A stretch of 64,000 bases of DNA. Source: Monocercomonoides exilis PA203 (taxonomy: Eukaryota; Protista; Preaxostyla). Numbering within the stretch: position 1 is the first letter of the stretch; the number at the start of each line of letters is the position of its first letter. Location: NCBI GenBank assembly GCA_001643675.2, contig LSRY02000015.1, forward strand, positions 1,302,001-1,366,000. Reading direction: 5' to 3'. This document shows positions 1 through 64,000 of the stretch, piece by piece. Made by a program: the position numbers and the translations under genes. The notes below the pieces were generated by a model, which saw nothing but the letters and a program-made list of their open reading frames with translations, searched no databases and was not told where the DNA came from.

Positions 1-346
1 TCAGGGATCTATCGTTCGCTTTCAGAGCGAAGGCATTCTTCGAGCATTCAATCTTCATTCCTTCAAAGTGCACACTCGAATTCTTCACCACAAAAATACC
101 CTTTTCTTCGCTCGGCGAGGCGACTTTCGCAACCTTCAGCATTTCATCCTTCACAATATCTCTCATAAATGTGTTTCTGATTTTTTCATTCGCAAATGCA
201 GAAGCAAATGCTGAACCGCTCGTATTCGTCTTTCCTTCGTTTTCGTAGAAATCAGTTATTGACCGATTATCAAACCCATCTCTTCCTTTCCCTTCTGTGT
301 GCGAGACAATTGCAATCACAAAGATGGCAATGCAAAAAATTGTCAT
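1..346 (-). CDS. 5' part of a signal-peptide-bearing secreted/surface protein, running off the left edge
   Basis: Manual minus-strand translation from ATG 346 stays open to the edge: MTIFCIAIFVIAIVSHTEG-KGRDGFDNRS...GIFVVKNSSVHFEGMKIEC. The hydrophobic N-terminus looks like a signal peptide. Not in the ORF track because no stop lies in the window. Confidence 0.7.
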   Translation of the reverse strand, partial: MTIFCIAIFVIAIVSHTEGKGRDGFDNRSITDFYENEGKTNTSGSAFASAFANEKIRNTFMRDIVKDEMLKVAKVASPSEEKGIFVVKNSSVHFEGMKIECSKNAFALKANDRSL

Positions 347-892
347 TCCCCAATCTTTCTTCAAAATGATAAATACAATAAATATCACAAAAAAAAAGGA
401 AAGATAAATAAATTCTCAAATGGGTTTGATCATGCCTTTTTGTGTTTCTCGTCGATTTCATTGATTTCTGTCTTTCGTTCCATTCCATTTGCATTTTCAT
501 ATCTATGATATTCCAATGTTCAGTTGGAAAGAAATTGTTTCTTTGCAATATTCTTTTATTTTCATAATTCTAATTGATCTTAAAAATTCGTTTTTGATGT
601 TGTTTATTGAATCTTCATAAGTTTTGGCACACTGCTTCTTAAATGTGCAAGCTTTTATTTGTTTTTTCAATTGGTTGTTACTGTGAGTGATTGCTATTTA
701 AAATAGAATTGAATTATAAAAAGACTAAGATTTTTTAAATCGAGTCGCAAAAACATAAGATTTTTAAAAATAATTATTACAAAAGAAAAGAAAAGAATAA
801 ACTGAAAATGTCTCCCAACAAGGCCATGAATGTGGAAATAAAAATTTTTTATAACTATGAAAGCAATAATGTGTGAATGGTATTGATCAAAA

Positions 893-1863
893 ATGTCGAG
901 GCCAGAAAACATTGCCCCTCCAGAAATAGTTTATTTATTAATTTTTGTAAGATGTAAAAATATAATTTAAAATGATTTTCATGATGAAACTGTAGTTTTA
1001 TGGTGAAGAAGAAGCAACAAAATACACAAGAAAGTTTATCTATTCTTTTGGCTGTATCTTTTGATTCACTTATTTGTTTATTTTCCATTTAGTACAAGAA
1101 TAATCCATATTCAGAGAAAGATTGCTCTGCGGGCACTTGAACTTCTGGCGCTCCCTCCAAAAATGCCTGCTCTAATTCTTGATGTTGGCTGCGGTTCGGG
1201 GCTAAGTGGGGAAGTTCTTGACGAGCTTCCGCATGTGCACTGGGTTGGAATCGACATTTCTTCACATATGCTTGGTGTGCTTAAGAATTTTGCAAATTAT
1301 ATTTTTTGGTATTTTCAAAATTTTTTTGAACAGCAATTGCTAAAGAGCGCGAAACAGGCGGAGACTTTGCTAGATCTGACATTGGTGAAGGAGTGCCATT
1401 TAAGCCAGGATCTTTTGATGGCATTATTAGCATTTCAACGATTCAGTGGCTTTTCAATGCAGATTTCAAGGATGCAAATCCTCGTCGACGGCTGAAAATG
1501 TTTTTCCAAACTCTTAATCACTGCCTCGTAAAGGGAGGAAGGTTTTTGATAATTTGAACACTTTTAATATGTTACCCGATTTTTTTTTTCTCTTTTTCTT
1601 TCTTTCTTTCTTTTCTTTTTTTCTTTTCTTTTCTTTTTTTTTCTTTTTTTTTTTTTTTTGCAATTGTAATTCAAGGGCTGTACTTCAATTTTATCCTGCA
1701 TCACATGAGCAAGTTCGAGACCTCCACCAAGCGGCAATTTCTGCTGGATTTGGAGGAGGAATGCTTTGTGATTATCCCAATTCTACACGTCAAAAAAAGT
1801 TTGAAACATATTTATTGTATTCAGTTTCAATTTTTATTTTCATTTAATTTTTATTTCTTTCTT

Positions 1864-1900
<37 letters not shown>

Positions 1901-2732
1901 ATTTTCCACAATTTTCTTGTAACACTTCCTTTATCCAACCTTGATGTTTATGCCGTGGCTGCCTGTTTCCGTTCAGATGGTATTTTGTGCTATTTTCTGG
2001 AACAGCCAAATACGACTTCAAAATGCCAGAGGCGTTGATGGACGGTGCATCGGATTCTGATTCAGAGGAAGATGAAGAAGATGAAGAAGATGACGACGAA
2101 GAAGAAGACGATGACGATGATGATGAAAGCGATGGATCTTCTGAAAAGTGGGAAGAAGATGACATTGCGAGCCTGGGGAAGAAAAAAAGCAGGAGAAGTC
2201 ACAGCGATGCTCCATCATCGGTGCAGTTCGAGTGGAAGCGGTTTGATCAGTGATTTAGATGATTTCTGGAAATGAATTTATCTTCATGTTTATTTTTTTA
2301 TCTTAATCTTTCTCTTACTTCTTACTCTTTCTCTTTTTATATCTCTTTTTCTCTTTCTCTTGTTTATCAATTTTTTTTTTAATTCAATATCTTCTTTGAT
2401 TTAGTGAAACATTTAGTGGTAGAGATAAACGAAACAAGAGAATAAGCTCGAGAGAAAAAGTGAAGAAGCGGAAAGAAAGACAGCGTAGAATGGTATGCAA
2501 GCTTCCTATTTGCAGCCTAAGAAATGGCTGAGGAGTGTCTTAAATTTTATGTATCAACCATCAATCACAATAATCTTTTTCCTTTGACTCCACTTATTTA
2601 TTTTATTTTATTTTTTTAATGCATTCTTTTTCTTGCATTTTCTTTCTATCTTTCTGTTATATGTGTGTTTTTTAGGGAAAGAAAACGCGCCCTGACACCA
2701 AATATACTGGGCGCCGTCGAACACATTGGTGA
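893..2732 (+). CDS. BUD23: 18S rRNA (guanine-N7) methyltransferase BUD23/WBSCR22, multi-exon
   Basis: Spliced reading: MSRPENIAPPEI|FYGEEEATKYTRN|TRIIHIQ...ILDVGCGSGLSG (SAM motif I)...GIDISSHML|...DIGEGVPFKPGSFDGIISISTIQWLFNA|AVLQFYP...AGFGGGMLCDYPNS|...|GKKTRPDTKYTGRRRTHW* (TGA 2730-2732). All are BUD23 hallmark motifs. Confidence 0.95.
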
Positions 2733-3023
2733 TAAAAATGTTAGGCACAAAAAATTTTCACTTCATTTTCACTTCGCAACGAAAAAACCAATAAAAAAAG
2801 GAGAAGCTCGAATGTATATATATATAATTAATAAAAACAATACCTCAAACACATTAATCCGCAATGATAATTCAGCTGTTGCTGAAACATTCTTGCAAAA
2901 TCACAAATAGTTTTTGCAGAAATACTCTTTACCAACAAAATAAAAAAAATCAAAATCAAAATCAAAAAATAAAAATGTTCATTCAACAAATGATGAAATG
3001 AATCTTCAGCAGGAATGCCCAGA

Positions 3024-6000
3024 TCAGGTCTTTCCGTCTTTTTTCTCGTCAAAGTCTAGCACCGACATATCAACGCCTTCAATCGCAGCCACAATCGCCA
3101 GCACTCTTCTGTCCCCCAGCATCGCCTTGTGGCCGGCGCCTCTGACCTCAAAGAACGCGTCACACTGCAATCCGCTCCTCACTGCAGACACACAAGGGAC
3201 TGTCCCATCTCCATCCACATCGCTCCACACACAGCCACCCAGGCTCATATCTCCATGTACTGTCTGGCCAATGGCAGATGAGTAGGTAGCTTCTGTTGGT
3301 GAGCATGAGTGCGACGGTGAAGAAGAAGAGGAGGAGGAATAAGAGGAAGAAGAATAAGAGGAAGAGGAATAAGAGGAAGAGGAAGAATAGGAAGAAGAAT
3401 AAGAAGAAGAAGACCATTTGTCTTCTTCAGTTCCACCTGGAAAGAGTTTTTCCTCTTCTGCCACAAGATGCCACTTTGTGGGCAAGCCAGATCCATAAAT
3501 GGTTATGAATTCACATCCAACCCATTCATCATCGTCCTCAGTTCTCGTTATCGTTCTCGAATAAGACCTTTCACGTTCTCTGCCGAATCTCTCCCTTTGC
3601 GACGCATTCATCGCAAATCTTCTCCTCTTGTTCCTCCACTCCCCGCCTCCAATCACCCCTGCCCTCACCGGCTTGTCCCTCACCGACAGCACATGCTTCC
3701 ACATGTCAGACACATTCGGCCTCCTCCACACAGCTTTCTTAGCTCTGCGCGCAAGAAGGACTTGCATGGAAAAGAACCGATCAGACGAATGCGAATAGCT
3801 CGGAGAGCTTCCACTCACTCTGGATGACGCTAGCTGATTCGGAGGAGTCAGCTCGCTTCCGGAAATAAGGTTGGCGTCGTGATAGGTCTGCTTCACAATA
3901 TACTCTGCCACGGATTGTGTGATGTCCAATGCAGCGGTTGCTGCAGTTGCTATTGGGGACGAACGAGAGGGAGAAGAAGAAGAAAAGCGATTTTGGATAC
4001 AAGATTTTGGCTTAGACAAAACAACAGCGAGTAGTTGAGGCAGCCACGACGCAATCTTCTGTTCGCGCAAGGACGAAGAAGTCTGAACAGAAAGAGCATA
4101 GCTTGTGGGCTCATACAAATTGGCAGTTGTGATTTCGCGTGCTAACTCTGAAACATCGTCAATGAATTTTGAATACCCTGAGCGAGTTATGCTGGTTTGT
4201 TCTCCCTTTCCAAAGCCATCGCCTGCTGTTGAATCATACAAGTTATATGAAGGTGTTCTGGTTTGTGGATATAAAGAAGCAACATAGTTGTTAATGGAGA
4301 AAGGGTTGCGATCATGTTTGTTATAAAGAAGATGAAATTTCTCGAGATGAGAAGTGAATGGGATGTGGGTCTTTGCAAACAAAGCTAATTGCAAAAGAGT
4401 CGAAAGTGGTGAAGAAGAAGAAGAATCAAAATCGCAAGAATCTGTGTCTTTTGCTTTTGATCCACCTCGAATTAGAAGCATATGATCAATTCGATAAAAC
4501 TTGTGCCGATGGCAGAAATTCGAAGGGATGCATGAAATAACTGAAGAGTTAGCATTTTTAACAGAAGAATCAAACGTGTCGATTCTTTCGCTTCGAAACG
4601 GGAAACAGAAATCGCCAGCAGCAAAAGAAGAAAGAATGTCTGAAGCAGTCAAATGAGTCTCCCCTGACAGCTTGCCGCTTTCGTGCTGGGAGGAATGGAA
4701 GATGTGCTGCTTGATCGAGCTGGAGGGCAATGCAGTGGCTGGGCGCAGAAAGAAAGAAAGAGGGCACGGGGTGAAGGAAGGAGCACACAGAAGCATTGCC
4801 TGGTTAGACAGCGAGTCGTACAGAGAAGAAGGGAACTGTGCAGAATCGGAAATGGATGGGCTGAAGTCGTCGGATGAAACAGAGGAAGAGGACGGAGTGG
4901 TTGAAAGAGAACTCAATGCGATTGATCTTACTAACATTTGGTACAAATCTGTATGCTCTGACTCTCTTTGCTCCCCCAACAGAAACGAAAGATGGTTTCG
5001 GCAGAAGGAAGGAGAAAAACGCGGAGGTGTGACTGTGCCAGGATACCAGCTGGGATCCTTCGACTGAAACACATCTGAAACATTTGGTTTTCGCCACGAA
5101 TCAGAAGAACTAAAACCCGATGAGTATGAGTATGATGAAGGATATGCTGAGTCATATGGACGGAAAGACAAACTCGAGCTTCCTCGAGATGCGCTTGACG
5201 TGCTACCACGCTCACTTTCTTCGTTTTCTATGTCCAGATCAAATGAAATCCAAGATGAATCCACAATGCCTTTATCCTCATCTGATGAATGAGAAGTCGA
5301 TTCTCTCTCATCTCTTTCTCCATACGTTCTTTCGTATCTTCCACTGTGTTCATACGAATCGCTTCTTTGATGTGTGTTGTGAGTGCATTTTGCTTTCTTA
5401 GAAACCCAAACACCGCAATCGCATTGATAAAATATCATCTCCGACTTTTCTCTTTCTCGTTTATCGCTTTGATTCAGAGCATGATGACTAACTTCTCTTT
5501 CTCTCTCTCTCTCTCTTTCTCTTTCTCTTTCTCTTTCTCTTTCTCTTTCTCTTTCTCTTTCTCTCTCTTGACGCTCCGCCCACAATTCGCCAAAGTGAAA
5601 GCTACCGCTACTGCTATCAGAGTCACTTGATGAGGAATCATCATCCCTTTTAAGCACTTTCTTCATCACACGTGTCACTTTACGCATGTTTGACTGAGGA
5701 GAACTTAGCAAAACCTCTCCGATTAGCTGGATCGGTTTTAATATCTTTCCAATATCAGAGTTTGCAAAGGGATCTTTCTCTTTCTCTCTCTCTCTCCTTT
5801 CTTTTCTTCTCAATCTCAAATCTCTTCGATGCTGTTTCTTTTGTTCTCTTTCGCTTGCACTCTGCAACGCTCCCTTTGGCCAGATCACGTCTCTGTTCGC
5901 TTTCCTGTTGGCAAAGCTCTGGAGACGCAAATGTCTCAATTCCCACTCTTCATCGCTCGCATCGCCGTCACTTTCAGATTCATCAGAGGAGCTGTTATCA

Positions 6001-7418
6001 GCACCGAAAAGGTTGCTGAAGTCCCCTTTGAGGAGCTTCCGGATCTGCTCGTCTGCAGCCAGAAACAAATCGACGTAGTTGGGCTTCCCTTTCTTTGTTG
6101 CCTTGATCTGCGCAACTGAGTCGAGATCGCTGCATTTCCCGTTATCGTCGCAATGGAACGAATACCATTCTCTTGCTCCGTCTGCAAAGACAATGAATGA
6201 ATGATAAATAGTTTAAAAATAAAATTGATATATAGATAGACAGATAGATAAATGAATAACTGATTGAAAATAAAATATCACATTTCAAACAAATAAATTT
6301 TTAAGCAGAAATTATCTTTCTTATAAAATGCAAATAAAAATTACTCCAATTAAAATGAAAATAACTGTCATCTCGCATTTAATTGTCTATGGAGGAAAAA
6401 TAGCAATAAAAGTTTTGTATACACACCTTTTTTCAAAATAATAACTTTTGGTGAGTAAGGAGCACTTGGAGGAGGAATTAGCCAATATATCATTGGCGCC
6501 ATCAGCTGAAAAATTCAATGTTTGCATTTTCTCAAAAATAAGGAGGGAAAAATTAAGTAAACAAACCATCATTTCTTTCATAATTGATCCAGATAAGATA
6601 AACGATGGCAAATCAAAATTATAGCCAAATATTAATCCTTCGACAATCTTTGATGCTCCACAAAAGGGAGGACCAAGAGCTATCCACCTTTTAACATATT
6701 GTGAGACTTCATCTGGATATAAATGTGCAAAGCACTTAAACACCAAGCCGCCCATGCTATGCGTGATGACTGTAATTTTCTGCTTTCCACAACTATCAAA
6801 TGCTTCTTTAACTCGATTTTTAAGTCCTAATTGGATCTTATCAGAACATGGACTTTGTCTCCAATCATAAGGATAACCCCAAAGAGAAGTTCCAGAACAG
6901 TAGCCATTTAAATTGAACAGTTTAATAAATACATTAAAATATCCAGTTGCGCTAACCAATAAAAAATAAAAAATAAAAAAAAAAAAAAAAAATAACTCAA
7001 TAAATTACAATAGTAATTATAAAATATCGAATACCCTTTCGCAAAAGGAATTTCTGGGATTAAATTATCAATTGCATATAATCCATAATTTTGTGAAGGA
7101 GGCTCAATAACAATGTCCTGCAAAATTTTGATGTTGCTTGAGCTTAAAATTCATAAGAAAAAATACAAACTGGATCAGGATGCTCTAGCTCAAATGTCCT
7201 TTCATTGATTGACCCCATAAGATATTTGCTTGCAAGTGTGCTTCCATTCCAAAGCAATGGCCATATTTTCTGAATCTCGCTTGTTCTTCTGTTTAGAACT
7301 TGTAAAATGCTTCCTTAAAAAAAAAAAAAAAAATACATATGTAACAAAATAGTAAAAGGATATTTAATCCACCTCCTAGACCGGGAATTAACAAAACAGA
7401 GGGTGGCACTTTTTTCAT
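3024..7418 (-). CDS. LCAT-family (PF02450) phospholipase/acyltransferase, plant LCAT3/LCAT4-like, with a large low-complexity insertion
   Basis: Exons join in frame: MKKVPPSVLLIPGLG|GSILQ...|GLYAIDNL|...LWGYPYDWRQS...ITHSMGG (catalytic Ser)...WIALGPPFCGA|...PKVIILKK then a phase-1 splice into DGAREW..., continuing as the 1014-aa ORF. That ORF ends with IYGSGLPT, DGDGTVP (catalytic Asp) and GAGHKAML (catalytic His). Confidence 0.85.
5494..5568. repeat. (TCTCTT)n/(CT)n microsatellite encoding an (ER)n tract in the LCAT-like gene
   Basis: Directly visible hexamer and dinucleotide repeat. Confidence 0.9.
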
Positions 7419-7940
7419 TTGTGATGTTATAAAAAATATAATGGTCGTTAATTTTGTATGTACCCATCATAAAAAAACAAACATCCAATTTGTGGAAATT
7501 TTCGATTTGATAATATTTTCTTTTTGTAATGAAAGGGATAATTAATGAAATACGAATTCCTCATGTTAAAAAAATTGTCTCAAGAATTTATTTTTGATTC
7601 AAAAAAAATAAATATTTTCATTCTTTTTTTTTCTGAATTGATTTTTACACAGTTGATAAAAACATTTAGTGGACGAATATATTGAATAGCAATTCTTTAT
7701 GCCCCACCTATGTGATATCAAAAAAATTCGTCTTTCATACAAAGAAATTTTTATTCCTAATTTTTCTTTAAGCGAAAACACTTTCAAAAAGATATTATGA
7801 GAAAGAAATGTGAGATGACAAAAGCGATTTTCAAATACAATTCAGGAATTAATAAAATACTGCAAAATAAATATTAGTTTAACGATTAATAAAAAAAAAA
7901 TTATCTTGTAAAAAAATACATAAACAAAAATTCCATAAAT

Positions 7941-8522
7941 CTATTTCTTATGTTTTGAAAAATCACGATGAGCAGTATGGTACTGTGTATCTCCAAGTTT
8001 GCCTGTTGTCCAATGTTGTGTATATTCTTCAATTTTTGCTTTATCTCTTTCGAAGTGACGTTCAGAACGAAATTGCCTTGGTTTCATTTCGGTTGGTTTA
8101 ACAAAGTTATCGCCATATTCCGATTTTGGAAATCCATCAACTGGTAATGGATGAACAAAACTACGATCAGTTGTAGAATAGCATCTATCAGCAATATGCT
8201 TCGTCTGCTCTTGGTACATAGTTCGAAAAGCAGGACTCTGTTTTGTTTATTTCAGATAAATGTATAAATACAGAATATACATAGGTAAACTCAACATTAT
8301 GAATAACAGCAATTAAATAAAAACCGTTGTCATAAATCCGCATGATCTATTTGATTGGGAATAATCCTCAAACCTACATACAATTGGTAAATATGAAAAA
8401 GAAAATAAGAAAATAATTAACCAATTTCCAATTTTCGCCCCGGGTGTGTATGAACGAGAAAATGGTCTTAATTCAGCTGAAGTATGTCCAGATTCAGTAG
8501 TAAAATCTGTGGTGAAAGACAT
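7941..8522 (-). CDS. Small ciliary microtubule-inner-protein-like gene (CFAP68/CFAP107/CFAP95-type)
   Basis: Three exons: MSFTTDF...SYTPGAKIGNW|FEDYSQS...|...FRTMYQEQ...YHTAHRDFSKHKK*. The IGNW-x-E motif and short T/S-x-Y-x-x-x-F/Y units resemble this MIP family. Confidence 0.55.
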
Positions 8523-8591
8523 AGCCAATTATCTATTCCCGTTATCAAAAATTAAATTATTATGGTAAAAGAAACCCTTTCAAATTTTTTT

Positions 8592-10634
8592 ATGGCAGAA
8601 GATACTAGAAAACACGAAATAGAGCGATTAATAACAATTTTAGATAAGCCAAAAAACACTAGAACTTCAGCAGAATGCAGCCTTATTTATGATTTTTTAC
8701 GGTAAGTTTATTATCCTTTTGTAACAAAGAAAGTAAATATTTTTTCTTTTTTTAAATTTTCTGAACTTCAGGACTACATCCCCTGTTAGCAATCTTAAGG
8801 ATGATGTATTATATTATTTTAAAAACATATGTCAAGAGATTATTTTTTTCTTTTCGCGTTCAAAAAAAATGCGCATCTTTTTAGGATGTAATGCAATTAT
8901 GTCAAGTTGCAACACATGTTTCCATCAGAGACGTTGATGATGGTACATAAAACTAATTTTAATATATTCTATCATTTTTTGAAGTGTTTCATCAGGATGA
9001 CCCTCCAGATGCTTTTTATATAATAATGAGTGGCCATATTATTGTTACAAAGAGGTTAGAAACAGGATTTGTTCGCCTCCAACCTGGAGACGGTTTTGGT
9101 CAACTAGGTATTTTAAAGAAAACACCTCGCTCAGCAACTTGCACAGCAGAAGGACAGACAGAACTGATTCGTGTAAGTGCTGAAGATTACGAAAGACTTT
9201 TCGAGGTTTGAAACATTTAAATTGGAATCTTGATATTATCTTATTAAAATATTTGGCTTTTTTAACATAACTTTTTTTCTCTTTCTTTTTTTCTTTTCTT
9301 TTTCTTTCTTTCTTTCTTTCTTTCTTTTTCTTTTTCTTTTTCTTTTTTTTTTTTTTGTGATGTTTCCGGAAAATTGTTAGCAACAACATGAAAGAGAATT
9401 ATCTGAAAGAGTAGCTTTCTTGAAGGACGTATGGATGTTAATTAAAATGTGCATTTTTATTTGTTTATCTTAAAACAAAAGATTTCTGTTTTGAGACATC
9501 TGACTGATGAAGAAGTTAAACTTATGGCAGAGGTTATGACTGAGCAACATTTCGCTCCAAACAAAGTAATAATAACTGAAGGAGATGACGCATCATCGAT
9601 GTATTTTATTGTAAGCGGTATGAATAGAATCAATTTATTATTTTTTTTTCCTTTCAGATATTTGTAAGCACGGTGGTTGTGTTTCGAAAAGAAAGAAAGA
9701 ATTTTTTGTTCTGAATTTCTTTTTAATGTGTATTAATTCTATTATTTTTTAAATTTATGAATAAATGCATTGTTATTAAAGTTGAATTTGCAATTTTATC
9801 TTTTTTTTATTTTTTGTCTTTCATTCAATATTCGCTATCATTTTATGTTTGGAATTTTTCAGGAAAAGCATCAATCGTGATGACAATTGTATATAAAGGA
9901 ATTGTATGTGTTCTTTTTTATTAAAATTCTTAAAATTTTTTTGATAATGTGAAAATTTTTTCATTGTTCTTCATTTTTTTCACAAATATGATGAAATGTG
10001 GCGTTTTCTGAAATGACACTTTTCAGCCTCGTTTTGTTGAAGTAACGCGGATTGGAGTAAATGGTTCTGAATTTTCTATTCTTTCAATATTAATATGCTA
10101 TTTGCAAATATTTATTTTGTGTTTCTAAATTGAAAATGAATGGAAAAAATTCATTCGCTTTCGAATTTGTGTTCAATCAATAATTCATTAATTCGTTTAT
10201 TGATGCATATAGATTACTTTGGAGAACTGGCATTGCTAAACAGCGTTCCTCGTTCAGCTTCTGTCGTTGCGCACGTTCCATTGACTTGTTTAGTGCTATC
10301 AAGGATTGATTTTGGAAGATGTTTGCCATTCCTTTTTGATTGATAGGATGTTTCTTTTGATGTTATCTTCGTTTTTCAACTTATTTTGCAAGTTATCGCT
10401 GGTTCAACTCTTCAAGCAATGAAAGAAGCATCTAAACGATATGTGAGTAGAGAAGAGATTACAAGATTATTTGTTGAAAAGCAGCATTGGGATCAATACA
10501 AAGTATTATTTACATAATTTGACAAATAATTTCTATATATTATGTTTATCTTTTTTAACCATATTTTCATTTTATTTTAGAAACGATTGGTGTCTGATAT
10601 TGTTGACCATCATAAGAAAACAAAGAGTATATAA
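8592..10634 (+). CDS. Tandem cyclic-nucleotide-binding-domain protein (CNBD2/PKA-R-like, no kinase domain), multi-exon
   Basis: N-terminus ILDKPKNTRTSAECSLIYDFLR. CNB-A: VFHQDD...FYIIMSG...GDGFGQLGILKKTPRSATC. CNB-B: IITEGDDASSMYFIVSG...DYFGELALLNSVPRSASVVA. Last exon KRLVSDIVDHHKKTKSI*. Confidence 0.9.
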
Positions 10635-10979
10635 TTATGGTCCCAAATTTTTACTTTTTTGATCATTTAGGATCACTTGTTTTATGTTTTTCACTGTGTT
10701 CATATTCATTTTTGAATTTTTCGTAATTATTTCACAAGTCTTAATTAAACAAGAAAATTAATATGTTCATAAATGATGATATAAAGATTTTTTATTTTTA
10801 TAAGGCGAAATAAATAGTTATCATCGTTTTTTTCCCGTCTACCCATATTTCAAAATTTTATTTTTTATTTTGTTATTTCATCGTTAACACGACGGTATTC
10901 AAGATTTAAACTTGTAACATTCGTTTGCGTATAGAAATAAGTTAGAGAATTATATATTTTTGCCAGAATCATTTTTAAA

Positions 10980-12947
10980 ATGAGCGAGAGATCCTTGGAC
11001 GAAATATTGGCAAAAGAAATCTATTATACGCACAAATTTGATCAAGAAAAGTTAATAAATAGTTCAATAATGAGAAGCGATGCAAACACATCATTTAGGG
11101 ATGTTGATTTACTTCAATATTGTTCTGTGAATTTGGATGATGAAGATGAGGAGGCTTCAATGTTTTCATCACCGTTCAGTTTAAGTGAATCAGATGATTC
11201 TGATCCTGCTATACAAGAATGGAAAACTTTAACTCAAAGTTTTTTGAATGATTTTGATATGTCAACATCTTCACCAAAGTTGACGAATAAAAATGAATCA
11301 GTTAAAGAATCACCGCATAAGTATGTTGAACAAACAACTTTTGTGAAAAAGCAAAGAAGACGTCGTGCCCCACAGAACCTTCCTCGTGAGTTGTTGTTTT
11401 TACAAGGTTCGCTTCCATTTTTGAGTTTTGAAGGAAGAAGAAAATCTTCGTTTGCTTCATCTGACTCAAATAATTTTGATTCAAGGAAGAGCCCTTCAAA
11501 ATTATCCGTTTCTCAACGAGATAAAAATAAAAAAAGTAAATCGCAATCAACAGAAAAGGAAAGTGACAAGGAGAACGAAAAAGAGAATGATCAAATTAAA
11601 GATTTCATAAAAGAAGAAACAAGAGTGATTGACAAAGAGAATGCAGAAATTGAAGCTGGCAAAAGTCAAGAAACGCCAGTGAAAGAAGCAGACAATAGCA
11701 TTTCTGTGAGTGATGCTTCCAAGCCTTCCTATTCAAACCAGCCGTTGTCAGAAGGTCGGAAGCGGAAGCACGGGAAAAGGGAGGCAAAGCGTGAAGCTCA
11801 AGATTCCGTTGAGATGAAGTCAGAGCAGCCTAGTCAGGGCGAGCCAGCACGCACAGCTGAAGAGATAGCTGTGGAGGAGGCGCTGAAGGCGCAGGCCGCG
11901 CAGAAGCAGCAGAGGCTGTTTTCGCTCTTGATCAAAGAGGCGCTGTATGTGCCACCAACAACAAGGCAGCAGGTGCAGAAGGAGAAAGAAGAGGAGAACA
12001 AGAAGAAGAGCATCACACTGCACGACGAGTCGTCTGTGTCTTCAGCGTCTCCTTCCCCCTCTCCTTCCAGATCGCCTTCGATGTCTCGCTCGAAGGACTC
12101 CATGGGTGCTACTTACATTGCGTCTTCGTCTGATTCAGAATCGCAATCATCATCTTCTTCTTCTGATTCTGATTCTGATTCTGATTCCTCCTCCTCCTCT
12201 TCTTCTTCTTCAAAGGCATCCAAAACCCACTCAGTTTCAAGCTCCTCTGCATCTCCTTCTTCCTCCTCTGCATCTTCTCATCACAAGAAGCGCTCAATTC
12301 GTTCATCAAAACGTTCTTCATTCTCAAAATCCCATCACAGCTCAATTTCTATTTCTTCTCGTTCATCTCGTTCAATCTCATCTTCTTCCTCTTTTTCTTC
12401 TTCCTCTCATTCTCATTCGTCTTCTTCTCTCTCTTCTTCTGCATCCTCTCATTCTTCTGCCAGCTCCAATTCATATTCACATCATACAAACAACCATCAT
12501 CATCATCATCATTCTTCTCGACATTCATCAATATCGTCATCATCATCACCATCAGCTTATTCTTCTTCTCCTTCCTCTTCCTTCGAGCCATCGTCATCTC
12601 CTTCCTATTCATCTACTTCCTCTTCTTCATTCTCATCCTCTTCTCTTTCTCCTTCTCATTCGCATTCTTTCTCTTATTCTCATTCACATTCACGTTCACT
12701 TTCTCCTTCTCCTTCTCCTTCTCCTTCTCCCTCACCTTCTCGTTCCCTTTCCCCTTCTCCATTGCTAACCTCCAAAAGACAGAGAAAAGCGAATTCTCGT
12801 TACACTTCACCGAGTCTGTATTTTTCAACTGCTCCCTTATTGATGGAAGCACCAGCAGCGCCGAAGTCACCGAAGAGGCAGCACAAAATTCCGCATAAGA
12901 AGAAGAAAAGAGTATTGCAGCCACAAAGATGTATGTGCTATGTTTTG

Positions 12948-12979
<32 letters not shown>

Positions 12980-13025
12980 GAGTGAGAAGGGTTGTGAAAG
13001 AGAGAGAAATGGGAGGTGGAGTTGA
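10980..13025 (+). CDS. Ser/His-rich low-complexity protein; probably the first exon of the gene continuing at 13562
   Basis: 681-codon ORF with charged and S/H/SP tracts and a GTATG donor at 12931. The splice path through 13100-13315 to 13562 could not be resolved. Confidence 0.65.
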
Positions 13026-13208
13026 GATTAGCAACGATAATGATAATGATAGTGATAGTGAAAAAAAAATTAAAAAAGAGAAAAAGAAAACGAAATGAAA
13101 TAAAATAGAGGATAAAAAGTGGATCCATGAAGTTGTTGATGTTTCCATTGTTCATAAGGATATTGCACTCGTAATATTATACAAGATGAATTTATTGTCC
13201 CAAATAAA

Positions 13209-13209
<1 letters not shown>

Positions 13210-13257
<48 letters not shown>
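13210..13257. repeat. Poly(A) homopolymer, about 48 nt
   Basis: Directly visible. Confidence 0.95.
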
Positions 13258-13258
<1 letters not shown>

Positions 13259-13561
13259 ATAAAAGACATTTAATGATGAATATTCTGACATGGACTCTAC
13301 AATTTCAAATTAGTTCTCTTTCCTTTGTTCTCCAACTTCGGGTCGAAAACAGAAATTTTTTTTTTAATATTTTTTTTTATTCAATTCTGTTCTGTTCAAA
13401 ATTTCACTTTTAATTGATTTCAATTTATTCTCTTTTTCGTCTGAATTTTTATTTTCATATTCATATTTCATATTTTCATTCACATTTATTATTCACATTC
13501 ACATTCTCATTCGCATTCACATTCGCATTCACATTCGCATTCACATTCCTCTTATAACCAG

Positions 13562-15654
13562 TCCCCCTGCGCCGCACGCTCCTCCTCCTCAACGTGCCCT
13601 GCACCCTCTCTCTCGCTGCCATCCGCGCCTTCTTCGACAGCCAAGGGGCTGAGGTGCAGCAGCTGGCCAAGCTTTCTCTCTCTTCTCTGCTTGTCACTTT
13701 CGCCACACGCCGTGTCTATCTGAGCATTCTGAGGCTGAGGCAGATGAGGCTGTGTGGCTGTGTGGTGGGCATAGAGGCAGCAGCTGCACTGAAGACGAGC
13801 TTGGCGAATGAGAGGAGAGGAGGAGAAGAGGAGAGAGAGAAGGAGAAAGAAAAAGAGAAAGAGAAAGAGAAGAAGAATGAAAAAGGAGAAGAAATTGCAA
13901 TTAGCAATGCTGCTAGAATGAAGGAGTTAGATAGAGAAAGGCTTTTGAATGGGAAACTGGATTTGGATGCGTATTGTGTGAAATATGCATCAGTTAACCA
14001 CAATAAATCGTCTTTTATCTCACAAAACTCGTTCACTCAACCTTCTCTTTCATCATATTCTTCTTTATTAACATCTTCTTCTTCTTCTTCTTCTTCATTT
14101 CCCTCTTTCTCCTCCTCTTCTTCTTCTTCTTCTTCCTCTTCCTCAAATTTATATTCAGCTGCTCCTCTTCTGCCAGACAAGCGAGGAGTCATCAGCAGAA
14201 CACAGAAATATCGTCTGTGTGATCGAATTGTGCAGTTTGAGACTGTTCGGAAGAAGATGAAGAAGCGAAAAAGGAAAAAGCGTATTGCTTCGTCTTTTCC
14301 TGCTTCTTCTTCTTCTGCTGCTGCTGCTTCTACTTCTACTTCTAATTCTGCTTCTGCTTCTACTGCAATAAATTCATCTTTATCTTCTTCTTCTTCATCA
14401 TCATCTTCTTCTTCTTCTTCTTCTTTATCTTCTCTATTAGCTTCAACAGATATTACTAAAGTTATTCCTGATTCTTTGGGCATATCATCATCATCCTCCT
14501 CTTCTCCTTCCTCTTCTTCCTCTTCCTCTTCCTTTTCTCATCCATTTATTGTTCCAGATGAAAATGGAGTAGAAGAAATCGAAGAAGACGAGGAAGAGGT
14601 TTATGATAATGAAGAAGAGGAAGAAGAAAGAAAGAGAAGAAAAGGGAGAAAAGGGAAAAGGGGAAGGAAAAGAAAAGGCGCAAGTGAAATTGATGGCAGA
14701 AGAGTAGAAGAAGGATATGGAGATGAAGAAGAAGATAATGATGATGACGATGAAATTGAAGAATATGACAATAAAAATAAAAAACGAAACAGTAAAAGAA
14801 GGAGCAAAAAGAATAAAAATAATGAAGGAGAAGAAGATGGAAATGGAGATGACGAAGAAGAAAATGAAGATGAAGACGATGATGAAGAAAACGAAGAAGA
14901 GGAAGAGGAAGAGGAAGAGGAAGAAGAAAACGAAGGCGAAGAAGAAGAGGAAGAAGAAGATGCTGACAGCACATTCAGCTTCTCCTCTAAGCCTCGCCAT
15001 CGTCGGCGCACCCGCCACACACAACCTCCTGTTGTGCTTCCAATCTATCAGACGTCTTCTCCGCCTTCGAATTCTCCGACTCCTTCGCCTACAATTGTTG
15101 GAATTGGCTCTTCTCCTTCTTTTACTTCCTCTTCTTCTTCTTCTTCTTCCTCATCTGCTTCTTCTGCTTCTTCTTCTACACAGAAAAAACGCTCATCACA
15201 GAAATCACGATATTCGAACTCTTCTTCTTCTACTGCTTCTACTCCTTCTGTTGTTTCTTCTTCTGCTGCTGCTGCTGCTTCTTCTGTTTCGTTTCCGCAA
15301 GTGCCTGAAGCTTCTCTTATTCCTCATTCAAATGATACAATTTCATTATCATCGTCGTCATCATCATCTTCTTCTTCTTCCCCCTCTTCTTCTTCTTCTT
15401 CTTCTTCTCGCAAGTTTTCCTCTGCTTCCTCTCCTGTCATCTCTTCTAAACCCTCTTCCTCTTCTTCTTCCTCCTCCTCCTCCTCCTCCTCCTCCTCCTC
15501 CTCTTCTTCTTCTTCTTCTTCTTCTTCTTCTTCTTCTTCTTCTTCTTCTGCCAAGTTTCCTATTGTCCCCAGACGCTCCTGCAAAAACAGTGGTCCTGTG
15601 CCAAACCCCAACGCAATTGACGAGTTAGACAGAAGTGAAATGAAATGGTTATCT

Positions 15655-15686
<32 letters not shown>

Positions 15687-16506
15687 TTCCCTTTCTTCCC
15701 TTTCTTCCCTTTCTTCTTCTTCTATCAATCCCAATACTTCCTCCATCACCTCCTTCCCCCTCTCCTCCGCATCTGGTTCCCAAACACACTCCCTTCCTCT
15801 GTCTGCCTCTTCTCCTGCTGCTCTTCTTGCTCAATCCATCTCTCACTCACCTGCTCTGACAAAACAGAACAAAATCATTGCTCAATCTGTCGTTGGCTAC
15901 CCCTTTCCTCTCACTGCTGTCAATCAAAAGGCTGTTTTTGCTTTTTCATGTGGCTTTTCTCCAGCGTTTGCTGCTTCTGCTGCTTCTTCCTCTTCTTCCT
16001 CTTCCTCTTCTTCCTCTTCCACTGCCTTGCAGCCTCAGATGTCTGCTGTCCCTGTGAATGCTCCACTGTCTGTTCCTGTTACTTCTACTTCCTCTACTGT
16101 TCCTCCTCCTTCATCTTCCTCTTCCTCTTCTCCTTCTTCATCTCCATCTTCCTCCTCCTCCTCTTCTTCTTCTTCTTCATTCAACTTCATCAACCCACCC
16201 CTCTCCTCCACTCCTTACCCCCACCGCTACCAGAACTTCTATGCAGGCCCCTTCAACAACCCCAGCCCCACTGCCATGCTCCTCAATCAAAAGCCTCTTC
16301 AGCCTTCGATCGCTTCTTCTGGTGCCGTTTCTGTGAAAGCTGCTTCGGCTGCCTCTGCTGCCTCTGCTGCCTCTGCTGCCTCTGCTGCTTCAGCAGCGTC
16401 TGCTGCAACACATGCAAACTCAGTGGGTGGATTAGCTGTGATTGCTGGGTTGAATTCACAGATTGGTGGGGCTGTTGTTTCTTCTGCTCCTTCTTCTTCT
16501 TCTGCA

Positions 16507-16537
<31 letters not shown>

Positions 16538-19389
16538 CTTCTTCTTCAGTTCCTTCCTCCTCCTCTCCTTCCTCTTCATCATCATCATCTTCTTCTTCTT
16601 CTTCCCAGTCTTCCATCGCTTCCTTCTCTCCTTCTTCTGTCTCTGTCTCTGCCTCTGCCTCTGCCTCTCCTTCCTCCAATGGCTCAATCGTCTTCTTTGC
16701 TCAGAAGGCGAACGGAGCACCCACATACTACCATTCATCGTCAAAGACAACTGCCCTTCAATCTCATCCGTTCCCTGTCATAACCTCGGCTTCTCCTTCT
16801 TCTCCTTCTCCTTCTCCAGTTCCTGCTCCTGCTCCTGCTCCTGCTCCTTCAACACCTTCAACACCTTCTGCCTCTCCTGCTTCTTCTGCTCCTTCTTCTT
16901 CCACTTCTTCTTCTCCTCCTCCTCCTGCTGTTGTTGTAACAAATACATCATCTTCTTCCACCTCTGCTTCTTTGCCTGCTCCTTCCCCTTCTCCTTCTTC
17001 GGCATCTGCTTCTCCTTCACGACAAGCATCGTCATTTACTGCTCCTTCTTCCATATCAACTCCAATATCAACATCATCTTCTTCTTCTTCCGTTACTATT
17101 GCTGCTCCTTTTACTCCTCCTTCTTCTTCTCCTTCCACTTCTGTTTCAACTCCATCTTCAGTTCCTTCAACCCCTTCTTCTTTGTCTTCTTTGTCTTCTT
17201 TATCCACTTTATCTTCTCAGCCTCCTCCCATTATAAGCTCCCAGTCTCCCCAGATGCCTTCCTCTGCATTGGTCACTGTGAATGCCAATAACTTCACTAA
17301 AACGCCCCATGCTCTTTTTTTCAATGCTCTGCAGTCGCAAAATGCGGCTGCTCAGTTTCAAAACCAAAAAAATGAGTCTAATTTGATCGACGATGCAAAA
17401 AACTCGTCGTTAAAAAACGGTATTGACGCAAAGCAAATAGCTTTGGCGAATCAAAAAAAGAAAGCAGCACGTAAAAGAAAAAGTAAAAAAAATCGGGTAA
17501 CACCAAAAAAGCCAAGAAAGAAAAAACAAACAGATCCATTTGATTTTGAACGGCTGACACCAGAGCAAGAGGCCATGGTCAAATCGATGCATAATGTGGT
17601 GATAAAAAACAACTATCCAATGCAATTCTCAAAAGCAGATCAAGAAAAGGCCATCCAGCAAATGCTGTCAGCAACAGGCATACAGAAGCTGGCAGAGCAG
17701 TTTGGATTGGCCCAACAAAAAGATGAATTTCTTGCTCAATTGCCAATGTCTCAAATGGCTTTTCAAGGTGCTCCTGATGTTTCTTTTGTTTCATCTTCTT
17801 CCTCTCCTTATCCTCCATCATCTTCCATCATTTCAACAATTTCTTCCTCATCTTCTTTGCACCATCCACTTCATCCATCAACATTCACTTCAATGCAAGA
17901 ACCCCATCCATCTGATTCTTCTGCTTATCCAATTCACACTCCAATCCAGCTTCCTTCAACTTTTACTCCTCTTCCTTCATCATCTTCATCATCGTCATCG
18001 TCAATTTCATTGTCAATTGATGGCACTTCATCCGCTTCAGCATCTTCTTCTTCCATATCGACAATGAATCAACAAAGTTCTTCTTCTTCTTCTTTCACTT
18101 CAATTCCTCCTCTCCTTCCATCTCATTCTCTTCCGACATCACAACAGGAACATGAATGCGAATCAGATGACGATGTGATATTCATTCAGACCGTAGCAGA
18201 TACCAAGCAGATGACAACCAATGCTTCATCAAACGATGCAATGGCATCATTTCCACAGACACACAAGCAAACACCCCAAAATCCTCAGGAAAAGACGGAA
18301 AAGGCAGAAAAAACAGAAAAGACAGAAAAACAAGAAATACAGGAAATTTCTCCGGTGAAGAAGACGGAGAAATACATGGCAGAACAAGAAGCCAGAGATC
18401 TTGTCATATTCAGAGAAGCTGAACTGTCCAGTCACACAGACACTGCTGCCTCTTCTTCTTCTTCTTCTTCTTCTTCCACTCCTTCTTCAGCTCCTTCTGC
18501 TTCTTTATCTTCTGTTGCTTCTTCTCATTCTTCTTCTTCTGTTCCATCTTCTTCTTCTATTTCTTCTTCTTCTGTTCCTCCCAAAATGCCACCTCAATCG
18601 TTCCCAACCCCACTTTACCACTCACAGGCCACTCTCCATCCACCAAATGGAATGCAGGCATCAATCTATTTCTCACAAGGAGCATCATTCCCGAAAGTGA
18701 CAAACATTTTGCCTCAGGCTCCGTTAGCTGTGCAATCTATGCAATCTATGCAATCTATACAGACAATGCAAACAATACAAACAATACAACCTCTTCAGCC
18801 TTCTCAAATCTCCCACCCACAACTTCAGCAGCAGCATCAACCTCTTCAACCTCTTCAACATCCACATCAACAGCAACATCGTCAACAACAACCTGAAATT
18901 GCACCAAGTTCCATCCTTCCTGGCTCTTCCTCACAAAAAAGCTTTCCTCAGCCGCCTTCTTCTTCTTCTTCTTCTTCTTCTTCTCATCAGTCGAATGATG
19001 CTCTTTCTCATTCCTCTTCATCTGCATTATCATCTTCTTCTTCTATTTCTTTTCCTTTCCCTCAGAACATCAGTCATACCACTACTTCATCACCACATCC
19101 ACATCAATCTCTACCTCAGCCTCAACCTTCGCCTCAATCTCAACCTCAACCTCAACCTCAATCTCAACCTCAACCTCAGTCTTCTTTCAACAAACCATTG
19201 TCCAATACACAAGCTGATTCCTCTTCATCTGATGCTGTCTCCTCCACAAGCACCCAATCACAAGCATTTCCTCCAGTGACGACGTATTCTTCTGCTTCTT
19301 CTGCTTCTTCTGCTTCTTCTGCTGCTGCTTCGACTTCTTCTATTTCATCTTCTGCTGCTAATTCAAATTCTTCTTTAACTTCTGCTTTA

Positions 19390-19420
<31 letters not shown>

Positions 19421-19761
19421 CTTCTGTTCAATTGCATGTTTCTGCTCCAAATGCAGAGAATGATATTCCTTCTCAATCACAACTTTCTGATACCTCTGCT
19501 TCCTTAGCAACATCTTCGATGCCTTTATCTTCATCTTCATCTTCATCTTCATCTTCATCTTCTCCTTCTCCTTCTCCTTCTCCTTCTCCTCTTTCTTCTT
19601 CAACTGATGTTGATGCTGCCTCTGATGCTTCTATTGAAGTACTGCCTTCTTCCTCTTCTTCTTCTCAGACAAATACTGATTCAGCTTCTTCCTCCTCTTC
19701 CTCAATAGAATCAACCTCAAATTCTTCAGTTCAAGACTCTATTCAATTATCTTCATCTTAG
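13562..19761 (+). CDS. Giant Ser-rich disordered protein with an N-terminal degenerate RRM and basic NLS-like patches (terminal exon)
   Basis: A CAG acceptor at 13559-13561 precedes more than 2050 open codons. RTLLLLNVPCTLSLAAIRAFFDSQG...LLVTFAT...MRLCGCVVGIEAA fits the RRM pattern. It also has poly-Ser, acidic and K/R-rich tracts. Confidence 0.75.
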
Positions 19762-20667
19762 TTCTCAGTATTTTTATAATGATTTTATCTTTTTTTCATT
19801 TTTTTAGTTAAAATCCCTTCATATTTTTAGAATTACACAATAGTTTTCGTGTAAAAATTACGTAGTATTTTCGTCTTTTCAGTTGTTTGTTTTATGTTTG
19901 AATAATAACAAACCCCAAATAAACGAACTGTGTGCATGTCACTTCGAAATTAGCAGAATCAATCTTGCATTTGCCCAAAAAAATAAAATTGTTTAATGAA
20001 AAATGTGGTTAAAATTCTTGCTCCAAGATGATTTTGACAATAAAGCAAGATAGTTATGTTGAACATTATATATCAATCCTTCGCATTCTGTTGAGTGATT
20101 ATTGGTTTATTTGATTTTTTTCATTTTAAGATGAAAGAATGGAGAATAATGACGAGAAAAATAATTAAATTCTATAAAATTTTGTCAATAATGTTCAAAA
20201 TTAAAAATTTTTGAATTTATTTTCCCATATAACAACTGTGTAATCTTATTCTGTTTCCTTTTCCAATAACCATTCAAGTTAATCCTTTTTAAAAACACTT
20301 TGGTTTAATTTTTTTTTTCACCACAAACAGTTTCATTCTTCCATTAAAAGGCAATTGCAAAAAATGAAATTATTTTCTAACAACTCTGAAAGAGCAAAGT
20401 TGTTTCTTGGTTTATTCAATATTTTGTTTTTAAAAAAATTTTTCTTTCTCTTCGAAATAATTTGACAAATACTAAATAAGCCACTAAAAATGTCGCTTTA
20501 TATGTGTAAAAATCAACCATTGTATTAAATTTATTTTAGAGTCATGAATTTGATGCTTCATTATATGAATTACGGTTGAATTAATGGTGAAATTTTAGAA
20601 TTCCAAACGGGAACCCATTAATTATTTAAAAGATTCGAAAAAATTTGAAATTGATCGAGGTTAACGG

Positions 20668-22313
20668 ATGAACGATGCTTTAGGAAGTTCGGAAGAAAGT
20701 TCTCAAACTACAGTAGATTATCAAATTACTCTTGTTAAAGCAAAAGAAAATGAAATTATGTTGTTAAAGCAGAAACTTGCTGAAAAGGATGCAGAGATTC
20801 TGGCAAAGAATTCTGAAATAGAGCAGATTAAAAAGGTTATTCTTGAAAAGGAGCAATGTGCAAAGCAAAAATTGCAAGAAAAGGATGATGAAATATCAAA
20901 TCTTAAGGCAGAAATTGAAAGTCAATCAAAGCAGTTTGAAGATGAAGTTCAGCAAAACAAATCAGAGATTATGCAGCTGAATGAAATCATTGAAACCTTT
21001 CAAAAAGAACTTCAAAATCGAAAGTGTGGTGATGGAAATCAAGATTCTCAAGTCTTATCAACGCCTGAAGATCATAATCGTCAGTCAGCTCCAGAAGAAT
21101 CCTTAAATTCTCTTTCACTACTATCATCCATAAACTCTCCTCCACGCGCTAGTTCCTCTCTTCGATCATCCTCAATGTCTTCATTGTCTTCTTCTCTGTC
21201 TAGTTCTCTCACATCATCATATACTGTTGCTTCAAACAGCTCTCCAGTGGCTGGTTCATGGGCGCTACAATCTCCATCTCCGCTTCGGCGTTCGAGTCAT
21301 GCTACAGCAAGAAGACCGGTTTCTGTTCCACAGCCGTTTTTATCGACATTTTCTTCTGCGTCTTTTTCAAGAGACTATTCTCCAACTTCTGAAAATAAAC
21401 TCCTTTCTCCAATGACCACTTCATCTCCTCGCTTTCTTTCTCCAATCACTCCTTTTGCTACTTCATCTATTTCGCTGATGCAAACGGGTGATCTATTTTT
21501 CACGTCACCTGCACATATCACTCCGCCTTTTTGCCAGCGCACTCCGCATGTGTCTTCGTTTAGTGGGATAAAATCTCCAATGAATTCTGCGACAACATTG
21601 ACTCCAATGTCCGTTGTTCCGAAGCCAGAAGCAAAAACAACACTTCCTCAGCCACACTCTCCAGTTCGTCAGCCACCTGCAAGAACTAACTTGCTTGCTC
21701 ATTTGCCTTCTTCTGCAAAGAACGCAGACGCTTCGTCGAACTCAAAAATCAATCCTGAGGACTCTGCGTCATCAACGCGTGGATTAAGTCCCTTGAACAG
21801 CACCAATGGAACAAATGCAACAATTAGCTCAAATGGAATCAACGAACTTGGTGGAACAATCGGTGCCCTCCAAATTTCAGCTTCATATTCGTCTGAACAA
21901 ACAAGCACGCCAACGTCAAGCCCAGTGAAGGATTCTTCTGTTTTTTCTCCGCATACACCCCCACAAAAGCAAACATTGTTATCTCTTACTGTTTGCACTT
22001 TGTCTGATGTTCAAAAGTCAACTGTAGATGCAATGACCAAGAATGGAGTAGGTGAAATGCATGCAACAATTGCGTTGCAAGCAAACTCTGGAAATGAAAT
22101 TCAAGGTATTGAAATTTCTATTGTTTTTATAAATGATTTTATCTCTCTCTCTTGATGTATCTTTTTTCTTGTTTTAATGTTTTTTTTTTCCTTAAAGCAA
22201 TGAATTGGATTGATAATCACAAGGAAGAAAGTCTTCTCGATTTAATAATAGAGACTCAGCAGAAGAATTCTCGTTGCATTCAGATTTCTCCCGTTATTGA
22301 AGATTCTGAGTGA
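20668..22313 (+). CDS. Coiled-coil + Ser/Pro-rich + C-terminal UBA-domain protein (2 exons)
   Basis: N-terminal heptad coiled coil. A phase-1 intron (GTATTG at ~22106, acceptor ~22197) gives VDAMTKNGVGEMHATIALQANSGNEIQAMNWIDNH, a UBA-like pattern. Stop TGA 22311-22313. Confidence 0.75.
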
Positions 22314-23547
22314 GTGTGTTATGTTTTCTTTGATTCAACATCTTTTATTTTAAATTTTCTGTTTAACTAAGCTTGATTAGTCAGTATTGATATTCAATAC
22401 AAAATAACTCGTTTATCAATTTTTGTCATTGCAAGTAGTTATTTTTTCGTCTTTTTTGTACAAAAGTGTGACACTTCACAAGAATCAAACATTTGTGTGT
22501 TTTTTATTCAAACATTAGTTTCAAATCAAATCGCAATTTTAATTCTTGTTCATAAATGAATGTGATAATAAATTTTGATTTAATCATTGAATGATTTCTT
22601 ACGAAGTCACGAAAATAAAATAAAATAAAATAATTTTCATTTATTCAATAATTGTGTGATTATTTTTGTAATCATATTTTTCCTGAAAAACTTTTCGGTA
22701 AATATTTTTGTTTATAATATTTTTGGATAAGCATTTCAAAGTTATTTAAAAATTGAAAGATTATAATGCCATGTTCAATTTCAAACACTGACTTAAAAAA
22801 ATTAATAAATAAAAAGAAAAATAAAAAATTGACATAAATGTTAGTCATTTTTATGGTTAAAAACATATCAAAAAAAGTTTTGATTATAACAATTAAAACA
22901 CTATTTTCTTTTCTGATTGATGAAAATCGTTTCAATGAACACAAAAAACGATTTTCTTGAGTGATTTTCGTATCAATCTTTGAAAAATGAATTATTATTT
23001 TTTTGAACAATGGATGGAGAACACCTGCAATAATAATTTTTTTCAAATTTAAAATAAATGCGGGAAAATACGTTCTTTCAAGCTTTTTATGCGCAAAGAA
23101 TTAAAAAATTGTTTCGCTTATTACATTATTAAACTTTATCAGATTTCAAAATAAATTAGATTTTCATTACTGTAAACAAACATCATTGATGAAATAGCAA
23201 AAAGTTTTGTGACCTCACATGTTTTTCAAAAAATAAACCTATTTTTGTTGAATTTTTTAATCTCAAAAAATCAATGAAAAGTGCCTAATTTTTCAATGAA
23301 AATGCCTGAAGTCATATTTTGACCCAAATGTTATCATTCTAAAACAAAAATAGTTTTTGGTCAATGAATTGTTAACTTTTTTATTTTTCTTGAATCATGA
23401 TCTTTGTTGAAATTCTCGATTCCACTAAACACATTTTTTTTCTGGATTGAAAAAAAAACGATGATTTATTTAAAACTTTTTTCACTATCATTTTATATCT
23501 TATTTTTCATCATAATGAAAGAATTTTTTTTAAATATACTTTCAAAC

Positions 23548-23579
<32 letters not shown>

Positions 23580-24449
23580 TTGATATATTCCGTTTGAAAC
23601 AAAATATTGAAAGTGAAACATCTCATCACACTTGTTTCATTTTTAAATGCAACAAACAAACAGGTGTTTAATTTATTTAATAACTTCAAATGCTTTGTAT
23701 TCAATGTGAGAAAAACAAATAAAGAAAACAATATAAATGTGGCTCATCGTAATTAACAAATAAATTGTTATTCTTTATTGAAATGTAGCCACAATGTAAA
23801 AATCGAAAAAAAAGTCTTCATTGGATAAATTTTTGATGAATTTTTGTTTTTTTTTTCTTTGAAATAATTGGAATTTTTGAAAAATGAAATTGTAAATGTT
23901 AATTATTCTATGAAAGTCATTGAACAATAAACAATTTTTGATGATTTTTGAAAGAGTGCAATACAATTATTTTTATTTGACAAAAGAGTGATTCTTTTTT
24001 GAGGAACAAAAATCTTCGAAAATTGATTTTTTCATATGAAGGTGATGAATGTCGGAAGAAATTATTCACTCTTTGAATTTTGCTTAACACAATGTTAAAC
24101 ATTTTTTTTTCCTGATGTTCAATTTTTCGTATTTAAGTGACTATTTTTATTATCATAATAATTCGGGATGTTGAATATCTGAAAGTTTTCTGTCATTGGC
24201 AAAATAATTTTCTTTCAAATACTGAATGAATGGCTATTATTGCAATACCTAAAGTTATATATGAAAAAAATGTTAAGGCATTATTAATTAGATCAATCAC
24301 TTTTCAATGTTCATTTTAAACATCTGAAACAGATATAACAGCCCATATTTTTAGCAATAATATATGATATCTAATATAATCACTAATTTCTTTGATAGAT
24401 AACGAAAAATTAATATAGATTTGATCTATAAAGAGTGGACAATTTTTTA

Positions 24450-24634
24450 TTGAAATCATTCTTTCTTTCGAGTTTTGATCAAAATTTTAATTTTTATGAG
24501 ATTTTTTAAAAAAATAAGCCACAACAGTGAAGTCATGCAACTTTTGACGAAGCAAAAAATGAAAAATAATATTCTTACGAAAATCTCTTTTAGACAAAAA
24601 TTTTGATCAAAACTTGGACGAAAGTTGATTTCAA
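24450..24634. repeat. Imperfect inverted repeat, arms about 65 bp (small MITE/foldback-like element)
   Basis: Left ttgaaatcattctttctttcgagttttgatcaaaatttt versus reverse complement of right ttgaaatcaactttcgtccaagttttgatcaaaatttt. Confidence 0.75.
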
Positions 24635-24665
24635 AGGAATCAGCCTCGTTCAGTTCATATCGTAA

Positions 24666-25268
24666 CAGACAGCGCTTAAAATACCGGACAAAATCGATTT
24701 CACAATAACAACAATATGAATAATTCTGACAATTTTCTTCAAAATATATCTAATTAATACAAACTCTTTTTAAATACAAAACTTTCGAAATAGCTTCGTT
24801 AGTGCTCAGAGAAAATTATTTTCTAAATCTGTCCAAATTTTTTTGAAAAATTCCTTTTGTTGAATTTTCAAATACAATAAAAATTACATATTTCGATCAA
24901 ATTTTTGTTTCCACTCACAAAATTTTGCTATCATGAAAACAAAATCTTGTCAATGTTATTATTTCCATTTTTGTGAATTTTCATGATTGGGAACAGAAAT
25001 TTGATCGAAATATGTAATTTTTATTTCATTTGAATATTAAACAAAAGGAACTTTTCAAAGAAATATAGACATCTCGGAAAAACGAAAAATCCTTTTTCTC
25101 CGAGAATTAAATAATAATTTTTTTCTGAGGACAAATGAAGCTATTTTGTAAGTTTTATTTCTCAAGTGAGTTTGTATTGATGAGATATATTTTGAGGAAA
25201 ATTGTCTGAGTTATTCCTCTTGCAGTTATTGTGAAATTGATTTTGTCCGGTATTTTGTGTGATATCTG
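24666..25268. mobile_element. About 600-bp foldback/MITE-like element with ~250-bp diverged inverted arms
   Basis: The left arm (aaaataccggacaaaatcgatttcacaataac...aaaaattacatatttcgatcaaattt) matches the reverse complement of 24990-25256 along its length. No coding capacity. Confidence 0.7.
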
Positions 25269-25676
25269 TATTTTTTTTTTTTAAATACAAGATAATTCAC
25301 AATTCACTAATATAAACACTTTGTTATTAACTGGAAAATATTTTTTTTTTATTTGATATCTGTCATTAAAAAAGTGAAGATAACTATCAGATGTTTTTTA
25401 AGAATTTGAAAATTTTCCTTTTTCGAATTCGGATTATTTTTGGAGTATCTTCGACTTTAACAAATCTGTCTTTTATGAAAGCTTTTTATTAATTTAATTT
25501 AATTTATTAATTATTATTTTTTTAAACACTCAAAATTATGATTGAAAATTTCTATATCAATTGTAATTCTTCGAAAACAAAAAGGAAATAAATGAAAAAA
25601 GAAATGAAAAAATGAAAAATTTTAAAATTCATTTTTAAAAAAAAAATTTTTTTTTTTTATAAAGAATGATGAAAGT

Positions 25677-26850
25677 CTATTGACCCTTTCTAACTTTAGT
25701 AATTGCAGCTTGCTGCTTGATGGCTTGGACACAACGTGAAGCGTCTAAAGCAAATAATAGTAAGAAAAAAGCAAAATTTGAAAAAGGTTAAACATTAAAA
25801 AAGAAATAATCGACTCAAATTAGCAAACGGCATTCTTCACAAGCAATTTCAAGTGTACGGTCGTTTTTCAGAAGCTGAGTATGTGGAGATTTGCACGATT
25901 TGCACATGATATATTCCTCTGAAATATTCATTCGAAAAAAAAAATTAAGTACACATTTTTACATTAAGCATTCATATAATTTATAAAAGGAAACACACTA
26001 ATATATTCTTTGATAGTTTTCTCGACATTTCTTTCATGATAACGTTCTCTCAATGTCAAATGATTTTCTCCTGTTAAACTACCTTTACAAGCAAGTTCAG
26101 TAAATAAAAATTGCATGACATGATCCATTGGACGTCGAAGGCTGTTTACAAATAAAAAAAAAAAAAATAAATAAATAAAAACTTGCTTTAAGAAACCAAA
26201 AAATTACAAACATTTTGCAAATTTCTTCGAAGTTTGTAATAATGGTATTTCGTCCAGCATATTGAAGATTTAAAGACTTGAGGTGAAGAGTGCTCTTTGT
26301 TTCACGACTTTGAACAAGTTCAGGATGTTCTCTTTGCAAAATTTCAAATGCATGATCCAGCATCTGTATTTATATATTTCATTTAAAAAATATAAAAATT
26401 ACAATGAAATAACCTGATCATAAGTTAGAGGTTCAAGACGGGCCAATTTCAAAGCATTTCTTCTAAACGCCTTTCTACGTCCAAAAAGAGCTTTATAATA
26501 AAAAAAGAATGAATTAATATTCTAAAGACGCAAATTGCATCAATGCATACATGAAGTTGCAGTGCTGTTAACAGTTTCACCAGCAAAAAATGAAGAAGAA
26601 ACTGAAATCGGAACAACTGACGAAGGCACGGATGATGATGAAGCTTCAGCATTTGAATTTTCACCATCAAGATTTGCATTATCAGATCCTTGTTCGCTGA
26701 CTTTTGCTGTAAACACATGTCTACGTCTGTTGGGGCGCTTGAAAGATCCAAAGCGGCTGTACAGCTCAGAAATTACTGCAAAACAAAAAAATTTCTCAAA
26801 TAAAATATGAAAAAAAGCATACATTCTTTATTATCTTTCAATTCTGTCAT
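25677..26850 (-). CDS. EIF2S2: Translation initiation factor eIF2 beta subunit (eIF2B/eIF5 domain), divergent
   Basis: Spliced: MTELKDNK...|...LEPLTYDQ|MLDHAFEIL...TIITNFEEICK|LRRPMDHVMQFLFTELACKGSL...IKEYI|EYIMCKSCKSPHTQL...CEEC|HASRCVQAIK...KGQ*. Contains the C2-C2 zinc ribbon. Confidence 0.85.
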
Positions 26851-27051
26851 AATTCAAATACTTGATTTTTTAATCAATATTTCACTGATTATTTACGCCC
26901 ATTATTTATCTTTTTAATTTTTTCAAAAATCACTATTTCTATTTGTTAATCTTTTTGTTTTGAGACATAACATCATTATGAGTGAATAATTCTGTTTTTA
27001 ACAAATTAAAATTTTAATATGGGCATTTTTATAATTTTAAGTTGTTTGTAG

Positions 27052-30000
27052 ATGTCTGAAGATCATTTATCAAATCCTGAGATTTTTTCAGAAGCTGGCT
27101 ATAAAAAGTCAACAACATCATCCAACTTACAAAATTCTCAATTTTTTATTTCAACTGAAATCAAAGCTCCAATAATTTCTTTACAATCACGCCCGAAAAA
27201 TCCGGTAGATGTTATCGCAGCAGTTGATTTTAGTTCAAGTATTATTTCATTTTTATTTCTTTTCAAGTTATTGATGATTAACTAATTAGGCATGGGAAAT
27301 GATTTTTTCTCAAAACGATAGTTTGTCAAATCTGTCTTTGATATCAAATGCTTCATAACAAATTCGTTTATAGCTCAAAGCTTCGTCAAGTGCTTATTTG
27401 TCTAGAAAAAATAATTTCTGTTCTTGGTGAAGATGACCGCTTTGGTATTGTGTTATTTTCAGGCAAACCTCGAAAGTTAATTGATTTAACATTTTTGGAT
27501 CCCAAACGAAAGGTTTTTACTTTGAATGATAAAAAATTTTGAATTTAGCTGATTCGTTTTTTTTTCTTTCATTGTTTTTTTGAAAAAAATTTAATATTTT
27601 AGGAAGTTGTTATTGATACAATTATGACATTTTCAGAACAACCACAAGGAAGTACGAATATTCTTGATGGCTTAAATGCTGCATTGGAATTACTTGAAAA
27701 TAGCGAAATGTTTGAAGCATTTTAATATTTTTGGATCTTCATTTTATTTTTCTTTTCAAATTTAATGCTTGACAACTTTATTTTCAAAAAAAACAATCAA
27801 ACAGCCCACCAAAAACAGGGGCAATGAGACATACATACATTTGGCTTTTTTCTGATGGAATGGATGATTCCGTGCACAGAGAAACGGAATTTGGAATGAA
27901 AAAGCAGTCATTACGGGTTAATGATGGAATAGATCTGATTCAAAATCGGATTATGAAAGTGCTCAATCAACATGAATGCTGCAGATATTTGTGCGAAGAC
28001 TGGACACGCAACATGAATTATGATGCTGACGATGCGGCACTATCAAATTCGCTATCTCCAAAGACATCACCAGCTGCTTTTTCTTCCAATGCATCGTCAT
28101 CAAGCTCATCATTTATGTATTCGTCTTGCACCCGAATCTTCACTTTTGGATTTGGCCAGGAACACGACGATGTTCTCTTATCTCAGCTGGCAATGATCGG
28201 AAGAGGGAACTACTTCTACATTGACACAGAAGGCTCCTTTGTGGAGGCTGTTGTGGAGAGTCTGGTCAAGAAGCAGTATTCTCTTCTGCTGGATGGCGTG
28301 TGTGAAGTGCAACTAGACAGCGGATGGAGCGTTGAGGCACTGATTAGCGGTGGTGGTGGAGGAGGCAGTGGAGGAGGAGGTGGTGGTGGAGGCAATTTCA
28401 ACGATGAAGAGCAAGGAATGAGAGGAGGAAGAGAGGCGAAAAGCGGAATGAATGCGTCGAGCGGAAAACGAAATGTGAGTGACTCAAGGAAAGTGCACAT
28501 CGGAGACATGTATCCTGGAATGAGCCAAAAGATCGTTTTGAAAGTGGAACCAGATGCTTCTTCTTCGTCGTCTTCGTCTGAAGACGAGAAAGCCGCAGAA
28601 AGCAAAGCAGATACTGTTCCTCCACTGTCTGGCTGTGTTTTGTTCTATTCGGTCAATCCACTTACAGCTCGCCCAAACAAAACACAAGTTCATCGCTTCA
28701 GTTATGACTTCAATGAAATGGACGAGATGGTATGCACTTCAGACTGTCCTGTTGGATGTTTTGCTGTTTTGAAAGCAGAATTTGATGCAATTTGGATTCT
28801 TTTCATATTTCAGAAAATTTGTTTTTAATATAAATATACTTCGCTTTTTTTCTTTTTCTTTTTTCTTTCTATTTTTTTAACTGATTATTTGTGCCTGCTC
28901 TTATTATAAATATATTTATTTATTTACATCAATTCGCTTCAGTCACCCAGCAGTTCTCTTTACAAGAGCATAGAGATCAGCGACGCCATCACACGACAGT
29001 TGGTTCAGCTGAAGCATTCGTCAAAGTCAAAGAATGCAGACGGCTCAGCTAACCAGAAGAACTTGCGCTCTGGTGCCTTTGCGATGGTCTCGAGAAGCAT
29101 GTTTGACGGGATGGATGCATTTGATCCACAAGCACTAAATGAGTTGGCTTCTTCTTCTTCAGCTTCATCTGCATCTGCCTCATCTTCTTCTTCAGGCGAC
29201 TCAACAAACCAACTTTCGCGTTCTTCTTCTTCTGCAAATTTTGCCGAGCCATCGCCCTGGAACAAGCCGGGTGCGTTGCTTATGTCAACTGCCAATCCTC
29301 TGAATGAGCTGATTCAGCAGACAACAGACGGAGTAGTGAAGCATCTCGACGAGAGAAGGGCAACTGGATTTGACCCCCGGTCCAAGCAGAAATTGAGCAT
29401 ATACTCACAGATCATTAACCAGCAGAGCGAGAAGAGAAAAGGTATGTTCTTGGAGAAAATAATGACAATAACAATAATAATTTCTATTTTAAAATGCACA
29501 TGCCGAATTATTTTGTTTTTTGATAACTTTTTTTGATAAAAAGATTATTCGAGATTTATTTTTATTCATTTTTGTTGCAAAATCACACACTCTTTTTTTT
29601 TAAATTTCTCTTCATCAAATTTTTCAGCCTTCACCACCGACCGTCCCCCTTCCACCATGCGTCGTCCCTCTCAGCCACCACCTCCTCTGTCTTCGTCTTA
29701 TCTGTCTTCTTCGCGCTACCACAGCCGCATGCAGCACAGACAGCATTCATCTGGTGCCTCAACGCGCTCCCGAAACTCGCCCATTCCAGGCGAGTCGCGG
29801 GCCGCTACGCCTCTTCTTCCGATCTCTCCGTCTCAGACGCTGGACGAGACAAACAGCTCGGTCTTTGGGATGAATCTGACAGGCACAGCGCAGTTTGACA
29901 AGGACAGGCTGCTTGTGACTCCGAGGGAGCAGCAGATGACACACGAGGAAATCGCCTCGGTGATTCTGGGCTCGATCAAAGACGAGCAGGAGACACCGCC

Positions 30001-33000
30001 GCTGATCAAGGACACAGTGAAAGCAACGACTGAGGTGATGTGCGAGAAGGCTGTGAAGGAGCTTCAGGAGGAGATGAAGGAGAAGTTGCAGGAGCAGCTG
30101 AAGGAGGAAATGAAGGAGGAGATGAAAGAAGAGATGAAGGAAGAATTGAAAGAAGAATTGAAAACTGAAATGAAAGCAGAATTGAGTGAGAAAATGAGAG
30201 AAGAGATTGAGCAGGAGATGAAGAAGAACTTGACTGATGCTTTGGAAGAGGAGCTGGCGAAGGAGAGGCAGAAAAGAGCAGCGATGGAGGAGGCATATGC
30301 AATGGAGACAATTAAAAAGCAAGTGGAAGAAGAAGAAGAGAGAGAGCAAGACGACCAGCTCAGAAAGATGATAACAGCAGATTGGATGAGCAGAATGAAG
30401 AAAGAATGCATCGATGCGATCAGTGAGATCGAACATGTGAAGGAAATTGTGCTGAAAAGAGCAGGGCTGAAGAGGAGAAAAGTAATGGCCTGTTCGCCTG
30501 GAGAGGCACAGCAAGACAACGACTCGTCTGATGGCAATCGAATGCGCGTGAAGGAAAGCAGAGAACGGAAGCAGGCACGCAGCTCTCATCGAAGCTCACC
30601 TGACAGCGAAAGTGATTACTTGTTTGTGGATGGGGATGAGTGGATGGATGATCCAGATTATGGAGAAAGCGATGAAGATAGCACAACCAGTGCGAGGAGG
30701 AGTGGAAGGAGCAAATCGGAAAATGAGGGTAAAAATAATGGAGAGACAAACGGAACGACAGAAACACCAGCAGATTCTGCTTCCGCTCCCAATTCAAAAA
30801 CAGCATCACAACCAACCTCTGAAGCTGTCACTGAAAAAGCTCATTCGCATCTTCCAATCATCATCACTTTTGCAATCATTTGCTTTGTTTTGTTCTTTCT
30901 GTCGCTGGTTTCCTTTATCGTTGCTGCACCCATGCTGTTCAGCGGTACTGTGGTTTCTGGAGGCAATGCATTTACTCTGAAGAAGCCAATCGAAATGGTT
31001 AATGGCGAGTCAAGTGTGATGCTGGCATACAGCGAAAATGGCGCTCAAACATCCGCTTCAAGTGAGAAATTTGCGACAACGACATTGTCAATACCTCCTC
31101 CTTCTTCATCTTCGTCTTCTTTATTGTCTTCTCTTTTACACGAATCACATTCAAATTCATCTGATTCTCTTTCCACTTCATTTCTATCAAAAATTTTGCA
31201 TTTCTTAAGAAATAAAAGAAACAGTACTTTTTCTACTGATTCTCATCTTCCTACTCAATTCACTTCATTACCAGAATCTGTTCCTTCAAGACACTCACCA
31301 CACTCACCACATTCACCATCACATCATTCATCCACCACACCTTCTTCTTCCTCTGCATTCTCTATCAGCACTTCAATTCTTACACCTTCTCTCATTGCAC
31401 CGCCAAACACCTCGTTAAACATCTACTCGCCGATCAACATGAATGGCTTCTCAATTGAGAATACTAATATTCTTTCCAGATTCAGTGGTGAGATGGAGCC
31501 AAACCAGACACTTCGCTGGAGCGTTGGAAGCGGAATCATCACGTCTGCCGAGCAATTATCGTTGGTAACTGAAAAGCAGAATACTACAAGTCATCAACTT
31601 TCATTCACACAAAACACAATTAAAGCTGAAGCTGTTAGCTTTGCGTCAAGCGAAGGAGATGAAATTACTCAGTCTCAAACGGAAGCAGTCACACTTGCAT
31701 CGCCACTGATTTTACAAGGAGAAAAGCAAACGAACGGATATTTCTCGAATAGCGGTGATATGAATGAAACAGCAAGAGCGAACATAAATTACGATAAATC
31801 CATTAAAAATACTACCAAAAGTCCAAATGCTCATTTTCTCAATGCACAAACAGTTTTGACTGTCAATGGAAATACAGAAATGAATGGCTACGTGAACATC
31901 AACGATGAAACAGATAGCGAGGGAAATATCTTAAATAAAGGAAATCTGAATGTGAAAGGAAGCGCAGACATTCGGGGTGATACGACTGTTGCGGGAGACA
32001 TCAACACATCAGGAAACATCAACGCATCAGGAAATATCAGCACGTTAGGAAACATTGAAGGTCAAAAGGATCTGAAAATTAAAGGAGCTGCGGAATTTCG
32101 AAGTATTAGCACGGAGCAATCACTCGTTTCAAATGGAGAGTGTTCATTCAAACAGAATGTGTTCGCTTACTCTGCAATAAATGTTGGATTTGAAAGTCAA
32201 AGCGCTTCTTCTGGGTTTGAAACGGTTATCTCATTAAAAGGCAAAGCCAGTGCTGGAGATAGTGATATATTGACTGTGAAGGGAGATGCAGGGTTTGAAG
32301 GGAGCATGGGGATTGGAGAAGGGCTGGAGGTGGGAGGAGACGTGGTTGTTGGGAACAGCAGCGCCGGAGGAGGAAGCACTCTATCAGTGAATGGGGGAGT
32401 GGAGATCAAGAAGAGTGGAACAACAGGAAATGGGAATGCTAATGGAGAAGTTAATGGGAATGAGAATTCTAATGGGGATGTTAATGGGGTGCTTTCAGTT
32501 GAAGGGAAGAGCACTTTGAGTGGAGGAGCAGAGATTGGAGACCAACTGAATGTGGGCGTTTATTCATCTTCGACGTCATCAAATTCTTTTCATTCAATAT
32601 TTTCTGTTGAAGCTGTAAATGCATCAGATAGTACTGGAGCTTCTTTTGTCAAAGGTGAGGCGCAGTTTTCTGGAACATTTAATATTGTCAATGTTGTTGA
32701 TGACGCAAACCCTGACAATATTTTGGAGAAAGCTCACCTAAACGTCGAAGGGCATACAACCCTTGGGGATTCTGTGGATGTCAGCGGGACTTTTAATGTT
32801 GCTGGAATGTCTCGTCTGGCAAATGGCCAATCGATTCCTTCCTTCTTCAAAGGTGTCGTCACAAGCAACCCGCAAATAATTGCTTGTGGAAACTTTTCAG
32901 AGGCCTCGTTTTTGATTCAAGGGCAGCGTGTTGAAGACAGCGTTTCGTATCCTTCTTTGACAGATGTAGCATTTCTTGTCGATGGCGGAGTGGCAAGACC

Positions 33001-33363
33001 TTGTATGCTAGTTTTTATTGAATAGCTAATTTCAAAGTTTTTTCTTTTGCTTTTTCTTATTTGAATCAATTTGTATATATTTCTTTTTTTGAAATATTTA
33101 AAGGCCAAAACAGAGCCAATGGAATTGTAATGATCTGCAATAATTCAGGTGTTGAATCCACGACCGAAGACAAATGCAATGTCACAGACAATACTGTGCT
33201 TTCAGTGAAAACAACTGCAGCCGAATCATTCCTGGCTCTGTCTGTTGCAGGATTCGGAGACAACCCGTTGGATATTGGCTTTGGAGAAGAGTGTGCAGCC
33301 ACTACATATAATTCCAATCGCAAACAAAACAAAAAGCAACAAAACAAGAACAGCCATAAATGA
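27052..33363 (+). CDS. vWA-spike protein A: N-terminal vWA (MIDAS), coiled coil, single TM helix, C-terminal beta-helix/fibre-like repeats; 8 exons, about 1800 aa
   Basis: All splice junctions keep frame. VDVIAAVDFSSSM (DxSxS), GSTNI, IWLFSDG, IFTFGFG; (KEEM)n coiled coil; TM IIITFAIICFVLFFLSLVSFIVAA (~30855-30930); 6-residue repeats GDTTVA-GDINTS-GNINAS-GNISTL-GNIEGQ. Last exon 33104-33363. Confidence 0.8.
32251..32571 (+). repeat. 321-bp perfect inverted repeat, copy 1 (coding, in vWA-spike gene A)
   Basis: By base-by-base reading it is identical to the reverse complement of 34734-35054. Encodes AGDSDILTVKGDAG...QLNVGVYSSS. Confidence 0.97.
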
Positions 33364-33913
33364 AGGATCAATATTATTAAGCATAACAAAAATGCAATTT
33401 TGAAGTTAAGCATTTCGTAAAAGATATTCGTTTTGGTTTAAAAGTTTTTTTTCCGTTTTTCGTTGATTAATTATGTTTTGTTTATTGAATTATTTCCTCA
33501 TATTTTTACGTTTACGTCTTATGAATAAAACTAAATGAAAAGATGATTTATTAACAAAAAGTATAAAATTACCACTGAAAAGAAAACATCTTCTTCAAAG
33601 AAAAAGGAGTGTTCAATGAGATTCCTGCAAAAAATATTTACTGATGTAATTATTAGAGATTGAAGATGATCGATAATTAACAACAAAACCACATGCGATG
33701 ACTTTCGCTTCAAAAAACTTAAAAAGTTACAACTATCATTAAAAACGAAAGATATTAATAACTTTCAAAACGAAGCAAAAAATAAATCTTTAAACAAACA
33801 AAAAAAAAAAGCCAGATGAAGTGTTTTGAACGTAATCATTTTTTGGTTCAATGATAAAAATTTGTGAAATGAAAAATCTGACAGAGGACATTGCTTTTTG
33901 AAAGCATTATGAA

Positions 33914-36900
33914 TTATGATCCATTTTGTGAATCCAAATGATTTGAGTCATCATAACTTGATGGAATAGGCTCTGTATCAATAATATCTTCCTCTTCGTT
34001 ACTATTTGAAGAAACCGTTAAAGGTTCAACATCTGCTCTAATATCACTGATTCCTTCTTGCTCTTCAGAAAATAGAGTTGTTTGGATGATTGTGGAGTGG
34101 TCAGCAGAGCACGTGAATGAGATTACACTCTCGTTGGACATAGTTGTGTTGAAGTTGACTGGTGGTGTTCCACTCTTCGATATAACAGGTTCTGCATCAG
34201 GATCATTAACAATGACAGCAGCAGATTCAGTCTGCGGTCCATTTACAGTATGAAACGTTGTTTTTGTCACGTGGAGTACATAAGTCCTTGGCAAATGCGA
34301 AATAGAAATCTTTACGCTTCCTTGTGAGAAATAATGTGAAAAGAAGTTGCTCAGCGACTGAAGACTGGAGAAATCAGACTTCACAGTAAATGGAACACCA
34401 AAGTGAACAGCACCAGTAAATCGAGATGTTCCTTTGACAATTAAATTTGCATCTTTGTCCTCTTCCTCTGTTGCAACAGCATTCAAAATTACGCTTGCGC
34501 CAAATGTATTCCCACTTCCATTAGGAATGTTAATTCCAACTGAAAGAGTGTCAAATACCTTTGTTCCTTGCCCAATCACTGCAATGCCATCAACGAACAA
34601 GTCTCCCGCAACAGAGTTTCCATCAGCATCTGTCCCATTTTTCAGACGTGCACAACCTTCCACAACAAGATTCGCACTGTCTTGTTGTGTAAAATCAGGC
34701 TTTGAATTCAGCTTGATAACAGGTTTGAATGTTGAAGATGAATAAACGCCCACATTCAGTTGGTCTCCAATCTCTGCTCCTCCACTCAAAGTGCTCTTCC
34801 CTTCAACTGAAAGCACCCCATTAACATCCCCATTAGAATTCTCATTCCCATTAACTTCTCCATTAGCATTCCCATTTCCTGTTGTTCCACTCTTCTTGAT
34901 CTCCACTCCCCCATTCACTGATAGAGTGCTTCCTCCTCCGGCGCTGCTGTTCCCAACAACCACGTCTCCTCCCACCTCCAGCCCTTCTCCAATCCCCATG
35001 CTCCCTTCAAACCCTGCATCTCCCTTCACAGTCAATATATCACTATCTCCAGCATTTGCTAAGTTTTGTGAATTCGACGAATTCTTCTCAATGTTATTTG
35101 AAAGGGTAGATCCTGTAGATTGAATTACAACATTCCCAACAAAAGAAGACATTCCATTTACAGAAAGAATGTTTCCGCTGGAAGCTCCACTGGATCCTCC
35201 GAGTGATGTTGTTCCTTTTACAATCAAATTTGCATTTGTGTTTGAGTTTGGATTTAGTTCAATCACAGAAGCAGAAGGCGATGCTCCATTGCCTGATGGC
35301 ACAGACACTTTCAGTGAATCAGTTACAGTAACTTCCTTGCTTATTGTAGCCTTTCCTTTCACAGTAAGGTCATTTCCAATTGTTGTATCGTTTACAATCT
35401 GCAAATCATTTGCTGAAAGCTTGTCGTTTATTGAAAGCTCATTAACAGCAGCTTTGCCATCAACTGTAAGGTCTTTGGTGATGTGAGCAGTTCCATTAAC
35501 CTTCATCGAAGCAGCAAGTTTTCCAGAAGCATCATTACTCACTTCTACAGACCAAGCAGAACTGAATGCTGGAGATTGCCCGTTTGTGTGCTGCCCAACA
35601 TTCAAAGAGTCCGATATCTTTGCTTCACCCAGCGCCGTTAATGAATTTGTGGTCAAAGGATCTTCAACAGTAAGTTGTTTGATAGTTGTTGCACCTTTCA
35701 GACTTGTCGTACCATTAACAGTTAAAGAACCGCCAACCAAAACGTTTCCGTTCACTTGCTCGTTTCCTTCAATAGTCACATCTGAATGTATTGTCGTAAC
35801 GCCTCCCACATCAACAGAAGAATGGAGAATCGCTTTGCCATCAACCGAAAACTGTCCTTCATTTGCATTTCCTTGCGAATCCGTGCTATTCATTACATGA
35901 GCGCTTCCTCTGACAACGAAGTCCTCTGCTTCCTCGTCTGAGTTGAGTGCCACAACCACGTTCCTCTTAGTTTCTGTGAGTGAGCCAACAAGCAATGGAC
36001 CGTTGACAAATGTGTTGCGGAAGTTCTGATTATCCGCTTCGAGATAAGATGCATGTATCTGAAAGGCTGTAAAGTTGTGCGCATAAACCATTCCATCCCC
36101 AACTTCAAACAGATGCTTCCTTTCAGAATCATCCGTAGTTGTAGCATGAAATTGTTCATTGCTTCTCTGTGTTGAAATATATTTATTTGGCTGATTACTC
36201 AAATCCCATTCTTTTCTCGGTGTTTTCGATGCTGTTTGCTTATACGAACCAGACTTTGTACAAGCAAGCGGAAGTAAAGCAGCTGACATGGCTTGCATAG
36301 AGACAGACGCAGCACTTGAGGATATATCGCCAACAGTCAAGCCAGAAGCACTTAGTATCTTTGAACTGCCAATCGGAGACAGAACAGAAGATATCGACAG
36401 CATCCCTCCTCCAAACAGCAACGCCCATCCAACAACCACAGCGCTAATAACAACTACGCTAAGCACAATCCACAAGATCACACACAGTCCTGTTCCAAGC
36501 GACGACTGCCTCACATTCTTGTCCCACCATCGGAAGAAACATGTTGGCTGCTTTTCCGAGTCCTTATTCAACTGTGCGAATGGAGATGTGGCAGAGTCAC
36601 CAGAGGGAACGGGAGTTGTCTGAGCTGCCGAAGAATCCATTTCTCCGTTACGATCGGCAGCGGAAGGTGTAGGCATTGAAGGAAACTCCTGATCTGGATC
36701 AGCCTCAGACGGCTCAAAAAGCGAGTCGTCTTCACCCTCCATTGAGCCATTACATTCAGAGTCGTTTTCCTCGTTTGCATCATCATCGAGATCGCGTGGC
36801 AGAGGTGCTCCTTTCAAACGTTGCATTGCACGTGGTTGAGGAGCGAATTGTGGCTCAGTGTCGAAATGCTCTATTGTTTCGTCGTCTCCAAATCCATTGC

Positions 36901-39900
36901 CGCCATTCACCTCGCTTCCTTCATTACTTTCAGTCTCGTCGATCAACTCAGCATGCAACCTCCCGTTTTCTGTGCGGCTTTCAGGCGAGTTTCCGTTCAC
37001 TTCTTGCTCTTGCAATTGTCTTGATTTGGATGCTTCATCTTTATTTTGCTTGTTTCTGTTGTTTCTTGCACTCTTTGTTCTGCGTGACGACTTTGGCGCT
37101 TTCTTCTTTTGATTCTGACTTGTTTGAAAAGACCTTCCTTCCATTTCAATGCTTCTTTCCATCTCATCAGCGCCATTCGCTTCTTCCTTTCGCTCCTCTT
37201 CCAATCCTTCAAAGCGAAGAAGTGGATCATTCACCCCGAATGCTTCAGGGCCCAGCGAAAGCTGCGCTTCCAAAAGCATCTTCCTCTCGTTTGCGCCTAT
37301 TCCTTCGTTCTGCTTCATCAGCACATCTGTCAGCTCAGCATTATTTCCTATTGCTGGAGAGCCAACGTTCACAGCAGTGCAAGAGGATTCAGTTGTTTGG
37401 CCTTCTCCTTCTTGTCCCTTTGAACCATTTGCATCTCCATTTGTATCTTCCTTGGAGTCTTCCTTCGCATTCATCATCTTTTGCTCTCTGCGTTGCCTTG
37501 CAAGTCTGCGCTTCTGCTGAAGCGATGATGGAATCAGCGTCGGTGTTGACAATAGCTGCCCTTCCATTTTCTCTCTTTGAATCTCTGAAGCCTTCTTTCT
37601 AGCAGCATCATCATCATCTTTCTCTTCTCTTCCTTCATTGTGATTCACTTCCTCGTCCTCGTTCTCGTTTTCAGGCATTTCTGGGTTCTCCTTCGTGCTG
37701 TGCTCTGAGTTCTCATGCAGCATCGTCACTGATCCCTCGTCTGCATTGCCTTCTTCGTTGTCTTCATCTGCTTCATTAGCCTCCTGTTGTGTGCTTTCGT
37801 ATTCAGAGGCAACAGGCGTGGAGTGGACGGTGTTGGAGGAAGGAGAAGAGATTGGCGTGTCAGAACTAACAGTGCGTGAGGTGAGTGGTGGTGTGGCTGT
37901 GGGCTGAGGAGTTGCAGAAGCAGGCGAAATGGCTGCCTTTTGCATCTCAGATGAGGAAGAGGAAGAGGAAGAAGCGGAAGCAGAGGAGGAAGCGGAGGAA
38001 GAAGAAGAGGCAGAAGAAGATGTGGGGTAATCTTGTGAAATGTTTGCGTGAGATGAAATGAAATAGTCAGCAGATGAAGGAGAAGCGAGTAGAGGGGCAT
38101 TTGACATATACAGAAGCGGGCCATCCAACTCTCCACAAAGATCTTCCATTTCAATTGCTCTGCTAAGTCCATCGTCAAAATCGGAAGAAGAAGAAGATGC
38201 AGAAGCAGAAGCTGATGAAGGATGATTCAGATTCTGTTTGTTATTCAGGTTTCCGTTTCTTTTGCTTCTTTCATTCCGAAACTCTGCAAATGTCTTTGGC
38301 TTTTTGTGAACAGACACCACTTCATTGCCATCAGCTTCATTCTCTTTGTTTCCATTCCCTGTTCCTTTCCTCGCTCTTCTCTGGTTCCCTCTATTTCTTC
38401 CACTCCCCCCTTTTATTCCATTCCTTCCTTCTCCTCCTTTCCCTCTTTCTCTCCGAACACCTTCCATCTCCTCCATCAGCAGTGAAGGCGACGTCTGCGC
38501 CTCTCTGTCATCCAGCCCAACTGCTCCAACTTTCGCATACCGCAGCCGCAGCCTCCTTCTCTTCTCTCTCCGCTTTTTCGCCTCTTCCCGCTCGTTCCGC
38601 AGGCGCTGGCTGTCTTCCTCGTCTCTCATCAGCAGCAGCTCGTGCATTTCCTGCCTCTCCCTCTCCCTCTCTTCAAACGCCGCCTTCTCCTCCTCAAACT
38701 CCTCCCACCGCTTCTCCTCTTCCTCTTTCATCTGCTGCTTCACTGACGCAAACACCTGCCTCCTGCTGTTGTCAATCGACCCCATCAGCCTCTCCTTCAG
38801 CTCGCATTCTTCGCGATGCATCGCTGCCTGCTCAGCCAGCTCATTCAGCAACTCCTCTTCTTCTGCCCGGCGCTGCTGAAGCCTTTGCGTGTTGTTCAGC
38901 AGGCGCTGCCTGTATTGAGCGTCGTGCTGCTGCTGAAGATGAGTTGTTGCTAAGGAAAGAGCATATGATAGAAAGGGGGCTGAGGAAGGGGAGAAAGAAG
39001 AGTCGATGTTTGCCTGGGAAGCGAGGAGGGATTCTGGTGAAGAAGAAGAAGAGGAGGAGGATGAAGGAGAAGAAGAAATAGCTGCAACTGAAGAGAATGT
39101 GGACAAAAATGGTGCGTCTGTTGAAGAAGAAGAAGAAGAAGCAGAAGAAGAAGCAGAATATGGTTGCGGAGCTTGCTCATCATTTTGTGTGTTTTCCTGT
39201 TGTTCTTGTGATGCTCCTTCATTGCTTTCGTTGCTTATTCCTTCAAATTCCTGCTCATAATCCAGCGGCATTGCTGTCGGCCTTTCTGAATCTGACGTCA
39301 AACTGTCTCCTCTTTCGCCATGGCCACTTCCTGTTTGCTGAGCTTTTCTGCTTTTCCCTCTTCTTTCACTCTGTGTTCTCATCGAGTCAGAAAACGAACT
39401 CTTCACTCGCTTTCTCTTGTCTTTTTCCTTTCGAGTCGATTCCAACTTGCTTTGTGACATTTTATTTCTTTTCCTTCTTTCACTCTTGTTCTCTCTTTCC
39501 ATCTCAGCCACTCTTTCCCTGCTCCTCTTCAGCTCCTCCTCTTTCTCCCTTATCTTCCACAGCGCCCTCTCAATCTCCCTCTCAGCCTTCGCTCCCCTCT
39601 GCCTCAGCTCCTCTAGCTCTTCCACCACCCCCGCACACTTCGCCACAAACGACGCCAGCAGCGCCTGCCCAGCCTCTTCCTCCCACTGCCCCATCTGCTG
39701 TGCATACCCCTCTCTCATCTCCCTCTGCAGATCGTCCAGTGCTGCCCTGTGTCTCAGCGCTTGCTCCCCTGCAAACGACAGGAGCACCCCACGCGCCTGC
39801 CGCTCCACCGCCCGCACCACAGCCTCAGAAGAGCCATCGCTGGCAGCAAGACTTCGACTGCGCAGGGGAGAAAAGGGGCGGAATTCAGGAATGTCTGCCA

Positions 39901-42041
39901 GCGCCTCCTTGTTGAATGTGCGCGCCATCCGGCTGCCGATGCTGCGGGTGCTCAGCTTCAGCCCTTTTGTGCCGAAGTTGGTGGAGCGAGATTTGATCAT
40001 GGAGACTGAGGAAAGGGAGAGGAGGGAAGGGTTGTGGAGTGTGGGAGAAGGGAGTGGGGGAAGGATGTTAATAAGTGAATGAGTGAGTGAGTGATTGAGT
40101 ATATAATTGATTGATTGATTGAAAATATGATTGAGAAAAATTCCAGTTAGGATATTAAAGAATAAGAAAAGGCATTTAAAAAAAGAAAAGAAAAGAAAAG
40201 AAAAGAAAAGATAGGATTCACACATCCGCCCAGCATTTCAGCTCTCTGAGACGAAAAAGCAGTGGAATTGTCTTTTTGCCCTGCTTTCAGGTCTTTGAAT
40301 TCGTTCATCACACGAGTCGTAAGCTGATACTCAGCCAGAAGATCGCTAGGCAGCATCTGTTTGTGAAAGGAATAGAAGAAGAAGAATTATAACAATGAAA
40401 GAAAATGAGGCATTGATTGACACAGATTCAAAAATATTCAATTAAAAAACATTGGAAAGATTATCACAACACGCAAGCATTCAAGTGTATTTCAAAAAAC
40501 AATCAAAATCAATTTTTTTATTTAAAAGAAAGAAAGAAAAGAAGCACATCCAGTTCAACAATCAGAAAGAAAGAAAGAAAGATAGAAAGAAAAGACCGAG
40601 TTTAAAATAAGAAATCACATTCACACCTCGTAGTCATTCAGCTTCACGAGCATCACCTCCGTCTGGTCCTGGAGCACCCCGCCTTCAGTGAGGTTGACGT
40701 AGCTGACTTTGACTGTGACCACCGCGTCCTTCGCGCCGAGGCTCACGTCCCACATCACATTCGCCAGCATCTCGTGGTACACATCGCCCAAATCAGCCAC
40801 AGCCACCGACTCCACATCCGGCGGCCCGATCTGCCGCACCACCTCCGCACCGTCGCTCACCTCGATCTTCGCCCGCACGTTCTGCGCAACAAGCGTCAGC
40901 TTCCGGTTCAGGCAGTCGGCGAAGTAGTGGATGAACTCCTGCTCCTGCTTCGTCTGCTCCGTCGAGCGCACGTAGTAGTATGTGCCGTGCCCGTACTTCG
41001 CAAACTTGCTCATGACCGTGTCGTCGTTTTGGGACCCGAAGCCAAACGTGTTGATGGAAAACCCGCCGACAATGCGCTCGTCGTAGGAGTGAATGAGCTC
41101 TTTGATTTTTCTGTCCAGCGTTTCCTCCGAAAGCGACCCAATCGGCCGCTTGAGGCTGGGATCCCAGTTCTCCCGCACAATAAAATCCATTCCGTCTGAA
41201 AACATCCATATGGATGCTGAGCGTCCCTCTGCATTTTCATTTCTTTTATAATTTCAACAAAGTTGATAATTTTCATCAAATGCACATTTCAAAAATAAAT
41301 ATACAAAATAAAATAAAATAAAATAATCATCAACAATAATTAGTGTTCGAAAAGTTAAAAAAAAAAAATTGCGCAAACCTTTCTGGTGATGCCAGTTCGT
41401 CGAGAGCTGCTTGCAGCGCTTTCATTAGATTTGTTCCTCCATCTGGATGCGATATAAACTTTGATAATGTCGCAGAGACGCTCCACTTAAAAAAAGACAT
41501 TTCAAGTCAAGCATAATGGACGACAACATACCCTGTTTAAAGAATCCATTGGAGCTAAACCAAAAAGTTTTTTTGGTTCAAGGGCAAATAGATAAACCTT
41601 TTTTTGGAAAAAAAATAGTTTTGAAAGATAATACCCATATGAGTTTATAATACAAACTGAAAAACGATCTTGTTCCCCAAGGTAAGTTATTAAATGTTGA
41701 AAGCAATTCATGACTTGGGCTAATTTGTTTTTTCCTTGAAGTGAAAAACCGCCAGTCATTGATTTTGATGTGTCAATCATGCAAATTACGTCCATAGGCG
41801 CTCTGCGTTCTCCAATATCTTCAATAATCGGAGCCTTCAAGGTCAATGCGACTGTCCTCATATTTTTCTTTGGATATTGAAATATTATAAAAATATCAAT
41901 TTGAGTTTTTTAATGATGTCATACATTGTATTTTCCGGTTATCCCCGAAGAAAGCAATAAGTTAAATAATGAACCTTGTGATGCATATTCTTCTGAAGAA
42001 TTTTCTCCTTCTGGAAGACTATTTTCATCTTTTTCATCCAT
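33914..42041 (-). CDS. vWA-spike protein B: N-terminal vWA (MIDAS), coiled coils, single TM helix, long beta-helix/fibre-like repeats; 7 exons, about 2450 aa
   Basis: MDEKDENS...|...RAPMDVICMIDTSKSM...DRFS|...|GGTNL...|...SIWMFSDG...INTFGFG...GHGTYYYV...|MLPSDLL...|FSMIKSRS..., entering the 2103-aa ORF. TM LCVILWIVLSVVVISAVVVGWALLF (~36415-36490). Repeats SSVDVG-GVTTIH-SDVTIE-GNEQVN-GNVLVG-GSLTVN. Confidence 0.8.
34734..35054 (-). repeat. 321-bp perfect inverted repeat, copy 2 (coding, in vWA-spike gene B)
   Basis: Reverse complement of 32251-32571; same peptide and same reading frame in gene B. Confidence 0.97.
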
Positions 42042-42241
42042 CAATAAAACTATAATAAAGGGTATGTTCATCAATCACTGCATTTGATTGTACTCATTTG
42101 TCTTTAAATTATGTGCATTTCATTTGTACAAAGCATGAATAAAAAAAATGAAAATAATATTTATCTTTATTAACTATTTCTTTATGAAGAGCAATACAGA
42201 AAGAATTCAGCTTAAAATGAAATGAAAGAAATGCTTATTAC

Positions 42242-43043
42242 TTACGCAGTGAATGATTCAGCCAAAGGTGAAGAAACTCCAACAGAAGCCGTACTTGCTG
42301 ATTTCAACATTTCGATCCGTTGTTGTTTTTTTGAGAGCATAAGCTTATCGCTTCTTAAAAATGCAAAATGAATTAATACAGGTGCAAAAGTAACCCAAGT
42401 GTATCTCCATTTAATATCTTTAACCAATGTGATAAGTGCAACAATCCAATAGATAAAAACACTTAATGATGCGACCAATGATACTTTTTTTGCGAGAGAG
42501 CATTGAGAAGGTGCAAGAACATCTGATTGAACAAATAGTCCAGAAGCACAGACTGAAAGAGTTGATATTCCAAAAGCAACAGCAGAAAGAGGAACATCAA
42601 AATTGCTTGGAATAATAAGGTTGTTTCCTTCCGTCAATCCAAAAAGGAACATTGTAAAAAATAAACCACCAAATATGAATGCTAGAACTCCGTCCAGAAG
42701 CTGTTTCAATTTTATTAAATCGTTTCAAAGATTCAAAAAAAATGTTCACGCAAAAACGAAAAGAAAGTATTTTCAAAGGAGTTGTTAAATATTTGTGATT
42801 AAAAACAAAAAAAATTTATTTATTCCAATTTTCTTTGAAGATAAACAATGTGCATACGCGAAATTTACTCATGTCGTCTTTGGTTTTTTTTGGTGGTTCA
42901 GTTGGAACAGTAGCTCTTGGGGTTTCTAAACAAACAGAATTCAGCAAAACTATTATGATTAAAGTCACACCATTGTGTTGAACAGCACTGACTTCAACGT
43001 CGTCTTTTGGCTTTTGCCGAGAAATAACAGATGAATCTTCCAT
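42242..43043 (-). CDS. Small multi-pass membrane protein (about 4 TM), 3 exons, unknown function
   Basis: MEDSSVISRQ...|ETPRATV...MSKFR|LLDGVLAFIFGGLFFTMFLFGL..., followed by further hydrophobic segments. Confidence 0.65.
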
Positions 43044-44229
43044 TCAATAAAGATCTGTTTCCCTCAATAATAATTAGCACAATCAATAGAGTCCTTCATC
43101 TCAATTGTTAATGAATAACAAAGCGTTGTAAAAAGAACATGATTTTATTTGTTTTGCTTTTTTGGCTCAAGCTTATATGAACAAAATATTAGATTATTAA
43201 TCACACTTTATTTGCAAGCACTTTTTTGTAAACCTGGGCTTTTTTTGAAAGATTCGAATTGCTCAATGAATTTCAAAAATAAATTATAAAAATACACACA
43301 CTATTTTCTTAGAGTACAACGCATCCAACTGTGTTCAAATATTTAATTGATGTGTTGTATTTACAAAGAAATAAGTTATTTTTGTTTTTGAAATTCATTG
43401 AGAAATATGAATTTTTTTCAAAAAAAGCCAGGAATTAATAAAAATTCTCAGGCTTTCGAACGATGGTATTTGGTATTTGACTTTCAACACAACAGATCTC
43501 ATGAAAGAGAAATACTCAGAGCATACAAGTTCTTTTAGAGAAGAGAATTATAACTTTTGTATCGCAACTTGTTGATGGAAGGAGAAATAAAGATAAATAG
43601 TTTAAAGGCGTATTCGTGGGTCAGTAATGAAGAATTATCCTTTTCACGTTCATGCATGAATCAGAATTAATGTTTGCAAGTTGTATTGAAGGTTAATTCT
43701 ACTGAATAACGTTGAATGTGTTGTTATTCGCATTTAAATATTCATATTTTTATTTAGGCCGATGAAATGATAATATGGAACTTAACTAAAGAGCAATAGA
43801 ATTGAAATATGAGGAATGATTTTTAGTGAAGAAATCCATTTGCAGCGAGATGAAAAAGCGAGAAATAATTAAAAATTGAAAGAAGAACATTTGAGAAAAG
43901 GTGGAAATACAAAAATTAAGTGTGTTCAAGACATTAAAAGTTATTTTGTTAGGCCTTGCTGATGAAATGTTTGAATCGAAAGATATTTTGATCAAAACTT
44001 TGGAAATGACAGAGGAAAACGATGAAAGGAAGAAACAGAATTGGAGATTTCCATGTGTTTCCATTTTTTGTTGGAAAGAAAGAAAAGGTCAAGGCGAAAG
44101 TGAAAAGGATTTAGAAGTTACTCATTGTTCGCTTCTCTTTTCATGAGATGCAGAAAAGAAGTGATAGAACTTGGATGCATTGCAGAAGATTTGCGTTCTT
44201 CGTTATCCGCGCTGACAATTGACATTTCG

Positions 44230-44773
44230 GATACATCGGAGAAGGTTTAGAATTGTTGTGTATGCGGAAGGAAGGACTTATGCGCTGCACATACCACTGT
44301 CGCTGCTTTTCACGTTGCACACGCTGCAAATGCAGCGAGGATTGTTGTGACGCGGCAGGCTGTGTTGTATGGAAGTGTTGTGTGCGCGTACGATGTAGCG
44401 CTTTTGAAGATGCTTTCCTTTCCGCTTGTAGCGCCACTTCATTCGCTTGCAGCGTCTATGGGCACGAAGTTGGGGAGCAAGCGGATCTTTTCTGCAGCTG
44501 ATATGAATGTACTTCCGTCAATCAAACAACTGCTTTACCCGTCGCAGCTGAGGCAGGCGATATCGCGGCTAGTGTCCAGATAACCACAGTCGAGGCATGT
44601 GGTGGTGAAGTTGGAAGATGGGTGACGCGGTGTGCAAAGTGTGTGAGAATGTGGTGAAGGAATTGGAGGAAGCGGGGATGAGTATGGAAGATGTGGTTCT
44701 GTTGCCTGGAGCGATTGTGCTGGCGGAGCTGGAGGAGCGAGAAGAGGCAGAGGAAGGAGAAAGGGGAGGATAA
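44230..44773 (+). pseudogene. Decayed fragment of an IQCH-like (ATP-grasp-type) gene
   Basis: RRRFRIVV...HIPLSLL (frameshift) RIVVTRQAVLYG...DVALLKMLSFPLV...MGTKLGSKRIFSAADMNV...LRQAISRLVSR*PQSRHVVVKLEDG*RG. This resembles the IQCH TKSGSKRIF...KLD-x-x-x-GRG region as recalled. In-frame stops at 44581 and 44623. Confidence 0.5.
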
Positions 44774-45205
44774 GAGGGAGGATAAGAATGAGGAAAAGAG
44801 TGGGAGAAGAAGATAGAGGTAGAGAGGGAGGTGATGGGAATGAGGAGAAAGGAGGCTATCTGATAGCGTTCCTGATGTTTGTGGAAAAAATCAAAGAGAA
44901 CCAGGAGAAGAAGGAAGAAGTGATGGAGAAGCCAGAGGCTATGATCCTCTCCTAGTATTGCATTCCACAGGAGTTGTATTCTTCTCGCTTGGTGATACAG
45001 ATATATCATATTTGTATCAATAGCGGAAATGAGAATGCGGCTGCAGATGCCGATAGGTGCTTGAGGATAACTTCAAAGAAAATTGATATTCCTGAAAAGA
45101 GAGATGTGTAGCTGTTGAAAAACTCGATGAATGATTTTGAAATAAATGAGAAGTGAGGCAAAGCGGTGAACGAATCAAGGAGGAAGGATCATTTAATTGA
45201 TTTGG

Positions 45206-45206
<1 letters not shown>

Positions 45207-45240
<34 letters not shown>
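45207..45240. repeat. (CAA)n microsatellite
   Basis: Directly visible, about 11 units. Confidence 0.9.
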
Positions 45241-46722
45241 GAGGAAGAGGAAGAAAATTGAAAATAAGTGATGATGCAAGTTTTGCTTAAAACCATTGAG
45301 ACACAGCAAAAGTCGGATGCTTTTTGAATATGAATGCTCAGCCAGCTCATAAGCTTTGGTAAAAGAGTCACATCTGCCAACCACTCTCAACAAATAATCC
45401 CAAGCAATCTGTTTTTTCTCTCTTTCAAGCTCATGTTAAGCATTGTCGGGTAATGCAGTATGAAAAACAGATGGCAGAAGTCATGAATGTCATCGTTGAA
45501 TGCAATCCAAGCAAGAACAATCTCAAAACTTCTGAATCTTTCGCGAAATGAAAAGAAGGCTTTTCTTTCTATTGCATTCCTGTTCATAGTCATTCTGTAT
45601 TCATTCAAATATCACCTTTAAATAAAAATGATTGAAATAAAAAAATCAAACCATCTTTTTGGTATTTAAATATTTTCCCATCTCAATGGATTGGTAATTA
45701 TCAGCCCAGCTGGTTTTCTTGTTCTCCAAAATAGCCTCTTGCCACATAAAAAAAAGACAACTGAACAATAAATGACTGGTATAAAACATCATCAAAAGCA
45801 GAGAATCCTTTATGAAGCAGGCCAGGATAACAGATGAAAACACACGTTCTCCAGATTAATAAGAAATGTACTCTTTTTCAAAGACTTATTCAACACAATG
45901 TTTTTGCTGATGGCTTTCCTGCAGGATTCGTGCAAAGGGCAAATGCGATTGTTGTTGAGGCCTGCTGAGTGTTTTGCTCAACTCGTTTCCTCCATTGTCC
46001 AACCCCCAATTCCCTTTCCTTTTCCACAAAATCATCCTTCCCTAAAAAAATCACGCAAAACAAGCTCTGCTCAAAAAATATGCCAAGAGAAACACATTTC
46101 CCACAAAATGAACAAGCAGTTCAATTCAATCTTTTTGATATTCTGCTCGCTTTTTCTGCATCTTGCTTGGATCATTTTTCATTAAAAATATCGAAGTCGA
46201 TGTTGCATCATATGTTTTTCATTTTACAACCAAGTTCAAATGTCATGCAATTTCCTCCACCAATTCACTTTTCGAAAGCAATATTGGAAAACAGCCACTC
46301 ATTCCTCCGTCTGTTAGCAAAATTCCTATCCAAATGCATTGCTATAACTCACATGTACGCATCTATGACTGTGCATTCAAGCGTTTTAACATGCTCTGGC
46401 TGTTCAAATCACCAATAAAAAATCATCACTTATAAAATTATAGGTTGGTCACCCTTATTTATTTGCTCAAAAACAAGATTATTTTGTTTCATAGATTCAC
46501 TTGCTTTAAGGCATAAATCACAAATGGCAAAAGAGGTTTCGAATCCAATGTTATTTAAAATTTTTGATTTGTTATTTTTAATTCTTTTGATTCGAATATT
46601 ACACAACATTTCTGAAAAACGAATTTATTTGTTGTTTTGAAATCATTTTGCCATTACCCAGCCACCTTCAATGAAACAAACATTTCTTGGTATGCAAAAT
46701 ATTATAAAAAACGATTGCTCGG

Positions 46723-48120
46723 ATGATGAATTGTTTTATTTCCAATTTTCAAGAAAAACTGCTGCAATTGGAACAATTCACTGACGCTGAACAGAGACAA
46801 ATAATCAAAGAAATGAATGAAATGATTGATGTAATGAATAAAGGCGAGTTGCGTTCTATTTTAAATGTCAGAATATTCAACAAAATTCATGAAATAATTG
46901 AAGAAAAGAAAATGACTTTGGAGAATGCTATTCTGTTGCTAAAGCATGTTGGATATTGCAAAACTTTGAAAGATGCTTGGGTTGATGGTTTTGAAGAATC
47001 TTTATTGAAAAAAAGACTTCAAAAGATGATTTTTGAAGAAGAAAAGAAAAAAGAAGAAAAGGATGATTATCTTCTTGTTGACCTTTGTGAAAGTTTTGTT
47101 TTACTGAATGATGAATTCACTTCAACAGAATTTCTTTCAATTTGTGTGCCTTGCCTTCTGAAAGTTGCATTGAGGAAAGAGGAAATAGAGGAAGTTCAGA
47201 AGGAAGTGGAAATGGCTTTGTTGGCGTTGAGCAGCATCAGAGATAATGTGTGTGAAATTCAATTTCCTTTTTGTCGTTATTGAATCGTTTTCTCCTTTTT
47301 TGATAAGGATATTGAAAAAGAACTTTTCTTGGATGATATGACAGAAATTATGAAATATCATCAGGAGCATCGCAACCTCACTCGCCTTGCCTATCAGTCT
47401 GCTTGGCAGTTTTTAATAAACCGATTATTCACAGACAAACGTTTGGAAGATATGATTGTGAATGAACTGCATTTTGGAAGAGAGGCATCAAGAGAGCTGG
47501 AAGAGCTTTCAAAGAGTGTGGATTGGAAGAGAAAAAAAGATGAAAAAGAAAGAAAAGAAGCGAAAGAAGCGTTTATTATCACGGAATGGCTCAGCGTAAT
47601 TAATTGTTGCTTATTTTGGCTTAAATCATGGAACAAAGAATTTGTTCTGCTTTTTAACATCATTGTTCAGGTATATCGAGCATCAAGTGATAATTACAAA
47701 GAAATTAGGAAGAAGTGTATTTTTTCATTTGAAGCGGTGGCAGATGATGTTGCTGTCAAAATTAATTTCTTGTTGGACGGAGGAGCAGTCGATACCGTTT
47801 TGGAGGGGATGCTGAGACGAACGTTGAATGAAGGTCAAGCATGTGAGTGCTTGCAATTCTTTTTGAATCTTTCAAGGAAATTGAAAAAAGAAGAGGAAGA
47901 TGAAAAGTACAAAGAGGAAAGAAAGGCAACCAGAAGAAAGATATTCGAAAAGATGGAAGAAGAAGGATATGAAGATTGTATTGAGAGTTTTCATGTAAGT
48001 TTTGACTTTTTCAACAAAAATTATGCTGTTCTTAATAAATTATCGTTGTATATTTCTGATTATTTTGTGAATGTTGAACCAAATTCTTTTCTTCTAATTT
48101 TGAAACACAAAAATTTTTAA
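46723..48120 (+). CDS. Member of a lineage-expanded alpha-helical (ARM-like) hypothetical protein family; 2 exons
   Basis: The two ORFs join via a 60-bp intron (47248-47307): ...ALLALSSIRDN|DIEKELFLDDMTEIMKYHQEHRNLTRLAYQSAWQFL...EKMEEEGYED. The motif set is recalled from the large Monocercomonoides multicopy family. Start codon uncertain. Confidence 0.7.
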
Positions 48121-48302
48121 AAATCTATTTTGTTCATTTCACAAAATTGCAAAAAAATCAATTGAAGAATTTTTATTATTGTTTTTATTTCATTTTTCAA
48201 AAAAAAGAAAAAAAAATCATATCTTTTCTTTTCTTTTCGTTCTATCAAGAATCTTCATTGGACGTACATGAACCTCCATCTTTTTTCACACAGCCCACCA
48301 CT

Positions 48303-48310
48303 CCCCCCCC

Positions 48311-48341
<31 letters not shown>

Positions 48342-48365
48342 ACCTCTCTCTCTCTCTCTCTCTCT
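48303..48365. repeat. Compound microsatellite C25-(CA)n-(CT)n
   Basis: Directly visible. Confidence 0.9.
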
Positions 48366-48776
48366 TTCTTCTTTAAATATGAAAATAAAAAAAAAAAAAG
48401 ATTATTTTTTGATGAATCCTTTTTTCGTTGCCATCAAAATCTTTGATTATCATTTTGTTTTTTTAATCGTTTCAATAAATGAACACATTGAATATGTAGG
48501 ATAAATAAAAAAGGCTAAAAAGAATCTTCACCAAAATTTTTCATCATTTGGGATCAAATATTTTGCTTTATGAATTTTGTTCCATTTAACTCAAACATAT
48601 ATTTATCTCAATTCTTGAACTTTTCTGTTATTATTTGCATTGTTACGGTTGATTTATAATGAAATGATTCCAGAAAAAGTTTGGAACAAATCTCAGTTTT
48701 TTTCATAATAGCAAAAATTTTGACCAATTTGATTATGTTTATCCATTATTAAAATATTATTTCGATTCATGAAATA

Positions 48777-49480
48777 CACCAAAAATTATTCAACATCGAA
48801 AAAGTTTAATTCAAGATCGAAAATTATTATTCGAAATCGAAAATATTTAATTCAACATCGAAAATTCTTGATCATCAAAAAATTTGAAAAAATTTTATAA
48901 TATTCATGCTCATGTCAGTTTCTATTCTTTCAGTTATTGATCTCAGAAATTTGTCGATTTCATTTTGAAAAATATTTTTTGATGTTTTTTTTGGTATATG
49001 ATTGTGTGAAATAGTGGAAATAGGATAAAACTGAGTGATAATTAAACTTTTCACATGTGTTCAGGAGATTACAAGGAATTTAAGAAAAAAATAAAAGTGA
49101 TAGGATAGTTCATGATCTTGTTTTGTGCACAAAAAGACAGAATTTCATCTCATTTATTGAATACGAAATGTTTTGAATTCATATATTGCATTGGAAACTA
49201 AAAAAATAAAACATTTTCAATATTCAAAATGAGAAAAGAATCGATTGATATCAGTCTTTATCATAGAAAACAGTCGTTCAAAACGAAAGAAAAACATTTC
49301 CAATAAATAAACATTTGCAATTGTCAACATTTACGTCAATAAAATTTCTTTGGTTTTGACTTGAATAGAAATTCTGAACAAATTATCTTCTTTTTCGATT
49401 TTGAATTAAACATTTTCGATGTTGAATTAAATATTTTCGATTTCGAATTAAACTTTTTCGATCTTGAATAATTTTTGGTG
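48777..49480. mobile_element. About 700-bp non-autonomous TIR element (MITE): ~90-bp TIRs each made of four ~21-bp subrepeats, flanked by TA
   Basis: Left TA|CACCAAAAATTATTCAACATCGAAAAAGTTTAATTC...; right ...GAATTAAACTTTTTCGATCTTGAATAATTTTTGGTG|TA. Subrepeat core TTC(A/G)AnATCGAAAA occurs four times per end. No internal ORF. Confidence 0.8.
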
Positions 49481-49492
49481 TAATTCTTTTAA

Positions 49493-52400
49493 ATGAAAGC
49501 TATCCATATTATTTCTGCATATTTTCTTCTTATAACTCTCGATTGCATTTGCGAAGGAACTAAGCTATCCGCTGTTACTGAAACACAAACTTTGATATTT
49601 GATGTTTATAATTCAACCTTAAGGTTACAAAAGCTATCCTTTTTGACAGTGAAAAATGAAAGCATAGCATTCTTCAAAAAAAATTTATTTTCTGAACTTG
49701 TAAGTTGCATATTCATTCCTTCTTCATTGGGTATTAACAGTCCATTTTTTACTTTTGATGGAACCTCACATTTTTACAATTTTACAATCTTAACAACGCA
49801 AACTCAAACTGTTTACACGCCTATTATAAGTGAACATTGCTTAAATTCTAAAGCAAGGTTTTTTACAGGAAGTACAGTGTCGTTTTTTGATTCGAATTTT
49901 TCTTCGTTAACAATTGCATCTCCATGCTCCTTGCTTTCTTGTTATGAAGTTAATTCGATCTATATATTACACTGTGAATTTAGTAATATTAGTTCTTCTT
50001 CGAATCATTATGCAAATGAAAATTCTTCTTGCAATATTTCAATGAGCAGTTGCATTTTTTCTGCTGTTGAAAATCCATTTTATCACACAATTATTGATTC
50101 ACGATTTTCGGAACAATTAAGCGCTTCAAATTCATCTTTCGAACGATGTGCTATACGATATCAAAACCGCACGTACTTGACAGGAGGAACTAAATCATTT
50201 CTTGATATCACCTTTACATTTAACGGAGGCTATACCCAAGGAGGGGCTATCTGTGCAAAAGGCAGTTCTGATGTTGCAATTAATAATTGCTTGTTTGATA
50301 AATGTAAGGTTACCGGAAATGAAAATAATACTGGAAGAGGTGGAGCTTTATTTTGCGAAAATGGAAAATGTGTTGTTTCTGACTCAATTTTTACAAATTG
50401 CACAGGGAGCTATGCAGATGGAGCTGTTTCTTTTTGGTTTGGAACGAAGCGCGTTCTCCATAAATGCCGAATTGTTGATTGTAGCGGTCCACAGCACTTT
50501 GGAGGAATGAATTTCGAACAAGCCCCTGAAAATGAATCTCAAATATCTGAATGCGAATATTCGAAATGCTGGTGTAGCATCGATGGCGATTCTTGTAGAG
50601 GATGTGGAGGCGCCTTGGGAATAGTTAATCCACCTCCACATCTTTTCATTACTAGCATAAAATTCCAAAACAACAGGGCTGTGAGACATGGAGGCGCAAT
50701 CATGTGCTTTTTGGCTTTATCAGGTTCTTCATTTCGATGTCGTTTCCTTTTTTTCAGTAACAATTCAGGGCGGAGTCAAGGAGGAAGTGATATTTACACA
50801 GATCATAATTTTGCTGGAAAGTTGGATTCTACTCAATTTGAAACATGCTATTCGTTTTCTGCGGCACCTCGCTTTGTCTACTGCAACAGCGATGGAAGTT
50901 ATCCAGATGCTGCTAACAAGCCAGATTGGCTGCCGACTCCGAGTTTTCCAAACATTTACGTGAAAAATGGAGGACATGATACAAATGATTGCGGTAATTC
51001 CACAGGCAACAAGGAGTGTCTCACATTAAAATTTTCAATAACACGCTGGACTCCAATATTTAACCAGAAGATTATTGTGAATGGAGGAACTTACACTGAA
51101 ACCTCACTGGACATCTCAGACAGAGTGATAGTGGCAGACTCCCAAACGTCAATTCCAAAGATTGTCTCAAAAATTAGCTCAGGAACATTTTGCACGATCA
51201 CAAACGGATCATTTTCCGCTTCGAATTTAATTTTTGTGCATAACTCGTCAACTTCTTCAAATGCGATAATGTTTTCGATAAGCGAAGAAGATGGAGTACT
51301 GAAGCTGATCAAGAGCAAAGTGACGGCCGAAAGCGGACAAGGCACTTCCTTTTCTAAGTCTCTTTTTGTGATTAACGATGGACATTTAATCCTCGACCAG
51401 ACAACTATCACGGCAATAAAAGCTTCGAAGCCTGTTTTATCTCTTATTTTTCCGAGGGAATTTACTACAACGCAGTCAGTGTTTTCTCAAATCAGCCGAA
51501 CAAATGGAAATGGAAGTGTATTGGAAGCAACACTGGAGGCAGGACAAATATTACATTTAGCAAATTTTTCTCTTTCTGAATGCAGCTGCAGTGAAGGAAA
51601 TGGAGGAGGAATGTGGGTTTATATGAAAGCTGGCTCATCTTTCAGACTGGGAAATGCTACTGGCGCATCTGTTTCTGGCAGAGAGGCCAACGCGAATGAG
51701 ATCATGGGCTTCACATCGTGTGCAGCACACGGCGGATCGGAGCCGAAATATGGATGTGGAGGAGGAGTGTTTCTGTATCTGGAGAATGGAGCGACAGACT
51801 TTATATTCAAAGATGTGTCGTTCAGTTCATGCACTGCAGAAAGTGGGAAGAATATATTTGTGAGCGCTAATAGCCTTTCCACAGTTATAACCAATACAAC
51901 TATTGCCTTCGGGCCTGACCTTTCCAGCAATGATGGGCTTCGTGGATATGAAAGATTATCATTAGGAGCTACATTCGCCATTCCTTTACTGATTTACCTA
52001 AAGCCATTTGCAAGTCCTGCTTGTGTTGGTGGCTCATTCAAAGCAGATATCAATCGGTGTGGATTTCCTTCGTTCCCATGCTCAACAATTAACTTTGCAG
52101 TAACTACGCACTTTTATGCAACCAAGGTGGAGATCTTGCTTGTTTCTCCATTCAGTTTCAATGCAGAACTGAAAATGGAAACGAATGAATGGGACATTTC
52201 AACAACAGCACAGGGAACAAAATTTGAAGTCAGTTTAGCTTCACCAACGGCACAAGCAGGATTTATTGAATCATCCATTTTATCGACAATAACCAACATC
52301 ACATTTTCTGTTCCTCAGACGCTCACAAACAAAGATGCGCTTTTGCTTTGTTCTTCAGATACTTTGAAAGTTATTAACTGCGGATTAACAGCAGCTACAA

Positions 52401-55400
52401 GTGTATCCTCGATTCAATTTTCATTTGTCAAAGTTGCATCAGGCAGTTTACTCCTCAAGAATTTTGATGCTTCATCTTTATCTTTCACCGCTGTTTCTTT
52501 CATTTCTGTATCTTCTGGGTCTCAGGCTTCTGTGAATGCAGAACTCTCCTCATTCGAAGACATCACTTTGAGCAATGGTTGCATCTTGTCTGCAGAAGAG
52601 GTGTTGAGACTGCAGATTACTTCAAGCAATTTCTCCAAAATAACACGCTCGCAAGGCGATAGTGGTTGTGTTGCTGTGAAAAGCATTACTGGAGTTGCAA
52701 ATTCCAAAGCAATGATAAACAACTGTGAGTTTGAAGACATCAACCTTTCAGAAAACCGGAAGAACGGAGGGTCTGTTTACCTGCAGCTCAGCACGCCCAC
52801 ACTTTTTGAAGTTAATAACGCGTGCTTCACTTCGAGCAAAGTGCGGTGGGAAAGTCCAAGCGGAGAAGGCAGAGGAGGAGCGGTATATTTATCACTTGTC
52901 GACTCAGCTGCCGACTATACGTTCTATTCGAATGTTACGTTTGCTTCAAATAAGGCAAAGTATGGTCCTGATTTGTTTGTTTATTCGACAAATTTGAATG
53001 AAAGTGTTAAAATCGAAAAATTGAACTTTTTCAATCCTATTAATGACGCGTCGCTTTTGGCAGGCGAAGACAGCTCCAAAAACGGAAATGTTGTTCTTCT
53101 GAAATACTATCTGATTCCCAGAGAATTTGTGATTTCTGTCTCTTCTGCAAATGGGGTGGACGTGGCAGTATGTGGATTTGCTGCATATCCGTGTGGCGGT
53201 TTGAGCTATGCATTTGCATTGGGTACAGGCGATGTTACCTTGTCTGTTATTCAATCGTCTAAGATCTCCCAAGAGCTTTCTTTGTCCGGGCGTTCGTACA
53301 CAATCAATGGAGACACTGCTAGAACCTCAGCATTGGACATCGTGAACAACGGAACAGGAACGGGATCCTTTGTAACTTGTGCTTCGGCTGTACTGTTTTC
53401 TCACATTGAATACATAATTCCACCACAACTGGGGTCGCATGCCTCGCTGTTTGGAGTGGGAGGCGGCACATTGACGCTTTCGTCGTGTGCAATCACAAAA
53501 TCAAGCGCAGATAACTTGCAATACACGTTGTTCAATGTAATTCAGGGAGACTTAATCATCAATGAACTTCATACAACTTCTTTGACATGTACGAAGCCAA
53601 TGCTCGTTGTGAATGGGACAAATTCTGCTGCTGCCATCACTGATTGTTCATTCACCTCTGCGTCTGTCACAACTGCTGCTGATGCTCTTTTTGTAATCTG
53701 CAACGAAGCCAGTCTTTCATTGACAAGCTCTGATATTACAAATACCGCTCAGTCAAAGCCAATAATCTCTTCAGCAGCGAATTGCGGATTGAATATGGAC
53801 AGGTGCAAAGTTTCTTCTCTGCAACTAACTGGAAATTCAGCGTTTCATCTGACAAAGCCCAAAGAGTTTTCTATCATAAACAGTAATTTCACAACAGTAA
53901 GTGCATCAACTGCAGATGGAAGCTGTATTTCAATTTCTGACGATTCAGATACAAGCATTGGAACAGTTACTATTTCTATGTGCAATTTTACTGATTGCAA
54001 AGTTACAGGCAATGGAAATGGAGGAGCAATCGCATCCAGTTTGAAAAGTGGGCTGAATTGGAATGTTTCTGGTTGCATATTTGACAACTGCCATGCTCCA
54101 AGTGGAATATCAGATGAAGTGAAAGGAGGAGCAGTATTTATCACACTTTCTGTTGCTTCATCTAATTTCGTAATTGAAACGCCTTCTTTCGGAACAAACT
54201 CTGCAAAATTGGGTTTGAATCTCTTTGTGATATCACCTTCTTTAAGGGACAGCGTCAAAGAAACTACTCTTCCGTTCTTAAAACCAGCCACTGAATCAAC
54301 CAATCGAAATTCAGATAGAATTTATCGAGCTCAATTCAGTTTTTCAACAGCAACAGCAGAAGCTGCCTCTTTTGATTCGGCTTGCGGATATGATTCTGCA
54401 GATCAGATGCATTCAATCCCACTTGTTCTATTTTTCCGTCCACCTCCCACAGCTTTCTCTGTTAATGGAACAGGAATTGACAATTCTATATGCGGATACA
54501 GTGATTATCAGTGCAAAACAATCAACTTTGCATGCGATAGACAAACTACACTTGTAAAAGAAGTGAAAATTGATTCAAATGCAATGAGCTTTTCTGAGGA
54601 GCTTGTGTTATCAGACGCAAAATATAACATTTATGGACTTGATGCGAACACCACACTGACTGTTGCTTCTGCTGGTACTGGAACAGATGGGCTGGTTACG
54701 TCGAGCGCCGAAGCTACGTTGTCGCATCTCATATTTATGCTTCCTTCTCTTCTTGGAACGCACACATCGTTCATTTCTGTTACTTCTCCAGCAGATCCGT
54801 CTTCTGCCACCGGAATTGAATATAGCTTCAAAATGTCGTCGATTGCTTTTGCCATTCATACAGCAGCGAATTTGAACTACAACATCATCAAAGCAACATA
54901 CGGCCATCTTAAAATGAGGGATTGTGATGTCACTGTGCCTGAATACAAGAAATCCCTTTTTGTGTTTTCATCTTCGGTTTCATCTGTTTCTGTTGAAGCA
55001 ACAAACTTCAAAGGCTTTTCTGGGACAAGTGAGCCTGCATTTACATGTCTTGAACCGCCATCTCCAAGCAATGTATACACTACGATTACTCTGAATAACT
55101 CCATGTTCAAAGAATTAAGTCAAGCCATTGATCATCCAGCTTCAATTGTGAAAGACACATTCGCTGCATGGAACACGATAATCACAAACGCTTCTTTTTT
55201 GTTGTGCGTGGCAGGCGCATCTTTACGTGGAGGAGGGTTAAGAATGTGCTTGTCGATGGAAGGTTCTCTCGAAGTATCAAATAGCATGTTTGTTTACTGC
55301 ATAGCATCAAGTGAAGGGCGAGGAGGAGGGTTGTATCTAGACTGTGTGGATCCAGCTGATCCGTTGCCAAACCCAATTCCAAAACTTCCATTCAGGATGA

Positions 55401-58204
55401 ATTCGATCCGATTTAATAACAACGATGCGAAAGTGGGGAAAGATGTGTTTATCAACTGCCACAACATTTCAGAGCAAATCGATGAAACGATATTTGACTT
55501 AGATTATGAAGAACTTTCAATTCAGGCTGATGATTCATTTAATGCAGAAGACACATTTGAAAAAGACAAAAATTTCATTCCATTGATCAACCTGTACAAA
55601 AACAAGTTCATATTTTTATCTGCTGTCGATAGCGATGATTCGATGAAGCAATGCGGAAGTGAAATTCTTCCATGCAAAAGCATCAACGTTGGAATCATTC
55701 ATTTGAGCAGTGGATTTGTCAGAGTGGTGTTCATAAAAGATGCAACTTCAATTGCTAATGAAACAAAAATCAAAGACGCGACTGTAAAGCCATATGCGAT
55801 CAATCAAGCGGTGATTGAGCTCAATGCAAGCATTGATAAGATAACTCCCGATGCGTCTATTTTGACGCTGGTTAACGAAGTTGTCATGAATAATTTAGAT
55901 TTTTGTTTTTCAGATTCATTTTCGTCTCAGCACAAAGCTGTGCTGTATCTTCAAAGCGGTTCCCTTGATGCAAAGGATATTTCGTTCTCTTCTATGGCAG
56001 AGCTGAGCATTACTCCTTCATTGTTTTATGTTGCTGCAGGAGATTTAAAGCTGGCTAATTGTACAATTACTTCAGTGAATTGTATTTTACCAATGTTTTA
56101 TTTTTCTTCAACAGCTGATGGTGTTGAATTCTCGTTTCTCAAATGTTATAATTCTTGTCTTTCTTCTTCAATGATTGAGATTGATAACGGCCAATCACGC
56201 ACGCAAAATATTTCATTGGAGAAAATGGAGTTGAAAAACATTTCTTTGAGCTCAAGGGAAGCAATTGGCATTTCTTGCGATTCTTCCTCAAGCAAAGCCA
56301 GCATTACTATTTCTTCTGCTGTTTTTGAATCGATATCTCGGACAGAAGAAGGTCCATCAGCAATCAAGGCTGAGTTATGTAGCATTGAAACGGTGATTGC
56401 TGTTGTGAATTGCACATTCACAAATTGTGAGGCATCTTCTAATCAAGGGAGCATTGCATCATTTGATGCAGTTAGAGCAATAAATGTGAATGACTGCAGT
56501 TTCTGTGGAGAGAACAGCAATGCTCAAGCGTCTGCTTTGAATGAAGATGCCAACAGCAAAGAGATGTGTAAATGGAATGGTTCTTTGGTTCATTTGTCAT
56601 CTGCTGGAATTCTCATGGAAGATTCAGTTGTTTCCAATTCATTAGCAGGAGGATGTTCTTTAGAAAATACGACAGCTGCTCTTATTAAATGTGAATTCAG
56701 AGATAACAATCCAAAGATATCAAACTTTTCTTCTGTTAGGAGGAACATTCGCTGCTCAAATGGCAGTTCATTGAACATCGCGTCTGTTGGAAGTGGTGGA
56801 GATGGACTACTACCAAATTCCTCGTTTTGGATTGTTGCTGATGAATGCCAGCTGAGTGGAGTAGTCACAGAATGGGCATCTCCTCTTTTTGTACCAACTC
56901 TCAACGAAGTTGAACTCGAGTATTCTGATTCTAGTTTGCGTCTTCTGTTCAAAGGGACATTGCTTCTTCCTTGCAACTTGTCATTTAAGATTGCGCAGTC
57001 ACTAGATAATCAACAAGACGAAATTGCAATAGAATACGATTTTATCGAGTTTATCAATGAAAACGAAGCTGCTGGATTGATTCCATCATCAAGTGTTACA
57101 ACTGCCACAACTGATTGCATTTTTACAGCGACAGTTTTGTTTGTGGGAAATTCCGGTCAGAAAAGAGAAACATCATCAGTTGTTCTGATAAATGCATCAG
57201 ATGAGACGAAACAAGCTGAAGGAAAAGTACAATCAAAAGACTTTGATTGGAAAATTGTGGTTATTATTGTGATTTCAGTGCTTCTGGTTGCTTTGGCATT
57301 AGCTTTTGTAGTGGTTCTGTTGAGAAAAAGGAAGAATGAGCAAGAGAAGCGATGGACAGTTGAGTGTGGGGAGGCAACAGGAAATGGAGAAGCTATGGAG
57401 AAAGAATACAAAACACTCGAAATGCCAGAAAGCGAAATGATTTCTGAAGGAGAACTCGAAAGTAACTCAAACAAGGTGGCTGAGAAAGGCAATGAAAGTG
57501 AACAGGGCAGAAGATGGAGTGAAGAGGAAGAGCTTCAAGAGAGCAGAAGCGAGGCAATGCTCATCAACACAAAGGAGGATGGATGCTGGACAAGTAATTT
57601 ATGTGCCAACTTGCTGAACAGCAGCAGCTCATCGTCTTTTGATCTGCTAACTTTTGATGTTGATGTAAATATGGCTGTTGATGGGAATGTGTATTCAATA
57701 GATCAGTCTCAATTCGCATCGCCAACTAAAAACGTGTCAAATGTTAAATTTTCTACAGATATTTTCTCTGCTTCAATTGTGCAGCCAGAAGGATTCGAGT
57801 CCAAAAGTGACAATGCTGATAAAAGAAAGCACTACAAAGAAATTGATGCTGAAGAAGGTAAAGAAAGAGAAGGAGGAGAAAGAGAAGTTTCAAAAGATGG
57901 AGAAGAAAATGATAACAATTCGAGTAAAAGAAAGAAGAAGAGATCAAAAAAGAAGAAAACGAAAAACAACAAGCTCAACGAAATTATTGAAAGTATCAAC
58001 TTATCTGAAGAGCAAAAAAATGTCAGTAAAAATGAGGAAGTGGATGTTCATAATGATATCTTGAATGAATGTGATTGGATTGCAAATGTTCTTCAGATGG
58101 AAGAAGAAGCAACATATGTGAATGAGATTGGTTCTGAAGAAAAGAAGAGGAAAAAGAGGAAGAAAAAGAAGAAGAAAAACGACGCTTTGGAGGAAGCTAA
58201 GTGA
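49493..58204 (+). CDS. 2903-aa intronless type I membrane surface protein with right-handed beta-helix (pectin-lyase/Pmp-like GGA[I/L]) repeats
   Basis: Signal peptide MKAIHIISAYFLLITLDCICEG. Many GGAI/GGAL/GGGL motifs followed by F-x-x-N/C. Repeated CG-x4-(P)C-x-(T/S)I modules. TM IVVIIVISVLLVALALAFVVVLL followed by RKRK and a charged tail. Confidence 0.9.
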   Translation: MKAIHIISAYFLLITLDCICEGTKLSAVTETQTLIFDVYNSTLRLQKLSFLTVKNESIAFFKKNLFSELVSCIFIPSSLGINSPFFTFDGTSHFYNFTILTTQTQTVYTPIISEHCLNSKARFFTGSTVSFFDSNFSSLTIASPCSLLSCYEVNSIYILHCEFSNISSSSNHYANENSSCNISMSSCIFSAVENPFYHTIIDSRFSEQLSASNSSFERCAIRYQNRTYLTGGTKSFLDITFTFNGGYTQGGAICAKGSSDVAINNCLFDKCKVTGNENNTGRGGALFCENGKCVVSDSIFTNCTGSYADGAVSFWFGTKRVLHKCRIVDCSGPQHFGGMNFEQAPENESQISECEYSKCWCSIDGDSCRGCGGALGIVNPPPHLFITSIKFQNNRAVRHGGAIMCFLALSGSSFRCRFLFFSNNSGRSQGGSDIYTDHNFAGKLDSTQFETCYSFSAAPRFVYCNSDGSYPDAANKPDWLPTPSFPNIYVKNGGHDTNDCGNSTGNKECLTLKFSITRWTPIFNQKIIVNGGTYTETSLDISDRVIVADSQTSIPKIVSKISSGTFCTITNGSFSASNLIFVHNSSTSSNAIMFSISEEDGVLKLIKSKVTAESGQGTSFSKSLFVINDGHLILDQTTITAIKASKPVLSLIFPREFTTTQSVFSQISRTNGNGSVLEATLEAGQILHLANFSLSECSCSEGNGGGMWVYMKAGSSFRLGNATGASVSGREANANEIMGFTSCAAHGGSEPKYGCGGGVFLYLENGATDFIFKDVSFSSCTAESGKNIFVSANSLSTVITNTTIAFGPDLSSNDGLRGYERLSLGATFAIPLLIYLKPFASPACVGGSFKADINRCGFPSFPCSTINFAVTTHFYATKVEILLVSPFSFNAELKMETNEWDISTTAQGTKFEVSLASPTAQAGFIESSILSTITNITFSVPQTLTNKDALLLCSSDTLKVINCGLTAATSVSSIQFSFVKVASGSLLLKNFDASSLSFTAVSFISVSSGSQASVNAELSSFEDITLSNGCILSAEEVLRLQITSSNFSKITRSQGDSGCVAVKSITGVANSKAMINNCEFEDINLSENRKNGGSVYLQLSTPTLFEVNNACFTSSKVRWESPSGEGRGGAVYLSLVDSAADYTFYSNVTFASNKAKYGPDLFVYSTNLNESVKIEKLNFFNPINDASLLAGEDSSKNGNVVLLKYYLIPREFVISVSSANGVDVAVCGFAAYPCGGLSYAFALGTGDVTLSVIQSSKISQELSLSGRSYTINGDTARTSALDIVNNGTGTGSFVTCASAVLFSHIEYIIPPQLGSHASLFGVGGGTLTLSSCAITKSSADNLQYTLFNVIQGDLIINELHTTSLTCTKPMLVVNGTNSAAAITDCSFTSASVTTAADALFVICNEASLSLTSSDITNTAQSKPIISSAANCGLNMDRCKVSSLQLTGNSAFHLTKPKEFSIINSNFTTVSASTADGSCISISDDSDTSIGTVTISMCNFTDCKVTGNGNGGAIASSLKSGLNWNVSGCIFDNCHAPSGISDEVKGGAVFITLSVASSNFVIETPSFGTNSAKLGLNLFVISPSLRDSVKETTLPFLKPATESTNRNSDRIYRAQFSFSTATAEAASFDSACGYDSADQMHSIPLVLFFRPPPTAFSVNGTGIDNSICGYSDYQCKTINFACDRQTTLVKEVKIDSNAMSFSEELVLSDAKYNIYGLDANTTLTVASAGTGTDGLVTSSAEATLSHLIFMLPSLLGTHTSFISVTSPADPSSATGIEYSFKMSSIAFAIHTAANLNYNIIKATYGHLKMRDCDVTVPEYKKSLFVFSSSVSSVSVEATNFKGFSGTSEPAFTCLEPPSPSNVYTTITLNNSMFKELSQAIDHPASIVKDTFAAWNTIITNASFLLCVAGASLRGGGLRMCLSMEGSLEVSNSMFVYCIASSEGRGGGLYLDCVDPADPLPNPIPKLPFRMNSIRFNNNDAKVGKDVFINCHNISEQIDETIFDLDYEELSIQADDSFNAEDTFEKDKNFIPLINLYKNKFIFLSAVDSDDSMKQCGSEILPCKSINVGIIHLSSGFVRVVFIKDATSIANETKIKDATVKPYAINQAVIELNASIDKITPDASILTLVNEVVMNNLDFCFSDSFSSQHKAVLYLQSGSLDAKDISFSSMAELSITPSLFYVAAGDLKLANCTITSVNCILPMFYFSSTADGVEFSFLKCYNSCLSSSMIEIDNGQSRTQNISLEKMELKNISLSSREAIGISCDSSSSKASITISSAVFESISRTEEGPSAIKAELCSIETVIAVVNCTFTNCEASSNQGSIASFDAVRAINVNDCSFCGENSNAQASALNEDANSKEMCKWNGSLVHLSSAGILMEDSVVSNSLAGGCSLENTTAALIKCEFRDNNPKISNFSSVRRNIRCSNGSSLNIASVGSGGDGLLPNSSFWIVADECQLSGVVTEWASPLFVPTLNEVELEYSDSSLRLLFKGTLLLPCNLSFKIAQSLDNQQDEIAIEYDFIEFINENEAAGLIPSSSVTTATTDCIFTATVLFVGNSGQKRETSSVVLINASDETKQAEGKVQSKDFDWKIVVIIVISVLLVALALAFVVVLLRKRKNEQEKRWTVECGEATGNGEAMEKEYKTLEMPESEMISEGELESNSNKVAEKGNESEQGRRWSEEEELQESRSEAMLINTKEDGCWTSNLCANLLNSSSSSSFDLLTFDVDVNMAVDGNVYSIDQSQFASPTKNVSNVKFSTDIFSASIVQPEGFESKSDNADKRKHYKEIDAEEGKEREGGEREVSKDGEENDNNSSKRKKKRSKKKKTKNNKLNEIIESINLSEEQKNVSKNEEVDVHNDILNECDWIANVLQMEEEATYVNEIGSEEKKRKKRKKKKKKNDALEEAK

Positions 58205-58876
58205 ACCTGGTTGAAAAATCAAAGACCATTTATTTGCATTAAAGATTGTATTTTTTTTGTAAGTTATTTTTGCGAAAATGTTATGTTATATTTGTCCCTC
58301 ATTTTTTTTTATAAAAGACAATATTGTTAACCAAAATCGGTTTTAAGTTTTATTCTTTAATTTGCAATTTATAAAATTCACTTGTAACTTTCTTGAAAGT
58401 CTTGCTTTTCAGCTTTTCAGATTTTTTTTTGTGACTGTTTGATATGATGTTATTGCTTTGGATGTTCTATTTTTTGGATATGTATATTTTTATTGTGAAA
58501 CTGCACTATCACCATTTTTGAAGCAAACATTTTTAGTAAAGTTTTCTTTTTCTTTTCTAATTTTTTCTTTTTTGTCAGATAAGAGTTTTATAATTACATT
58601 TCGAATAACCTGATAGAAACAGCGAATGATAATTTGCTATTATGAATAAATTAATTTTTTCTATGAATGTGTGTATCATAAAGACTTTTTCAGTTTTTTT
58701 CAAAATAATGAAAATTTCTTCATTGAAAAAATATGTGAAAGATGAGTCAAACATTTCACAAATACGAATAGACAATTTCATCTTTTGTTAACAAGTTTTA
58801 GGATTAGAAAAACAAATTCTTATTGGGTTTTCATAAAAAAGAAAATAATTAATTATACAATAGATCACTTTTTTAA

Positions 58877-61817
58877 ATGTCACTTTCTTCAAATTCATCT
58901 TTATACATGGTTGACGCAAAAGAAAGATCTTCAAATGGTATACTTGTTTCAAAGTTAGTAACATTTGAAATAAATTGCCACGGAACAAAACAGATAAGAC
59001 CACTTCAAGTTGAATTAAAAACGATAAATAATGCGAGCAATAGACAAACAAAACATTTAATACAACTGAAAGACAGCGAAGACTTCGAATTTCTTTATAT
59101 TCTTGAAATATGCGAAGCAGATTTTCCTCAATTGAGGGATGCACTTCACCTTACATCTTCATTTCATGCATTTCCTGAAGATTTTTCCAAAGATTTGGAT
59201 GGAATACCAGAAGAGAAAATTGCATCACTTCAAATTAATCATTCAGGGTCAGAGGCTGAGTTTTTACTGACACAGCCTCATATGCATCACACATTCACTC
59301 TTTGGCATTTCACATTCATCCGACCAAGCGATAGACAAATAATTGAATATCTGAAATCACAAGTTAGCACATGGAAAACAAAAGAAATTGCACTTGAAGA
59401 AGAATGCAAAGATCAGTCTGAAGAGATATCGAGTTTAAAGAATCAGGTTGCATCAATAGAAAAGGATTTGATAACGATGGACTCTTCATTGAAAGCAGAA
59501 TTATCAGAAATGCGAGGGAAACACACAAATGAAATTTCAGAAATGATGATACAACATTCAAAAGAAAAGACAGAAATTGAGACCGAATATCAGAATCAAG
59601 TGAAAGAATTGCGTGACAAACAAGTTGAACTTCAAACTGAAATAATGCACCTCTCTTCATCTTTAACCACATCAAAAAATCGAGAACAACAGCTCTCTAC
59701 AGAATTAGATGCGCATAGAAATTCTCTTCAGTCCACAGAACTTCATAGCAGCGAGTACAAGGAAGAATTGCAAGAAACAAAGACAGAATTATCAGATTTG
59801 AAAGCTGCACATAGCGCACTGTTGGAAAGGTGTCATTCACTGGAAGAACAGATTAAAGACAGGGCTTCCCGCCTTGAAGAGAACCAACAGAAATTTACAT
59901 TGATGCAAACTCGTATTAGCGAGAATGAAGGTTCAATAAATGAATTGAAGAAAACAATAAATAAGTTAAAGCGAATAAACAAACTTCAAGCTGAAGAGAT
60001 CAACAAAGGAAACAAAAACATCGAAGATTATGGAGAAGAAAGAAAGAAGATTCTTGAAGCAATGAACGCGATTCAAGCTCAGGGAGAAGAATTAAACAAT
60101 CAAAATCAATCGCTTCATACAGAAATTGAAGAAAAATCGAAAAAAGTTTGTTTCATGCATTTTGGCAAAGAGCTACCAACGGAATTATAATCTCCGAATA
60201 TTTTTATAATCCAATTCTATTTTTAAATTCTGTCATCATTATTAACTTTATATTTTATGCATTTATTTCTATACATTATAATTTTTTTTTTTCATTCAAA
60301 AAACATTTGTATTCTCCATTATTAAGATAAAAAATTTGGTAGAATCACTGGAGCATGCCAACAAGATGATAGATACAGAAAAGGAAGAATCAGCGAAATT
60401 GAAAAAGCAACGCGATGAACTTGAGACAACATGCAAAACACTAACCAAAGCGAATGAACGTCTTAGCAGGCAATTAAGCGATATCCAGCTCAGAAAGCGC
60501 GACGAATCATTTCACTCCTCTTTTGTGTCCAATTCTGCGCCTCTTCCATTTCGACCAAGTTCTTCTTCTCTTTCGTCGACTCTGTCTCGCTCTCCTTTGC
60601 CCACATCTTCTCTCACAAGCTCATCTCTTTCTTCTTCATCCACTTCAACCTCTTCTGCTGCCCCAGCATCTGCATCGCTGTATATGCCAACAGATTCGAC
60701 TCCCATTCCAGACATCATCTCCTTTGCTGCTTCGCTGCCATTCCGCACATCTCACTTGAATCTTTCTCGCTCTCAATCACAATTCACACCTTCTACTCCT
60801 TCTGTTCCTGCTGCTTCATCAACCATATCTGCGGCTCCGAAGCCAGCATCTCCATCTCGAAGCTTATCCACTGCACAGAAAAACCTACTTTCTTCTATTT
60901 CCCAAAATCCTTTTAATGTATCGTTATCTCTTCCATCTTCGTCGAAGCTAACATCTTCGACCTTGCCTTCAACATCTCCTTCTTTGCCTTTATCTTTGAA
61001 TCCTTCGTCAAATCAATCAACAAATTTATCTTCAAGCATCCCCTCAAACCCTTCTTCTAACTCTTCGCTGCCTTCAACAACGATATCAGCAAACACATCA
61101 GCAAACTCATCTGAACAAAAAACAGAAGAAAAAAACATTGAATCAGCATTGTCTCGTTTACAAGATGTTCCACGTAAAGTTGAACCAAATTCTTCAATAG
61201 AAACTACTCCATCTTCTGTTATCACTCTTTCATCGCTCACTCGTCCTGCTTCGCCTAAATCCTCCATAATCTTCACTGAAAGCGACATTTTTTCTCCGTC
61301 TCACGAAACACCCGAGAACCCTGGGAATGACTTGTCTCTTTCACGGCTTGTTTCATCGACTTCTTCGACTTCCAAATATGATCCTCAGTCTTCTTTTCAA
61401 TCTTCGTTCCTCACTTCCCTTCCGTTGACACAGTCTTATTTGCAGAATCACAAGCCCATTCCTCAGCAGCTTGATGTGTCTTCGACTCCTCACATTCCGC
61501 CTCTGCCTTCTTCTTCGCCCTCTTCTGGCTCAACGCAGCAGTCTGGCCGTGCATCTCTTTTCCCTTCTTCTTACACGAGATCAGATGAGCTAACGCCTGC
61601 TGCTTCCTCATTTTTATCTGCAGCATCACCGTCAATTGTAACCACTCCCAAAGAAAGCAACCCTCCTTCGCTGTCTTTGTTGAGCGGGCAAAACTCAACT
61701 GTATCTCAGTCACAAGATGCTTCCTCAACTTCAGATTCCAAAGTGACCAATGTTTCAAGGCCTCCTTTCGCCCCTCGTAGATCTCGTCTTCATGGAAAAT
61801 ACAGTTCTGTCACTTGA
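58877..61817 (+). CDS. SAS6: Centriolar cartwheel protein SAS-6 family (head domain, long coiled coil, Ser/Pro-rich tail); 2 exons
   Basis: LIQLKDSEDFEFLYILEICEADFPQLRDALHLTSSFHAFPEDF matches the PISA motif (LTD-x-x-DPFFLY-x-L-x-I-x-E-x-DF-x-x-LK...F-x-x-FP). SDRQIIEYL leads into a ~300-aa coiled coil. In-frame intron 60146-60326. Confidence 0.8.
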
Positions 61818-62151
61818 ATCTGTTTATCCTCCACAACTTTACAATATTATTTTATTTTACTCAAAGCATTTTTTTTTTAAAAAAAAAACACTTTTAATAA
61901 GATATATTTTTGAATGCCCAAACTTGTTTCTTGATTTCTGAAATTAAAAGTTGCCGAAGGCATAAATGCAGATATTAAAACATCTAAAACTTTCGGAATA
62001 AATCTTCATTATGAATTGTTGTGAAAAAGGATGTTTCAATAAGAATTTTTGAAAAAATAAATTATTAAGGTATGAAATATTCAAATTTTTAAAAAATAAA
62101 TTCTAGATTTTGCAGTAAAAAGGCTAGAATTAAAAAGTTTAGGAAAAGAGA

Positions 62152-64000
62152 ATGGAAGGACCAATGGTTTTGAATAAAAATATAAGTTCTTTGTGACTCA
62201 CTGTTTATATTTATGTTTTTCATTTTTTCGTAATTTGATTAGGATCTTCTAAGCAGGCTGACATCATTTGTTGAATGTGGCAGAAATGAAAGAACACAAA
62301 ATGCAATTGCTTTATTTTCATCATTGATGGAAAGTATTTTTTATGCTTCCCTTTGAACGAATCTTTTAGTATTTTTGACTTTTAGAGCTTGTTTCCAATG
62401 AGACTTACAACTTTAATAGTTTCTTATCCTTTCTTATCAATTATATTTTGAAGTCAAGCGACTTACAGATTCGGGTGTGATTTTTTTGATTTTTTCAAAA
62501 TAGAAAATTTAATTACATTCGAATTTGTCGGACCAAAGCGATTGCTAGAATCAATTTTGCATATGATCGTTTTGCTTCAGTTTCCTCGCCAATGTGATAA
62601 AACAGAAGACTCATTATTATTTTCTGTTTACTTGTTGACCAAATCAAATGAAGCGGCTTTTCAAAAATTTGGATTGAAGTTGCTTTCTCAAATATTCCAA
62701 TCACCAGATTCATTAGATCCTCAAATTTTGATGCAATCACCTCTTTTGTTCTCACTTCCTCTGGTTTTAAAGTCTTTTTCTATTTCTGAAACAGAGAAAT
62801 GCGATGTCGTAGATGTTATAGAACAAATTGTAAAAAGCGGAGTAACTTCAAAGAAAATCTTGATGCTCAAAGCAGAAATACAATCTACAGCAGAGATGAT
62901 TGACGTTGTTGAGAAAGACATCGAAAATATTGAAGACCATACAAAAGATTTACGTCTTGAAGATGATCAAGCAAGTATATCAATAAAGATGAAAGAGGAG
63001 GCGACATTTCGAACTCCACAAGAAAGACATGCCAAATTTGCATCCACTCAGAAAATACAACGAAAATCTCGAGAAGTTCAATTTGACGGGGAATTTGGTG
63101 ATCAATTTAGCAAAACACAGATCCATCCAATCAAAAAAGCAGGTGAAGACAGAATGGGCATGCCATTTGCCGAGAGAGTTAATGACAAGAGCAAAATGAG
63201 AAGATCTAGTTCATCAAAATATCCTGAGTTTGATTCAACAGTCCCAGAAAATAACGTTTCTTCCTTCGTCACTTCTGAGTTTAATCCTTCTAATGCATTA
63301 ACTGCAACTGACTTTAATGAAACAGAGTTTATTTCAGACACTCAAAAATCTTTGCTTAATTCAAGTTTTGAAAGAGAAGAAGACAGATTGAAATCAGAGC
63401 AAGATTTTGACGAATTGAGCGAAGATGAGACTTATCCTCTTGAATACACTTCGAAGGATGAGACAAATTATTCAAATGTTTCTTCACAAAATCGACAAAG
63501 CATCCCGGCAAACAAGACAATAGCTGTATTTACTCGCAACGCAGATAGAAAAGAAAAAAATGATCAGTCAAAAGATGTAAAAGGCGAGTATTTAGTCGAG
63601 AAAAAGAATTCCAGAACATTAAATTTTCCTTCGCATGAGAATGAATGGAAAAAGACGAAAATTCTAAAGAAACCAACAGAAAGTGAAATTAACAAAGAAG
63701 CATATCAAGAAAATTATTTCGATAAATTGGATTTTGAGACCGAAGAGAGTCAGACGAAATTAAGAGAGGATTATGAACAAGATTATAATTATTCTGGAAA
63801 GGAGGCTTCGGCCGAGGAGCTTTTAAGATCTGCAGATGTACTTCTATCGGAAGCAGAAAACGAAAAGAATGATGAAGACTTTCGAGAAGAAATTGTAGAT
63901 TATTCAGATGTTACCTATGGAAGATCAATGAGAGACGAACATGCAATTGGATTAGATGATTCAATTGCAAATACAATGAAAGAATCGAAAACTGTAAAGC
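62152..64000 (+). CDS. Hypothetical protein (helical N-terminus, then charged low-complexity region), runs off the right edge
   Basis: Open frame from the acceptor at ~62503 to the edge (NLITFEFVGPKRLLESILHMIVLLQF...IEQIVKSG...). Small upstream exons from ATG 62152 are tentative. Confidence 0.6.

Follow-up and report, generated by a model that had tools for sequence, protein, structure and literature searches.

Two convergent genes of Monocercomonoides exilis may couple an intracellular vWA domain to a membrane-anchored fibre of virus- and bacterium-type repeats

Results

We analysed a window of 64,000 nucleotides from contig LSRY02000015.1 of Monocercomonoides exilis PA203. Two genes lie there in convergent arrangement: gene 1 at 27052-33363 on the forward strand and gene 2 at 42041-33914 on the reverse strand (Table 1). 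Our model of gene 1 comprises 8 exons and 1840 aa, and that of gene 2 comprises 6 exons and 2466 aa. When both models were checked for splicing, all introns were GT-AG, no exon contained an internal stop, and the coding totals were divisible by three. The mini-exon of gene 1 sits in the MIDAS loop, which with it is as long as the loop of gene 2. The extra exon at the 3' end of gene 1, missed in the initial annotation, probably belongs to the gene, judging from the sequence. In exon 2 of gene 2, an insert of 18 T-rich residues relative to gene 1 may be an unrecognised intron.

Table 1. Features of the two genes (residue numbers count from the start of the long exon)
Gene	Feature	Positions	Strand	Content
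1	Exon 1	27052..27238	+	Start codon; no signal peptide; ends within MIDAS DxSxS (DFSS-S), phase 1
1	Mini-exon	27290..27320	+	31 nt; completes DFSSSM; GT-AG sites and phases checked
1	Exon 3	27374..27512	+	vWA helix 1 and strand 2; ends KRK, phase 0
1	Exon 4	27603..27709	+	107 nt; MIDAS Thr (QGSTN); ends SE-I, phase 2
1	Exon 5	27805..28729	+	FSDG (MIDAS Asp), TFGFG, end of vWA, then beta-rich region (poly-Gly, poly-Ser inserts); ends DEM, phase 0
1	Exon 6	28943..29441	+	Linker; donor GTATGT, phase 1
1	Long exon	29628..33002	+	1125 codons; residues 1-100 S/P-rich disordered, ~130-290 E/K/R-rich helix, 290-400 acidic disordered, 450-600 S/T/P stalk
1	TM segment	30848-30949	+	Residues ~407-440
1	Beta repeats	31847-32854	+	Residues ~740-1075
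1	Identical block	32251..32571	+	In frame, 107 aa, within repeat region
1	Candidate last exon	33104..33363	+	4 Cys, basic tail; preceding donor T/GTATGC at 33002/33003, phase 1
2	Exon 1	41925..42041	-	Start codon; acidic N-terminus; no signal peptide
2	Exon 2	41532..41867	-	MIDAS DTSKSM, vWA strands 1-2; ends LNR, phase 0
2	Exon 3	41379..41485	-	107 nt; GGTN; ends PE-R, phase 2
2	Exon 4	40627..41242	-	FSDG, TFGFG, end of vWA, then post-vWA beta region; ends DYE, phase 0
2	Exon 5	40224..40356	-	Linker; phase 1; donor GTGTGAAT, same as exon 4 donor
2	Long exon	33914..40005	-	2029 codons and stop; residues 1-1165 helices rich in E/K/R, plus long disordered stretches (acidic, Ser-rich)
2	TM segment	36395-36496	-	Residues ~1170-1203
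2	Beta repeats	34334-35926	-	Residues ~1360-1890, then non-repeat acidic tail
2	Identical block (inverted)	34734..35054	-	In frame, within repeat region

All four intron positions that the initial annotation had matched between the genes are real in the checked models, and they agree in phase: KRK/LNR (phase 0), SE-I/PE-R (phase 2), DEM/DYE (phase 0), and the phase 1 intron that precedes the long exon. Between the first two of these introns lies an exon of 107 nt in both genes, and the largest vWA exon is 26% identical between them. Because of the four shared positions together with this low identity, an old duplication is supported. Within the repeat regions, a 321-nt block occurs in two perfectly identical copies with sharp edges, surrounded by DNA that is otherwise unalignable; its GC content is 0.49, compared with 0.39-0.43 in the flanks. 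Given this block, the genes have not evolved independently, so that the proposed "ancient paralogues" holds only in part.

The N-terminal exons carry the MIDAS motifs previously noted in both genes, collinear and with 5/5 positions present in each: DFSSS in gene 1 and DTSKS in gene 2, QGSTN and DGGTN, LFSDG and MFSDG, and TFGFG in both. Scanned one by one, the exons gave Pfam vWA matches of 15.6-18.2 bits, below the cut-offs of 23.8-27. Specifically, exon 3 of gene 1 matched VWA (16.8 bits, profile positions 16-57) and its exon 5 VWA_3 (15.7 bits, positions 124-153 of 155), while exon 2 of gene 2 matched VWA_2 (15.6 bits, positions 1-42) and its exon 4 VWA_3 (18.2 bits, positions 115-154 of 155). 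The vWA clan was the top Pfam match of these four separate exons, and the hits run along the profile in the right order. Together, the motifs and the collinear sub-threshold matches support a putative vWA domain in the N-terminal exons. The TFGFG region was also matched by a distant intron-bearing vWA gene (locus L001) from a eukaryotic metagenome, whose TFGFG...yYI block resembles the one here. Half-domain pieces had no match in the PDB or in the word index, and Pfam found neither Vwaint (PF14624) nor Vint (PF14623) at E <= 1 in exons 5-7 of gene 1 or exons 4 and 6 of gene 2.

A hydropathy scan of every exon revealed no hydrophobic segment in the N-terminal exons and one TM-like segment per protein, located in the long exon, in agreement with the missing signal peptide and single TM helix described before. 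Ahead of this segment lie 1000-1600 residues; C-terminal to it is a stalk rich in Ser, Thr and Pro. In gene 2, K/R residues number 4 before the segment and 1 after it, which obeys the positive-inside rule for N-in. In gene 1 the counts are 1 before and 2 after, an ambiguous arrangement that does not favour N-in. With no signal peptide and so many residues preceding the TM segment, type II (N-in/C-out), as the initial annotation had proposed with a cytosolic vWA, is supported as the only reasonable topology, provided that each locus is one gene. Ser-richness is a property of the whole proteome here, and the stalk is therefore weak evidence of an extracellular location. What had been called a coiled coil is a charged helical and disordered region; its E/K/R-rich helix follows a 4-residue (EEMK) pattern, so a coiled coil as such is not demonstrated.

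In the post-TM region, hydrophobic residues and Gly recur with periods of 6 and 12 residues (z 3.6-5.5), with [LIVFM]x[LIVFM]xG motifs enriched about 3.4-fold over shuffles. The repeat cores span ~340 aa in gene 1 and ~530 aa in gene 2, fewer than the 600-800 aa first assigned to beta repeats; the rest of the ectodomains (~770-820 aa) consists of the stalk and a non-repeat tail. Among 1.84 billion representatives, we found 41 weak relatives of the repeats, the best at E 2e-14 and ~33% identity, with the match resting on the repeats. They have in common the consensus LxVxGxxxxxxxLxVxG, and Pfam assigned them Bactofilin (27/41), Peptidase_S74 (8/41), YadA anchor (5/41) and Peptidase_G2 (3/41); a vWA domain was present in 0/41. 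The two relatives with the best context lie on giant-virus-like contigs that also bear Mito_carr, SET, NUDIX and DUF2828 genes. For the M. exilis proteins, Pfam gave no match to Bactofilin (PF04519) in either long exon, none to Peptidase_S74 or Peptidase_G2 in either C-terminus, and none to a YadA-like membrane anchor. PHROGs gave a weak tail-fibre match (E 0.0011). AlphaFold models of the C-terminal regions had pLDDT values of 36 and 60, with short strands in the latter. Foldseek searches of these models against the PDB returned nothing below E 1 (bactofilin 6ria at E 8.5), and matches in BFVD pointed in a fibre-like direction at low confidence, none at E <= 0.001. The repeats have only virus- and bacterium-type fibre proteins as relatives, with weak kinship. 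These relatives and, without significance, the fold matches loosely favour the phage-spike likeness that had been proposed; the beta-helix fold is not established at such pLDDT values and Foldseek scores.

Discussion

Our results are most consistent with each locus being one gene for a single-pass type II protein, in which an inner vWA domain is followed by a spacer, a TM segment and an outer fibre of beta repeats. We put the probability of this reading at roughly 55%. On the cytosolic side, translated from a single transcript, there would be the N-terminal vWA with its complete MIDAS, the beta-rich post-vWA region and the long E/K/R-rich helical or disordered spacer. Outside the cell or in an organelle lumen, the Ser/Thr/Pro-rich stalk would lead into a fibre shaft of 6/12-residue hydrophobic-x-hydrophobic-x-Gly repeats and a divergent distal tail. 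The shaft, putatively oligomeric and trimeric in the initial annotation, would keep this tail off the membrane, as in a surface fibre or adhesin. We suggest that a metal ion links the cytosolic MIDAS to an acidic residue on a partner in the cortex or cytoskeleton, and that the fibre would consequently be anchored from inside.

The junction ahead of the long exon is where this reading could fail. Each locus could instead hold two adjacent, co-duplicated genes: a soluble cytosolic vWA/post-vWA protein (~700 aa in gene 1, ~430 aa in gene 2) and a single-exon type II fibre gene starting at an ATG just inside the long exon. An in-frame ATG does follow soon after the acceptor, at 29657 in gene 1 (10 codons) and at 40000 in gene 2 (2 codons), which would allow each long exon to be a separate gene, and the unspliced upstream frame stops after 31 codons in each gene. 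Yet a pyrimidine tract and CAG stand immediately 5' of both long exons (the tract measures ~70 nt in gene 2), for which reason an upstream exon is expected, and the vWA exons lie ~190-210 nt away in like orientation in both copies. The donors are canonical and typical of the family (GTATGT in gene 1; in gene 2 GTGTGAAT, which the neighbouring donor also has), and phase 1 is common to two diverged copies. A head-to-tail spacer of ~200 nt exists in the window (42041 to 42242), but the one needed here would be no longer than 120-150 nt, and its AT content equals that of the confirmed introns. The absence of vWA domains among the repeat relatives favours two genes, as does the self-contained, intracellular nature of described vWA-Vwaint proteins (PMC2362128). 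Weighing these points, we regard two genes per locus as unlikely.

The N-terminal half may have counterparts among described proteins. Intracellular vWA-Vwaint(-Vint) proteins without a signal peptide are a described eukaryotic family found in protists and fungi, and plants have RING-vWA proteins such as At5g60710 (Buerglin 2008, PMC2362128). As in those proteins, which are presumed to be intracellular, the vWA is N-terminal, lacks a signal peptide and has a conserved region of non-vWA sequence behind it (PMC2362128); the post-vWA arrangement here would resemble the vWA-Vwaint type of protists, fungi and plants. However, those proteins possess neither a TM segment nor a fibre, and Pfam finds no Vwaint or Vint/Hint here. 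By sequence, the pair would share with the family its N-terminal vWA without a signal peptide and would lack its Vwaint/Vint part. TRAP/MIC2 and integrin I-domain adhesins also place a MIDAS-type vWA in a single-pass membrane protein, but theirs is extracellular, behind a signal peptide, with a short cytosolic tail, which is opposite to the orientation predicted here. The signal peptide with an extracellular vWA that marks the TRAP/MIC2 or integrin type did not appear in the hydropathy scan and exon models.

Repeats such as those of the C-terminal half are known from the fibre shafts of phages and giant viruses, from trimeric autotransporters and from bactofilin-like beta-solenoids. Consensus and periodicity match the LxVxG 12-residue fibres of phages and giant viruses, which form the bulk of the 41 relatives. 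Many such fibres end in a Peptidase_S74 or G2 intramolecular chaperone, whereas the proteins described here have no such chaperone, carry an upstream TM anchor and are encoded by cellular, intron-bearing genes. The hexad periodicity would fit the triangular beta-solenoid of Bactofilin polymers, the family found in most of the relatives; bactofilins, however, are small cytoplasmic proteins, and our proteins do not match PF04519 themselves. Similarly, YadA-type trimeric autotransporter adhesins are long surface fibres with short beta repeats on a stalk, and some of the relatives have the YadA anchor, but the M. exilis pair has no YadA anchor, ESPR or outer-membrane barrel, and the principle of anchoring differs. 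The combination of vWA and fibre was not found elsewhere and would be a variant specific to this lineage.

Where the fibre resides is a further consideration, as type II topology cannot separate the plasma membrane from internal membranes. With the same architecture, the fibre could lie in the lumen of the ER, the nuclear envelope or an organelle of secretion or extrusion, where it would serve as a tether or as content anchored from the cytosol. The extrusome suggested in the initial annotation falls under this heading. The closest repeat relatives are exposed viral and bacterial fibres, and S/T/P stalks are typical of surface proteins; a luminal fibre therefore seems to us improbable. The reversed arrangement, a TRAP- or integrin-like adhesin with an external vWA and a bactofilin-like cytoskeletal tail, could draw on the neutral to slightly reversed charges flanking the gene 1 TM and on the cytoplasmic nature of bacterial bactofilin repeats, but it is very improbable because neither gene has a signal peptide, upstream exons have no space (GC is 24-25% 5' of gene 1, and gene 2 has the end of another gene 200 nt upstream), the gene 2 charges follow the positive-inside rule for N-in, and moving 1000-1600 highly charged residues across a membrane without a signal peptide is not expected.

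The identical inverted block in the shafts shows that the gene pair is still exchanging sequence. It is doubtful that the block is a maintained recombination site of an invertible cassette and not the scar of a one-off conversion. Such a cassette would have 32572-34733 inverted by homologous recombination of one copy with the other; as both genes carry the block in frame, the distal tips would be swapped between two different membrane-anchored shafts. The sharp edges, the length (just above what efficient homologous recombination usually requires) and the raised GC (0.49 vs ~0.41) would fit repeated exchange better than one transfer, a view that we hold just as tentatively. The G segment of phage Mu and the C segment of P1 offer a parallel, with convergent fibre-gene ends, flanking inverted repeats and an inversion that swaps the tips in frame. 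Those switches, however, use ~34-bp sites and a dedicated serine invertase and not a 321-nt coding repeat and general homologous recombination, and the arrangement here is known from one orientation alone. If the cassette is real, it would be a eukaryotic, recombinase-independent analogue of the tail-fibre switch of the Mu G segment.

If each locus is a single gene, M. exilis would possess a surface fibre built the opposite way to known vWA adhesins, with a shaft of virus or bacterium type outside and a metal-dependent vWA docking inside. This suggests a previously undescribed way in which a protist may connect a fibre on its outside with the cell cortex. Since the repeats have only distant relatives, mostly giant-virus-like and phage-like, one may ask if a virus or a bacterium was the source of the shaft. 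Furthermore, the identical block provides a directly testable case of concerted evolution, and possibly of tip switching, in a pair of eukaryotic surface proteins.

Gene structure and the transcript at each locus

At each of the two loci, we favor by about three to one a single gene that joins an N-terminal von Willebrand factor A (vWA) module to a long exon carrying the membrane segment and the beta repeats. Models for both convergent paralogs, gene 1 and gene 2, were rebuilt from DNA and then verified by script: every intron is GT-AG, there are no internal stops, and total lengths are divisible by three. As the initial annotation had it, four intron positions are common to the two genes, namely, a phase 0 intron at KRK/LNR, a phase 2 intron splitting SE/I and PE/R, a phase 0 intron at DEM/DYE, and a phase 1 intron preceding the long exon. 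Between the first and second of these introns, the exon measures 107 nt in both genes. In gene 1, a mini-exon of 31 nt, with introns of 51 and 53 nt on either side, interrupts the MIDAS DxSxS loop; with this mini-exon, the loop is equal in length to that of gene 2, where the same stretch is unbroken.

Coordinates of the features discussed. Positions are those of the window unless an external contig is named.
Feature	Position	Strand	Description
Gene 1 exons	27052-27238, 27290-27320, 27374-27512, 27603-27709, 27805-28729, 28943-29441, 29628-33002, 33104-33363	+	8 exons, 1840 codons
Gene 2 exons	42041-41925, 41867-41532, 41485-41379, 41242-40627, 40356-40224, 40005-33914	-	6 exons, 2466 codons
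Gene 1 mini-exon	27290-27320	+	31 nt
Gene 1 extra 3' exon	33104-33363	+	probable
Gene 2 T-rich insert	41575-41640	-	18 residues, exon 2
Block copy, gene 1	32251-32571		321 nt
Block copy, gene 2	34734-35054		321 nt, inverted
Interval between block copies	32572-34733
Hydrophobic ORF upstream of gene 2	42242-42709	-	155 aa
Exon-like ORF	6387-6959	-	YDWR and HSMGG motifs
Ser-rich ORF	13594-19761	+	2055 aa
Cys-rich ORF	49493-58204	+	2903 aa
SAS-6 gene	58877-60190	+	centriole gene
L001 (VSKX01097941.1)	1367-3214		external vWA gene
L003	2685-5549		external repeat-region relative
L004	10001-15136		external repeat-region relative

The rival arrangement, in which the vWA exons and the long exon are separate genes, stands at about one to three. 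It could draw on an in-frame ATG located 10 codons (gene 1) or 2 codons (gene 2) past the long-exon acceptor, and the upstream frame, if left unspliced, hits a stop 31 codons on in both genes. However, the donors resemble others nearby (gene 1 uses GTATGT and GTATGC repeatedly, and gene 2 has GTGTGAAT at two sites), and both long exons are preceded by a long pyrimidine tract followed by CAG, the C/T run of gene 2 being approximately 70 nt long. Furthermore, the shared phase 1 intron and the spacing of approximately 190 to 210 nt between the vWA part and the long exon have been kept in two copies that are otherwise diverged.

The single-gene models probably also include an extra 3' exon in gene 1, encoding four Cys and a basic tail, which is omitted when the gene is ended with the ORF at 33025. 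Relative to gene 1, exon 2 of gene 2 carries a T-rich insert that has an intron-like look and is possibly a homopolymer error or a noncanonical intron; no in-frame GT-AG pair that would excise it was found, and the insert was kept in the model. Additional upstream exons are unlikely, since GC content is only 24 to 25% over the 5 kb upstream of gene 1 and another gene ends 200 nt ahead of the start of gene 2. Across the window, GC content is 40 to 57% in exons versus 16 to 35% in introns and spacers, the latter being T-rich. The DNA is eukaryotic, and the window contains no tRNA genes.

The N-terminal vWA module

Profile and sequence searches of both gene models were made per exon. Neither protein has a hydrophobic segment at its N terminus, which bears out the proposed lack of a signal peptide, and the full collinear MIDAS set is present in both: DxSxS, the Thr of a GGTN-type loop, the Asp of FSDG, and then TFGFG. 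In Pfam, all below threshold, gene 2 exon 2 matches positions 1 to 42 of VWA_2, gene 1 exon 3 matches positions 16 to 57 of VWA, and VWA_3 (profile length, 155) is matched at positions 115 to 154 by gene 2 exon 4 and at positions 124 to 153 by gene 1 exon 5. Because the motifs are there and a vWA-clan model is the top Pfam match in four separate exons, in the correct order along the profile, a vWA domain is the clear reading of the predicted N-terminal module, though formally under threshold.

Relatives of this module were few. Sequence searches of the PDB with vWA exon pieces and a two-sequence profile returned only poly-Gly linker noise. A word-index search with a gene 2 vWA half-exon gave no match among candidates of 113 to 359 aa, a range in which long relatives sharing the vWA module alone may be missed. 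A metagenome scan recovered one distant vWA gene (L001), 34% identical to gene 2 in the TFGFG...YYI block. This gene is eukaryotic and intron bearing, and its contig ends too early to reveal the sequence beyond the vWA domain. In both paralogs, the vWA domain is followed by a common beta-rich region of low identity. The layout is similar to that of the intracellular vWA-Vwaint(-Vint) family, whose members likewise do not have signal peptides (PMC2362128). Yet exon-wise Pfam searches of the window proteins gave no match to Vwaint or Vint, and we therefore do not assign the module to that family.

Middle region, membrane segment, and topology

The long exons open with disordered S/P-rich sequence followed by helical stretches rich in E, K, and R (E+K+R of up to 62% per 50 residues). 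These charged helical stretches had been described as coiled coil, but the 4-residue EEMK pattern that they display in gene 1 suits a single charged helix at least equally well. A single hydrophobic segment, 30 to 40 residues long, is present in each protein, in line with the one transmembrane helix proposed. Flanking K/R residues number four just before and one after the segment in gene 2, while gene 1 is neutral (one versus two). Because 1000 to 1600 residues without a signal peptide precede the membrane segment, an N-in/C-out topology is predicted as the only reasonable one for a single polypeptide, given what is generally known of signal-anchor proteins.

The stalk, the repeats, and their relatives

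The membrane segment is followed by a stalk rich in S, T, and P (S+T+P of up to 60%) and then by the repeats. Autocorrelation peaks at lags of 6 and 12 for hydrophobic residues and Gly alike (z, 3.6 to 5.5), and the motif [LIVFM]x[LIVFM]xG occurs 19 and 13 times versus 5.6 and 3.8 times in shuffled sequences. The periodic repeats of the initial annotation are confirmed, but over shorter stretches than its 600 to 800 aa, the cores measuring approximately 340 aa in gene 1 and 530 aa in gene 2.

Pfam gave no match on the C-terminal repeat regions. A word-index search with that of gene 1 (candidate lengths, 622 to 1979 aa) yielded zero matches; not even the query protein itself was returned, so the source proteome is absent from that collection. 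Searches of exon pieces against NCBIfam and PHROGs produced only weak, generic beta-helix or tail-fiber matches (MinC, LpxA, P2 gpV, and a tail-fiber PHROG). Given the blank Pfam and word searches, we used the C-terminal 700 residues of gene 2 as the query of a full HMMER search covering 1.84 billion representatives. This search returned 41 matches, the best with an E value of 2.3e-14 and approximately 33% identity, and their aligned consensus is LxVxGxxxxxxxLxVxG. No match fell under 1e-30 and no copy of the gene 2 protein itself was found; among these representatives there is no close relative of the fiber.

Pfam domains borne by the 41 relatives included Bactofilin (27), Peptidase_S74 (8), LbH_EIF2B (6), YadA_anchor (5), and Peptidase_G2 (3); VWA was found in none. 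Two of the best relatives (L003 and L004) are on tightly packed contigs with Mito_carr, SET, NUDIX, and DUF2828 genes, neighbors by which the contigs look giant-virus-like, and a protein of the green alga Tetraselmis striata is also among the relatives. The repeats of the predicted shaft can be placed in a loosely defined class that also takes in phage and giant-virus fibers, trimeric autotransporters, and bactofilin-like solenoids. "Phage-spike-like" is a fair label for the kind of relatives found but does not stand for demonstrated homology.

Predictions of the fold were of low confidence. AlphaFold reached a pLDDT of 36 on a single sequence of the gene 1 repeats, which is unusable, and of 60 with a 44-row alignment of match segments. 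Foldseek found nothing under an E value of 1 in the PDB and nothing at an E value of ≤0.001 in BFVD. The top of the sub-significance BFVD list holds Pyramimonas orientalis virus, tail fibers, S74 proteins, and a chlorovirus glycoprotein repeat, a ranking that suggests a possible trend toward algal giant-virus, tail-fiber, and S74 proteins.

An identical block in diverged paralogs

The largest vWA exon is 26% identical between gene 1 and gene 2, and elsewhere the DNA is unalignable outside a single block. This block is a perfect inverted repeat of 321 nt (330 nt at 99%) with sharp edges, in frame in both genes, and its GC content is 0.49 versus 0.39 to 0.43 in all four flanks. No further copies of it, and no further paralogs, were found in the 64-kb window. 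The plain reading of the identical block is recent gene conversion. The description of the pair as ancient paralogs therefore keeps its old duplication, supported by the 26% identity and the shared introns, but not independent evolution since then.

Alternatively, the block could serve as the recombination site of an invertible cassette, with recombination across its copies swapping the two C-terminal tails between the proteins. The geometry would allow this: the two genes converge, with the block just ahead of both distal tails, so that copy-to-copy recombination would invert the interval between the copies and exchange the tails in frame. We consider such a cassette improbable and retain gene conversion.

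Neighboring loci

The ORF of 155 aa that lies 200 nt upstream of gene 2 has several hydrophobic segments, and a perfect GTAAGT donor overlaps its stop codon; as a signal sequence spliced onto gene 2 through that donor it was rejected, because the phases are incompatible. Adjoining the fiber genes, the 2903-aa ORF begins with a clear signal peptide, contains numerous Cys residues and NxS/T sites, and ends in a Lys-rich tail. Pfam gave no match, and the product may be a type I surface protein. The 2055-aa ORF is 31% Ser, and GC skew in sliding windows runs from -0.30 to -0.48 across 14 to 20 kb, most likely from the Ser-codon bias of this ORF. Adjoining ORFs are 14 to 31% Ser, making Ser-rich stretches a poor guide to protein location in this genome. 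The YDWR and HSMGG motifs of the exon-like ORF are typical of LCAT-type lipases or acyltransferases. The SAS-6 gene was recognized by its N-terminal domain (E value, 8e-9), and its only word-index relative, 45% identical, is in the Logan assembly of SRR13490892. The source lineage seems poorly sampled.

A probable new combination of known parts

Taken together, the original observation is mostly right and its interpretation plausible, with both transcript structure and fold being predicted. The kinds of components are already known: a MIDAS vWA domain, a charged helix, a signal anchor, a mucin-like stalk, and a beta-repeat shaft. The domain combination had not been recognized initially, and neither it nor the predicted orientation has a counterpart among the relatives found. 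We assign the proteins to a known kind, the single-pass surface fiber, in which this combination of parts and its proposed orientation would be new among those relatives.

Follow-up and report, generated by a model that had tools for sequence, protein, structure and literature searches.

The tail-to-tail genes A and B, which lie in the window (the whole 64,000-nt stretch of DNA analyzed here), share a 321-bp block whose left copy is the reverse complement of the right copy (321/321 nt by direct comparison), and this block is probably an island whose identity recent gene conversion has maintained, not a programmed switch. Judged from their sequences, A and B are full-length, ancient, and highly diverged paralogs, and the locus is most likely a case of mosaic concerted evolution in which the two undergo gene conversion. 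Several features expected of this process were found here: the genes are paralogous, the shared tract occupies corresponding places in them with an identity far above that of the flanks, synonymous sites included, and two linked copies lie 2162 bp apart. The coordinates of all features are summarized in Table 1.

Table 1. Features of the A/B locus, in positions of the window
Feature	Position	Strand	Remarks
Gene A	27200..33363	+	VWA-like domain, coiled coil/low complexity, one TM segment, beta-repeat ectodomain
Gene A, modelled exons	27806-28729, 28943-29441, 29628-33002, 33104-33363	+	1685 aa, open
Gene A, further VWA exons	about 27.2-27.7 kb	+	start not fixed
Predicted single TM segment of A	30857..30940	+	hydropathy scan; 461 aa ahead of block
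Left block copy, coding in gene A	32251..32571	+	Gly/Val/Asn-rich beta-repeat module; sequence and reads
Four-G-run (G-quadruplex-type) motif, canonical, near 5' end of block, coding strand	32281..32311	+	also 35024-34994 (-)
30-bp tandem duplication inside block	32429..32488	+	86% match, identical in both copies
Inner segment, 2162 bp	32572..34733	.	both 3' ends and the tips of A (one intron) and B; would be inverted by a crossover
Intron in tip of gene A	33003..33103	+	GT..AG; 33002-33104 joint in RNA run X4
Gene B	33914..41861	-	architecture as gene A
Gene B, modelled exons	41223-40627, 40356-40224, 40005-33914	-	2273 aa, open; introns inferred
Gene B, further VWA exons	up to candidate ATG at 41861	-	contain DTSKS
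Right block copy, coding in gene B	34734..35054	-	identical, same frame; sequence and reads
Predicted single TM segment of B	36400..36490	-	hydropathy scan; 478 aa ahead of block

Identity, borders, and copy number of the repeat block

The first-pass annotation had described the block as a perfect in-frame inverted repeat, and this was confirmed, as the two copies are identical and lie in the same phase within their ORFs, with 0 differences in the X1 reads. The first mismatches flanking the block are at 32250 and 32572, and when the alignment is extended over the edges it covers 330 nt at 99%, with mismatches at 32248, 32250, and 32572. Next in length among the inverted repeats of the window comes one of 164 nt at 80%. 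A blastn comparison of 25.5-33.5 kb with 33.7-43 kb gave no further opposite-strand match >55 nt, the best of the remaining short matches between the A and B regions being of low complexity. Identity falls off abruptly outside the block, where 4/6 and 3/6 of the first bases past the edges match, background is reached within 6 nt, and 10/30 nt match beyond each edge. The differences just outside the perfect tract are synonymous (Ala, Ser, and Thr codons), a weak fit to an eroding island.

The repeat is borne out by the reads: the block is represented in run X1 by a single unbroken 321-nt contig with 0 differences and a depth of 181, compared with 93, 107, and 90 for the flanks. Four of four flank junctions are present, and the contig branches exactly at the block edges. 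A depth about twice that of the flanks in an unbroken contig implies two identical copies, without any trace of a third; this copy number is taken from the DNA depth of one sample, and X1 is not independent of the assembly, as X1-X3 may come from the very sample that was assembled. An excess in depth of the inner segment in X1 (107 vs 90-93) was absent in X2 and was disregarded.

Gene models and paralogy of A and B

Both genes are predicted to encode surface proteins, with a VWA-like domain N-terminal of the TM segment and a fibre-like beta repeat beyond it. The DTSKS sequence in the VWA exons of gene B is one that we take to be a DxSxS-type MIDAS motif. In gene A only the last intron is confirmed by RNA, the others being modelled from frame-keeping GT..AG sites. 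Gene A had previously been thought to end at 33025, but this intron is spliced in X4 and the frame continues to a stop at 33361-33363. From the end of the block to the C-terminus there are 230 aa in A and 273 aa in B.

Outside the block the two proteins share 22-30% identity. The VWA parts (36/122 identical, z 10.6) and the stalks (36/127 identical, z 6.4) align clearly, and the tips are colinear with 41/185 identical residues (z 3.4, a score exceeded by one or more of 300 shuffles). The statement that A and B are not alignable elsewhere thus holds for the DNA as compared by blastn, but not for the proteins, which align along their length. Identical residues outside the block are frequently coded differently (24/41 in the tips and 20/36 in the stalks), compared with 0 differences per 321 nt inside it (upper 95% bound 0.9%). 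Gene conversion, which the first-pass annotation had named as an alternative, fits best because A and B are now seen as colinear paralogs.

No orthologue was found in protein, representative, and metagenome searches. Three protein searches for relatives gave 10, 4, and 0 weak matches, while the representative search gave 35 matches, none below E 1e-13 and all of them repeat matches. The best ectodomain matches (E 4e-13) are repeat-rich proteins that carry bactofilin-like, YadA, or S74 domains. Metagenome contigs yielded 0/330 candidates and 0 matches to the 31-nt pattern, and Atlas matches, at 0.85, were under the lead threshold. The Pfam matches of A and B themselves are under the cut-off, their predicted folds are of low confidence (pLDDT 37 and 48), and a fold search against the PDB returned nothing at E<=0.001; IsdB, a PDB sequence match at E 0.02, was taken as chance. 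The earlier label 'spike' is weakly supported by the distant repeat matches and the low-confidence folds. Judging by these searches, A and B appear to belong to a protein family without a close relative in the collections searched.

Inner segment and expression

The segment between the copies holds both tips and both 3' ends, as was originally proposed. The proposal that a crossover in the repeat would yield two intact chimeric genes also has the right geometry, the copies being in the same frame with the tips and 3' ends inside. Repeat motifs are shared more strongly between a tip and its own stalk, with scores of 83 and 96 (z 6.6 and 6.5, 0/500 shuffles), than between a tip and the stalk of the other gene, with scores of 65 and 70 (z 2.9 and 2.8), and within B a 26/30-nt match is found across the block. 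The block is equally close to both stalks (81 vs 82), and therefore no donor can be named.

RNA contigs cover both genes on both sides of the block. In X4 the depth is 6.6-11.5 for the stalk and 9.3 for the tip of A, and 18 and 19.9, respectively, for those of B. If the two orientations were mixed 50:50, both tips should have a depth of 12-15; the fit gives an inverted fraction of -0.32 to 0.03, as estimated from contig depth, a poor measure, in one of four RNA runs. The tip depths in X4 follow those of their own stalks, which is a weak hint in favor of the assembled pairing. Runs X1-X4, four of the eight listed, consist of contigs that break at the repeat and from which orientation is not readable, and what little evidence they give favors a single dominant arrangement. 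Scanning of 27 ORF segments against Pfam revealed no recombinase family, in agreement with the earlier remark that no recombinase gene is visible, although intron-split or unlinked genes could escape such a scan. A silent cassette is likewise absent, both genes being complete and covered by RNA. The suggested phase-variation switch is not borne out by these results, in which recombinase and silent cassette are missing, the RNA depth fits the assembled pairing, and the tips resemble their own stalks.

Composition of the block

With G at 0.39 and C at 0.10, the block is set apart in composition from its flanks in A and in B. Its G content at codon positions 1+2 is the highest among 95 windows, and the G-rich composition begins and ends at the block edges in A as well as in B. 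GC at fourfold sites is not raised in the block (22/59 vs 194/705, p=0.13). A signature of GC-biased conversion was considered on the basis of G at fourfold sites (20/59 vs 115/705, p=0.002) and dropped after context control, the G-only excess being as predicted by the local amino-acid context (residual z -0.9 to +0.5, 95 windows). Long-term repeated conversion finds no support in composition. The four-G-run motif has a chance of occurrence of 0.07 under the codon usage of the flanks and 0.40 under that of the block itself, and a G-quadruplex trigger was set aside because this occurrence is not significant. Hairpin folding of the block was not detected (z +1.26), and no clear internal dyad was found in the 321-bp repeat.

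Origin of the shared block

For the conversion island, the sequence of events may be as follows. A break or a stalled fork in one copy would be repaired from the other by intrachromatid fold-back, with non-crossover copying between the inverted copies 2.2 kb apart. Copying would halt where nucleotide homology stops, which would leave the island perfect and its surroundings diverged. The island might be a remnant that has been converting ever since the duplication, possibly retained by a need of both proteins for the same module. The sharp edges are equally explained by a one-off template switch, in which replication or repair copied 321 bp from the neighbor via a few bases of microhomology and the in-frame product survived with the protein intact. 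Such an event, for which the few matching bases just outside the edges would suffice, requires no long-lived homology between genes as diverged as these. It is nevertheless unlikely, given that prior homology better accounts for an equivalent position within a repetitive ectodomain, that a G-rich composition bounded by the block edges in both genes is unlike an arbitrary donor slice, and that the block is no closer to either gene. The composition, being unlike the flanks in both genes, could also suggest that a third source, either another gene or a mobile module, supplied the block to A and B. This is very improbable, as the depth in X1 together with the unbroken contig leaves no room for a further near-identical copy in that run, the metagenome contigs hold no pattern or protein match, and the block and the stalks consist of beta repeats of one kind. 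That assembly or polishing made two similar stretches identical is scarcely credible. The possible common origin of X1-X3 and the assembly, together with single-base indels in the block in X2, would be compatible with such an artefact, but all of these indels are in G runs and absent from X1, where the single contig has double depth and branches at the block edges, and X4, from a different study, has the same letters over the last 262 nt of the block with 0 differences. An assembly artefact is thus largely refuted.

A working flip/flop, in which the 2.2-kb segment is inverted by recombination in the repeat so frequently that mixed populations arise, with A-stalk/B-tip and B-stalk/A-tip proteins, is quite improbable. 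The fitted inverted fraction in X4 (one run, contig depth), the resemblance of the tips to their own stalks, and the lack of a silent cassette or recombinase family in the scanned ORFs all speak against it. In its favor are the shared frame, the position of both 3' ends between the copies, and the perfect identity, and the tips are homologous and of similar length, which makes the chimeras plausible proteins. Furthermore, the 333-bp in-gene inverted repeat of spnIII swaps domains without its recombinase or RecA (PMC6620402), and yeasts have evolved flip/flop by a single inverted repeat at least 10 times (PMC6692504). It is equally doubtful that a protist flips 2.2 kb without a dedicated recombinase, thereby exchanging the tips of two co-expressed surface fibres, with the G-rich quadruplex-type end as a possible trigger. 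If the flip/flop works, the dominant surface tip would change, since B appears more highly expressed, and the locus would represent a eukaryotic in-gene inversion building chimeric surface proteins. Neither a eukaryotic inversion of this kind nor this locus is described in the literature searched, which left most subscription papers outside. Under the preferred reading, gene conversion, inversion of the inner segment, with an exchange of the tips, would arise from a crossover now and then as a rare by-product, and as conversion and crossover share intermediates, conversion is compatible with flipping. As a conversion island, the block would be a clean and extreme example of a known process, and the locus poses the question of what holds one module identical.

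Comparison with known systems

In phage Mu G and P1 C, the R64 shufflon, and Campylobacter fetus sap, inversion connects the constant N-terminal part of a fibre or surface protein with one or another C-terminal tip. Mu, P1, and R64 use short recombinase sites, a dedicated invertase, and one expressed constant part with a silent alternative cassette. Inversion at the A/B locus would, in geometry alone, similarly place different C-termini in frame behind a constant N-terminus, whereas short sites, a linked invertase, or a single expressed constant part were not found here. In spnIII hsdS of Streptococcus pneumoniae, a 333-bp inverted repeat shuffles domains between oppositely oriented genes (PMC6620402), and the long inverted repeat between opposed genes is nearly equal in length to ours. 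However, spnIII combines an active hsdS copy with silent ones, contains repeats of three classes, and encodes a recombinase within the locus, and its switching has been measured, whereas here both genes are RNA-covered and no switching is seen. The FF1 mating-type flip/flop of the yeast Ogataea polymorpha, an inversion via one inverted repeat that includes gene parts (PMC6692504), is likewise eukaryotic with an identical long repeat, but its repeats are ~2 kb, its segments 19-138 kb, and whole genes are moved to a silenced site with no chimeric proteins.

The mammalian pairs BMP8A/B, DDX19A/B, and TUBG1/2 resemble A and B in being two copies of which one part is homogenized while the remainder diverges, with shared binding or structural regions proposed as the reason (PMC2720389). 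These pairs have cross-species proof and raised GC, in contrast to the single genome and unraised GC of the present case. A published precedent is provided by Dlxa and Dlxb of Capitella teleta, closely linked tail-to-tail paralogs that are divergent overall and share one short converted tract of 150 bp without a rise in GC (PMC3199776), as in A and B. The Capitella tract is the most conserved domain (the homeobox) plus an intron, whereas the tract here, 321 bp long and perfect between flanks whose proteins are 22-30% identical, is a module of low complexity midway in the ectodomain, and an inversion would swap a tip of 230-273 aa.

Inverted repeat and its support in sequencing reads

The facing, tail-to-tail genes A and B, both surface-protein candidates, share a block whose two arms are identical over 321 nt, as the first-pass annotation had described. 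The arms first differ at 32250 and 32572; edges included, the inverted repeat comprises 330 nt at 99%. Also as annotated, both copies lie within long ORFs in the same phase, and blastn of A against B otherwise returned only short low-complexity matches. Beyond each block edge 10/30 nt match, and the identity of the block far exceeds chance. A 30-bp tandem duplication inside the block is identical in both copies. A canonical four-G-run motif lies at the 5' end of the block; leaving its twin aside, the window has only one other such site, and the chance of finding the motif at the block is 0.07-0.40.

Coordinates of the repeat, genes A and B and other features of the window
Feature	Position	Strand	Remarks
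Methyltransferase exon	1007-1495		
LCAT-family gene	3024-7004		PF02450, E 6e-21; seems to run on into a long low-complexity ORF
Intergenic hairpin	24665-25269		600 bp, near-perfect; arms 164 nt (80%) and 113 nt (81%), 16-nt centre
Gene A	27200-33363	+	Open model of 1685 aa
Block, left arm	32251-32571	+	Coding in gene A
Intron of gene A	33003-33103	+	GT..AG
Gene B	33914-41861	-	Open model of 2273 aa
Block, right arm	34734-35054	-	Coding in gene B
Two-exon gene	46708-48120		No Pfam family above cut-off
Inverted pair	48771-49486		~95 nt, 88%; built of short AT-rich internal repeats
Single ORF	49493-58204		2903 aa; no Pfam family above cut-off
SAS-6 centriolar protein gene	58877-61817		PF16531, E 8e-9; long Ser/Pro-rich C-terminal exon

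Read contigs were compared from four of the eight public runs covering the region, X1 to X3 representing one sample, possibly the source of the assembly, and X4 being RNA from a separate study. In X1, one contig coincides with the block, 321 nt long and without differences, at a depth of 181 compared with 93 in the left flank, 107 in the inner segment between the arms and 90 in the right flank, and in X1 to X4 flanking contigs stop 30 nt into the repeat at all four junctions. The genome therefore holds two identical copies, and contig depth in X1 and the junctions in X1 to X4 gave no indication of a third. The final 262 nt of the block were unaltered in X4. The contigs of all four runs end at the repeat and so do not carry the orientation of the inner segment.

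Architecture of genes A and B

Joining exons at GT..AG sites gave open gene models for both genes. The tabulated intron of gene A is spliced in X4, and the gene therefore ends at 33363 and not at 33025; the remaining introns of A and B were deduced from GT..AG sites. The host is a eukaryote with introns and the standard code, as SAS-6 indicates, and is presumably an oxymonad of the Monocercomonoides type. Both models begin in a VWA-like exon with weak Pfam VWA matches below cut-off (E 0.003-0.02); these parts are identical at 36/122 residues (z 10.6), and an upstream exon of B contains DTSKS, a motif of DxSxS type. Next come a coiled coil and low-complexity stretches, then a lone hydrophobic segment and finally a C-terminal region of beta repeats, which carries 15 (A) and 12 (B) N-glycosylation sequons and is inferred to be extracellular. 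The stalks (ectodomain before the block) share 36/127 residues (z 6.4), and the colinear tips (C-terminal part after it) 41/185 (z 3.4), the weakest of the three alignments. From the hydrophobic segment to the start of the block there are 461 aa in A and 478 aa in B; from its end to the C-terminus, 230 aa in A and 273 aa in B. The shared architecture, the alignable VWA parts, stalks and tips, and the block position show that A and B are ancient paralogs in inverted arrangement, with the block at an equivalent place.

No close relatives of the ectodomain, or of the layout of VWA-like domain, coiled coil, single TM segment and beta repeat, were found in the protein collections searched. The ectodomain matches were weak and of repeat type (top E 4e-13); the matched proteins have bactofilin-like repeats and in some cases YadA or S74 chaperone domains. 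A PHROG tail-fibre match was also weak (E 0.003). Two predicted folds were all-beta at low confidence (pLDDT 37 and 48) and had no PDB match. As a working hypothesis, the ectodomain may be a fibre-like beta repeat.

Origin of the identity and pairing of the tips

Outside the block, many identical residues are encoded by different codons (24/41 in tips, 20/36 in stalks), whereas the 321 nt inside show no differences (upper 95% bound 0.9%). Protein-level selection is therefore insufficient, and the codon comparison indicates that recent DNA copying made the copies identical. As the copies are inverted, lie 2.2 kb from each other and occupy an equivalent position, such copying is gene conversion, and mosaic conversion between the inverted paralogs is the probable origin of the block; counted together with a one-off template-switch variant, it becomes highly probable. 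Repeated conversion over time would be favoured by the equivalent position of the copies, by synonymous differences at the block edges and by a G-rich composition that begins and ends at these edges in both genes. The sharp edges, and the lack of a GC rise in the block (p=0.13), are against repetition or neutral to it, the alternative being a single copying event. The block is equally similar to both stalks, so no donor gene can be named. Silent-site G excess was rejected as a conversion signature, as its size is the one predicted from local amino-acid context, judged over 95 other windows.

Across coding regions, silent-site base choice tracks the purine content of neighbouring codon positions very closely (r=0.79, 95 windows), which gives polypurine and polypyrimidine coding tracts able to mimic conversion signatures.

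The first-pass annotation had proposed a possible switch, likened to Mu G, P1 C and plasmid shufflons, in which crossover in the block swaps the tips of A and B; R64 and C. fetus sap are further systems of this kind. The geometry of the proposal holds, the shared phase meaning that a crossover would yield two intact chimeras; a working switch is nevertheless improbable, and membership of the locus among flip/flop systems has a similarly low probability. In favour of a switch, long inverted repeats elsewhere do permit inversion without a local recombinase: pneumococcal spnIII shuffles domains across a 333-bp repeat with CreX and RecA dispensable (PMC6620402), and yeast flip/flop systems work through one inverted repeat (PMC6692504). 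Calling orientation requires spanning long reads (PMC10028968). Against the switch, X4 depth of tip A (9.3) resembles that of its stalk (6.6-11.5), and the same holds for tip B (19.9) and stalk B (18), whereas a 50:50 orientation mix predicts 12-15 for both tips; fitting the inverted fraction gave -0.32 to 0.03, a hint from one of four RNA runs and from contig depth, a poor measure, that is compatible with a 10% inverted minority. The tips also share repeat motifs with their own stalks (scores 83 and 96; z 6.6 and 6.5; 0/500 shuffles) more than in cross pairs (65 and 70; z 2.9 and 2.8; 9/500 and 5/500), and a 26/30-nt match links stalk and tip across the block in B. The assembled pairing is therefore the old one, which is compatible with recently begun flipping. 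The locus has no silent cassette, and the reported absence of a visible recombinase was borne out by a non-exhaustive scan of 27 ORF segments, which found no recombinase family; the locus does not belong to the recombinase-driven shufflons.

For mosaic conversion, the closest known case is the tail-to-tail Dlx pair of Capitella, in which a tract of 150 bp has been converted and shows no GC rise (PMC3199776); mosaic concerted evolution is described for two-copy gene pairs (PMC2720389). The article listings searched gave no description of this locus, though annotation of the two genes could sit in genome-paper supplements; A and B are an undescribed protein pair that probably shows a known process, mosaic gene conversion.

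Other features of the window

The intergenic hairpin is reminiscent of a MITE or a foldback element. The two-exon gene presumably resembles a large repeated family of oxymonad hypothetical proteins. The inverted pair, possibly a non-autonomous transposon, stops just before the 2903-aa ORF. The product of this ORF is probably a large surface protein; it has a TM segment on the C-terminal side and a tail of acidic/basic character, and a signal peptide is likely.
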